A stretch of DNA of 32,000 bases from Candidatus Iainarchaeum sp. (lineage in GTDB: Archaea; Iainarchaeota; Iainarchaeia; Iainarchaeales; DTGL01), in contig JAVYME010000007.1 in the NCBI GenBank assembly GCA_038736825.1, forward strand, positions 1,349-33,348, read 5' to 3'. Both the position numbers and the translations under genes were made by a program. Positions 1-32,000 of the stretch are shown here, one piece after another. The notes under the pieces are model-generated. The model saw only the letters and a list, made by a program, of their open reading frames with translations. It had not been told where the DNA came from and made no database searches. How positions within the stretch are numbered: position 1 is the first letter of the stretch; each line of letters begins with the position of its first letter.

Positions 1-2
1 GC

Positions 3-746
3 GTTTTAGAATATGAAAAAATAGAGGAATGCAAAAAACTCAGGACTTCAAGGTACAGGTACACCTTGTTCAACGAGCGCTCTATAGACAAGCTTGGCAC
101 TTTTTGGAGAAGCCTTGACGCCTGCGGAGCAAACTTTTTAAGAGCAAAATACGGAATGCTGCCAAAAACCACAACCTATTCCTCTGACTACCGGGTTGTA
201 GGGCTAATCAACACAGAACACGCAGTGTTTTACGATTTAGGGCAAGCCAAAGGCTTTGCAATGTTTGAAAAATCAAAGCCAAGGAATTCCATTATTGCAG
301 TCAATTCAAGCCAGGCAGTAGGACACGAGCTAGGGCACACTTTTGGCTTGGCAGAACAATACAGCAAAAAAGCCTTTTTGGAAAGCTACAAAAAATACCC
401 CTACATAAAAAACTTTTACCCTGGGCCATTACAAAAATACTTCAATCTGGATGCAGAAAAAGCAAGCTCGCTTTACCAAAAAGGCTACACTCGCGGAACA
501 GAAGACTTTCCAGAATGCCCTTACTCCAAGGACGAGCTTTACACTAAATGCCCTGACTGGCCTGAATGGTTAAGCTTTGGAGCAGTTGACTGTTATGGAA
601 GAAAAATGCCGAAAACCGGCACACTCAAAAAAAGAAGCTTTATGGGGCCTTCAAGCATTATTGATGTGGGGGTTGCAGGAATAGAAACAACAGATCACGG
701 ATTTGACTGTTTTGAACAGCCAGCAATCCAAAAACAATGGGGTTAA
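3..746 (+). CDS. Zinc metallopeptidase, C-terminal part (gene starts upstream of the window)
   Basis: The frame is open from the window edge, with no in-frame stop between nt 3 and the TTG at 66. HELGHTFGLAEQY fits the HExxHxxGxx(acidic)xY zinc-site pattern of M6/InhA-type peptidases (HExxHxxGxPDxY). The C-terminal FDCFEQPAIQKQW matches FDCFEKEQFKKQW at the end of the ORF 1489..4437. Confidence 0.75.
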   Translation, partial: VLEYEKIEECKKLRTSRYRYTLFNERSIDKLGTFWRSLDACGANFLRAKYGMLPKTTTYSSDYRVVGLINTEHAVFYDLGQAKGFAMFEKSKPRNSIIAVNSSQAVGHELGHTFGLAEQYSKKAFLESYKKYPYIKNFYPGPLQKYFNLDAEKASSLYQKGYTRGTEDFPECPYSKDELYTKCPDWPEWLSFGAVDCYGRKMPKTGTLKKRSFMGPSSIIDVGVAGIETTDHGFDCFEQPAIQKQWG

Positions 747-750
747 AAAA

Positions 751-1482
751 ATGAAAAAGGCATTGCTTTTTGCAATTTTCCTGCTTTTCTTTGCACAGGT
801 TTTTTCCCTTGAGAATGCTGCTTCAAGTGATTCAGAGGAGGAAACCCTTGTTTTTGAGGCAAGAATTGCCATAGAGGAAAACGCAGTCGTGGTTGACAGC
901 GTGCAAGTGGTTTATGGCACTCCAATGGAAATCGATTCTGATGCAAACTATGTTGCCAAAATTCTTGACGAACAACTTTCAGTTTTATACCAGGCAGGAT
1001 TTGATTTTGAAGAATTCACAGTCACTTTGCCTCCAGAGGCTTCAGAAGAAGAAATAGAAAAACATTATGCTGGGCCTCCTTCAGCGGTTGAAAAAGTATT
1101 GTTTTTGCCTTATTTTGAGGAAGCGGCTGTGCTTGCAATAGGTTCCAGGAAAGGCGAACTGATTGCCTTGATTGATTTGCAGGAAAGGGTTTGCAATAAG
1201 GATGGCAAGTGCGGTGAAAACGAAAACTTTTTATCCTGTCCTGCGGATTGCCCGCTGGAAAAAAAAGACAATTATTGTTTGCCGGAAAAAGACAATGTTT
1301 GCGATTCCGATTGTGTTGAAGGCTTGGATTCTGATTGTGAAAAGGGCGGCAAAGAAGGCGTGAAAGCGGAAACGTTTTCCATTGAACAAACCTATTTTAT
1401 TGCAGTGGTGGTTTTAGCCTTTGTTTTGATTTTTGCATACAATGTTTTAAGGAAAAAAAGAAAGCAAAAAGGCAAAGCTTGA
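751..1482 (+). CDS. Signal-peptide protein with juxtamembrane 8-Cys module and C-terminal TM anchor (paralog of 4441..5145)
   Basis: ATG at 751 gives MKKALLFAIFLLFFAQVFS, a signal peptide. The Cys module is C-x5-C-x6-FLSCPADCPLEKKDNYC...CDSDCVEGLDSDC. The C-terminal hydrophobic helix YFIAVVVLAFVLIFAY is followed by RKKRKQK. The gene starts 4 nt after the upstream stop and is colinear with 4441..5145. Confidence 0.8.
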   Translation: MKKALLFAIFLLFFAQVFSLENAASSDSEEETLVFEARIAIEENAVVVDSVQVVYGTPMEIDSDANYVAKILDEQLSVLYQAGFDFEEFTVTLPPEASEEEIEKHYAGPPSAVEKVLFLPYFEEAAVLAIGSRKGELIALIDLQERVCNKDGKCGENENFLSCPADCPLEKKDNYCLPEKDNVCDSDCVEGLDSDCEKGGKEGVKAETFSIEQTYFIAVVVLAFVLIFAYNVLRKKRKQKGKA

Positions 1483-1488
1483 GGTTGA

Positions 1489-4437
1489 ATGCAATGCTTG
1501 GTTTTTTTTTGCGCAAAGGCTTTTTTTTGTTTTTTTTCTTTTGCTTTTTTTCCTGTAATCGCTCAATCTACTGTTGATTCTGGGGTTGTTGTTGCGCAAA
1601 GGTTTGGTTTGGACAGGGTTTTGCTGGAATGGGATGTGAATGCGATAACTCCCACTATGTGTGATCCTTTGTTTGTTGTGGGAGAGAGTGGTTTTTTTTG
1701 TGATGCAACCCAGTTTTCTATAATGCTTTCCAAGCGTCTTGTGTTGGAGCCTGACTTGAATGAGTTTGAGGTTTTGCTGTTGGCGGATAATTATGGGGGT
1801 TCTTTTAGGGAGGCTTTTTCTGGTTTTTATTCTGGGCGTCTTTTTTTGGGTGGCAGGGTTGATGTTTCCAAGTGGTTTTTTTTGAATAGTCCTGGGCGGG
1901 CTGGCTTGTACAGGGTTTTTTTGGATTCTAATGAGGGTGGTTTTTTTGTTAGGTTTGTTTTGGTGGAGGACTTGAATGGCTTGGATTCCAGGTTGGGCAC
2001 TCGTTTTTCTGAGAATCCGTTTTTTGGTTTGGCTTTTGATGCTTTTCCTTTTGATGGTGAAAGGGATTTTGGTTTGACTGGAAAGGGTGAGGTTTTTTAT
2101 TTGAATGATGTTTCACGGCTTCCTGTTGCGGTGAATGATTCTTCTGGGCTTGAGGTTGAGTCTGGAAAGACTTTTGCGGATACTGCTTCTGGTTTGGTTT
2201 TGGGTTTTGATTTGAAGTCAAGGGTTTTGAGGTTTAATCGTTCTGTTCCGTCTGTTGTTTCTTTGCATTTGCGTGAGAGTGGTTCTTTTACTGGTTTTTA
2301 TTCTTTGGCTGATTTGTCTGGCAGGGTTTTTTCTCGCGATTTTTTTGGGGATAGGGTTTTTTTGTTGGATTGGAGTGGTTCTGATGGGGTTTTTAGGGAT
2401 GTTTTTTTGGATAGGGTTGCTTCTGGTTTGAGGTGTGATGGTTGGAGTGAGAGTTTGCCTTCTGGCAAGCTGGTTGTTTCTCCCGGGGTTTCTGATTCTT
2501 TGTCTTTTCATTCTGTTGTTTTTTTGCCTGAAGGGGTTGTTTTGAGGTGGTTGTGTGTTTCTGGTGATGCGTTTGTGGAGTTGCGTTCTTTTGCTGGTGG
2601 TGTTAGTGGTTTTTATTCTGGTGTGAGGAATGGTTTTGTTTCTTCTGGGCGTTTGTTGTCTGTTTCTTTGCCGGCTGGTTCTTTTGAGGGGGTTTTTTCT
2701 TTGAGGGCTGTTTTGGGGGAGGTTGTTGCTGGAAGAGTGAGGGTTTTGTCTGAACCGGAAAAGGGTTTGTTTGCTTTGTTTTGGAATGAAAAGGCTTTCA
2801 GGGAACTGGTGGTAACAGGAGAAAAGCCGGAAGATGAACCGGTTGCAGAGGAAATAAGCAGTTATGCTGCACTTCCAGCAGGTGGAGCGAATGCACCCTA
2901 TGTTTTCAAGGTTTACTTGCAACCATTGTCTCCAACCGGCAGGGAGGACATTTATTGTTTTGCTTCAGGAATAGATCCAAACAATTCACCCTTAAATTTT
3001 ATTTTCACTTGGAGGCTTAACGGAATTGAAGTTCAAAAATACCAAATTAATGGCGCTTTGAGTGGCGCTGAACGCACTCAATCAAGCATGCTTTCCAAGC
3101 AAAAACTGGCTGAAAGAAGAGCGAGCACTGGAACAGTGATTGAATGCGAGGTTATAGTCAACAATGGCAGAACCCAAAGCCATCCGGTTACAGCCAAAGC
3201 AACCATTGGACAGGAAAACCCAGTCGGGCAAAGCTCTGGCGCTCTCCCTGATTCTGATGGTGATGGAATTCCAGATGCAAGCGATAGATGCCCTTATGAA
3301 AAAGGCACTTTAGCCAACCAAGGCTGCCCTTCAAGCACTCCATCACTGCCAGCTTCTCCGTTGACGCCATCACAGTTGACACCATCACAAAACACTGTTT
3401 CCTTTTATTTCCTTCCAATTGACTGGGAAGGCTCTCAGCAATCCTTTGAAACCGAAGTGAACGGGCAACTCGCTTTTTTGCTGGAAAAATCCGGCATTAA
3501 AAGCGATCCAGCCTGTTCAGGGTTTTCCTTTCAAAAAACAATCCTTCCAATGACTCTAGCAGAACAATGCGGTTTGAGCTTGAAAACCACAATCAATTAC
3601 AATGACTTTTTGTCAAAAGTTTATAGTTGCCTTCAAAGACAGGGAATTCCCTTAAACAATAAAAAAACCATTTTTGCAGGTTTAAGCAATTCAACCTCCA
3701 GCAGCTTAGTTGTTTGCTCTTACACGGCTTCAGGCTCTCAGTGCTTTAACTGGTTTGGTTTTCACGATCGCCTTGGAGGTTCAGGGTTTGGCACAAGCGT
3801 TTTGATTGCACTGGCTTCAACAGTTGGAAGCCCAAAACTTGGCTTTGACCTGTTCTCTCACGAAGTAGGGCACAGCCTGGGCTTTTGCGAGCAATACTCT
3901 TATTCTAAAAATGTGGCTCAACAGAGTGCCAGGCAGTTCAGCAGTTTTGGTGGTTGCACAAACAAGTATCCCGGGAGTGGGGAAACACTGTATGCCTTGC
4001 TTTTTTCCCAGTCCTATGAAAAATGCCCTGGTGAAACAATTCCAACCAATTGCCCTGAATTTGTGCAAATAAGCTATGTGAGTGCATACGATTTGGGTTT
4101 AACCACCACTCCAACCGAGGACAGCACTAAAGCCAAGGTTTTGTCATCAGAGTTAAGGGAAAAAATAAGATTGCATTGCTCTAAATTTGCTTCCCCAGAC
4201 AAATGCATTTCAGATTATGTTTCAAGGCAGAACTGGTCTCTGCCTGATGTGGACTGCCTTGGCAGAAGGTTTTTTGTCGCCGGAAAGGAAAACAGGGACA
4301 TTATGGGGGTAGTGTCCAAAATCCAACAGGAAATGGCAATGGTTTTTACAAGAGCAGGCTATTCTTCAAACCCAGAGCGTTCCTTTGACTGTTTTGAAAA
4401 AGAACAATTCAAAAAACAGTGGTGTTTGGGGGGCTGA
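1489..4437 (+). CDS. Large secreted multidomain zinc metallopeptidase (M6-like HExxH domain at the C-terminus)
   Basis: 982-codon ORF with GAGG 5 nt upstream of the ATG and a hydrophobic N-terminus. It contains a TSP3-like Ca-binding repeat (DSDGDGIPDASDRCP), a P/S/T linker, an HEVGHSLGFCEQY zinc site, and a C-terminal tail shared with ORF 3..746. The first ~420 codons have an aberrant G+T-rich composition (see findings). Confidence 0.8.
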   Translation: MQCLVFFCAKAFFCFFSFAFFPVIAQSTVDSGVVVAQRFGLDRVLLEWDVNAITPTMCDPLFVVGESGFFCDATQFSIMLSKRLVLEPDLNEFEVLLLADNYGGSFREAFSGFYSGRLFLGGRVDVSKWFFLNSPGRAGLYRVFLDSNEGGFFVRFVLVEDLNGLDSRLGTRFSENPFFGLAFDAFPFDGERDFGLTGKGEVFYLNDVSRLPVAVNDSSGLEVESGKTFADTASGLVLGFDLKSRVLRFNRSVPSVVSLHLRESGSFTGFYSLADLSGRVFSRDFFGDRVFLLDWSGSDGVFRDVFLDRVASGLRCDGWSESLPSGKLVVSPGVSDSLSFHSVVFLPEGVVLRWLCVSGDAFVELRSFAGGVSGFYSGVRNGFVSSGRLLSVSLPAGSFEGVFSLRAVLGEVVAGRVRVLSEPEKGLFALFWNEKAFRELVVTGEKPEDEPVAEEISSYAALPAGGANAPYVFKVYLQPLSPTGREDIYCFASGIDPNNSPLNFIFTWRLNGIEVQKYQINGALSGAERTQSSMLSKQKLAERRASTGTVIECEVIVNNGRTQSHPVTAKATIGQENPVGQSSGALPDSDGDGIPDASDRCPYEKGTLANQGCPSSTPSLPASPLTPSQLTPSQNTVSFYFLPIDWEGSQQSFETEVNGQLAFLLEKSGIKSDPACSGFSFQKTILPMTLAEQCGLSLKTTINYNDFLSKVYSCLQRQGIPLNNKKTIFAGLSNSTSSSLVVCSYTASGSQCFNWFGFHDRLGGSGFGTSVLIALASTVGSPKLGFDLFSHEVGHSLGFCEQYSYSKNVAQQSARQFSSFGGCTNKYPGSGETLYALLFSQSYEKCPGETIPTNCPEFVQISYVSAYDLGLTTTPTEDSTKAKVLSSELREKIRLHCSKFASPDKCISDYVSRQNWSLPDVDCLGRRFFVAGKENRDIMGVVSKIQQEMAMVFTRAGYSSNPERSFDCFEKEQFKKQWCLGG

Positions 4438-4440
4438 AAA

Positions 4441-5145
4441 ATGCGCAAAACGTTTTTGGTTTTTGCTTTTTTTCTTTTTTCAGTCCAAGTTTTTGCAGTA
4501 AATCCGGAAAAATGCCTTTTTTTCAGGGTTTTTTGGGAGAAAGGCGATTACCAGATAGACAGCTTGCGAATTGTAATGGATTTTCCGCTGGAAGTAGACC
4601 CTGAAGGCGATTACTTGGTAAAATTGCTTGATTCAAAGGGCACTGCATTATACCAGCACAAAACAAAAAAGGCCAGCACTGTTTTAGAGCAATCCATCGA
4701 ACCATTGAACGGTGAAACCACTGACCAAAACATTGTAATAGATTTTGACACAATTGCTGGAACCCAGAGAGGGCAAATGTTTTTCCTCTTGCCTTATACT
4801 GAAAACGCGAAAAAAATTTCCTTTGAGCATGGCACTGCGGTTTTGGCTGAAGCGGATTTAAGCGTTTTATGCCAAGCAAATGGAAAGTGTGAAAGCCAGG
4901 AAAACTTTTTGTCTTGCCCGCAAGACTGTCCCTTGAGCGAAAAGGACAATTATTGTTATGCTTTCACAGACGGAACCTGTGATCCGGACTGCATTGAAGG
5001 CTTTGATTCTGATTGCACTAAAAGCAATGGAGTGAAAAAAGAACAGTTTTCCCTTGAACAAGTTTATTTTATTGGAGTGGTGGTTTTAGCCTTTGCTTTA
5101 ATGGTTTCATACAATGTTTTAAGGAAAAGAACCGGAAAAAAATAA
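4441..5145 (+). CDS. Signal-peptide protein with 8-Cys module and C-terminal TM anchor (paralog of 751..1482)
   Basis: MRKTFLVFAFFLFSVQVFA is a signal peptide. The Cys module is C-x5-C-x6-FLSCPQDCPLSEKDNYC...CDPDCIEGFDSDC. The C-terminal helix YFIGVVVLAFALMVSY is followed by RKRTGKK. The gene starts 3 nt after the stop of 1489..4437. Confidence 0.8.
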   Translation: MRKTFLVFAFFLFSVQVFAVNPEKCLFFRVFWEKGDYQIDSLRIVMDFPLEVDPEGDYLVKLLDSKGTALYQHKTKKASTVLEQSIEPLNGETTDQNIVIDFDTIAGTQRGQMFFLLPYTENAKKISFEHGTAVLAEADLSVLCQANGKCESQENFLSCPQDCPLSEKDNYCYAFTDGTCDPDCIEGFDSDCTKSNGVKKEQFSLEQVYFIGVVVLAFALMVSYNVLRKRTGKK

Positions 5146-5955
5146 CTAGAGTGAAATTTCTTCCAGTGCTTTCAATACGTGCTCTTCCCTTACAAGCCTG
5201 CTTGCATCTTGCTCTGCCTTCAAGCCAGCTAGTTTTAAGAGGTTGACTGCAAGGCGAGCGTCGCCTTTAAGGGAAGCCTTTTCTGCAATCAATTCAAGCG
5301 CTCTTTTTTCCCAAGTGTCCTCATAAAAAGCGTATTTTTTTCTTTCCCTTACAATGCCCTGGATTTCAAGGCGAGAATAAGGCCTGAAAAGGATTTCTTT
5401 CGGCAAAAGCCTGGATTTTATGCGTTCATCGAGTTCTGCAAGGAAACCGCTGTTGTTTGAGATAAGGATTGCTGATTTGGTTTTGAATCTTTCCAGGAAC
5501 GCGTACAGAAAGCCTTGCTCTTTTGCCCGGTCTATTTCGTCAAAGCAAGCGGCAACCGGCGTGCTGCCGGTTCTTTCAATTATTTTTTCCAGCAAGAGTG
5601 ATTCTTCCGCGCTTGCTGGCGCCAAAATCTTTAATTGCGAGCACATTTCCCGGAATATTTCTTTTCCAGTGGGGTGAGTCCAGCAGTTCACGTAAAAAAC
5701 AAAGGCATTGCTTTCCTCTGCGAATTCTTCCAGCACTTTTTTGACTGCATGGGTTTTTCCTATTCCGGCTTTTCCTGTTATTAACAGGTTGCGCCCGCTT
5801 TTTCCTTCAAGCAAGGGCGAAATTGAGGCTGCAATTTCCCTGGTTTCGTTTTCCCTGAACGGCATTATTGGCGGAATGAAGTCTGGTTCAAGCGATTCAG
5901 GGTTCGAGAAAAGGGATTCTTCTTCTCCAAGCGGGGAAAGCTTTTCAGGGTTCAT
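5146..5955 (-). CDS. cdc6: Orc1/Cdc6-family AAA+ ATPase, short form without C-terminal winged-helix domain
   Basis: Walker A is LLITGKAGIGKTH and Walker B is ACFDEIDRA. Sensor and lid motifs are ILISNN, SRL, FRPY and GDARLAVNLL. The ATG at 5955 forms an ATGA overlap with the stop of the upstream MBL gene. The longer ORF start at 5991 would overlap that gene by 40 nt. Confidence 0.75.
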   Translation of the reverse strand: MNPEKLSPLGEEESLFSNPESLEPDFIPPIMPFRENETREIAASISPLLEGKSGRNLLITGKAGIGKTHAVKKVLEEFAEESNAFVFYVNCWTHPTGKEIFREMCSQLKILAPASAEESLLLEKIIERTGSTPVAACFDEIDRAKEQGFLYAFLERFKTKSAILISNNSGFLAELDERIKSRLLPKEILFRPYSRLEIQGIVRERKKYAFYEDTWEKRALELIAEKASLKGDARLAVNLLKLAGLKAEQDASRLVREEHVLKALEEISL

Positions 5956-6587
5956 TGGTTTTTCTCCAGCAATACTGCTTTTTTTCCGCACAATTTTGCG
6001 AAAAGCTTTGCGTTTTCAATTGTTCCGTTTCCAGCATCTCCACCGTAATGCATTGGTATTGCGATTTCTGGATTGATTGCTTGAACTGCTTTGACTGCGT
6101 CCTCTGCGCTCATAGTGTAAGTGCCATCCACTGGCAGGAATGCAACATCCACTTTTCCCTTCAAGGAATTCATTTCTGGAATGAAATCAGTGTCGCCTGC
6201 AATGTAAAAGCGCACTTTTCCTGTTTCGAAAACAAAGCCTGTTCCGATTCCTTTTGGATGGAATGGTTTTGAAACATTGTAAGAGGGCACTGCAAAAATT
6301 TTGACTTCTTTTGCTTCAAAAGACTGTCCTGCTTTTAAGGGAACGGTTTTCCATTTTGAAAGCTTTTGCGCTGCAAGTGAATTGCAAACTATTATTGTTT
6401 CAGGCGAGGCAATTTTTGCAATGTCTTCTGGCGAGCAATGGTCAAAGTGTTCATGGGTTACCAGCACAATGGATGCCTTTTCGTTTTCTTTTATGTTGAA
6501 TGGGTCTGTGTAAATCGTGTTATTGCCTGTTTTTATTTTGAAGCAGGCATGGCAAAGCCATTCTATTATAGTGCCCTTGAATTCCAT
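5952..6587 (-). CDS. Metallo-beta-lactamase-fold hydrolase (UPF0173-like)
   Basis: Motifs seen are HACFKI, VLVTHEHFDHC (HxHxDH) and AGDT...PMHYG. Its length of about 210 aa is typical of the archaeal UPF0173 metal-dependent hydrolases. Confidence 0.8.
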   Translation of the reverse strand: MEFKGTIIEWLCHACFKIKTGNNTIYTDPFNIKENEKASIVLVTHEHFDHCSPEDIAKIASPETIIVCNSLAAQKLSKWKTVPLKAGQSFEAKEVKIFAVPSYNVSKPFHPKGIGTGFVFETGKVRFYIAGDTDFIPEMNSLKGKVDVAFLPVDGTYTMSAEDAVKAVQAINPEIAIPMHYGGDAGNGTIENAKLFAKLCGKKAVLLEKNQ

Positions 6588-6693
6588 TAAAGCCCTTAAA
6601 AATTGGTGTTTAAATTCTTAAAAAAGTTTCTGGATGCATTGAAAAAGAGTGAATTGCGTGCAAAAAACATTTTATCAGCAAAAAAACAGGCTT

Positions 6694-8061
6694 TTAAGCA
6701 GATTCTTTTTTCTTTGCTATTGATTTGTGGAGTTTTTCAAGTTTTTCCAGGGCTTTCTCGCGCTCTTCCTTTTTTTTATCCGCCTCTTTCTCTTCAGGTT
6801 TTTTTTCCTCTTCTTTTTTTGGTTCTTTTGCTGGTTCCATTGATTGTGGTGCTGGGGCTTCTTCTTTTTTCAATTCCTCTTTTTTTGTTTTTTTTGCCTT
6901 TTTTTTGCCTTTTTTGCCCTCTTCTTTGAGTTTCTTTTCTTTTTCCAATCCAATTATTTCATCCACTGCTTTCAAGAACAAGCCAGCTGTCCAAGCAAAA
7001 GGGCTTTCGCTTTTCAACAAAAAAGAATCAATCGGCCTTTTATGCTTGTCAAAGATTTCATTGGTAACACAATAATTGTTTATTTGCCATGCAAGCCTGT
7101 CCAATTCCATTAGTGCTTGTTCTTTTAAGCCGATTTTGTTGAGAGCAATTGCGTTCATGCAACCAATCCAAGGCCAAGAGAACCCGTTATGGTAATAATA
7201 GGCTTTTGTTGGCAGTATTAATAGTGAGGGCACTACCTTCCAAAAAGGATAGGGCGGATAATTGGTTTTCATGGGCACTTGGTTTAAGCCGTGTTTTTCA
7301 ATGAATTCCTCTATTTTTAGCGCTCTATCGCTTGTGGCAATGCCCCATGCGACTGCAAGCACGTTTCCATCGCTTGAAAAATAATTGTGTTTTGTTAATC
7401 CAATCCAGTCAGTGTAATAATAGTTTTCCCAAAACTTTATGTTTAGGGCAAGCCTTGTTGTTTCAGCCCTTTTCTCGTATTCTGTTGAAATCATTTTCAC
7501 TCCAAGCCAGTCTGCGAGAAAGGCGAATTCTTTGAGTGCATAATAATAACAGCAGTTGGAGTAAAGCACTTTGCCGTGCTTTAATATGGTGTCAGCCCAG
7601 TTCGAGAAAAAGCCCTCTTCTATTAAGCCGTCCTTGTCGCGATCCATTTTGCAAAGCCATTCCATTGAAAGCGAAACCTTTTTGAAATTGGATTCTATGA
7701 AGACTTTGTCATCGCTTTTCCTTGCATAGTCTGCAAGTGCGATTACAAAGAGTGCATTTGAGTCCACTGGTGGTGGAAAAAAAGCAAAGGGCTTGTATTT
7801 TGGCTTTAATTTTAGGGAAATTATTGCTGGAAGAAGCCCTTTTTTGTCCTGCAAGTCCAAAAACAATTGCAGGTTGTTTTTTGATTGCTTGAAATCGCCT
7901 ATAGCGTTTGCCCCAAGAGAGGCAAAAAACGAATCCCTTGCCCAGTATTGCTGGAAATGCCCTCTTCCAGCCAAAATGCCGGATTCAGTATAGCATTCCC
8001 GCAAGTCTCTTTTAGCGATTTCTATTGCGTCAGCAATGGCTTTCTCCAAGCAAAAAACCAT
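6694..8061 (-). CDS. Amylo-alpha-1,6-glucosidase / glycogen-debranching-type (alpha/alpha)6 glycoside hydrolase with K/E-rich C-terminal tail
   Basis: GRGHFQQYWARDSFFASLGA and the downstream W/Y-rich pattern are typical of the archaeal GDE_C family. The last ~84 aa are a low-complexity K/E/P tail. Confidence 0.65.
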   Translation of the reverse strand: MVFCLEKAIADAIEIAKRDLRECYTESGILAGRGHFQQYWARDSFFASLGANAIGDFKQSKNNLQLFLDLQDKKGLLPAIISLKLKPKYKPFAFFPPPVDSNALFVIALADYARKSDDKVFIESNFKKVSLSMEWLCKMDRDKDGLIEEGFFSNWADTILKHGKVLYSNCCYYYALKEFAFLADWLGVKMISTEYEKRAETTRLALNIKFWENYYYTDWIGLTKHNYFSSDGNVLAVAWGIATSDRALKIEEFIEKHGLNQVPMKTNYPPYPFWKVVPSLLILPTKAYYYHNGFSWPWIGCMNAIALNKIGLKEQALMELDRLAWQINNYCVTNEIFDKHKRPIDSFLLKSESPFAWTAGLFLKAVDEIIGLEKEKKLKEEGKKGKKKAKKTKKEELKKEEAPAPQSMEPAKEPKKEEEKKPEEKEADKKKEEREKALEKLEKLHKSIAKKKESA

Positions 8062-8128
8062 CCATCAGTATTTTTTTTTAATACAATTAATAACTGTTTC
8101 TGCCTTTAAAAGGTTATCGGGTGAAATT

Positions 8129-8929
8129 GTGAAAGCAGTGATTGTTTCCGCTAAAAGCGTTAAATCGCTTTGCAAGCGCAATCCTTGCTCGCACAAGGGC
8201 GAAAACGGCGTTTTACTTGTTATTGCTGGTTCTAAAAAATTTCATGGAGCGGAAATCCTTGCAGCAAAGGCAGCCTCGCTTTTCACAGACCTTGTTTTTG
8301 TTTTAACCGAAAAGGAAAACCTTTCATATGCAAAGCATGCAACACCGCTCATAATTGCCAGCGAGTTCTCAAAAAAAAACCTGATTGAATTCGGAAAAAA
8401 AGCGGATTGCATTCTCATTGGGCCGGGTTTGAGTGAAAACAACAAAAACAGGAAATTGATTTGCTTTGCATTGAAAAAATTTTCCGGAAAAAATTTTGTT
8501 TTGGATGCTGCTGCCTTAAGGCTGGCTGACAAAAGGCTTTTAAACAAAAAATGCATTCTCACCCCGCATGCAGGCGAATTCATGGCGGTTTTTGGAAAAA
8601 AGGCTTCCCCAAAAGAGGCAATAGTGCAAGCAAAAAAATGGAATTGCATTGTTGTGCTCAAAGGAAAAACCGATTTTGTAAGCAATGGAGTGCGCCTTTA
8701 CGAAAACAGGACTGGAAATGCCTTAATGACTGCTGGCGGCACAGGCGATGTCTTGGCTGGAATCATTGCAGCGTTTGCCTGCAAAAACAAGCCACTCAAG
8801 GCAGCCCTTGCAGGAATCTATTTGACTGGCTTTGCAGGCGACTTGATTGCAAGAAAAAATGCTGGGCTTAATGCTGAAATGCTTTTGGAAATGCTGCCAA
8901 AAGCAAAAAAAATCTGTGAAAAAAGTTAA
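8129..8929 (+). CDS. nnrD: ADP-dependent NAD(P)H-hydrate dehydratase (YjeF C-terminal / carbohydrate kinase type)
   Basis: Motifs seen are HKGENGVLLVIAGS, GPGL, LTPHAGEF, VVLKGKTD and GGTGDVLAGIIAAF. The longest ORF (start 8036) would overlap the divergent gene 6694..8061, so the in-frame GTG at 8129 is proposed as the start. The start is uncertain. Confidence 0.75.
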   Translation: MKAVIVSAKSVKSLCKRNPCSHKGENGVLLVIAGSKKFHGAEILAAKAASLFTDLVFVLTEKENLSYAKHATPLIIASEFSKKNLIEFGKKADCILIGPGLSENNKNRKLICFALKKFSGKNFVLDAAALRLADKRLLNKKCILTPHAGEFMAVFGKKASPKEAIVQAKKWNCIVVLKGKTDFVSNGVRLYENRTGNALMTAGGTGDVLAGIIAAFACKNKPLKAALAGIYLTGFAGDLIARKNAGLNAEMLLEMLPKAKKICEKS

Positions 8930-10017
8930 GCTTGTTTTTGGGTTTTGTTTTCCACAAACTCTTCCACAAGCTTTTTCGCTTGATAGTCAGAAAACTGTTT
9001 TGGAGGGTGCTTGAAAAAATAAGCGCTTGGGCCAACAATTGCTCCAGCTAGTTTCCTGTCAAGCGCTATTTTAGCGCACCTTATTGCGTCAATCATTACG
9101 CCGGCAGAATTCGGTGAATCCTCCACTTCAAGCCGTATGTCCAAGTGCATTGGCACGTTTCCAAACTTTCTGCCCTCCATTCTTATAAAACCAATTTTTT
9201 TGTCTTTCAAAAAGGGAATGTAATCGCTTGGACCAATGTGAATGTCTTCAGCGGATAATTCTTTTTCAAGCTGGCTTTGAACTGCACTGGTTTTAGAGAT
9301 TTTTTTGGATTTAAGCCTTGCTCTGCTGTCAATCATGTTCAAAAAATCAGTGTTGCCGCCCACATTCAACTGGTAAGTGTGCTCTAATTGAACACCCCTG
9401 TCTTCAAAGAGTTTTGCCAGAACGCGGTGGATTATTGTGGAACCTATTTGGGATTTTATGTCATCGCCTAAAACCGGCAAGCCAGCGTTTTCAAACAATT
9501 TGGCGTTTTTTTCATCTGATGCCACAAAAACAGGGATTGCGTTTATGAATGCAACTCTTGCTTCAAGGCAAGCGTCAACATATGCTTTAGTGGCTTTTTC
9601 AGAGCCAACAGGCAAATAGTTTATCATTATTTCTGCACCGCTTTCCCTTATCTCTTTCACTAAATCGCATTCTTTTTGCTTTTCATCCACTAAAAACATT
9701 TCTCTAGTGGTTTCAGTTATGCCGTCCAATATCGGGCCTTTTTTCACTATGACTCCTGTTTTGTTGATGTTTGAAAACTTGATTGTGCAATTGGGTGGAG
9801 AGAAAGCGGCTTCACTCAAGTCTTTTCCCACTTTGCGCTTGTCAATGTCAAAAGCCACTACTGGTTTTATGTCACTGATTTTGTATCCGCCTAAAACGTT
9901 GTGCATTATTCCAGGCACTTTTGGGGATTTTGGGCCAACATCTTTGTAGAATTCTAGTCCTTGCAATAGCGAGCTCGCGCAATTGCCTACTCCGATAATG
10001 CCGATTTTTATGGGCAT
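8926..10017 (-). CDS. ino1: myo-Inositol-1-phosphate synthase
   Basis: IKIGIIGVGNCASSLLQGLEFY closely resembles the N-terminal Rossmann motif of bacterial/archaeal Ino1 (VGNCASSLVQG). GGNTDFLN is also present. The ATG at 10017 (MPIKIG) is preferred over 10062. TTAA is shared between the convergent stops at 8926-8929. Confidence 0.8.
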   Translation of the reverse strand: MPIKIGIIGVGNCASSLLQGLEFYKDVGPKSPKVPGIMHNVLGGYKISDIKPVVAFDIDKRKVGKDLSEAAFSPPNCTIKFSNINKTGVIVKKGPILDGITETTREMFLVDEKQKECDLVKEIRESGAEIMINYLPVGSEKATKAYVDACLEARVAFINAIPVFVASDEKNAKLFENAGLPVLGDDIKSQIGSTIIHRVLAKLFEDRGVQLEHTYQLNVGGNTDFLNMIDSRARLKSKKISKTSAVQSQLEKELSAEDIHIGPSDYIPFLKDKKIGFIRMEGRKFGNVPMHLDIRLEVEDSPNSAGVMIDAIRCAKIALDRKLAGAIVGPSAYFFKHPPKQFSDYQAKKLVEEFVENKTQKQA

Positions 10018-10071
10018 AACAAAAACCTTCAAAAAAGCATTATAGTAATGCCTTGAATACAATTAAAAGAA

Positions 10072-11880
10072 TTACTCCCATTCGATTGTTGCCGGCGGCT
10101 TGTTGGTGATATCGTATAAAATTGCTCCAATGCCGCTTGTTTTCATTATGCTTGAAGCCATTTCTTTTAGGATTTGTGGCTCCATTTTGTAGAATTCTGC
10201 AGTCATTGCCTCTTTGCTTTGAACCGGTCTTAAAACCACTGCCTCTCCTTTTCCGTTTACCTGGATTGGAAGCAATACCACTGGAAACTGCCATATTTCT
10301 GCTTGGATTCCTTTTTCCAGTGCAATCTTGTTTGCTATTGCGTCGGCTTTCCTGCACAATTCTGTTCTTTTTTTGTCCACAAACGCTTTTTTTGCCTTGA
10401 TTTTTTTCACGTTTTCTGGAATGACAAGGAAAACCACTCTATTGATTTCCTGCAAGGAATTGGTTAGTTCAATTGAGGCTTTTTCGAGTTTTTCCCAGTC
10501 CAGTGCTCCTGAAAGCAATACTGGGTGCTTGTAAGTGCGCAGGTCTCCTGCAACTCCCACGCTTTTAACTGGCAGAATGGCTGCCTTAAAACCGTGCTTT
10601 TCAGCGATTTCTCTTGCTTTTTTTTCTTGTTCAAGGACTTTTTTTTCCAGTGCTTTTCCTTCAGAGCACAAAACCCTTATGCCCAAGCCTGGCCCTGGAA
10701 AGGGATGCCTCCATACAAGGTCATCGCTTAAGCCAACAAGTTTGCCTAATTCCCTTACTTCGTCTTTGTATAATTCGCTTAATGGTTCTATTATTGCGCC
10801 TTTTTCCACCATTTCCGCTATTTCCTCTATTCTGTTGTGATGGGTTTTTATTCTGTCAGCGTATTTTGTGCGCGCGGTTTCAATTGTGTCAGGATAGATT
10901 GTTCCTTGCGCTAAAACCCATTCGTTTTCGTTAAAGCCAAGCTTTTCCACTTCTTTTTTTGTGATTTCAAGAAAGAGTTTTCCTATTATTTCGCGCTTTT
11001 TTTCAGGGTCAAAGGTTTTTTCCAGTGCTTTAAAGAATTCTTTAGAGTAATCCACTACTTTTAATTGTTTTCCGAGTTCGAGTTCTTGAAGGGCTTTTTC
11101 TACTGCACTGGTTTCCCCTTCACGCATTAATCCAGTGTCAACGTGCAATGCGAAAACCTTTTCTTGGTCTAAAGCCATGCCAAGCAATGCCAGTGTGACT
11201 GTTGAGTCAACTCCACCGCTTGCAAGCAATAAAACCTTTTTGTCGCCAGCCTTTTGCCTTATCTCCGCTATTGCCTTTTCAAGATAGCCTTGCATGGACC
11301 ACTCTTTTTTGCATTCACAAATGTCCAAAACAAAGCTTGCAAGCATTTCCATGCCGAACTCGGTGTGCGCTACTTCGGGATGGAATTGCACTCCATAAAT
11401 TTTTTCCTTTTCGTTCGCCATTGCTGCAACCCTGCAATTGCCAGTGGAGCCAATTATTTCAAATCCCTTGGGTGGTTCCACCACTTCATCGTTGTGGCTC
11501 ATCCAAACAATGCTTTTTTCTGGCACTCCAATGAACAACGGGCTTTCACCTATTGCAATCATTTCGGTTTTGCCGAACTCTTTTTTTTCACACCTGCCGA
11601 TTTTGCCACCCAGTTCCCTTGCAATCAATTGCATTCCATAGCAAACGCCAAGCATTGGAATTTTTGAGGAAAAAATTTCTGGATTGAAGGCAGGGCTTTT
11701 CTCTTCAACAATGGAGTACGGTGAACCGCTTAAAATCAAGCCTTTTGCCTCTCTCAATTTTTCAATTGGCGCGTCAGGCAATGCTATTTCTGCAAAAACC
11801 CCCATTTCGCGCACTCTGCGCGCTAAAAGGTTAGCGTATTGCCCGCCAAAATCCAATACAATGATTTTGTTTTCCGGCAT
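10072..11880 (-). CDS. guaA: GMP synthase (glutamine-hydrolysing), fused GATase + ATP-PPase, with extended C-terminus
   Basis: GATase motifs are VLDFGGQY, GVCYGMQ and QFHPE. The PP-loop is SGGVDSTV and the C-terminus is NKPPATIEWE. At 602 aa it is longer than the usual ~510-525 aa. A TATA-like TTTAAAATTA lies ~22-30 nt upstream of the ATG. Confidence 0.9.
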   Translation of the reverse strand: MPENKIIVLDFGGQYANLLARRVREMGVFAEIALPDAPIEKLREAKGLILSGSPYSIVEEKSPAFNPEIFSSKIPMLGVCYGMQLIARELGGKIGRCEKKEFGKTEMIAIGESPLFIGVPEKSIVWMSHNDEVVEPPKGFEIIGSTGNCRVAAMANEKEKIYGVQFHPEVAHTEFGMEMLASFVLDICECKKEWSMQGYLEKAIAEIRQKAGDKKVLLLASGGVDSTVTLALLGMALDQEKVFALHVDTGLMREGETSAVEKALQELELGKQLKVVDYSKEFFKALEKTFDPEKKREIIGKLFLEITKKEVEKLGFNENEWVLAQGTIYPDTIETARTKYADRIKTHHNRIEEIAEMVEKGAIIEPLSELYKDEVRELGKLVGLSDDLVWRHPFPGPGLGIRVLCSEGKALEKKVLEQEKKAREIAEKHGFKAAILPVKSVGVAGDLRTYKHPVLLSGALDWEKLEKASIELTNSLQEINRVVFLVIPENVKKIKAKKAFVDKKRTELCRKADAIANKIALEKGIQAEIWQFPVVLLPIQVNGKGEAVVLRPVQSKEAMTAEFYKMEPQILKEMASSIMKTSGIGAILYDITNKPPATIEWE

Positions 11881-12029
11881 TCGAGCACCACTTGCATAAT
11901 TTTAAAGAAAAAACTGTTAAAAAGGCATTATATTGCTTTTTTTTCGGGTTTTAATGAAAGGTTTGGATTTCACACCGGTTAGTTTTTTAAGAACTTCAGT
12001 GAAAGAATAATGCAGTGTTGAGAGTCAAG

Positions 12030-12069
12030 GGGGCAAGTCATACCGCTGAGCGGATCCCTGGCTTGCTCC
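12030..12069 (+). other. Nested stem-loop in the guaA / DUF1704 intergenic region
   Basis: GGGGCAAG (12030-12037) pairs with CTTGCTCC (12062-12069), giving 8 bp including one G-T pair. This outer stem encloses CCGC-tga-GCGG (12043-12053). A T-rich stretch follows. Confidence 0.25.
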
Positions 12070-12096
12070 TTTAACGCTTTCTGTTTCTTTAAATTT

Positions 12097-13266
12097 TCAG
12101 CTTGTTGAAGGAAACCGTGCCTTTTCCAGTATGTTTTTCGGGTATTTGGGCAAAAACTCTGGTTTTGCCAGCATTGGAATGCCGTCCAGTTCTTGAACAT
12201 CAGTGGTTGAAATCTTGCCATAATAGAGTTTTTCTATTTCTCCGCCTTTTTGCAAAAAATCTTGCACTTCCAGTGCGCCTTCGAAATAAAAATAGTCTTT
12301 TGGAAAAGCTCCAGGAAGAGAAGTGTCATTCAAGCCGCGTTTTGCGCGCTGGGCTAAGCGGTAAGCCTGTTCTTGTGGAAAAAAATCGCAAAGAAATTTG
12401 AATGTTTCAAAAAAAGAATTCTTTTGAGCGAAATCCACTGCAAGAACTCGCCCAGCATAGTTTTTCACTTGCTCTCCGTCAAGCAATCCAAACACTGCCT
12501 CGTTAACCACGGCAAGGCCTTCCTCTGTTTTAAGCCAGTTCCCTCCAGAGCCCTCCATAAACAAGCGAAAAGGCTGCCTTAAACCATTCAAATAACGAAA
12601 AATGTGGGTTTCAATTTCATGCAATGCCAGTCGTTTCAAATCGCTTTCAGAAAAGATTGCTCCCTCGCGCACTTTTAAAACCGCGCTTTTTGCCAGCACT
12701 ACTGCGTTTGGGGAAATGTTTTCATCCAAAACCACATTCCAGCTGATTTTTTTACTGGAAAGTTCCAGTGCAAGCATTTCCGCTGCCTGCTTGCTTGAAA
12801 TATTTTTTTCACTTCCATTCACTTTCACTGAATTAATTGTTTCCATTGCAAGCTTTAAGGTTTCACTGGATGGCAATCCATAAAATTCTGCTGCCTTTTC
12901 AGGAAACGCTTCAGAGCCAATGCTTCGCACCAACTCCATTCTTGCAAGCGAAGCATTTTTTCTTTTGTTCAAAAGCCGTCCAATGCCTGAATCCTCTATT
13001 TGTATGCTTTCCAGTTCTTTCCTTATTTGAAGGTATTCTGGTGTCATGGAAAAATGGCTGAAAACAGGGTTCTTTGGAAGGTAAGCGAACCTTGGATTTA
13101 TTTCTTTTCCTTTAGCCAGTGCTTCAAAAAACCTTTTCCTTTGCGAAACAGAATTGGTTGGCTCAACAAACTTTAAAACATCGGTTTCAAGCCCATCAGT
13201 TATTTCAAAAAGCCTTTTCTCGATTTCAAAAAACTCGCTAACAGGCTCAACATCCTTTCCATTCAT
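12097..13266 (-). CDS. DUF1704 / QEGLA-motif gluzincin (tyrosine/phenylalanine carboxypeptidase-like)
   Basis: HEIETHIFRYLNG is an HExxH site. EEGLAVVNE matches the family QEGLA motif. The overall length is about 390 aa. Confidence 0.65.
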   Translation of the reverse strand: MNGKDVEPVSEFFEIEKRLFEITDGLETDVLKFVEPTNSVSQRKRFFEALAKGKEINPRFAYLPKNPVFSHFSMTPEYLQIRKELESIQIEDSGIGRLLNKRKNASLARMELVRSIGSEAFPEKAAEFYGLPSSETLKLAMETINSVKVNGSEKNISSKQAAEMLALELSSKKISWNVVLDENISPNAVVLAKSAVLKVREGAIFSESDLKRLALHEIETHIFRYLNGLRQPFRLFMEGSGGNWLKTEEGLAVVNEAVFGLLDGEQVKNYAGRVLAVDFAQKNSFFETFKFLCDFFPQEQAYRLAQRAKRGLNDTSLPGAFPKDYFYFEGALEVQDFLQKGGEIEKLYYGKISTTDVQELDGIPMLAKPEFLPKYPKNILEKARFPSTS

Positions 13267-13462
13267 AAATCAATTGCGAAAGCCAATTCTTTTAAAAATA
13301 AGGATTTAACCTTATTGCCTTGCAGCCCTCAATAAAACGCGCTCATGGAATGCCGAGAGCGTTCTAAAATCAAAAAAAAAACACAAAAAAAAGCCATTTT
13401 TAAAAAAAAGCAAAATTAATAATAGCCTTCCCTGACAAAATATTAAAAGAACAAAAGGCTTT

Positions 13463-13632
13463 GCCGAGATGGCGGAGTGGCCCAACGCGCCAGCCTTGAG
13501 CCCAGCCTTTTTCTTTTAAAAAGAAAAAGCCTAGGTTTGACAAAAAGAAAGACTTGATGGCAAAAGAAAATTGTGCGGCAAGCAAGCTGGTATGCCTTTT
13601 GGCATGCGGGGGTTCGAATCCCTCTCTCGGCG
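13463..13632 (+). tRNA. tRNA-Ser(UGA) with 84-nt intron (13501..13584) at position 37/38
   Basis: The acceptor stem is GCCGAGA/TCTCGGC with discriminator G. The anticodon stem is CCAGC/GCTGG with loop C-T-TGA-G|A. The long variable arm is ATGCC-TTTT-GGCAT and the T-arm is GGGGG-TTCGAAT-CCCTC. No CCA is encoded. A T9 run follows immediately. ATATTAAAA lies ~20-25 nt upstream. Confidence 0.9.
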
Positions 13633-13656
13633 CTTTTTTTTTCACTGGTGGCATTA

Positions 13657-14220
13657 ATGGGTTTCACTGGGTTTGCATTGAAATGCTTGGAACTCAAGGA
13701 TATTGAGCGCACGGGCTGGCTTGTGCGCAAAGTGAAAAAACCGGAAAGCGTTGCAAGCCATTCCTTTTTTTTGGCTTTATTGTGCTCTCTTTACGCAAAA
13801 GAAGAAGGCTTGAATGAATTGAAGTGCGTTAGGCTGGCTCTCGCCCACGACCTGCATGAAACAATCTGTGGGGACATTTGCTCTAGGGAATTCGAGCACG
13901 AACAGGAAATGACAAACGCTGAAAAAAAGAAAACCGAAGCAAAAGCAATAAAAAAATTTTCAGGCTTTGTTCCAAAAAGCAAGAGAAAAGCGCTTTCATG
14001 CCTTGAATTAGAATTCCTTGAACTTCAATCAAAAGAAGCTGTTTTTGTAAAAGACATGGACATGATTGAAATGTGCTTGCAGGCACTATACTATAAAAAA
14101 AATGAAAGAGTGAAAGCCGACATGAGTGATTTTTTCAGGAAAACCGAAAGAGAACTCAAAACCAGCACTGGCAAAAGGCTTTTCACCCAAATAAAAAAAG
14201 AATTTTCAAAATTAAAATAA
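13657..14220 (+). CDS. HD-domain phosphohydrolase (YfbR-like 5'-nucleotidase family)
   Basis: Motifs seen are ERTGW, ESVASHS and LALAHDLHETICGDI (H...HD...D). The ATG at 13657 was chosen because the longer ORF (13573) overlaps the tRNA. Confidence 0.75.
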   Translation: MGFTGFALKCLELKDIERTGWLVRKVKKPESVASHSFFLALLCSLYAKEEGLNELKCVRLALAHDLHETICGDICSREFEHEQEMTNAEKKKTEAKAIKKFSGFVPKSKRKALSCLELEFLELQSKEAVFVKDMDMIEMCLQALYYKKNERVKADMSDFFRKTERELKTSTGKRLFTQIKKEFSKLK

Positions 14221-14222
14221 AA

Positions 14223-16565
14223 TTATTTTTTCTTTTTCTTTTCAACCAAAAACAAAACCATTGCCAAAACAATTAATGCCGAAAAAGGCATTGCATCCGG
14301 AATCTTTAATTCGGGTGGTTGCGGCACAGCCCTAAAATAAATTGTTTTGGGACAGTTAGCGCAATTGCCGTCCTTTATTGTGGCCCTTGCCTCGTAAATC
14401 CCGCTTTTCTCGAAAACAAGGTCTGGTTCAATCCAGGCGCCATTGCAGGGGGTTTCCTGTTGCTTTAAAAGCTCTCCGTTTTTGTTTCTTATCTCTATTA
14501 TTGCTGTGAGTGAAGCGCTGGTGCAGGAAACCATTGCCTTTGTTTTTTGTCCTTCGTTTGTGTCGTTCACTCTAAATGCGGAAATAGAGTTTTGAATTGC
14601 AGTGATTCCTGTAATGGGGTCACTCCATTCAGACCATAACGGCTTTGTGGGGTCGTTGTCTTGGGCTTTGGCTCGCGCGTTGAAAGTGCCAGCAACCGTG
14701 TAGGTTTTGGTTGTTGAAGGGCAATTGCATGGCGATGGAGCGTCTGCTATTCCGTCACCGTCAAAATCCCAAATCCATCCAACAATTTGGTCTCCGTCTG
14801 GGTCAACTGCTGTGCCAGTGAATTGCACTATTAGTGGAACAAACCCGCTTGTGGGAATTGCAGTAATCACTGGCTTGTTTGGCTTTCTGTTTTCAACAAT
14901 CACTTGAAGGATTGCGCTTGTCGAGGTTGCTCCATCGTTGTCTGTTACGGTTACTGTTGCAAAAAAAGTGCCTTTTGCAGTGTATTTGTGGACAACAGTG
15001 TTGGTTGTTGTTTCAGTTGTGGTTCCGTCCCCGAAAACCCAAGTGTATTTCACTATGGTGCCGTCCGGGTCTGGTGGTTTTGTTGGGTCAGCTGGAAGCG
15101 CAGTAAAGGTTGTGTCTTCTTGTGGATGCGTTGTTTGTGGCGAATAGGAGAGCGTGTGGATTTGCGGTGGAACATTTGGTAAGGTTACAATTGAAAGAGA
15201 GTCAGTGCTTTTTGCTCCAAAAGTGTCTGTTACTGTGAGTTTGGCTGAATAAGTGGTGTTTTTTGCCGAATAAACACAAGAAACAATCGCGGTTTTTGTT
15301 GTTGTAGTGAAATCTTTTGTTCCGTCACTAGTGCAATCCCATTCAAAGGATTTCATGTCTGCATCGCCTTGCGGGTCTGTTGAAAGGGAAGCGTCCATTT
15401 GCACTGTCAGTGGAGCAATGCCATTAGTGGCAGTCAAAGCCTTTATTTTTGCTTTTGGGGGCTGGTTTAAAACTATTTTAACCCATGCATCGTCATAAAT
15501 TGCAGGGTCATCCTTGAGGGATAACCTGAACTGGAATTTTGCTTCCGGCTGGGAATAAGTGAGTGGAGGGCAAATTTTCATTAAAAAGGTTGCAGTCTTT
15601 CCATCCCTTGGCACGTCCTTTATTTCAGTGCTTTGAACTATTGAAGTGCCCTGCAATATTCCGCCCCAGTTTTCTCCTGAAACCCTTTCCACTTTGAAAG
15701 TGTCAGAGCCAATGATTGAATAGATTGCTTTGAGAATCAAGTCTGGAATCTGGCTTGAATTCGTGCCATACTTGAAGCGGTTTCCCTTTTTTGCAATGCC
15801 AAGTATTGTATCCATGTCATTTATTACGGTTTGCTCATAGCTTCCAGAGCCAATTATTCCAAAAAAGTAAGCGTTCTTGTTCAAGAGCGCTTGTCCTGCC
15901 TCAGTGCACCTGTAACCAGTGGCTTCACCAGTGCAAGAATCAGCTGGCTCGTCGGTTATGACAAGGATTGCAGGCACAACATCAGGGCTGTTTCTCCATC
16001 CAAAGCTTGAATCATTTATCACGTCTTTGGTAAGCGCGCACCATGGTTCAAGCCAACCACTGCCGCCGGCTTTAACTTGCCCTAACAGGTTTTTAATCAA
16101 GAGACTATTATCACCCAAATGAATTGCTCCAACATCATCAACTGCCCCAGCAGAATAGCCACAATAAGCTGGTTTTGGTGTAAAACCAGTTCTATTGCTG
16201 CCAACTCCTTCAAAAACGTATATTCCAACGCGCATGCATCCAGGACAGTCACTATTTATTTTTGCCATTATATCCACAATGCTGTTTTTCACTGCATCAA
16301 TTTCATCCTGCATGCTTCCGCTTGCATCCAAAATGAAAACCAAGTCTAAGTCTTTTGTCATTTTTGTGCTTGAAATATTGTTTTGGATTTCGCCTTTCAA
16401 GTCATAGCACAACCCTGGAACCCCTTGGAGCACCAATGCTTCCGGTTCAGTGTCGGCTTCAGAATAGGGTGGAGCTGTTCCAGCTTTCAAGGAAACCTGT
16501 TTTGCTGCAATTGTTGTGCTTAAGGCAATGAAAAAGAAAAATGCAACCAATAAGGTTTTTTTCAT
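14223..16565 (-). CDS. Secreted vWA-domain protein with several PKD-like repeats and C-terminal TM anchor
   Basis: MKKTLLVAFFFFIALSTTIAA is a signal peptide. DLVFILDASGSM is a MIDAS DxSxS motif. PKD-like segments are WDCTSDGT, WVFGDGTT and WDFDGDGIAD. The C-terminal helix ALIVLAMVLFLV is followed by EKKKKK. The start forms an ATGA overlap with the upstream gene. Confidence 0.85.
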   Translation of the reverse strand: MKKTLLVAFFFFIALSTTIAAKQVSLKAGTAPPYSEADTEPEALVLQGVPGLCYDLKGEIQNNISSTKMTKDLDLVFILDASGSMQDEIDAVKNSIVDIMAKINSDCPGCMRVGIYVFEGVGSNRTGFTPKPAYCGYSAGAVDDVGAIHLGDNSLLIKNLLGQVKAGGSGWLEPWCALTKDVINDSSFGWRNSPDVVPAILVITDEPADSCTGEATGYRCTEAGQALLNKNAYFFGIIGSGSYEQTVINDMDTILGIAKKGNRFKYGTNSSQIPDLILKAIYSIIGSDTFKVERVSGENWGGILQGTSIVQSTEIKDVPRDGKTATFLMKICPPLTYSQPEAKFQFRLSLKDDPAIYDDAWVKIVLNQPPKAKIKALTATNGIAPLTVQMDASLSTDPQGDADMKSFEWDCTSDGTKDFTTTTKTAIVSCVYSAKNTTYSAKLTVTDTFGAKSTDSLSIVTLPNVPPQIHTLSYSPQTTHPQEDTTFTALPADPTKPPDPDGTIVKYTWVFGDGTTTETTTNTVVHKYTAKGTFFATVTVTDNDGATSTSAILQVIVENRKPNKPVITAIPTSGFVPLIVQFTGTAVDPDGDQIVGWIWDFDGDGIADAPSPCNCPSTTKTYTVAGTFNARAKAQDNDPTKPLWSEWSDPITGITAIQNSISAFRVNDTNEGQKTKAMVSCTSASLTAIIEIRNKNGELLKQQETPCNGAWIEPDLVFEKSGIYEARATIKDGNCANCPKTIYFRAVPQPPELKIPDAMPFSALIVLAMVLFLVEKKKKK

Positions 16566-17935
16566 CCAAACTGCCTCCTTTTCCTTACAACGCGCACCAC
16601 TCCAAGTATTAGTACAAGCAATCCAAGCAACAAGATTAAGACTGCAAGAATGCCAAAGGTGTTTTCAGGCAATACTGGAATTGGAGCGGTTACCTCTATT
16701 GTTTGGGATGCACTGTTAAAACCGTCCTTTACAGCAATTATTTCAATGTTTCCAGGGCTAAGGCCTTCAAACATTGCAATGCCGTTTGAATTTGTTGTTT
16801 TTTCAATTCCGCTCACTGAAATTTTTGCGGCTTCCACTGGCCGGCCTTCGCTTTTCACTTGCACTTCCAGGGGTTGCCCTGCAACAATTTTTTCAGGTGC
16901 AAAGATTTCAAGGTTTTTTGGTTTTATTGCTTCTTTTTTTATTTCAATCAGGGAGGAAAATGCTTGAAAGTTTGGGGCTGAAACTTTTAGTTCAGCGCTG
17001 CCTTCGGCTGGGATTGCAAAAAAGGCTGTTCCGTCTTTTCCGGTTGTTTTAATGGTTTCGCCTAATTCTATTCTTGCGTTCTCTATTGGATTGCCTTTTG
17101 ATGAAACCAGCACTTTAATTATTTCGCCGGGTTTTGCTGTTTTTGGGAATTCAACTGAAAGCTTTTCCGGTTCTGCCAAAACAATTATTTTTTTCACTGC
17201 TTTTTCCAATCCTTCTTTTTCTGCAATTATTTCAAATTCTCCTGCTTGTTTTGCAAAAAAAACCGTGTCTCCAGCCAAACCAGTGGTTTTTTGTTCGCCC
17301 ATGAATGAAATTTTTGCGTTTTCTGCTGGCTGGAAATTGTCAAGGGCTTTCACTATAAAGCCTTCGCCTGCGTTTACTGTTTCCGGTGCTTCAATTGAAA
17401 GGATTTTTCCTGCAATTGCTTTAAAGGTTTTTCCGCTTTCAGTTGTTGCTTTGACTTCAAAAGAGCGCGAAATTGAAGTGTAGGTTGTGCAATTGCTTTT
17501 TTCCAGTGGAAGGATTTTTGTAATGTTGTTGTCGATTATTTCAATTTGCCCTATTGGTTTGTCAACGCAGATTGTGAAAGTGTCGCCTGTTCTGAGCATT
17601 GAGATTTTTATGGGTGTTTCAAATGAAATTTTTGTTTCACCGCCTCCTTCGCCTGAAAGAGTGAAAAAGAATGTGCCTTCTTCGGATGGCTGTATTGAGA
17701 TTTCGCCGTTGGCGCCAGTTCTTGCTTCAATTGTTTTTCCAGAAGGGTAAACTATTGTGGCTGTTTTGTCCGCTAGTGCCATTCCATTGCAGGAAACAAG
17801 CACTACAATTTTTGCGTTTTCCCCTTCAATGACAATGCTTTTATGAAATTCTATTGAATTGCATTCTGTTGAAATTGCGAATTGCAGAATTAGGAGAAAA
17901 GCCAAAGCTATTGTTGTTTTCTTTCCAAATTGCAT
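16562..17935 (-). CDS. Secreted protein with 4-5 PEGA / carboxypeptidase-regulatory-like beta-sandwich repeats and C-terminal TM anchor
   Basis: The ATG at 17935 (MQFGKKTTIALAFLLILQFA) starts a signal peptide. Repeats of about 85 aa fit the pattern G-x-P-[VI]-E-x-A-K-I-...-T-T-x-x-x-G-x-A-x-F. The C-terminal helix is followed by RKRRQFG. A TATA-like AATATTTATAC lies ~25 nt upstream of the ATG. Confidence 0.8.
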   Translation of the reverse strand: MQFGKKTTIALAFLLILQFAISTECNSIEFHKSIVIEGENAKIVVLVSCNGMALADKTATIVYPSGKTIEARTGANGEISIQPSEEGTFFFTLSGEGGGETKISFETPIKISMLRTGDTFTICVDKPIGQIEIIDNNITKILPLEKSNCTTYTSISRSFEVKATTESGKTFKAIAGKILSIEAPETVNAGEGFIVKALDNFQPAENAKISFMGEQKTTGLAGDTVFFAKQAGEFEIIAEKEGLEKAVKKIIVLAEPEKLSVEFPKTAKPGEIIKVLVSSKGNPIENARIELGETIKTTGKDGTAFFAIPAEGSAELKVSAPNFQAFSSLIEIKKEAIKPKNLEIFAPEKIVAGQPLEVQVKSEGRPVEAAKISVSGIEKTTNSNGIAMFEGLSPGNIEIIAVKDGFNSASQTIEVTAPIPVLPENTFGILAVLILLLGLLVLILGVVRVVRKRRQFG

Positions 17936-18027
17936 GCAATAATAACTCTTCCCCCGTATAAATATTTTTTGTTCTTGAAAAAACCCACCCAAAAGATTTA
18001 TTAACCTTTTTCCGTTAAATGATTATT

Positions 18028-18093
18028 GCGGGGTTTCAACTGGTTCTTGAGCCATTCCCAATGGCACCAGCCAAGTTTCCCGGTTAACCCCGC
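18028..18093 (-). other. 66-nt triple-nested stem-loop element downstream of argH
   Basis: Helix 1 is GCGGGGTT (18028-35) with AACCCCGC (18086-93). Helix 2 is CTGGT (18040-44) with ACCAG (18066-70). Helix 3 is GCCATT (18051-56) with AATGGC (18060-65) and loop CCC. All pairs are Watson-Crick. Confidence 0.4.
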
Positions 18094-18118
18094 AACCTTT
18101 TCTTTTAATGAAGTGCCT

Positions 18119-19297
18119 TCACGCTTTTTGCATTTTGTATGCTTCCCTGAATGGCACGCCCTTTTTTGCCATTTCAATTGCCTTTTCAGCTGAAAGCATT
18201 TCACCTGTTATGGCGCTTTCGCATTTTTCCGCGTTCACTTTTATTTTCGGGAGTGCGCGCAAGGCAATTTCAACGCAATCCATTGCGGTTTCAAAGCCTT
18301 CCATTAATGGCTTTTTGCCGAGCTGCGCATCGCGGTTGTATCCCGATGGAAGCGAGTTCTGGTTTGCAAGCGAATGGAAAAGAAAGGATTGCATTTCCGC
18401 ATTCTTTGCGCGCAACAATTCGAACACGTCCGGATTCTTTTTTTGCGGCATTATAGAGGAACCAGTGCAAATTTCTTCAGGCAGTTCAAGGAAACCGTAA
18501 TGCTCTCCTGAAAACAGCACAATGTCTGTTGCAAGCTTGTTCAAGGAAAGCATTAATTCGCAGAGCGCGAAAAGCACTGCACTCTCATACTTGCCGCGGG
18601 AATTTATTGCATAAAGAGGGTTTTTTTGTGCTTTTGCAAAACCCAAATCCTTTGCAATTGCCTCTTTGTCCAATGCAAGGCTTGAACCATAGCCTGCTGC
18701 TGCGCCCATTGGGCTTTTGCTTATAAAGTGCTTCACTGATTCCATTAATTCAATGTCATCCTTTAAGGATTCTGCAAAGCTTTCCATCCAGAGCCCCACT
18801 GTGGAAGGCATTGCCTTTCGCGAGTGAGTGTAGCCAGGCATTTTAATGCTTTTGTTTTTTTCCGCAAGTTTTTCCAGTTCTTCCTTTAACGCTTTGGTTT
18901 TCTCCAGCAATCCTGAAAGTTTTTTTTTCGAATACAATAAAATGTCCGCTGCAATCTGGTCGTTTCTGGATTTTCCCGCATGGATTTTTTTTCCTGTTGC
19001 CCCCAGTTTTTCAGTCAAAAAGTTTTCCACTGCAGTGTGCACGTCCTCTTGCCCTGAAAGGATTTTGAATTCCCCCTTGGATGCTTTCACTTTGAGCTCT
19101 GCAAGCGCTTTCTTTATTTCCCCGAATTCATGCCATGAAATGGTTTTTGCCTTTGCAAGGGCTTTTGCGTGCGCTTCGTTCACTGCACAATCCTCTTCAA
19201 CCAATTCCATGTCCAAAAGGAAATCCTTTCCCACTGTAAAGGCTTCAATTTTTGCATCAAGCGCTTTTCCCGTTTTTTCCCACAATTTTTCCATCAT
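18119..19297 (-). CDS. argH: Argininosuccinate lyase (short form)
   Basis: GKSRNDQ and the fumarate-lyase signature GSSIMPQKKNPD are present. The ATG at 19297 forms an ATGA overlap with the argG stop. At 392 aa it is about 55-70 aa shorter at the C-terminus than typical ArgH. Confidence 0.85.
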   Translation of the reverse strand: MMEKLWEKTGKALDAKIEAFTVGKDFLLDMELVEEDCAVNEAHAKALAKAKTISWHEFGEIKKALAELKVKASKGEFKILSGQEDVHTAVENFLTEKLGATGKKIHAGKSRNDQIAADILLYSKKKLSGLLEKTKALKEELEKLAEKNKSIKMPGYTHSRKAMPSTVGLWMESFAESLKDDIELMESVKHFISKSPMGAAAGYGSSLALDKEAIAKDLGFAKAQKNPLYAINSRGKYESAVLFALCELMLSLNKLATDIVLFSGEHYGFLELPEEICTGSSIMPQKKNPDVFELLRAKNAEMQSFLFHSLANQNSLPSGYNRDAQLGKKPLMEGFETAMDCVEIALRALPKIKVNAEKCESAITGEMLSAEKAIEMAKKGVPFREAYKMQKA

Positions 19298-20541
19298 TCC
19301 ACCTTTTTCAATTGCATTGCTGTTTTGGATTGCAGGCTCCACAATTCAATAAAGCCTGGCGCCGCACTTTGATTGAACTGCCCTGCATTGTAAGCGGCAA
19401 GGCTTTCACTGTAAAGAGAGAAAGGCGATTTCCTTCCCACAACAGCCGCGTGCCCCTTGAAAAGTTTCACTTTCACTTTTCCGCAAACCCTTTTGTTCTG
19501 CATTTCAATGAATGCATTCAATGAATCCATTAACGGCTCAAACCACAAGCCTTGATAGGCAAGATAAGCCCATTTTTGGTCCACTAATTCCTTGAACTGG
19601 TTTTCGTGCACAGTGCTCACCATTTTCTCCAAATCCTTGTGTGCTTCAATGATGACTGTTGCTGCAGGGCATTCATATACTTCCCTGCTCTTCAAGCCCA
19701 CAACCCTGTCCTCAATGTGGTCAATAATGCCAATGCCGTGCTTTCCGGCAATACAATTCAATTCCATTACGAGTTCATGCAAGGGCATTTCCTTTCCGTC
19801 AAGCGAAACCGGAATTCCTTCAAAAAAACCCAGTTCTATGGTTTCAGCCTTGCCTGGAGCCTTTTCCGGCAAACAACAAAAACCAAAAACGTTTTCCGGT
19901 GGTTCCGCAAAAGCATCCTCTAAAACGCCGCACTCGCTGCTCTTGCCCCACAAGTTTTCATCAGTGGAATACGGTTTCTCCACGGTTTCACTCACAGGAA
20001 TCCCCTTGGCTTTTGCATACTCAATCTCTTTCTCTCTATCCATGCCAAAATCCCTCACTGGAGCAAGAATTTTCATTCCAGGATTCAATGAAACAATGCC
20101 GGCTTCAATCCGCACTTGATCGTTTCCCTTGCCAGTGCAACCATGTGCAATAGCATCAATGCCCTCTTTTTTTGCAATTTCCACTGCAATTTTTGCAATC
20201 AAGGGCCTTCCAATTGCAGTGCTCAAAGGGTATTTGCCCTGGTATAATGCATTGGCTTTTATTGCTCTCGCAACAAATTTTTCCGCAAACTCTTTTTTTG
20301 CGTCAACCACAAACGCTTTTTTTGCTCCGAGCGCCAAAGCCTTTTTTTTTGCCTTTTGCAGGCTGGTTTTTTGCCCCAAGTCCACGGTCAAAGTGTACAG
20401 TTGTGCCTTGAATTCTTCTTGAATGAATTTAAGCAAGATTGAAGTGTCAAGGCCTCCAGAGTACAACAGCAAAACCTTTTCCGGGTTTTCCGCTTCATGG
20501 GAAGCGCTGTTTTCCTTTTTCTTTTTTTCAAACCAGTGCAT
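19294..20541 (-). CDS. argG: Argininosuccinate synthase
   Basis: LLYSGGLDTS is the PP-loop. AHGCTGKGNDQVR and the overall length are typical of ArgG. Confidence 0.9.
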   Translation of the reverse strand: MHWFEKKKKENSASHEAENPEKVLLLYSGGLDTSILLKFIQEEFKAQLYTLTVDLGQKTSLQKAKKKALALGAKKAFVVDAKKEFAEKFVARAIKANALYQGKYPLSTAIGRPLIAKIAVEIAKKEGIDAIAHGCTGKGNDQVRIEAGIVSLNPGMKILAPVRDFGMDREKEIEYAKAKGIPVSETVEKPYSTDENLWGKSSECGVLEDAFAEPPENVFGFCCLPEKAPGKAETIELGFFEGIPVSLDGKEMPLHELVMELNCIAGKHGIGIIDHIEDRVVGLKSREVYECPAATVIIEAHKDLEKMVSTVHENQFKELVDQKWAYLAYQGLWFEPLMDSLNAFIEMQNKRVCGKVKVKLFKGHAAVVGRKSPFSLYSESLAAYNAGQFNQSAAPGFIELWSLQSKTAMQLKKVE

Positions 20542-20671
20542 TCAAACACCACGCTCTTTTTCCAACAACCTGCTCTGCCGGAATATAAAAGCCTTTCGCC
20601 CGAAAAAAGACAAATTGAACAAAAGATGTCCAAAATAAAACATTTAATCCTTTCCATTCATTTTTTTTTGC

Positions 20672-21295
20672 ATGAACGCTTCAAAGGAAGTCCAAAAATT
20701 TGTGGAGGAAAGGCCTTTCATAAAGCAGGCTTTGAAGAAGGGGATTGTGAATTTTTCCGCTCTGGCGCGCTTGGTGAAAGCTGAATCCGGAAGCAAATCC
20801 AGCGAGGAAGCCCTTGTTGTGGCAGCAAGGCGTTATGTGGAAAAAACAAGGTTTTCCGGTGCAGAGAAAGGGGAAATAATTGCATTGCTCAAAAAAAGCC
20901 GTGTTGAGGTGAAGAGCAAGGTGAATGCAGCGGTTTTTTCCCAGCTAGTGCCATTGAAAGCGCTCTTGGAGGCACAAAAAGAGGCACAGGATTCAGGAGA
21001 GCCCTTCCACTTAATCAAGGGCACTTCAACCTTTACAGTAATCACTTCTGAAGAATTCTTTTCAGGACTATCCCACTTGAAACCCTTCATTTTGAAAAAC
21101 CAAAAGGGATTGGTTGAAATAACCCTGAAAAGCCCGAAAGAAATTGAAAGCATTCCAGGGGTTGTAGCGTTTCTTTACTCTTTGTTTGCAGAGCGCGGCA
21201 TCAACATAGTTGAAACCACTTCGTGCTGGACTGACACTCTCTTTGTAATAAGCTGCAAAGACCTTTCCATGGCGCTAAAAATCCTTTCCTTTTAG
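20672..21295 (+). CDS. Putative regulator with N-terminal HTH-like region and C-terminal ACT-like domain
   Basis: The N-terminus is VQKFVEERPFIKQALKKGIVNFSALARLV. The C-terminus IPGVVAFLYSLFAERGINIVETTSCWTDTLFVI has an ACT-type fold pattern. The gene is divergent from argG. Confidence 0.5.
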   Translation: MNASKEVQKFVEERPFIKQALKKGIVNFSALARLVKAESGSKSSEEALVVAARRYVEKTRFSGAEKGEIIALLKKSRVEVKSKVNAAVFSQLVPLKALLEAQKEAQDSGEPFHLIKGTSTFTVITSEEFFSGLSHLKPFILKNQKGLVEITLKSPKEIESIPGVVAFLYSLFAERGINIVETTSCWTDTLFVISCKDLSMALKILSF

Positions 21296-21348
21296 CCCAA
21301 ACCCTTTAAAAAATTCTCCCTTTCTATTCTATACGGAAAGCGTTGAAA

Positions 21349-21568
21349 GCCGAGATGGCGGAGTGGCCCAACGCGCCAGCTTGGAGCCTGCCCTTTCTTT
21401 TCTTTTAACAAAAGAAAAGAAAGTGTAAGTTGCCCAAAGAAAAGAAAAACGGTTTTGGGTTGCGGAAAAGAAAGAAAACTTTTGGTTTCCAAACAAAGCC
21501 AGGTGTTTTTGCAGCCAATTAGCTGGTATGCCTTACGGCATGCGGGGGTTCGAATCCCTCTCTCGGCG
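21349..21568 (+). tRNA. tRNA-Ser(GGA) with 134-nt intron (21387..21520) at position 37/38
   Basis: The exons are nearly identical to the tRNA at 13463. The anticodon loop is T-T-GGA-G|A and the variable arm is ATGCC-TTAC-GGCAT. There is a perfect hBHBh' motif: CCAGC TTGG [AG|C] CTGC ... GCAG CCAA [TT|A] GCTGG. Confidence 0.9.
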
Positions 21569-21572
21569 CTGT

Positions 21573-21794
21573 TCATTTTTCTTGGATTAACTGCCCTGCT
21601 TTTTCCGTGTCAGCGTAAAACTCCAAATAACCGCAGTCAAGGCACAAGTGGGCGGTCACCATTGGCAGGTTTAACGCAAACACCGGAGTCTTTTTTTTTG
21701 AAGAAAAATATTTTGGCGGCATTACAGTCGGGCTCACATAACCAGAATCAATCCTTGTTGAACCGCACTTAGGGCATTTCACCATGGCCATCAA
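21573..21794 (-). CDS. Small zinc-ribbon protein
   Basis: It has two CxxC pairs (CPKCG ... CLDCG) in 73 aa. It lies just downstream of the Cys-repeat gene on the same strand. Confidence 0.55.
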   Translation of the reverse strand: MMAMVKCPKCGSTRIDSGYVSPTVMPPKYFSSKKKTPVFALNLPMVTAHLCLDCGYLEFYADTEKAGQLIQEK

Positions 21795-21853
21795 ACCACT
21801 TCCTTTTTTTCAAATTTAAAAAAAACTTTGTCCAACATTTTGTGTTTTTTTTT

Positions 21854-23203
21854 TCACTTCCGGTTTTGCACATTAAGATAGCATGTCTCCTTTTCGTATT
21901 CTGCAAGCCAATTGCAATAAGAGGAATCGCCTGTTGCCAAAGCCAAACAATAGTTTTTCATTTGCTTGTCTGAAATCTTTTCGCACAAAACCGGGTTTTT
22001 TTCTATTTGTGCAACACCGCTATAGCATTGCTGGAACCAAACATTGTTATCCTGCTGGAGCATGTCGCAATACTCTGTCTTTCTCGAATTGATTGCAATG
22101 AGGCTAATGCAACTGCTTTTATAGTCCTTGTCCAAAATTTTCTGGCAAAGCCAGAGGTTTTCCTCTTTTCCTTCCGCCAAAAAATAATAACAGTTTTCCT
22201 TGCTTGTAGTGGCAGTATCCTGAATGGAATTGTCGCCCTCAAGGAGTTCGCAAACAGACGGATTGCTGGTGTTTCTTGCAACAAAACTATAACACTTTCC
22301 TTTTTCATAAGCGATTGTGAGTCCAGCGCACTGGTTGACATCTGTGGAGAAAACCAGCCTGTTGACAAGGCATCTTTCCCTGCTTGAAACATCATTTGAA
22401 ATCTGTTCGCAGATTCCGGCTGCAAAAAAGCAAGCGTTTTTGTGCTCTTCAAGCGAAAGCCTTTTGCATTCCGCAAGCGCCTTTTCCCTTGAAAGCTGTG
22501 AAGAATACTCTGCAATGCAGAATTGTGCATCCCTTGCCCTTTCACAGAGTTTTATGTCGCCTGCCTCAACCGCTTTTTTGTTATAGCACTCGTTTATTGC
22601 AATTTGTTTTTGCAATCCAATGCGAAGGGTTTTAGCCTCTTCCATTGTTTCGCATTCAGGCAATGGCTCTCTTGCCCTTTTTATTGCGTGCTCCAGGCAT
22701 TGCTCTTTAAGTTTTTCAGACTCTATTTTTTCGCACAATCCAGTGTGTGGCAGGTCGAAAGAGAGCGACAAATAACAGTTGTCCCTTTCGCTTGCGCTTC
22801 CAATCAAAGCACAGGATTCAGGGTTTTTTGAAACCTTTGCAACAGTGAAAATACAACTGTGCCTGTAATTCTCGTTTTCCACCAACAAGCATTCACTTGA
22901 ATCCAGCGATTTTGTTGCGTTGTCGTAATGCATTGAATCGCTCTGGCTTAAGCCGGGGTAACTGCGGTAACCCTGTTTTTTGAAATCGCTTTCCGGAACA
23001 TAATCGCCTGACTGCCCCCAATCCCCTTCATAATATTTTGTCTTATTGAATGGCATTATTCCTTCACCCAAAACCTCCAAAGGGCTTTTCTCCCAGCCAA
23101 AAACCGAGTGCCCGAAAAACAACAAAAAAAGCGAGCCAGCGATTGCAAGCAAGAGAAAAGCCATTAAACCAAAAACCATTACTGGAGTAAAACTGGATTG
23201 CAT
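21854..23203 (-). CDS. N-terminally membrane-anchored protein with 13 tandem C-x(8-13)-C units
   Basis: The N-terminal TM helix is VMVFGLMAFLLLAIAGSLFLLFF. It has 26 Cys arranged as 13 pairs, mostly C-x11-C followed by an aromatic or aliphatic residue, for example CALIGSASERDNCY, CEKISDKQMKNYC and CQKILDKDYKSSC. A TATA-like AATTAAATAC lies ~25-35 nt upstream. Confidence 0.75.
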   Translation of the reverse strand: MQSSFTPVMVFGLMAFLLLAIAGSLFLLFFGHSVFGWEKSPLEVLGEGIMPFNKTKYYEGDWGQSGDYVPESDFKKQGYRSYPGLSQSDSMHYDNATKSLDSSECLLVENENYRHSCIFTVAKVSKNPESCALIGSASERDNCYLSLSFDLPHTGLCEKIESEKLKEQCLEHAIKRAREPLPECETMEEAKTLRIGLQKQIAINECYNKKAVEAGDIKLCERARDAQFCIAEYSSQLSREKALAECKRLSLEEHKNACFFAAGICEQISNDVSSRERCLVNRLVFSTDVNQCAGLTIAYEKGKCYSFVARNTSNPSVCELLEGDNSIQDTATTSKENCYYFLAEGKEENLWLCQKILDKDYKSSCISLIAINSRKTEYCDMLQQDNNVWFQQCYSGVAQIEKNPVLCEKISDKQMKNYCLALATGDSSYCNWLAEYEKETCYLNVQNRK

Positions 23204-23317
23204 GAAAGAATTTCTCTCTTGCAGTATTTAATTGTACCGTTTTGCCTTACCAGAAAAGAATATTAAGGGGAAACGCTTTGATTTTATTGCCTAAGCGCGC
23301 TATTCAGAGGCTTTGAA

Positions 23318-23422
23318 ATGAAAAAGTTTTTTTTCTTATTTTTTGCCCTTGTTTTTGACAGCAATGGTTTTAGCCCTTCCACTCTTTTCAATGATGAAAA
23401 AAAGAGAGTGTTAAAAAAATGA
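23318..23422 (+). CDS. Doubtful 34-codon mini-ORF with signal-peptide-like N-terminus
   Basis: Hand translation gives MKKFFFLFFALVFDSNGFSPSTLFNDEKKRVLKK. Its TGA overlaps the ATG of the next gene (ATGA at 23419-23422). It is too short for the ORF track. Confidence 0.25.
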   Translation: MKKFFFLFFALVFDSNGFSPSTLFNDEKKRVLKK

Positions 23423-24963
23423 AAAAGGAAATCTTTCAAAAAATTTTTGCAATTTTGGTTTTTTTCCTGTTTTTTGCCAGTGTCAAGGCAGACACCTTCA
23501 ATATCCCGTTAGCTCGCTTCGGCTTAGTGCAAAGCATTGGAGAAAAAAAGGCAATTTTTGAAAACCAGATTAAGCCGATTGTTGAAACCTTTAGACTTAA
23601 TGCAGACATTTCAAGCCTTGAAGATTGCGCCAACAAGTCCACCACCATTCAAGGGCAGGGGCAATGCCAAAACACCATTGAAATAGCCTTTCAGGCTGCA
23701 TTGCCCTACAATGACATGTATGCCCAGACAAAGTATTCCCTTTTAAGGGACGGAATTGAATTCCAGCCCGCTTCAAGCATTCCGCCTTCAAAAATTTCAC
23801 TTGGAGACACAATCCGCATTGAACCCCAAATTGTAACCCAAGAAATTTCACACCCCATCCAGGACTGGACAGTACAAGGCGCATCCACAGACACTCCACC
23901 AATAGAAATCCTTTCAAGCAGGGAATTCAACACGCTTGCCGAAATGTTAACCCTAAGACAGCGCGAAAGATATCCTGCCTCAGGGGAATTAATGGATGCG
24001 CTTAGAGTTGAAAAATTCAAAACCGAGGTTGTTCCCTGGACTGGCGGCAACAGTTATGTTGGATTCCAAGGCAAAACCTATCATGTTGTCGAATTGGCTG
24101 GAGGCAAAAAAGCAGGAGTGCTAATTGCTTGCGCTGAATCCATATCAGCAACCACTTACAGTGGCACTTGCAATTCCGACCCTTTAAGCGACAGTGTTGA
24201 ATGCCATATAACCAAAATGCCTGAAAACAGAAAAGCTGAAATTGTCATTAATCCCTTTTTTAACTGCTTTATTCACTTTGACAGGATTTTCACTGGAAGC
24301 ATAGCGCTTCAAGCAGACTGGTTTGGCCAAACCTTTGGCAATGTTCCAAAAAGCCCATTGTCTTTTCAGGTTCTGCCAACCGGCAGAGAAAAACCCCCTA
24401 TAGCAGAATTCGAGTGCAATATTGACAATTGCACGCCGGATTCAGAGCAACCAAAATGCCTTTACTGTGATGCTTCCAAGTCAAGCGATGAAGACGGCAG
24501 AATAGAATCCTATTTTTGGACAATCGCTGGAAGCTACACTACCGCCATTGGAGTTAAATCCAAATTCTACCCTCAATCCCTTCCCAAAAGCACAATAAGC
24601 ATAACCCTAAAAGCAACAGACAACCAAGGCTTTTACAGCGAGAAAACAAAAACCTTCAGTGTAAGTGAAGGAACACTAAAAGAAACAGGCATGACAGATA
24701 AACTGTCTTTTATTGCAGAATACAATCCCTCCACAAAAAAAGCAGAACTCACTCTCTCCAATTGCCCACCCACTGCCATGCAAGCATTCCTTGACATTGA
24801 CTTGCTTGGCTTTGACGCCAAACCAGTGCTTTCAATTTTAGAAAAACAACCAATTGCCTGCGAAAAAACAACAGAGGTTGGCCCGATAACCGCGAAAGGC
24901 GTTTACCAAGCAACAGCCAAAATAAACAGCCAAACAATTCAAGCAATATTTTCAGTTCCATAA
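23419..24963 (+). CDS. Secreted protein of unknown function (possible PKD/Ig-like segment)
   Basis: MKKEIFQKIFAILVFFLFFASVKA is a signal peptide. The segment CDASKSSDEDGRIESYFWTIAG...ITLKATDNQG resembles PKD-type beta-sandwich motifs. There is no C-terminal anchor. Confidence 0.7.
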   Translation: MKKEIFQKIFAILVFFLFFASVKADTFNIPLARFGLVQSIGEKKAIFENQIKPIVETFRLNADISSLEDCANKSTTIQGQGQCQNTIEIAFQAALPYNDMYAQTKYSLLRDGIEFQPASSIPPSKISLGDTIRIEPQIVTQEISHPIQDWTVQGASTDTPPIEILSSREFNTLAEMLTLRQRERYPASGELMDALRVEKFKTEVVPWTGGNSYVGFQGKTYHVVELAGGKKAGVLIACAESISATTYSGTCNSDPLSDSVECHITKMPENRKAEIVINPFFNCFIHFDRIFTGSIALQADWFGQTFGNVPKSPLSFQVLPTGREKPPIAEFECNIDNCTPDSEQPKCLYCDASKSSDEDGRIESYFWTIAGSYTTAIGVKSKFYPQSLPKSTISITLKATDNQGFYSEKTKTFSVSEGTLKETGMTDKLSFIAEYNPSTKKAELTLSNCPPTAMQAFLDIDLLGFDAKPVLSILEKQPIACEKTTEVGPITAKGVYQATAKINSQTIQAIFSVP

Positions 24964-24979
24964 AAATAAAAGCCAGAAC

Positions 24980-25675
24980 TCAGTTTTTGCCAGCATTAAA
25001 CTTTACCCTAATATGCGAGCCATCACAAAACGGCTTGTTCTTTGAAGCACCACACCTGCACAAAGTAACACGATTCCTTTCCTCATAATATGTGCCATCT
25101 GAAGATTTTATTGGAACAAAGCCCTTAACCCAGATTGGACCAGAGCATTTTGCCTGCGGGTCCTCCACCAACCCAATAGAAGGCTTGAATTTTGGCTCTA
25201 TTGCCCTACCGGTTTTTTTATGCCATACCACTAGCCTTCCAGAAGGGCAATTGCAAGCGGTTTCAATTGCCAGTTTCCTTTTTTTAACATTGCCTGACAG
25301 TTCAACCTGCTTCCAAGTGCCACCAGCCCTATGGCAAAACCTTGCAACAGCACACAATTTTGGAGCATCAGTCAAATCAATGCCAGGACCAAAAAACCTT
25401 TGCGCTTGCGCCAAATACCGTTTCTTCAAGGCAGTTTCCATTCCATTAAACCCAATTGTTTGGTGCGAGCCATCACAAAAAGGCTTGTTCTTTGAAGCAC
25501 CGCACCTGCAAAGCGCAAAAGAATCCCTTTTCTCAAACTTTTCACCAGCAATCCATTTTTCAGGCTCATTATCCCTGCCAATTCCAATGATTTCCTTCCT
25601 TAAAGGCAAGCCGCCAAAAACAAGGTATGGACCGTTCTCTGCAATCACAATTTCAGCCTTTTTCCCGCCAGCCAT
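24980..25675 (-). CDS. CDGSH-type iron-sulfur protein with two CDGSH motifs and a central Cys-rich (divergent 4Fe-4S-like) segment
   Basis: CRCGASKNKPFCDGSH occurs twice. The central segment is CAVARFCHRAGG...CNCPSGRL. Confidence 0.85.
   Translation of the reverse strand: MAGGKKAEIVIAENGPYLVFGGLPLRKEIIGIGRDNEPEKWIAGEKFEKRDSFALCRCGASKNKPFCDGSHQTIGFNGMETALKKRYLAQAQRFFGPGIDLTDAPKLCAVARFCHRAGGTWKQVELSGNVKKRKLAIETACNCPSGRLVVWHKKTGRAIEPKFKPSIGLVEDPQAKCSGPIWVKGFVPIKSSDGTYYEERNRVTLCRCGASKNKPFCDGSHIRVKFNAGKN
25014..25060. repeat. 47-nt intragenic direct repeat, copy 1 (CDGSH motif)
   Basis: TGCGAGCCATCACAAAACGGCTTGTTCTTTGAAGCACCACACCTGCA differs at 2 positions from the copy at 25464..25510. The offset is 450 nt. 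Confidence 0.9.
25464..25510. repeat. 47-nt intragenic direct repeat, copy 2 (CDGSH motif)
   Basis: This is the copy matching 25014..25060. Confidence 0.9.
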
Positions 25676-25727
25676 TCAAACCAACCCCAGATTAATCAAA
25701 ATACAAAACAAAAAAAAGAAAAAGAAA

Positions 25728-25742
25728 GCGGGCAAAGCCCGC
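25728..25742 (-). terminator. Hairpin plus T-run terminator after the 478-aa gene
   Basis: The hairpin is GCGGGC-aaa-GCCCGC. On the - strand it is followed directly by TTTCTTTTTCTTTTTTTTGTTTTG. It lies 21 nt downstream of the stop at 25763. Confidence 0.65.
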
Positions 25743-25762
25743 AAACAAATTGATAAACCCAT

Positions 25763-27199
25763 TTACACGCGGGTTGCAATCCAATCTGTTACTCCGCCAG
25801 TGCCAGCTCCACCACTCATATAATTCCAGCTAGGATCAATAGTCCCAGAAATGGTTGCAGTATAACTGTTCTCGTATGTGATGGTCATCGTTATTGTATT
25901 CCCTGTAACTTGACCAGTCATTGTCCAATTGTAAGGGGAGTTGTAAGGCGGTCCTGAACCTGCTGGATATCCTCCGGTTCCACTAATTGTTCCATCCGGA
26001 TTCTGCGTCACAACAATCATGTCGTGAATGTAGGCTCCTGAGTTGACACTAAGCAACCATGTTCCAGTAACTTTGCCAGCGTTTGGGTTTACCAGTCTAG
26101 TGAATTCTTCCACTACGCTTTGGCTGCAACCAAATTTCCTGTGCCCTTCCATGTTCCCGTAAAGCGCTGGATTGTACGCCTGCAATAAGTCCAATATCTG
26201 AGAACAACTGCAACCATTAGTGCTAGCCAAAGTGAAAGGCGATTGTGCCGCATAAAAGGTTGTCTTGCCCTTCACATTCTTTGAAGACAGCGTAGTGAAA
26301 TAGTCATCCCAGTTATAGGTGTCTGTCCACATTAGCCTGTTCACGCCCAAATAGCCCGCAGTCCCTATGAATCTGCCGTCAATCTTCCAAGGATCATTTG
26401 CTGTTGTACTGCAATACCAATTGCACACGTGCTGGTCTATTGTGCCATCGCAATCGTTATCCAAAGTATCGCAGACCTCGGTTGCATCCGGGTTTACATT
26501 TGGGTTGGAGTCATCACAGTCAGAGCTATCTTCGACAAAGCCCTCACCGCACTCACCACAGAACTCTTTTGAATTGTTGGGATCTCCAAATCCATCTTCG
26601 TCAGAGTCCGCATAGCAAGTGACAGAAGCCACTTCATCATAAGATATCTCTGCCTTGTAGATTAACCCAGTTGGATTGACTTCAGGATCGGTCGTAGGGT
26701 ATGCATAGTTCCTGACAATAAACTGCAACTTGTTAGAACCAGCCTGCAATCCAGTCAAATTGTAACTCAAAATTGTATTCCATTCCTGGTTGTCCACAAA
26801 TGGTCCTTGGACTTTGCCATCACTGCCAATCAAAGCACCATTCAAGTAAACCTCTTCAGCATTATCAGAAGTAACACTCACAATGTTCCCTGAAAGATTA
26901 GTCACACAAGACGGAAGCACTATCTCGCGCTCAAACAACCTCCAACTATCATTCTGTGCATCTTCTGTATAGTAAGCGCTTGAAATCCAATAAGCACCAT
27001 CAATAGTCGGCCAAAGAGGATGTTTCCATGTCACAACTGCATTGTTTGAAGTTCCCCAGTCTGTAGAATCTATTTCTGCATAATGGTCTATTGGACCGTA
27101 AACCAGTGTGTCTGTATCACTGACAATTGTCATTGTTGCAGCCATAGCAGTAGCGGTCAGCAAGACAGCTATTGCCATTATTCCCAATATTTTTTTCAT
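25763..27199 (-). CDS. Secreted protein: N-terminal beta-sandwich-like domain, Cys-rich DxDxDG/DCDD metal-binding-type repeat, G/T/S-rich C-terminal domain
   Basis: MKKILGIMAIAVLLTATAMA is a signal peptide. CYADSDEDGFGDP...DCDDSNPNVNPDATEVCDTLDNDCDGTIDQ resembles the MopE-like putative metal-binding repeat. GGAGG lies 7 nt upstream of the ATG. The amino-acid composition (T/S/G/N/Y-rich, K-poor) is unlike the housekeeping genes. Confidence 0.8.
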   Translation of the reverse strand: MKKILGIMAIAVLLTATAMAATMTIVSDTDTLVYGPIDHYAEIDSTDWGTSNNAVVTWKHPLWPTIDGAYWISSAYYTEDAQNDSWRLFEREIVLPSCVTNLSGNIVSVTSDNAEEVYLNGALIGSDGKVQGPFVDNQEWNTILSYNLTGLQAGSNKLQFIVRNYAYPTTDPEVNPTGLIYKAEISYDEVASVTCYADSDEDGFGDPNNSKEFCGECGEGFVEDSSDCDDSNPNVNPDATEVCDTLDNDCDGTIDQHVCNWYCSTTANDPWKIDGRFIGTAGYLGVNRLMWTDTYNWDDYFTTLSSKNVKGKTTFYAAQSPFTLASTNGCSCSQILDLLQAYNPALYGNMEGHRKFGCSQSVVEEFTRLVNPNAGKVTGTWLLSVNSGAYIHDMIVVTQNPDGTISGTGGYPAGSGPPYNSPYNWTMTGQVTGNTITMTITYENSYTATISGTIDPSWNYMSGGAGTGGVTDWIATRV

Positions 27200-27206
27200 T
27201 TTAAAA

Positions 27207-27211
27207 CCTCC
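27207..27211 (-). promoter_or_regulatory. Shine-Dalgarno GGAGG for 25763..27199
   Basis: CCTCC on the + strand lies 7 nt from the ATG. Confidence 0.55.
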
Positions 27212-27406
27212 TTATAGTTTTTTTTTGATTAACGTGCATTTGGCTGTTGATTGCAAGGTGAAAGAAAGCTAAAGCCCCCTTAAATTAGGAAAAAAATCCA
27301 TTTAAAGGAAACTGGTTCCAATGCCCTGCCCTTGCAATGCCTTGCCTGTTTACTTTTTAATCTTTCAATTTTTGTTTGGTTGAATTTTGAAAAAAAAAAC
27401 GAAAGC

Positions 27407-27427
27407 GGGCGAAAAATTTTTTCGCCC
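27407..27427 (-). terminator. Hairpin plus T10 terminator after the 738-aa gene
   Basis: GGGCGAAAAA-t-TTTTTCGCCC is a perfect inverted repeat. On the - strand it is followed by GCTTTCGTTTTTTTTTT. It lies 19 nt downstream of the stop at 27447. Confidence 0.7.
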
Positions 27428-27446
27428 AAACTTGTTGACTGCGTTT

Positions 27447-29663
27447 TTAAGGACTCGAGGTCTTGTCTTCGTCGCAATGCCCTGGACCAATATAGCCCTC
27501 GTTATAGGAAGCCAACAGCGAGGCAGTGCTAGTGAATTGCTTTCTCAATGAATCGTTTGCCTTCAAAGCCCCAATTTGTGCCGGCGTATATGTGCTGAAC
27601 CAAGTGTCTGCTTTGGCTATTGCCTCACTTACGCTGGCAGGCGCGTCAGCCCCATTCAAAATGTTAAGCCTTGCAGCCATGAACTGGTGAGCCAATTGAT
27701 AGTAGACATTGCCCTTTACTGGAGTCCAAAACACTTTATACCAGGTTTGACCGCTCAAATAGAACGGAGTGCTTGCCCCAGTTGGTGCCAGCAAAGCCCA
27801 AGTGTCATCGTATGGTGCTTTTCCGAACTCTGAATGGGTTTTCCAATAGCCTTGAGTCAAAGTGCAGCCCTGTATGCATTCCACGTTCACCAAAACAGAC
27901 CAGCTGTCTTCGCCCTTGGTTTCAGTGTCATTTGTAATGAATTCTGCAGTGTTGTCTATTTTGTGTTCGCCGCACCCTTCAGGGTCAGAGTATGGACCGA
28001 TTGTCCAAGTGTATTTAAAGGTTTTTGGAGCTTGTCCAGCGCAAACCGAGCCCAAAGTTCCCTTTAATGTGTCTGTGACTTCAATGCATTCATCTGTTTC
28101 TGTTGTCGGGCTGCCAAAGGTTATGTTTGCAGTTCCACTGTAATCTGTTGTTCCGCTTGGAGTGGGAGAGCCATTGAATGGATGGGAATAGTTTTGTTGT
28201 GTTGCTGTGGCAGTGTTTGTTCTAGTAGTGCTGTCTGGAAGTGTTGCGCTATAAGTGCAGGTGAGTGTTTGCCCTGCTGGCAGACTGTATGGGAATGTTT
28301 CCGGGCAATTTACTGTTGCTGCTCCAACTCCACTAATTGCGTCTGTTACGCTATTGATTGTTGCCGGAATTGTGGCTGGATTGCTTACTGTTATGTTGCC
28401 TGAAACGCTCCAACCAGAATCTGTATGGGTTTTGTCCACTTTCACTTCATAGTTTAGAATGTAAGTTTCCCCTGGTGCAAGAGTCAACTCGGTTTTGTCA
28501 GCTTTCTTGTCAATAGTCCAATTGTATTTTCTTGTGAACCCTGTACTGGCAGTTTTTGCAATTGAAAGCTTGTAGCAATCAACTGTAACGCTTGCACTGT
28601 CCTGTTGTCTTGTTTGAGTTATTGTTGCAGTGTTGTTGATTGTTTTGCTTCCATGATTGTTGGAATAGGTTATTCCACTGCAATCAAAGGTTTTGTTGTA
28701 AGTTACACTGCCAGAATTGTTAAACAGCCATGGGCCGCCTTGCGTGTCAGTAACTTCTATTGAAGAATTTGAAGGCCGTGGGCTTACCCCGCTAAAATTT
28801 ATTTCTTTGGAGGCACTGTTTCCGCCAACATCTCCAGTAGTGGTGACTGTGGCAGTGTTTGTTCTAGTAGTGCTGTCTGGAAGTGTTGCACTGTAAGTGC
28901 AGGTGAGTGTTTGCCCTGCTGGCAGACTGTATGGGAATGTTACTGGGCAATTGACTGTTGCTGCTCCAAATCCACTAATTTCGTCTGTTACATTGGTTAT
29001 TTGCGCTGAAGCGTATTGTGCTGGATTTGTGATTGTTATTTGTCCAATAACAGAATAAGTTGTGGATCCAAGGGTTTTTGTCACTGTAATGGTGTACTGT
29101 GATTGTCCAGAATCACCGTCAAACAAAACCCAAGCATCAGGTGTAACACTCTTGTCAATAGTCCAAACATAGTTTTGCTCAATGTGCGGATAAACATTCT
29201 TTGAAACCGAAAGGTTTACTTGTTCATAGTTGACAGAAACAGCTTTGTTGCCATTTGAGGGACTGTCAAAACCGTCGTTCAGTGTGCCATTCCAAATGAC
29301 TGTTGCAGTCCATGCCCCTCCAACTAGGTCTGCAGTTGATGCAACATAATCAGCACTTCCAACAAAGCTTGTTTCTGTTGGATTTGGATAGTTGTTTGGT
29401 CCAAAGGTGTGCTCTGTGCCGTCTGGCAATTTTAATGTTAGTGTTCGGTTGGTTATGTCGCAACCATCGCTTGATGATGGGTTTCCAGCGCTAACTGTAA
29501 AGGTTATTGTTTGTCCTGGTTGTGCTGAGGCTGTGCTTCTTGCAATGTTTACAACGCTGTTGTCTGCGTTACAGCCTGGCGGTGATGCCGGGTCTGCGGC
29601 CATAACGCTTGGTGTTGCCAGCAACAAGGCAATTGCTGCCAGCAATAATATTTTTTTGTTCAT
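27447..29663 (-). CDS. Large secreted protein with DUF11-like repeated beta-sandwich modules and a C-terminal TQGYWK-motif domain
   Basis: MNKKILLLAAIALLLATPSVMA is a signal peptide. Repeated modules follow the pattern W-T-I-D-K ... G-x-I-T-[IV]-[TS]-N-P ... I-x-x-V-T-D ... ATVNCP.TFPYSLPAGQTLTCTYSATLP. The C-terminal domain carries GCTLTQGYWKTH. GGAGG lies 8 nt upstream of the ATG. Confidence 0.85.
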   Translation of the reverse strand: MNKKILLLAAIALLLATPSVMAADPASPPGCNADNSVVNIARSTASAQPGQTITFTVSAGNPSSSDGCDITNRTLTLKLPDGTEHTFGPNNYPNPTETSFVGSADYVASTADLVGGAWTATVIWNGTLNDGFDSPSNGNKAVSVNYEQVNLSVSKNVYPHIEQNYVWTIDKSVTPDAWVLFDGDSGQSQYTITVTKTLGSTTYSVIGQITITNPAQYASAQITNVTDEISGFGAATVNCPVTFPYSLPAGQTLTCTYSATLPDSTTRTNTATVTTTGDVGGNSASKEINFSGVSPRPSNSSIEVTDTQGGPWLFNNSGSVTYNKTFDCSGITYSNNHGSKTINNTATITQTRQQDSASVTVDCYKLSIAKTASTGFTRKYNWTIDKKADKTELTLAPGETYILNYEVKVDKTHTDSGWSVSGNITVSNPATIPATINSVTDAISGVGAATVNCPETFPYSLPAGQTLTCTYSATLPDSTTRTNTATATQQNYSHPFNGSPTPSGTTDYSGTANITFGSPTTETDECIEVTDTLKGTLGSVCAGQAPKTFKYTWTIGPYSDPEGCGEHKIDNTAEFITNDTETKGEDSWSVLVNVECIQGCTLTQGYWKTHSEFGKAPYDDTWALLAPTGASTPFYLSGQTWYKVFWTPVKGNVYYQLAHQFMAARLNILNGADAPASVSEAIAKADTWFSTYTPAQIGALKANDSLRKQFTSTASLLASYNEGYIGPGHCDEDKTSSP
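28205..28349. repeat. 145-nt intragenic direct repeat, copy 1
   Basis: There are 7 mismatches in 145 nt against 28847..28991. The offset is 642 nt (214 codons, in frame). Confidence 0.9.
28847..28991. repeat. 145-nt intragenic direct repeat, copy 2
   Basis: This is the copy matching 28205..28349. Confidence 0.9.
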
Positions 29664-29671
29664 TTTTTTTT

Positions 29672-29676
29672 CCTCC
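29672..29676 (-). promoter_or_regulatory. Shine-Dalgarno GGAGG for 27447..29663
   Basis: The - strand reads AAAGGAGGAAAAAAAAATG. The same 19-nt leader precedes rubrerythrin (30541-30559). Confidence 0.55.
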
Positions 29677-29757
29677 TTTGTTTTTTTTTGATTAATATAT
29701 TGTGTTTCTTAAATCACTGAAAAAAGTAATTTAAAGTGATGTATTTCTGGGTTGTAA

Positions 29758-29848
29758 TTTGTTTGTTTGTTGTTTGTTTATTTTTTGTTTTTTTTGTTGT
29801 TTTTTTGTTTATTTTTTGCATTTTTTGTTTTATTTTTTTTCTTTTTTG
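29758..29848. repeat. Low-complexity T(n)G tract (A(n)C on the - strand)
   Basis: The + strand reads tttgtttgtttgttgtttgtttattttttgtttttttttgttgtttttttgtttattttttgcattttttgttttattttttttcttttttg. It lies about 95-185 nt upstream of the 738-aa gene start. Confidence 0.8.
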
Positions 29849-30018
29849 AAGTAATTGGCAGTTTAGTTGGTGTTTTCAGTTTGTTTTTTTTAGTGCGGTT
29901 TTTTCGCTGTATTCTTTTCTTTCTGTGAATTCTTGGGTTTTTCCTATGTTCCATTGCTGTACTGGCCTGTAGTAGCCGCATACTCTGGAGTATACTTCTG
30001 TTTTGTTTTGGCATTTTT

Positions 30019-30543
30019 TCATTTTGCTCCCCTTTCCTCTGACAAGTGCAAGTGGTCGGATTCAACTTCCACGAGTGCTTTGAATATTTGTTTTATGCGT
30101 GGGTGGGTTGATTGTTTTGCTGCGGTTTTGTAGAATTCTATTGCTCGGCTTTCTCTTGCGTGGGATTCGTTCAGGTTTTGCTTGTAGTCTGTGGTGCATT
30201 CGGCTGTTCCTTTTGGGGTTTCGTTTAGTTTTAGTATTTTTTTCCAAATGCTTGCGTGTTCTGTTTCTATTTTTGCGAGTGCTTTGAATAGTTTTTTTGC
30301 TTCTGGTTCTGGGGTTTTTTCTGCAGCACAATAGTAGAAGGTGGAATTGCTTGTTTCGACTTGGAGTGCGTGTTCTGCGTTTGTTTTGTCTTTTTCGTTT
30401 AATTCAATGTTGAATTCTGGCTTGGCTTTTTTGAAGGGTTTTATGTGTTTGCCGTTTGCTCCGCAGAACGGGCAGTTGGTTGGGTTTTTGTATCCTATGT
30501 ATGGGTCTCCGCAGATTTCGCAAATCCAGAGTTTTGCTTTCAT
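30019..30543 (-). CDS. rbr: Reverse rubrerythrin (N-terminal rubredoxin-like CxxC...CxxC, C-terminal ferritin-like di-iron domain)
   Basis: The N-terminus is WICEICGDPY...CPFCG. ExxH motifs are ETEHA and VESDH. The ATG at 30543 (MKAKLW) is preceded by GGAGG with an 8-nt spacer. Confidence 0.85.
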   Translation of the reverse strand: MKAKLWICEICGDPYIGYKNPTNCPFCGANGKHIKPFKKAKPEFNIELNEKDKTNAEHALQVETSNSTFYYCAAEKTPEPEAKKLFKALAKIETEHASIWKKILKLNETPKGTAECTTDYKQNLNESHARESRAIEFYKTAAKQSTHPRIKQIFKALVEVESDHLHLSEERGAK

Positions 30544-30563
30544 TTTTTTTTCCTCCTTTTTTT

Positions 30564-30941
30564 TTAATTGCAGTTTTTGCATTTTCCTTCAAAGATTATT
30601 TTTACTGTTTCGGGCGTGAAGTTTTTTGAGTCGAATTTTTCTATTAATTGTTTGCAGGTTTCAGTGCATGGCAAATCCATTATTTTTCCGCACTTGCTGC
30701 ATACTGCGTGCCTGTGAATGTTTTTGTCTGCGTCAAAGTGGTATTCGCCGTTTATTTCGAACCGCAGTATTTCTCCGTTGTCTGCCATTTTGTGCAGGTT
30801 TCTGTAGACTGTTGCCAGGGTTATTGTCGGAATGTCTTTTTTTACTGCTTTGAAGACTGTTTCTGCTGTTGGGTGGTTTTTGGTGCTGTAAAGGAATTCC
30901 TTGATTTTGTGTTTTTGCACTGTGTTCCTGGATTGCGCCAT
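30564..30941 (-). CDS. Fur-family (PerR-like) metal-dependent transcriptional regulator
   Basis: The winged-helix region is HPTAETVFKAVKKDIPTITLATVYRNL. HFDADKNIHRHAVCSKCGKI and the C-terminal CKNC give the structural Zn CxxC pairs. The ATG at 30941 is preferred over the TTG at 30947. The gene is directly upstream of rubrerythrin. Confidence 0.8.
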   Translation of the reverse strand: MAQSRNTVQKHKIKEFLYSTKNHPTAETVFKAVKKDIPTITLATVYRNLHKMADNGEILRFEINGEYHFDADKNIHRHAVCSKCGKIMDLPCTETCKQLIEKFDSKNFTPETVKIIFEGKCKNCN

Positions 30942-30980
30942 AAGCAAGCCTTATTAAAAATCATTATTAATAAATAAGCG

Positions 30981-31358
30981 TTATTGTTTAAATTCTTTTT
31001 GGTTGGTTTTTTCTGGAAAGAATTCTAGCGAAACAGAGTTGACGCAATGCCTTGTGTTTTTTTCAGTCAATTGCTCTCCTTCAAATAAATGCCCCAAGTG
31101 CGCTCCGCATTTAGCGCAAACTATTTCTGTCCTTTTTCCGTCTGCATCCAAAACCCTTTTCACTGCGCCTTTTATCTCTTCGTCAAAAGACGGCCAGCCG
31201 CTTGCTGAATGGAACTTGTTTTCTGATTTGTAGAGCGGCATGCCACAGTTTTTGCACTTGTAAGTGCCTTTTTTGAAATGGTTCCAGTATTTTCCAGTGA
31301 AGGGCAATTCTGTGCCTTTTTGGATTATCACTCTTTCCTCTTCTTTTGAGAGTTTCAA
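30981..31358 (-). CDS. msrB: Peptide-methionine (R)-S-oxide reductase
   Basis: Motifs seen are [28 protein letters not shown] and RHCVNS (the catalytic Cys region). Confidence 0.9.
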
Positions 31359-31359
31359 T

Positions 31360-32000
31360 TCAATCGCCTTTTGTTTCCAGGCACTTGCATTTTAGTATCA
31401 AGAGCGCTCCTGTTATGAGGATTGCTGCAAAAAAGGCTTGTGCCAGGGTTATTGTTTCCGTGAATAAAATGAAGGCAATTATTCCGGTTATGAGGGGGTT
31501 TACCAAGGTGAAGGCGCTTGTCACCAGCAATCCTTTTTTTTCTATTGCTTTGAATTCAAAGAGGTTTGCTGCTCCAAGCGATATTCCTGCAATTATGGGG
31601 ATTGAAAGGCTTACAGCATTGGTTTGAGGGTTTTGCGAGAAATTGTAGCCTGCAATTGGAATTGATGCTAGGAATGCTAGCGGGATTATTATGCATAAGG
31701 CTTCGGTTCTGGAATTGTTTTTTATCAGTTTTTTCATTGAAATCGAGTAAAAGCTCCAGGAAACCTGGGATATTAGGATTAGTAGTGCGCCTAAACCGAA
31801 ATTGAACGATATTTCTTTTCCTGCTGTGATTACTCCAATCACTCCAATTGATGCTAGTATTGTGCCGAAAACGAATTTTTTTGAGGAGAAAACCTTTCTT
31901 TCTTCTGAAAAGAAGATTGTTGTGAGGATTGCTGTGAATATCAGGTTGGATTTTGCTATCAAGCCTGTGATTGTTGCGCTTTCAGCCAAATAGATTCCTG
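31360..32000 (-). CDS. EamA/DMT-family transporter, C-terminal part (5' end lies beyond the window)
   Basis: It is multi-TM with an EamA-like pattern. The frame stays open from 31989 to the window edge. Its stop lies 1 nt from the msrB start. Confidence 0.7.

Follow-up and report, generated by a model that had tools for sequence, protein, structure and literature searches.

A G+T-rich island in an archaeal surface metalloprotease gene

A 1,294-nt stretch of the + strand (1496..2789) is intensely skewed toward G and T within the window, the 32-kb stretch of Diapherotrites DNA analysed here. We consider it probable (about 60%) that this island is a GRINS-type element, or one copy of such a region: a protein module that would have been recoded gradually while purifying selection kept its fold. 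The phenomenon already has a name (GRINS, 2021); what is new so far is the archaeal host, relative to the published bacteria and few eukaryotes.

The island was delimited by change points, composition and a skew scan. Maximum-likelihood change points at nt 1496 and 2789 define it as the first 433 codons of the ORF at 1489..4437, hereafter gene B. Its + strand is 70–84% G+T (0.70–0.83 in 200-nt windows across 1501–2800), against a window mean of 0.534 (sd 0.087); the value climbs 5'→3' from 0.70 to 0.82 with a single sign throughout, GC skew being +0.38 to +0.46 and AT skew −0.36 to −0.57. The original prediction had pointed to this stretch from hand counts, which were reproduced: 7 A and 1 C at nt 2341–2400, 5 A and 4 C at nt 2581–2640, and a G or T ending in 33 of the 33 codons read from 2221. 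The contrast with the reference line at nt 9001–9060 holds, at 32/60 G+T rather than the 31 first given. The abrupt switch in codon usage is also present, but its 3' edge lies at 2789, ~45 nt to the right of the earlier 2745.

Analysis by codon position bore out the claim that the bias is strongest at synonymous sites: G+T at positions 1/2/3 is 0.77/0.61/0.91, with A and C depleted by ~85% at position 3, ~50% at position 1 and 20–40% at position 2. Third positions comprise T.60, G.31, C.05 and A.05 (A3 = 4.3%, C3 = 4.8%). Third-position G+T is thus 0.91 in the island, compared with 0.47 in the remainder of the same ORF and 0.13–0.64 in 25 other genes. A codon count of the island likewise returned the preferences reported earlier: TTT 54 and TTC 0, AAG 9 and AAA 0, TTG for 45 of 53 Leu, GTT for 43 of 52 Val and TCT for 38 of 50 Ser.

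The island coincides with a conserved N-terminal module

Gene B (1489..4437, +) is predicted to encode a secreted or surface multi-domain putative Zn metalloprotease of 982 aa, and matches exactly the sequence of NCBI record MEM0360105.1 (locus tag QXK06_02060) from a Candidatus Diapherotrites MAG. It opens with a Phe-rich signal peptide or N-terminal hydrophobic segment, MQCLVFFCAKAFFCFFSFAFFPVIA (1489..1563, +), encoded with T runs of 7–9 nt. In the protein, the island extends from this signal peptide to a 'FALFWNEK' motif, which is the whole N-terminal module conserved in a family of surface metalloproteases that Diapherotrites carry in multiple copies. Homology of the module to family members P0013, P0001, P0014 and others stops at aa 435–440. 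Codon usage flips at 2782..2805 (+), inside the conserved module end 'WNEKAFRE', and this junction is the border between an A-type module and a B-type remainder.

The C-terminal part (2790..4437, +) has normal composition, and its best homologue is the B-type orthologue P0012 (41% identity). It carries a thrombospondin type-3-like Ca-binding repeat, DSDGDGIPD (3250..3297, +), whose match to Pfam PF02412 (E = 0.01) is under the curated cut-off and which is further matched by many TSP3 proteins and PDB 5wtl. The catalytic domain was predicted from its zinc-binding motif HEVGH (3859..3873, +); HExxGH is invariant across 12 family members. Pfam matches of this domain were below cut-off. Its AF2 model (pLDDT 81) matched adamalysin/snake-venom metalloproteinases, ADAMs, fragilysin and M64 IgA protease (probability ~1.0, E = 5e-4, TM ~0.48).

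A paralogous unit precedes gene B. The P0014-like C-terminus of paralogue A, with the motif HELGHTFG, lies at 3..746 (+); it is 55% identical to P0014 aa 939–1186 and 28% identical to the gene B protease domain. Judged from the alignment to P0014, the window does not include its N-terminal module, nor, almost certainly, does the 33,348-nt contig. A word-based protein search for the partial paralogue A protein returned only a 43% relative. Each protease gene is followed by a gene for a small membrane-anchored partner. The unit A partner (751..1482, +; 243 aa from ATG) is 48% identical to a 235-aa protein of locus L004 and 43% identical to the window's own 234-aa partner; the latter, in unit B (4441..5145, +), is 62% identical to the 232-aa protein that comes after P0012 in locus L003. 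By synteny the orthologue pairs are A+259 with P0014+235 and B+234 with P0012+232. The 3' ends of the two partner genes share a 103-nt stretch (1357..1459, +; 83% identical to 5029–5131) that could reflect a short conversion tract, or else just conservation of the TM anchor. A Cdc6-like gene follows at 5146..5991. The replication origin that it brings to mind was set aside: there is no intergenic space, and cumulative skew tracks gene orientation.

Within gene B, aa 1–435 are nearest to A-type modules (P0001, 50% identity; P0013, 39–46%) and give no detectable match to the N-terminal part of P0012, whereas aa 436–982 are nearest to P0012, at 41%. By this alignment evidence gene B is a chimera, an A-type N-terminal module on a B-type protease body. 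The relatives of the module do not share its bias: homologues in loci L001, L002 and L004 have third-position G+T of 0.40–0.64, every sampled homologue has normal composition, and the amino-acid skew occurs in 0 of the ~15 module-bearing family members found. The comparison with orthologues proposed at the outset thus indicates that the skew is derived on the window lineage.

The sharp, module-matching borders and the chimeric structure of gene B would both suit import of the module from a replicon whose strands are extremely biased, for example a virus or plasmid that is single-stranded or replicates by rolling circle, recombined at domain borders. Foreign origin had been raised in the original prediction, and we consider it very unlikely. 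The island's GC content of 0.42 equals that of its flanks; its nearest relatives are chromosomal Diapherotrites genes at a syntenic locus; and tblastn against 50,697 phage and 72,556 plasmid records gave no match, nor was there a relative in IMG/VR. To our knowledge no replicon has a third-position G+T of 0.91, which also counts against import.

P0046 (MEM0360815.1), a 61-aa fragment, comes from the same QXK06 MAG and sits at the end of a contig; its aa 20–61 are identical to gene B aa 22–63 (42 aa) behind a different signal peptide. This identity suggests that the module has been duplicated or gene-converted in the MAG. The 32-kb window contains no second island copy by blastn or repeat search; an off-window copy is inferred only from the P0046 fragment and contig geometry. 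Back-translated pattern searches of genome, metagenome and viral collections found no relatives. A separate word-based search missed the P0046 fragment despite its 100% identity over 42 residues.

Substitution spectrum and purifying selection

Substitutions were scored at sites where two normal-composition homologues agree; these homologues are distant (49–53% aa identity), and synonymous sites are saturated. On the window lineage, A and C sites have changed most often (51% and 57%), G and T sites less (28% and 13%). The largest classes are C→T (36) and A→G (34), in line with the earlier idea that the + strand was deaminated while single-stranded. That idea accounts for part of the spectrum only: A→T (19), G→T (14), C→G and T→G (10 each) occur often as well, so the spectrum is not one of pure transitions. 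A search for genes encoding a deaminase, reverse transcriptase or Rep, which had been put forward as possible sources, found none in the window.

The reading frame has remained open. Frame 1 contains 0 stops in 433 codons, compared with 17 and 38 in frames 2 and 3; an i.i.d. model predicts 18.3 stops with P(open) = 8e-9, and none of 20,000 shuffles stayed open. The claim that the region is truly coding is thereby upheld. Hypermutation simulated without selection on a normal homologue gave ~7 stops and left the frame open in ≤0.1% of trials. Family-conserved residues are kept at 74 of 90 positions (82%; family range 74–95%). The AF2 model of the N-terminal module has pLDDT 82 and pTM 0.83, and on this basis the island is predicted still to encode a conserved, foldable domain; it is not a pseudogene. 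A fold search of the PDB found no credible relative of the module (TM < 0.1), the flavivirus E matches being noise.

The graded depletion by codon position and the simulated loss of the frame show that the pressure acted over a long time under the filter of purifying selection and was no burst on a single-stranded molecule. A single hypermutation event could take the form of an ssDNA deaminase toxin or of kataegis-like alkylation of a resected or BIR intermediate; the other possibility taken with it is a sequencing or assembly artefact, such as the join raised in the original prediction. Strand-coordinated loss of A and C over ~1.3 kb would fit such a reading, as would a repeat-like assembly break in the same MAG. 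We regard it as highly improbable, because conserved residues are retained, depletion is graded and the island has 0 stops where ~7 were simulated, and because an independent Logan assembly contains an island of similar kind. The kataegis-like cluster was rejected on the grading and the stop counts. Loss of one channel in two-colour chemistry would be expected to produce A→T plus C→G; the spectrum is unlike this, and on it and the codon-position grading a two-colour sequencing failure was rejected.

The skew has altered the protein itself, as had been claimed: residue frequencies shift toward G+T-coded amino acids. Gly (11.0 vs 6.8%), Val (12.0 vs 5.8%) and Trp (1.4 vs 1.1%) are raised, and Pro (3.2 vs 4.5%), Thr (2.1 vs 6.3%), His (0.5 vs 1.3%) and Gln (0.9 vs 3.2%) are lowered; Cys (1.6 vs 2.3%) is the exception to GRINS-type enrichment. 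Replacements run in the G+T direction even at conserved sites (K→R, I→V, Y→F, L→F, S→V). A recurring motif noticed earlier is present as [ST]GFYS at aa 111, 268 and 373, but two of the three copies fall on the conserved YYS of homologues, so the motif is partly a Y→F by-product of recoding.

Features other than the sense ORF were also considered. The island contains no canonical G-quadruplex motif and no Rfam RNA family. Predicted mRNA folding is slightly weaker there (−58 to −75 vs −73 to −89 kcal/mol per 300 nt), and the idea of an RNA structure proved weak. Two − strand ORFs, 2218..2922 and 1949..2221, were rejected as genes, since the − strand is T-poor and long ORFs are expected there; 2218..2922 has no Pfam match.

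Further skew islands and their relation to transcription

The skew had been described as confined to this one place in the window, which does not hold. A second, weaker + strand G+T-rich stretch at 29664..30950 covers a non-coding spacer and the rubrerythrin and Fur genes; both genes are encoded on the − strand, which makes them A+C-rich when read in the sense direction. Third positions on its G+T strand are T.55, G.32, C.09 and A.04, so that the make-up is nearly equal whether the G+T strand is sense or antisense. A mirror island was found in a relative, at 1141–1800 of L003, which comes from the independent Logan assembly (skews −0.37/−0.44). Compared with the adjacent normal paralogue, G→A outnumbers A→G (112 vs 68), T→C stands at 53 vs 35 and T→A at 59 vs 33, an asymmetry that mirrors the one in the window island. 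The L003 skew extends over the neighbouring gene's 3' end and spacer, both outside the duplicated module, which means that module exchange is not the whole story.

These islands bear on two alternatives. The first is transcription-linked damage, whereby stable R-loops or an RNA-polymerase-borne deaminase would keep the non-template (+) strand single-stranded downstream of the gene's own promoter; C→U and A→hypoxanthine deamination would enrich T and G, and G-richness would in turn reinforce R-loops. The skew does begin ≤7 nt from the gene B start codon, with the upstream gene ending only 6 nt before gene B; the G-rich strand is the non-template strand; and A→G and C→T head the list of substitutions. 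However, the skew stops mid-gene at the module border and rises rather than decays from the start, and in the second window island and the one in L003 the polarity is reversed with respect to transcription, both including spacer DNA. Given also the common A→T and G→T transversions and the lack of a deaminase gene in the window, we consider this mechanism rather unlikely.

The second alternative is selection on RNA or translation instead of mutation bias, favouring the rarest (G/U-ending) codons or an A/C-poor mRNA, whether for slower translation of the secreted domain, lower expression or escape from an A/C-dependent nuclease. Its attraction is that G/T-ending codons are the minority class in all other window genes (0.13–0.64), that rubrerythrin, likely highly expressed, sits at the opposite extreme (0.13), and that the island starts at the start codon. 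It is an unlikely explanation nonetheless: the amino acids themselves have been replaced G+T-ward, conserved sites included, the third-position make-up of the G+T strand is alike in sense and antisense, non-coding spacers share the skew, and mRNA folding energy is only slightly weaker.

Correspondence with GRINS and a proposed explanation

[quoted passage not shown] They are 0.5–1.4 kb stretches of functional coding sequence, 'mostly encoded by G+T' or C+A, with positively correlated GC and TA skews that are most marked at third codon positions (PMC8256042). Positively skewed GRINS are raised in residues encoded by GGN, GTN, TGY and TGG and lowered in those encoded by CCN, ACN, CAY and CAR (PMC8256042). 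They have abrupt limits, are found where paralogous proteins are built of modules, and go together with gene conversion among those modules (PMC8256042).

The island corresponds closely. It is 1,294 bp long (1291–2820 in a 150-nt-window scan), with mean GC skew 0.45 and mean TA skew 0.51; the two correlate within it (r = 0.60), third positions being strongest, and amino acids move as in GRINS (Gly, Val and Trp up; Pro, Thr, His and Gln down) except for Cys. The differences are also clear. Published cases come from bacteria, above all from Streptomyces PKS genes but also from transposases, and from PKSs of amoebae and choanoflagellates (PMC8256042), whereas this island lies in a surface metalloprotease family of a DPANN archaeon whose GC is about 42%, not high. 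Its skews are ~3x the GRINS threshold, and its sign is uniform with a mild 5'→3' rise, while GRINS often flip sign abruptly within one element (PMC8256042). Repetition is a feature of GRINS; the window holds one copy only. Archaea are not mentioned anywhere in the GRINS paper (PMC8256042), so one name may cover two causes. GRINS have been described a single time, in 2021, and later studies in the literature searched deal with polyketide synthases only.

The mechanism of GRINS is not established in the literature (PMC8256042). For the present island we propose that a ~1.3-kb module was driven over many generations into a G+T-rich sense-strand alphabet, that copying or gene conversion has recently moved it between A and B, the paralogous protease genes in tandem, and that a strand-asymmetric substitution pressure would be tied to this exchange. 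Its source may be a + strand left single-stranded time and again in intermediates of recombination or repair, or biased repair synthesis. A pressure linked to exchange would account for the skew ending exactly at the module borders.

A bolder and unlikely extension is that Diapherotrites (DPANN) possess an active, strand-specific recoding or hypermutation of surface-protein modules, AID-like or deaminase-polymerase-like and coupled to gene conversion, which would yield two-letter G+T or A+C domains and faster surface diversification. If such a process were real, the small DPANN set of replication and repair genes would let the enzyme, and hence the general cause of GRINS, be found.

The GRINS-type reading would supply an archaeal example from a non-PKS surface-protein family in a reduced genome, and would show that the process is not peculiar to Streptomyces recombination. 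It would also shorten the list of candidate enzymes, as DPANN genomes have few replication and repair genes. The locus is also a natural experiment, with one fold in normal and in two-letter composition in close relatives, for asking how far directional nucleotide pressure can push protein sequence. In practical terms, skew islands break metagenome assemblies and distort homology searches.

Comparison with other known systems

Diversity-generating retroelements (DGRs) are common in DPANN archaea, and they too cause a targeted, strand-specific base loss in a surface-protein gene. A DGR randomises only adenines, needs a template repeat and a nearby reverse transcriptase, and acts on a variable region of ~0.1 kb at the 3' end of its target gene; in the island C is depleted as much as A, over 1.3 kb at the 5' end. 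A DGR variable region was rejected on the loss of C, the lack of a template repeat and the lack of an RT domain among the window ORFs.

AID-dependent hypermutation and class-switch regions, and synthetic deaminase-T7 RNA polymerase mutators, affect a 1–2 kb tract from the start of a transcription unit onward, where the non-template strand is G-rich and the changes are of the deamination type. The island resembles them in all of these respects: tract length and position, G-rich non-template strand and type of change. It differs in that polarity to transcription is inconsistent among the islands here, and we know of no natural system of either kind in prokaryotes.

The animal mitochondrial heavy strand is G+T-rich, its third positions run T > G >> A and C, and C→T and A→G prevail; this pattern is classically put down to single-strand deamination and rises with exposure time. 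The mitochondrial bias is genome-wide and set by replication, in contrast to a 1.3-kb island in a cellular chromosome in which A→T and G→T are also frequent. In third-position order (T > G >> A and C) and in the dominance of C→T and A→G, the two are nevertheless alike.

Extent and composition of the skew island

The GC content was 42% throughout the window, and on the + strand from 1501 to about 2800 the GC skew rose to +0.38 to +0.46 and the AT skew fell to −0.36 to −0.57. In 200-nt windows this island had a G+T fraction of 0.70–0.83, against a window-wide mean of 0.534 (sd 0.087). A likelihood change-point search placed its borders at nt 1496 and 2789 (codon 433), within the 5′ part of gene B (ORF 1489..4437, + strand, 982 aa). 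The first 420 codons of this ORF had G+T fractions of 0.77, 0.61 and 0.91 at codon positions 1, 2 and 3, respectively, and the codons after them 0.55, 0.45 and 0.47; among the window's 25 other genes, G+T at position 3 was 0.13–0.64. Synonymous choice in the island was near-absolute (54 TTT to 0 TTC, 9 AAG to 0 AAA, 12 AAT to 0 AAC), with TTG serving for 45 of 53 Leu and GTT for 43 of 52 Val codons. The G+T fraction climbed mildly, from 0.70 to 0.82, toward the sharp 3′ border (p = 0.005).

The gene frame contained no stop in 433 codons, and the other two + frames contained 17 and 38. For a random sequence of matched composition, the probability of staying open was P = 8 × 10⁻⁹, and none of 20,000 shuffles did so. 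Window composition, codon-position counts, change points and the open frame thus confirmed the original prediction of an extreme G+T skew over 1495–2745 in an open coding frame; its hand counts were correct on recount, except that 9001–9060 holds 32 rather than 31 G+T.

The coding island (1489–2789) also contained 17 T runs of at least 6 nt, thirteen of them 7–9 nt long, compared with a compositional expectation of 5.9 ± 2.2. Runs of this kind slip readily and could give rise to frameshift switching or to sequencing errors. On the − strand, ORFs at 2218–2922 (234 aa) and 1949–2221 (90 aa) encode low-complexity sequence rich in Q, N, P, K, R and T, and a family scan of the longer one returned no match. 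Long − strand ORFs are expected opposite the island, because stop codons need T, which is scarce on an A+C-rich strand.

The island corresponds to one conserved protein module

The product of gene B is NCBI entry MEM0360105.1 (QXK06_02060), from a 33,348-nt contig of a Candidatus Diapherotrites MAG. Its C-terminal 350 residues include an invariant HExxGH motif, and the AlphaFold model of the C-terminal part (pLDDT 81) matched adamalysin, ADAM, fragilysin and M64-type metalloproteinases (Foldseek probability about 1.0, TM about 0.48). All Pfam matches to the protein were sub-threshold, and the label "protease" is thus reasonable but unproven.

An exhaustive HMMER search identified about 15 proteins sharing the N-terminal 400–470 residues (P0011, P0013–18, P0021, P0024, P0027, P0031, P0033, P0118 and P0155, all family homologues). 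In every one of them the similarity stopped at gene B residues 433–440, at the motif WNEKAF. Since this point coincides with the end of the island, the island is exactly one conserved protein module plus the signal peptide. The module (window 1564–2808) forms a conserved domain that is rich in beta structure and about 420 residues long, found in Diapherotrites MAGs and metagenome assemblies. It had no credible fold relative among solved structures in the PDB and no family in Pfam or NCBIfam.

The skew is derived and arose under selection

We compared the island with four loci carrying genes that contain the module or are related to such genes, two in MAG GCA_026396995.1 (L001 and L002) and two in a Logan assembly of ERR14788035 (L003 and L004). 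In the homologous modules at these loci, G+T at position 3 was 0.40–0.64, and the amino-acid skew of the gene B module (F+G+V+L+W+C 0.53, K+N+T+Q+P+H 0.07) was seen in none of the family members found. By this sequence comparison, the skew is derived in the window lineage.

Substitutions on that lineage were scored at sites identical between two L001 homologues; 51% of A, 57% of C, 28% of G and 13% of T sites had changed. The spectrum was led by C→T (36) and A→G (34), followed by A→T (19), G→T (14), C→G, G→A and T→G (10 each), G→C and T→C (6 each), A→C and C→A (5 each) and T→A (0), counts that are rough because the L001 homologues are distant (49–53% identity) and synonymous sites are saturated. 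Transversions toward T and G made up one third of the flux.

Compared with the remainder of gene B, the island was depleted of A and C by about 85% at position 3, about 50% at position 1 and 20–40% at position 2. This grading is the mark of site-by-site purifying selection. When aligned with 12 family members, the gene B protein retained 74 of the 90 residues common to at least 80% of the others (family range 74–95%); the conserved residues that were lost mainly followed Y→F, K→R, I→V and P→A/S. AlphaFold modeled the recoded module with a pLDDT of 82 and a pTM of 0.83. We also simulated hypermutation of a normal-composition L001 homologue, randomly replacing A by G or T and C by T or G at rates that reproduced the composition of the island. 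This introduced about 7 stops and left the frame open in at most 0.1% of 5,000 trials; the compositional shift was therefore gradual and under selection.

Taken together, the graded depletion, the conserved residues, the confident model and the simulated stops do not fit an artefact, a dead gene or a hypermutation burst. Loss of one channel in two-colour sequencing would be expected to give A→T plus C→G, and the island's spectrum differs from this. These results also divide the original proposal that the skew reflects deamination of the + strand: its direction is partly supported, with C→T and A→G leading the spectrum beside transversions toward T and G, and its mode is not, given that the shift was gradual and under selection.

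Chimeric ancestry of gene B and a probable second module copy

The window contains two tandem units, each with a putative protease gene and a small membrane partner: the first consists of the C-terminus of the upstream paralogue A (3..746) and a membrane protein of 243 aa, the second of gene B and a membrane protein of 234 aa. In L004 the orthologues of unit A are P0014 and a 235-aa protein, which, as in the window, adjoin Cdc6-like and metallo-beta-lactamase genes; those of unit B are P0012 and a 232-aa protein in L003. Residues 436–982 of gene B were nearest to P0012 (41%). Residues 1–435 had no match in the N-terminal part of P0012 and were nearest to A-type modules (P0001, 50%; P0013, 39–46%). 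Judged by these relationships, gene B is a chimera, and with different nearest relatives on either side, the island's 3′ border is also a boundary of differing ancestry.

A second trace of the module was found in the same MAG. P0046 (MEM0360815.1, QXK06_05790) is a 61-residue fragment ending a 6,538-nt contig; its residues 20–61 are identical to gene B residues 22–63, and its signal peptide, MKGFLKAIAFLPLLLCLAI, is unlike that of gene B and compositionally ordinary. P0046 likely represents the beginning of paralogue A, and this genome likely contains a duplicate of the module. Alignment with P0014 placed the expected end of A's N-terminal module some 1,344 nt upstream of the window, where at most 1,348 nt of contig lie outside it; most or all of A's module is thus absent from the assembly. 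On the most parsimonious reading, the modules of A and B are near-identical copies that collapsed in assembly, the two contig ends being repeat borders. In the second Diapherotrites MAG, GCA_026396995.1, three of four module-bearing genes were cut by contig ends (P0001, P0024 and P0066), and the module family seems to break assemblies generally, via repeats or strain variation.

Other skewed stretches in the window and in a related locus

A second G+T-rich stretch on the + strand, at about 29,664–30,950 (G+T 0.63–0.84 per 100 nt), comprises a spacer and the genes for rubrerythrin and Fur. The spacer was composed of T.65, G.13, C.05 and A.16, with only T and G at 29740–29850. Both genes lie on the − strand, and their sense sequences are hence rich in A+C (position-3 G+T 0.13 and 0.20).

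In L003, from a related archaeon, we found a mirror island that is A+C-rich on the + strand at 1141–1800, and more weakly to about 2340 (GC skew −0.37, TA skew −0.44), with G+T of only 0.18–0.32 per 100 nt at 1201–1500. It extends from the 3′ terminus of one gene through a spacer into the 1256-aa gene beyond, of which it takes in the first 130–270 codons. The latter adjoins a 564-aa paralogue of normal composition, with 67% DNA identity over 456 nt. Against this paralogue the island showed 112 G→A to 68 A→G, 53 T→C to 35 C→T and 59 T→A to 33 A→T, an asymmetry complementary to that of the gene B island.

Read on the G+T-rich strand, third positions were T.60, G.31, C.05 and A.05 in the gene B island, T.55, G.32, C.09 and A.04 in rubrerythrin, and T.55–.65, G.25–.31, C.02–.07 and A.08 in the L003 island. 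This likeness points to a process acting at the level of the DNA strand rather than the codon; the rival of selection for rare codons or for an A/C-poor mRNA conflicts with at least one result. Rubrerythrin is given no weight here, because in a highly expressed gene ordinary codon selection favouring A or C endings would explain the bias adequately. Such selection could account for the coding part of 29664–30950, but not for its spacer.

Further stretches were milder. At 24451–25050 the + strand is A+C-rich (skews −0.26/−0.28) from the last part of gene 23419..24963 (+) into the beginning of the gene that follows; the 3′ end of the L003 orthologue of gene 23419..24963 is the most extreme part of the L003 island. 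A − strand gene for a 738-aa surface protein (27447..29663) contains a 145-nt direct repeat (28205–28349 and 28847–28991, 95% identity), which may be a small internal conversion tract, and the surrounding 28531–29130 is mildly skewed (GC skew 0.17, TA skew 0.26). Gene 6694..8061 (− strand) encodes a glycoside-hydrolase-like protein (GDE_C/GH116-like matches) with a C-terminal Lys/Glu-repeat tail of about 90 residues, from which the + strand reaches 57% T at 6694–6900; this is ordinary low complexity and no skew island.

Elsewhere in the window, a tRNA gene interrupted by an intron of roughly 100 nt lies at 13463–13632 (Rfam RF00005, 42.8 bits) and was missed by ARAGORN. The listed ORF start at 13573 overlaps it and is probably wrong. 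Both tRNA halves recur at 21349–21578 at 82–85% identity, below the Rfam threshold.

A proposed origin of the skew

We propose that a persistent strand-asymmetric substitution pressure on the + strand, with net A→G, C→T, A→T and G→T change, acted on a module exchanged between paralogous genes while selection kept its fold. The coincidence of skew borders with the borders of the exchangeable module suggests that the pressure originates in recombination or repair intermediates, through a single-stranded + strand or biased repair synthesis, and such an origin would fit the mild rise of the skew toward the sharp 3′ border. The L003 island overruns its duplicated module, which warns that this step of the proposal is incomplete. 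Transcription-linked or R-loop deamination, import of the module from a strand-biased replicon, and a burst or artefact each conflict with at least one result.

Comparison with GRINS

The features of the island recall genetic repeats of intense nucleotide skew (GRINS; Nivina et al., PNAS 2021; PMC8256042), which are defined as duplicated regions longer than 500 bp that share >80% identity with another region and whose GC and TA skews each average >0.15 in absolute value. Their coding stretches are "mostly encoded by G+T" or "C+A", their skews are correlated and strongest at third positions, and their proteins are enriched in Gly, Val, Cys and Trp and depleted in Pro, Thr, His and Gln (PMC8256042). 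Their borders are abrupt, and they are linked to gene conversion between paralogous modules, with single-copy skewed regions also described (PMC8256042). The authors regard the mechanism as unknown, mentioning cytosine deamination in ssDNA and tautomer-dependent error-prone synthesis as ideas; their survey spans five bacterial phyla as well as a few PKSs of eukaryotes, and makes no mention of archaea (PMC8256042). Among the later papers searched, citations of GRINS were confined to the PKS/NRPS context.

The gene B island amply exceeds every compositional threshold of this class, and its second copy is probable; it is therefore filed as an archaeal, non-PKS, GRINS-like element, assigned by composition, rather than as a strict GRINS. 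As such, it would be a striking example, from an archaeon, of a class that was named only recently and lacks a mechanistic explanation.

Follow-up and report, generated by a model that had tools for sequence, protein, structure and literature searches.

Genes at the two islands

The stretch of DNA analysed here, hereafter referred to as the window, comprises 32,000 nucleotides of a contig from Candidatus Iainarchaeum sp. It contains two segments in which the plus strand is strongly enriched in G and T, named island 1 and island 2, whose limits were set by likelihood segmentation (Table 1). The two islands lie 28 kb apart on the same contig. The whole evidence base is this single metagenomic contig from a single sample; the 90% protein cluster of the rubrerythrin Rbr has one member, and exact-protein look-ups for Rbr (in two start versions) and for MsrB returned no record.

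Island 2 covers three genes on the minus strand, in the order fur, rbr and an nrdD-like ORF. The FUR domain (PF01475) occupies residues 3-116 of the 125 residues of the Fur protein, which places it in this family. The fur start codon, which forms the sharp right edge of island 2 in both the likelihood segmentation and the third-position profile, is not preceded by a Shine-Dalgarno sequence, and the fur mRNA is probably leaderless. The spacer between msrB and fur has a G+T content of 0.38 and lies outside the island. It holds the palindrome TTATTAATAA, which could be a Fur/PerR box. For Rbr, 650 homologues were found. The protein matches PF02915 (E=2.6e-15) and, at residues 6-30, PF21349 with a score under the cut-off of that family. 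When 21 sequences, the window protein among them, are aligned, residues C8, C11, C24 and C27 do not vary, nor do the Glu/His columns. The rbr product is predicted to combine a ferritin-like four-helix domain with a Cys4 rubredoxin-like domain, as expected of a rubrerythrin. No ribosome-binding site in the window is stronger than that of rbr, GGAGG followed by A8. The nrdD-like ORF resembles the C-terminal glycyl-radical end of the anaerobic ribonucleotide reductase NrdD, and it is kept 3' of rbr in two relatives, L001 and L003. The non-coding spacer that follows has a plus-strand composition of T 0.69, G 0.18, A 0.10 and C 0.03 and terminates at the first minus-strand oligo-T (29720-29725). 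Judged by its sequence, this spacer may serve as the 3' UTR and terminator of a fur-rbr operon.

The gene for a 738-aa secreted protein lies to the left of this operon and has a ribosome-binding site (GGAGG-A8-ATG) identical to that of rbr. Its first ~350 bp prolong the plus-strand G+T excess (third positions 0.68-0.82), and its overall third-position A/C content (A/C3) is 0.60. Island 1 lies at the start of a 982-aa ORF on the plus strand, and the domain that it encodes is homologous to Iainarchaeota proteins. The third-position G/T content (G/T3) of this ORF is 0.91 within the island versus 0.48 in the remainder, and it climbs to 1.00 right before the sharp right edge.

Table 1 Features of the window in and around the two islands.
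Feature	Position	Strand	Description	Basis
Island 1	1495..2813	n/a	1319 bp, plus-strand G+T 0.76	likelihood segmentation
982-aa ORF	1489-4437	+	island 1 = signal peptide and conserved N-terminal domain, codons 1 to ~430	
Weak opposite-polarity zone	22997..25851	n/a	plus-strand A+C 0.58	third-position profile, segmentation
738-aa secreted protein gene	27447..29663	-	no counterpart at this position in relatives	synteny
Island 2	29651..30935	n/a	1285 bp, plus-strand G+T 0.71	likelihood segmentation, third-position profile
Operon 3' spacer, non-coding	29740..29875	-	near-pure A/C on the minus strand	
nrdD-like ORF	29876..30022	-	48 aa, overlaps the rbr stop codon	PF13597 E=4.8e-11
Rubrerythrin (rbr), N-terminal rubredoxin-like domain, 'reverse' type	30019..30543	-	174 aa	PF02915, PF21349
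Fur-family regulator (fur)	30564..30941	-	125 aa, ATG at 30941	PF01475 E=3.5e-23
msrB-fur spacer	30942..30980	-	39 bp, A/T-rich TATA-like element	read from sequence

Composition of the islands

Across the whole window, the plus-strand G+T content averages 0.534. A preliminary description of this DNA had reported two islands of equal polarity, and its counts of 56/60 in 29761-29820 and 44/60 in 30121-30180 are reproduced here. The segment 29690-30950 has 888 G+T out of 1261 nucleotides (0.704, z=12), and the segment 1495-2745, where the coding orientation is opposite and the polarity the same, has 957 out of 1251 (0.765, z=16). The plus-strand base frequencies of island 2 are A 0.14, C 0.14, G 0.22 and T 0.49. 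All four island edges are fairly sharp, and the G+C content of the islands, 0.37-0.43, is like that of the flanks (0.42). Runs of 41 codons with G/T third positions occur 28 times in the window versus 0 times in 100 shuffles. No G-quadruplex motif was found, both edges of island 1 are without a TATA-like element, and the dinucleotide context of the islands is uninformative. Whether islands share flanking motifs had been raised as a question; the island edges have no common sequence motif or repeat. A weak zone of opposite polarity covers a convergent pair of genes at 23419-24963 (plus strand) and 24980-25675 (minus strand, CDGSH).

The codon usage of the island 2 genes agrees with what had been described. 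Of the 21 codons at the start of rbr, 18 have A or C in third position, the exceptions being ATG, TGG and ATT, and A/C3 is 0.89 for rbr (with T3 of 0.05), 0.81 for fur and 0.92 for the nrdD-like ORF. It is 0.36-0.76 in every other gene. The third positions of msrB, which had been called mixed, are in fact at the usual mild A/C3 preference of the genome (0.67). Long antisense ORFs in island 2 had been attributed to the depletion of stop codons; they have no family matches and appear spurious, but the depletion amounts to only ~25%, with 8.6-11.7 stop codons per kb per frame in the plus-strand frames versus 10-12 elsewhere.

The bias acts at the nucleotide level. Three weakly constrained classes of site, namely the 4-fold sites of a plus-strand gene, those of the minus-strand fur, rbr and nrdD-like genes, and the non-coding 3' spacer, share one plus-strand composition (T 0.6-0.7, G 0.2-0.3, A+C <=0.13). 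At 4-fold sites, the plus strand has T.72, G.17, C.06 and A.04 in island 1, and T.59, G.28, C.09 and A.03 in island 2. The 2-fold sites of island 1 have a T/(T+C) of.94 and a G/(G+A) of.91; both ratios are.88 in island 2. The bias ranks third > first > second codon position (.91/.77/.61), which corresponds to a loss of A+C of ~83%, 49% and 29%. First and second positions were also compared with orthologues by parsimony. This gave 36 gains and 6 losses of A/C in island 2 (G>A 20), and 88 gains and 25 losses of G/T in island 1 (A>G 31, C>T 29, A>T 17). The excess of plus-strand C>T and A>G, which is found in the parsimony and in the 2-fold-site equilibrium alike, is what single-strand deamination would leave.

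The proteins have changed along with the DNA. The ratio K/(K+R) is.21 in island 1, where orthologues have.58-.68, and.82 in island 2, where they have.60-.69; I/(I+V) is.05 in island 1 (orthologues ~.4) and.65 in island 2 (orthologues.31-.45). The K/R, I/V, N/D and T/A ratios shift oppositely between the islands, as expected from plus-strand A>G and C>T. Rbr nevertheless keeps every family-invariant residue, and the island-1 domain shows no extra divergence, with 200 and 199 identities to its homologues versus 199 between the homologues. Taken together with the grading of the bias by codon position, these observations indicate that selection has filtered the changes. The earlier view was that motifs are kept while synonymous sites follow the DNA strand; the change is wider than synonymous sites, since positions 1 and 2 and the amino acids shift too.

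These data bear on two other accounts. A sequencing or assembly artefact, such as a one-strand conversion of A and C during chemistry or base calling, or a chimeric contig, might be suspected for one contig from one sample with no replicate. Such an artefact would strike codon positions evenly, and the loss is instead graded by position; in addition, the 982-codon reading frame is intact throughout, the invariant residues of Rbr are retained and the divergence from homologues is normal. We consider this account extremely improbable. Translational codon adaptation, in which A/C-ending codons would be optimal and rbr and fur highly expressed, could draw on the mild sense-strand A/C3 preference of the genome (0.56 in genes of both strands, with A:G of 2:1 in NNR codons) and on the strength of the rbr ribosome-binding site. 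It is largely refuted, and we regard it as very improbable: the bias is not restricted to synonymous translated sites, the untranslated spacer has an equal composition, the shift extends to positions 1 and 2 and to the amino acids, and the regulator Fur is biased too. The window holds no ribosomal-protein gene; the 738-aa gene, the one proxy in it for another highly expressed gene, has an A/C3 of just 0.60 despite its identical ribosome-binding site. Moreover, the orthologues are free of bias, and island 1 has a mirror-image codon bias with an unchanged DNA polarity.

Relatives and the rest of the genome

The comparison of rbr and fur with their orthologues at synonymous sites, which had been proposed as a check, shows relatives without the bias. 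The orthologous operons of four Iainarchaeota genomes (L001-L004) have an A/C3 of.44-.59, and 80 rbr homologues have a mean of.515 (sd.067, max.74), with none showing the bias. The orthologous N-terminal domain of the 982-aa ORF has a weak G/T3 excess (0.53-0.63) in some relatives, which is inconsistent across four homologues. With the convergence at the nucleotide level, the bias-free relatives make conserved codon adaptation, protein composition, an assembly artefact and ordinary gene transfer unlikely. Whether further islands exist had also been asked. In 86 other loci, 1.23 Mb in all, every 800-bp window stays below a G+T of 0.66, and so does every 600-bp window in 0.3 Mb more. The latter comprises 58 unrelated metagenome loci (315 kb) that share the 21-nt ribosome-binding-site motif; they have no islands and are not similar to the window.

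In the DNA outside the islands, the variance of G/T3 among 60-codon bins is 3.0x the binomial in this genome versus 1.0-1.8x in relatives, which suggests a genome-wide patchy process. Between the islands, G/T at 4-fold sites is 0.45 in plus-strand genes and 0.56 in minus-strand genes, so there is no net strand effect. The shortness of the islands (1.3 kb) and the lack of a net strand effect in the intervening DNA do not correspond to a replichore-scale skew.

The islands could also have been imported, as two ~1.3-kb recombination tracts from an unsampled relative or extrachromosomal replicon with an extreme skew, such as a rolling-circle plasmid or an ssDNA virus. Their equal length is typical of prokaryotic recombination tracts, their edges are sharp with one of them inside a gene, and Rbr is somewhat more diverged, having 123-132 identities with relatives versus 134-146 among these relatives. 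However, the islands do not have the character of horizontally acquired DNA. Their G+C is ordinary, no mobility genes were found, and both islands keep the gene order seen in relatives (fur-rbr-nrdD-like; 982-aa, 234-aa, cdc6, MBL). Among 5.8 billion clusters, no protein is >77% identical to Rbr and none is >44% identical to the island-1 domain, and scans of viral contigs found no relatives of either. Furthermore, edges fall at gene features, namely where fur and the 982-aa ORF begin, the remaining genome is over-dispersed too, and import would merely shift the question to the donor. We judge import improbable.

Selection on transcripts would instead favour an A+C-rich mRNA of the stress operon and a G+U-rich 5' 1.3 kb in the mRNA of the surface protein. 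On the A+C side, the benefit might be an mRNA that is unstructured, poor in oxidation-prone G or free of RNase sites that require G/U; on the G+U side, it might be, for example, a dependence on wobble decoding. In keeping with this, folding is far weaker in the sense RNA of island 2 than in orthologous operons (-18 vs -30 to -38 kcal/mol per 150 nt), the untranslated 3' spacer carries the bias, and the genes of island 2 are oxidative-stress genes. Such selection requires, however, that two opposite regimes yield complementary base frequencies by chance, and none of the 80 relatives has the bias. Saturation at 0.88-0.94, together with many amino-acid replacements, would imply implausible single-base selection coefficients for a small-genome archaeon. 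This explanation is, in our estimate, quite improbable.

Origin of the strand asymmetry

On balance, we favour the view that both islands result from a mutation pressure that is local, strand-asymmetric and specific to this lineage, and whose products purifying selection has filtered, with mutation rather than selection driving the skew. In segments of ~1.3 kb, the plus strand would have lost A and C mostly by C>T and A>G changes and to a lesser degree by A>T and G>T, while purifying selection preserved the function of the proteins. Under these two forces, third positions and non-coding sites would approach mutational equilibrium (plus-strand T ~0.6-0.7, G ~0.2-0.3), and only tolerated changes would accumulate at positions 1 and 2. 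In plus-strand genes, these would be K>R, I>V and Y>F; in minus-strand genes, they would be R>K, V>I, A>T and D>N. Deamination, depurination and oxidation yield such a spectrum when a strand is frequently left single-stranded or its repair is poor. A spectrum of this type points to the plus strand as the one that bears the lesions, and we infer that it was the damaged strand in both islands. Local exposure might arise from a stable R- or D-loop, from resection initiated at nicks or breaks at the sharp right edges, or from a process tied to a transcription unit. Against this view, the sharp edges are easier to reconcile with a defined unit or a recombination tract than with a process that decays with distance.

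A more specific proposal is that ~1.3-kb segments of a DPANN chromosome are habitually single-stranded or unrepaired on one strand, with a mitochondria-like deamination skew that reshapes proteins. The cause might be a stable R- or D-loop, or resection or strand displacement that is initiated at a site and proceeds from the sharp right edges. We put it forward tentatively, as a possible but rather doubtful form of the mutational explanation. If true, it would constitute a local, heritable hypermutation regime undescribed in any cellular chromosome.

Polarity stays the same across the promoter of the 738-aa gene, for which reason a divergent-promoter R-loop at this site was set aside. RIP-like mutation of duplicated DNA was rejected, since C is hit no more than A, the G+C content has not changed and island 2 is single-copy in the window. 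The window has no template/variable repeat pair that differs at adenines and no reverse-transcriptase domain of a diversity-generating retroelement.

One observation that goes against mutation pressure on an exposed strand is that the G+T-rich strand of island 2 is the template of the fur-rbr operon, and a rule of non-template damage fits island 1 only. In this lineage, transcription could act in another way, with the sense (non-template) strand gaining A+C in step with expression, through template lesions or sense G>A and T>C. A strongly expressed fur-rbr-nrdD-like unit would then account for island 2, and a strongly transcribed 1.3-kb antisense unit that starts inside the 982-aa gene for island 1. 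Consistent with this, island 2 spans from the fur start, a probable leaderless transcription start, to just beyond the first minus-strand oligo-T with the 3' spacer included; the mild sense-strand A/C3 preference of 0.56 is found on both strands; and the sense polarity matches at the 5' end of the 738-aa gene, with its equally strong ribosome-binding site. At island 1, an A-run at 1453-1459, a minus-strand oligo-T, adjoins the left edge, and the bias peaks at the right edge and declines leftwards. On the other hand, the minus strand near 2790-2860 is without a TATA-like element, the CDGSH gene on the minus strand has a reversed bias, and bias strength varies within single genes. Enrichment of this kind would run opposite to all described transcription-associated asymmetries, since these add G+T to the non-template strand. 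With T dominant at equilibrium, the damaged strand would be the template, for which there is no known mechanism. We consider this transcription-linked account unlikely. As for the canonical asymmetry, the coding strand has a G/T3 of 0.91 in island 1, which fits, and of 0.08-0.19 in island 2, which is reversed. In extent, island 2 fits a unit from a predicted start to an oligo-T, and island 1 stops mid-gene.

The preliminary description had taken the skew for a property of the DNA strand, rather than of protein composition or of the direction of transcription. The site classes, the spacer and the relatives bear this out as far as protein composition and conserved codon adaptation are concerned. 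Independence from the direction of transcription is not established, because island 2 coincides with one transcription unit. The equal polarity of only two islands is a 50% coincidence, and weaker patches at 22997-25851 have the opposite polarity.

The islands carry a strand asymmetry, usually a weak chromosome-scale signal of replication or transcription, to near saturation in 1.3-kb patches, and the bias is strong enough to alter the amino-acid usage of Rbr and Fur in predictable directions. If mutational, they would flag chronic single-strandedness or a failure of repair in an uncultivated archaeon, and would offer a natural experiment on the limits of directional mutation in functional proteins. 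They also confound the prediction of expression and gene transfer from codon usage, gene calling (through long spurious ORFs) and phylogeny (through convergent K/R and I/V).

Archaeal islands of kilobase scale were not described in the literature that we found, which consists of reviews of strand asymmetry, and comparison is made here with other systems. The nucleotide-cost model (PMC4844684) predicts synonymous U and C, not A and C. Replication strand bias shapes codon and amino-acid usage in Borrelia burgdorferi and Lawsonia (PMC2671203; reviewed in PMC3269012 and PMC3269016). It resembles the islands in the G+T excess of one strand and in the complementary third-position and amino-acid biases of genes on opposite strands. 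However, it spans replichores, switches at the origin and terminus and is far weaker, whereas the islands are of kilobase scale with a 4-fold G/T of ~0.5 in their flanks. Transcription-associated asymmetry includes non-template C>T in E. coli and coding-strand G+T in mammals, with a 5' zone of 1-2 kb (see also the review PMC10030826). In a similar manner, island 1 begins at the 5' end of a gene, is 1.3 kb long and has a G+T-rich non-template strand, and island 2 coincides with a transcription unit. Unlike this asymmetry, it is the template strand that is G+T-rich in island 2, and the same operon has no island in relatives. To our knowledge, the magnitude of the islands is an order above any reported transcription asymmetry.

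Kataegis and AID/APOBEC showers are strand-coordinated mutation clusters on single-stranded DNA (PMC3628087). They share with the islands the kilobase size, the strand coordination and changes of the deamination type. Such clusters are one-off somatic events that affect C only and are blind to codon position, whereas the islands have lost A no less than C and bear the marks of filtering by selection, which implies an accumulation over evolutionary time. In vertebrate mitochondria, the asymmetry between heavy and light strands is due to deamination of the strand left single-stranded in strand-displacement replication. The islands are like this DNA in that C>T and A>G have made one strand rich in G+T, and in that codon and amino-acid usage track the strand of the gene. 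Both reach a comparable strength at 4-fold sites, where A+C is ~0.1 on the strand rich in keto bases. The islands differ from mitochondrial DNA in being two ~1.3-kb patches in an archaeal chromosome with unskewed flanks, in which T dominates G more.

Extent and gene content of the two islands

Likelihood segmentation of the G/T-versus-A/C sequence of the window delimits two islands, 29651-30935 (1285 bp, island 2) and 1495-2813 (1319 bp, island 1), and no third segment of the window is similarly extreme. The + strand G+T excess that the preliminary description placed at 29690-30950 is borne out, with 888/1261 (70.4%; window mean 53.4%, z=12). Both of its quoted 60-base stretches were reproduced (56/60 and 44/60 G+T), as was its count of 18 A- or C-ending codons among the first 21 of rubrerythrin (rbr), and its earlier island, 1495-2745, has 76.5% + strand G+T. 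Runs of 41 codons with G/T at one phase number 28 in the window versus 0 in 100 shuffles. Both islands are known from one metagenomic contig of a single assembly, and two of them are too few to establish a rule of polarity.

Coordinates of genes and other features in the window
Feature	Coordinates	Strand	Location
Fur-family gene	30564-30941	-	island 2
Rubrerythrin gene, N-terminal rubredoxin-like domain	30019-30543	-	island 2
48-aa ORF, match to glycyl-radical C-terminus of NrdD	29876-30022	-	island 2
Non-coding spacer, 136 bp	29740-29875		island 2
738-aa secreted-protein gene	27447-29663	-	
CDGSH iron-sulfur gene	24980-25675	-	
Partial tRNA copy, 72 nt	21507-21578		
tRNA, 170 nt	13463-13632	+	
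Glycosidase-like gene	6694-8061	-	
Orc1/Cdc6 gene	5146-5991		

Island 1 consists of the signal peptide and conserved N-terminal domain of a secreted protein of 982 aa that is encoded on the + strand. This domain aligns with four Iainarchaeota proteins at 35-44% identity, so the + strand ORF is the true reading frame. The best Rbr homologues bear Diapherotrites/Iainarchaeota names, which, together with the Orc1/Cdc6 gene, places the window in a DPANN archaeon of that group. In island 2, the gene order fur-rbr-nrdD-like is also kept in related genomes. The stand-alone NrdD-like ORF overlaps the stop codon of rbr, behind which it is also kept in Iainarchaeota relatives, and its match is confined to the last ~37 residues of NrdD, the anaerobic ribonucleotide reductase. 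It might serve NrdD damaged by oxygen as a 'spare-part' glycyl-radical peptide and be regulated jointly with the oxidative-stress genes. The adjoining 738-aa protein is Thr/Ser-rich and secreted, has no Pfam match, and its gene holds a 145-nt internal repeat (28205-28349 and 28847-28991, 95%). Relatives have AhpC or CDGSH at its place, directly after the rbr operon. A 21-nt translation-start motif, AAAGGAGGAAAAAAAAATGAA, is identical before rbr (30543-30559, - strand) and the 738-aa gene (29663-29679, - strand) and precedes no other window gene.

Island 2 ends on the right at 30935, at the start codon of fur. Beyond this edge lies an A/T-rich spacer of 39 bp that contains a palindrome; it lacks a Shine-Dalgarno sequence, which makes fur a probable leaderless gene. 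On the left side, the A/C-only spacer stops where the - strand has its first oligo-T (29720-29725), and with these edges the extent of island 2 agrees with that of a single predicted transcription unit. The polarity persists as a tail in the first 350 bp of the 738-aa gene; the polarity does not flip at the promoter of this gene, which contradicts a divergent-promoter R-loop there. Island 1 starts at the ORF start, and its bias climbs from 0.73 to 1.00 before dropping away over ~80 bp around codon 430. No shared motif, repeat or G-quadruplex was found at the island edges, and no TATA-like element at those of island 1.

Segment 1-5145 (+) consists of tandem paralogous modules. ORFs 66-746 and 703-1482 resemble the C-terminus of a large protein (55%) and the 235-aa gene following it (48%) at another locus, L087, while the 982-aa gene and 4441-5145 form a second, more diverged copy; the two small genes have a common 103-nt repeat at their 3' ends (1357-1459 and 5029-5131, 83%). 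Gene orientation changes from + to - (convergent) at 5145/5146, exactly at the end of the Orc1/Cdc6 gene, and cumulative GC skew has a broad maximum at ~5-9 kb.

Composition at weakly constrained sites

The three genes of island 2 have A or C at a fraction of 0.92, 0.89 and 0.81 of their third codon positions (A/C3, coding strand), and the fraction with G or T (G/T3) is 0.91 in island 1 versus 0.48 in the remainder of the same ORF. At 4-fold sites, the + strand composition of island 1 is T.72, G.17, C.06, A.04; the corresponding values for island 2 are T.59, G.28, C.09, A.03, and those for its untranslated spacer T.69, G.18, A.10, C.03. Three independent, weakly constrained site classes thus have one composition despite opposite coding orientation. 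The bias operates on nucleotides, in agreement with the proposal that the skew belongs to the DNA strand. Codon adaptation fails, as the untranslated spacer is biased too, amino-acid usage is shifted, Fur shows the bias as well, orthologues lack it, and island 1 is the mirror image.

Outside the islands, the variance of G/T3 in 60-codon bins is 3.0x binomial (1.0-1.8x in relatives), and a weak zone of opposite polarity lies over a convergent gene pair (22997-25851). Strand bias thus seems to be patchy in this genome, with the two islands as its extremes. The CDGSH gene has a coding G/T3 of 0.64, the reverse of nearly all other window genes, and a direct repeat of 72 nt within it (25014-25085 and 25464-25535, 85%) reflects its two CDGSH domains. 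T-rich 11-nt periodic repeats (TTTTTTTTGCC) at 6764-6926, within the 3' end of the glycosidase-like gene, have a local + strand G+T of 0.735 and encode a Lys/Gly-rich tail.

Relatives and the filter of selection

The same operon in loci L001-L004 of related Iainarchaeota (three distinct genomes, L001 and L002 being identical in sequence) has an A/C3 of 0.44-0.59, so that the orthologue comparison called for in the preliminary description finds the bias absent, and no 200-bp window there is extreme. Among 80 homologues from GTDB genomes, rbr A/C3 is 0.515 ± 0.067 (maximum 0.74), versus 0.89 in the window; homologues of the island-1 domain have a G/T3 of 0.5-0.65. In 1.23 Mb from 86 other loci (rbr-homologue loci and six around island-1 homologues), no 800-bp window reaches 66% G+T (sd 0.034), versus 79% and 72% in the present sequence. 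The bias is lineage-specific and rare. The closest genome, GCA_026396995.1, has ~80% amino-acid identity in ArgG, ArgH and an HD-domain protein, and gene order in common with the window. Conserved synteny and normal G+C speak against import from a skewed donor, as do the lack of a close donor among 5.8 billion protein clusters and the failure to find viral relatives. The Rfam-detected tRNA, missed by ARAGORN, is probably intron-containing given its length; a copy of its 3' half (85% identical, 7.9 kb off, without a full tRNA) resembles an integration-site remnant, yet the intervening genes are syntenic with a relative.

Changes were counted at sites where orthologues agree and the window differs. 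At codon positions 1+2, island 2 gained A/C 36 times and lost it 6 times (G>A 20), and island 1 gained G/T 88 times and lost it 25 times (A>G 31, C>T 29, A>T 17). Compared with orthologues, K/(K+R), I/(I+V), N/(N+D) and T/(T+A) are down in island 1 and up in island 2; the pressure extends to the encoded proteins. The changes were clearly filtered by selection, since the bias decreases from third to first to second codon position, all family-invariant Rbr residues are intact, and the island-1 domain diverges from its homologues no more than these do among themselves. Neither a conversion-type sequencing artefact nor a single hypermutation event is compatible with this pattern.

Proposed mutation pressure and known systems

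Mutation pressure is the most economical explanation of the common equilibrium, the presence of the bias in non-coding DNA and the directional amino-acid replacements. Change on the + strand runs chiefly towards T and next towards G, via C>T, A>G, A>T and G>T. Deamination of cytosine or adenine, depurination followed by A insertion, and guanine oxidation cause such changes on the lesion-bearing strand, and from this direction the + strand would be the exposed or unrepaired one. Resection or strand displacement from the sharp right edges would suit the profiles, as pure inference. Damage to the non-template strand during transcription in the sense direction is consistent with island 1 and at odds with island 2, in which the + strand is the template. 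A rule by which the sense strand gains A+C agrees with island 2, with the mild genome-wide A/C3 preference (0.56) and with the 5' end of the 738-aa gene, but island 1 would then have to hold an unsupported antisense unit, and we know of no chemistry for such a rule.

We found no description in the literature of kilobase islands this strong in a prokaryotic chromosome. Of the two islands, one follows canonical transcription-associated asymmetry and the other shows its reverse. The nearest known systems are the heavy/light-strand asymmetry of mitochondria and strand bias on the scale of replichores, accompanied by strand-specific proteome composition; they have the same signature as the islands but differ from them in scale and context.
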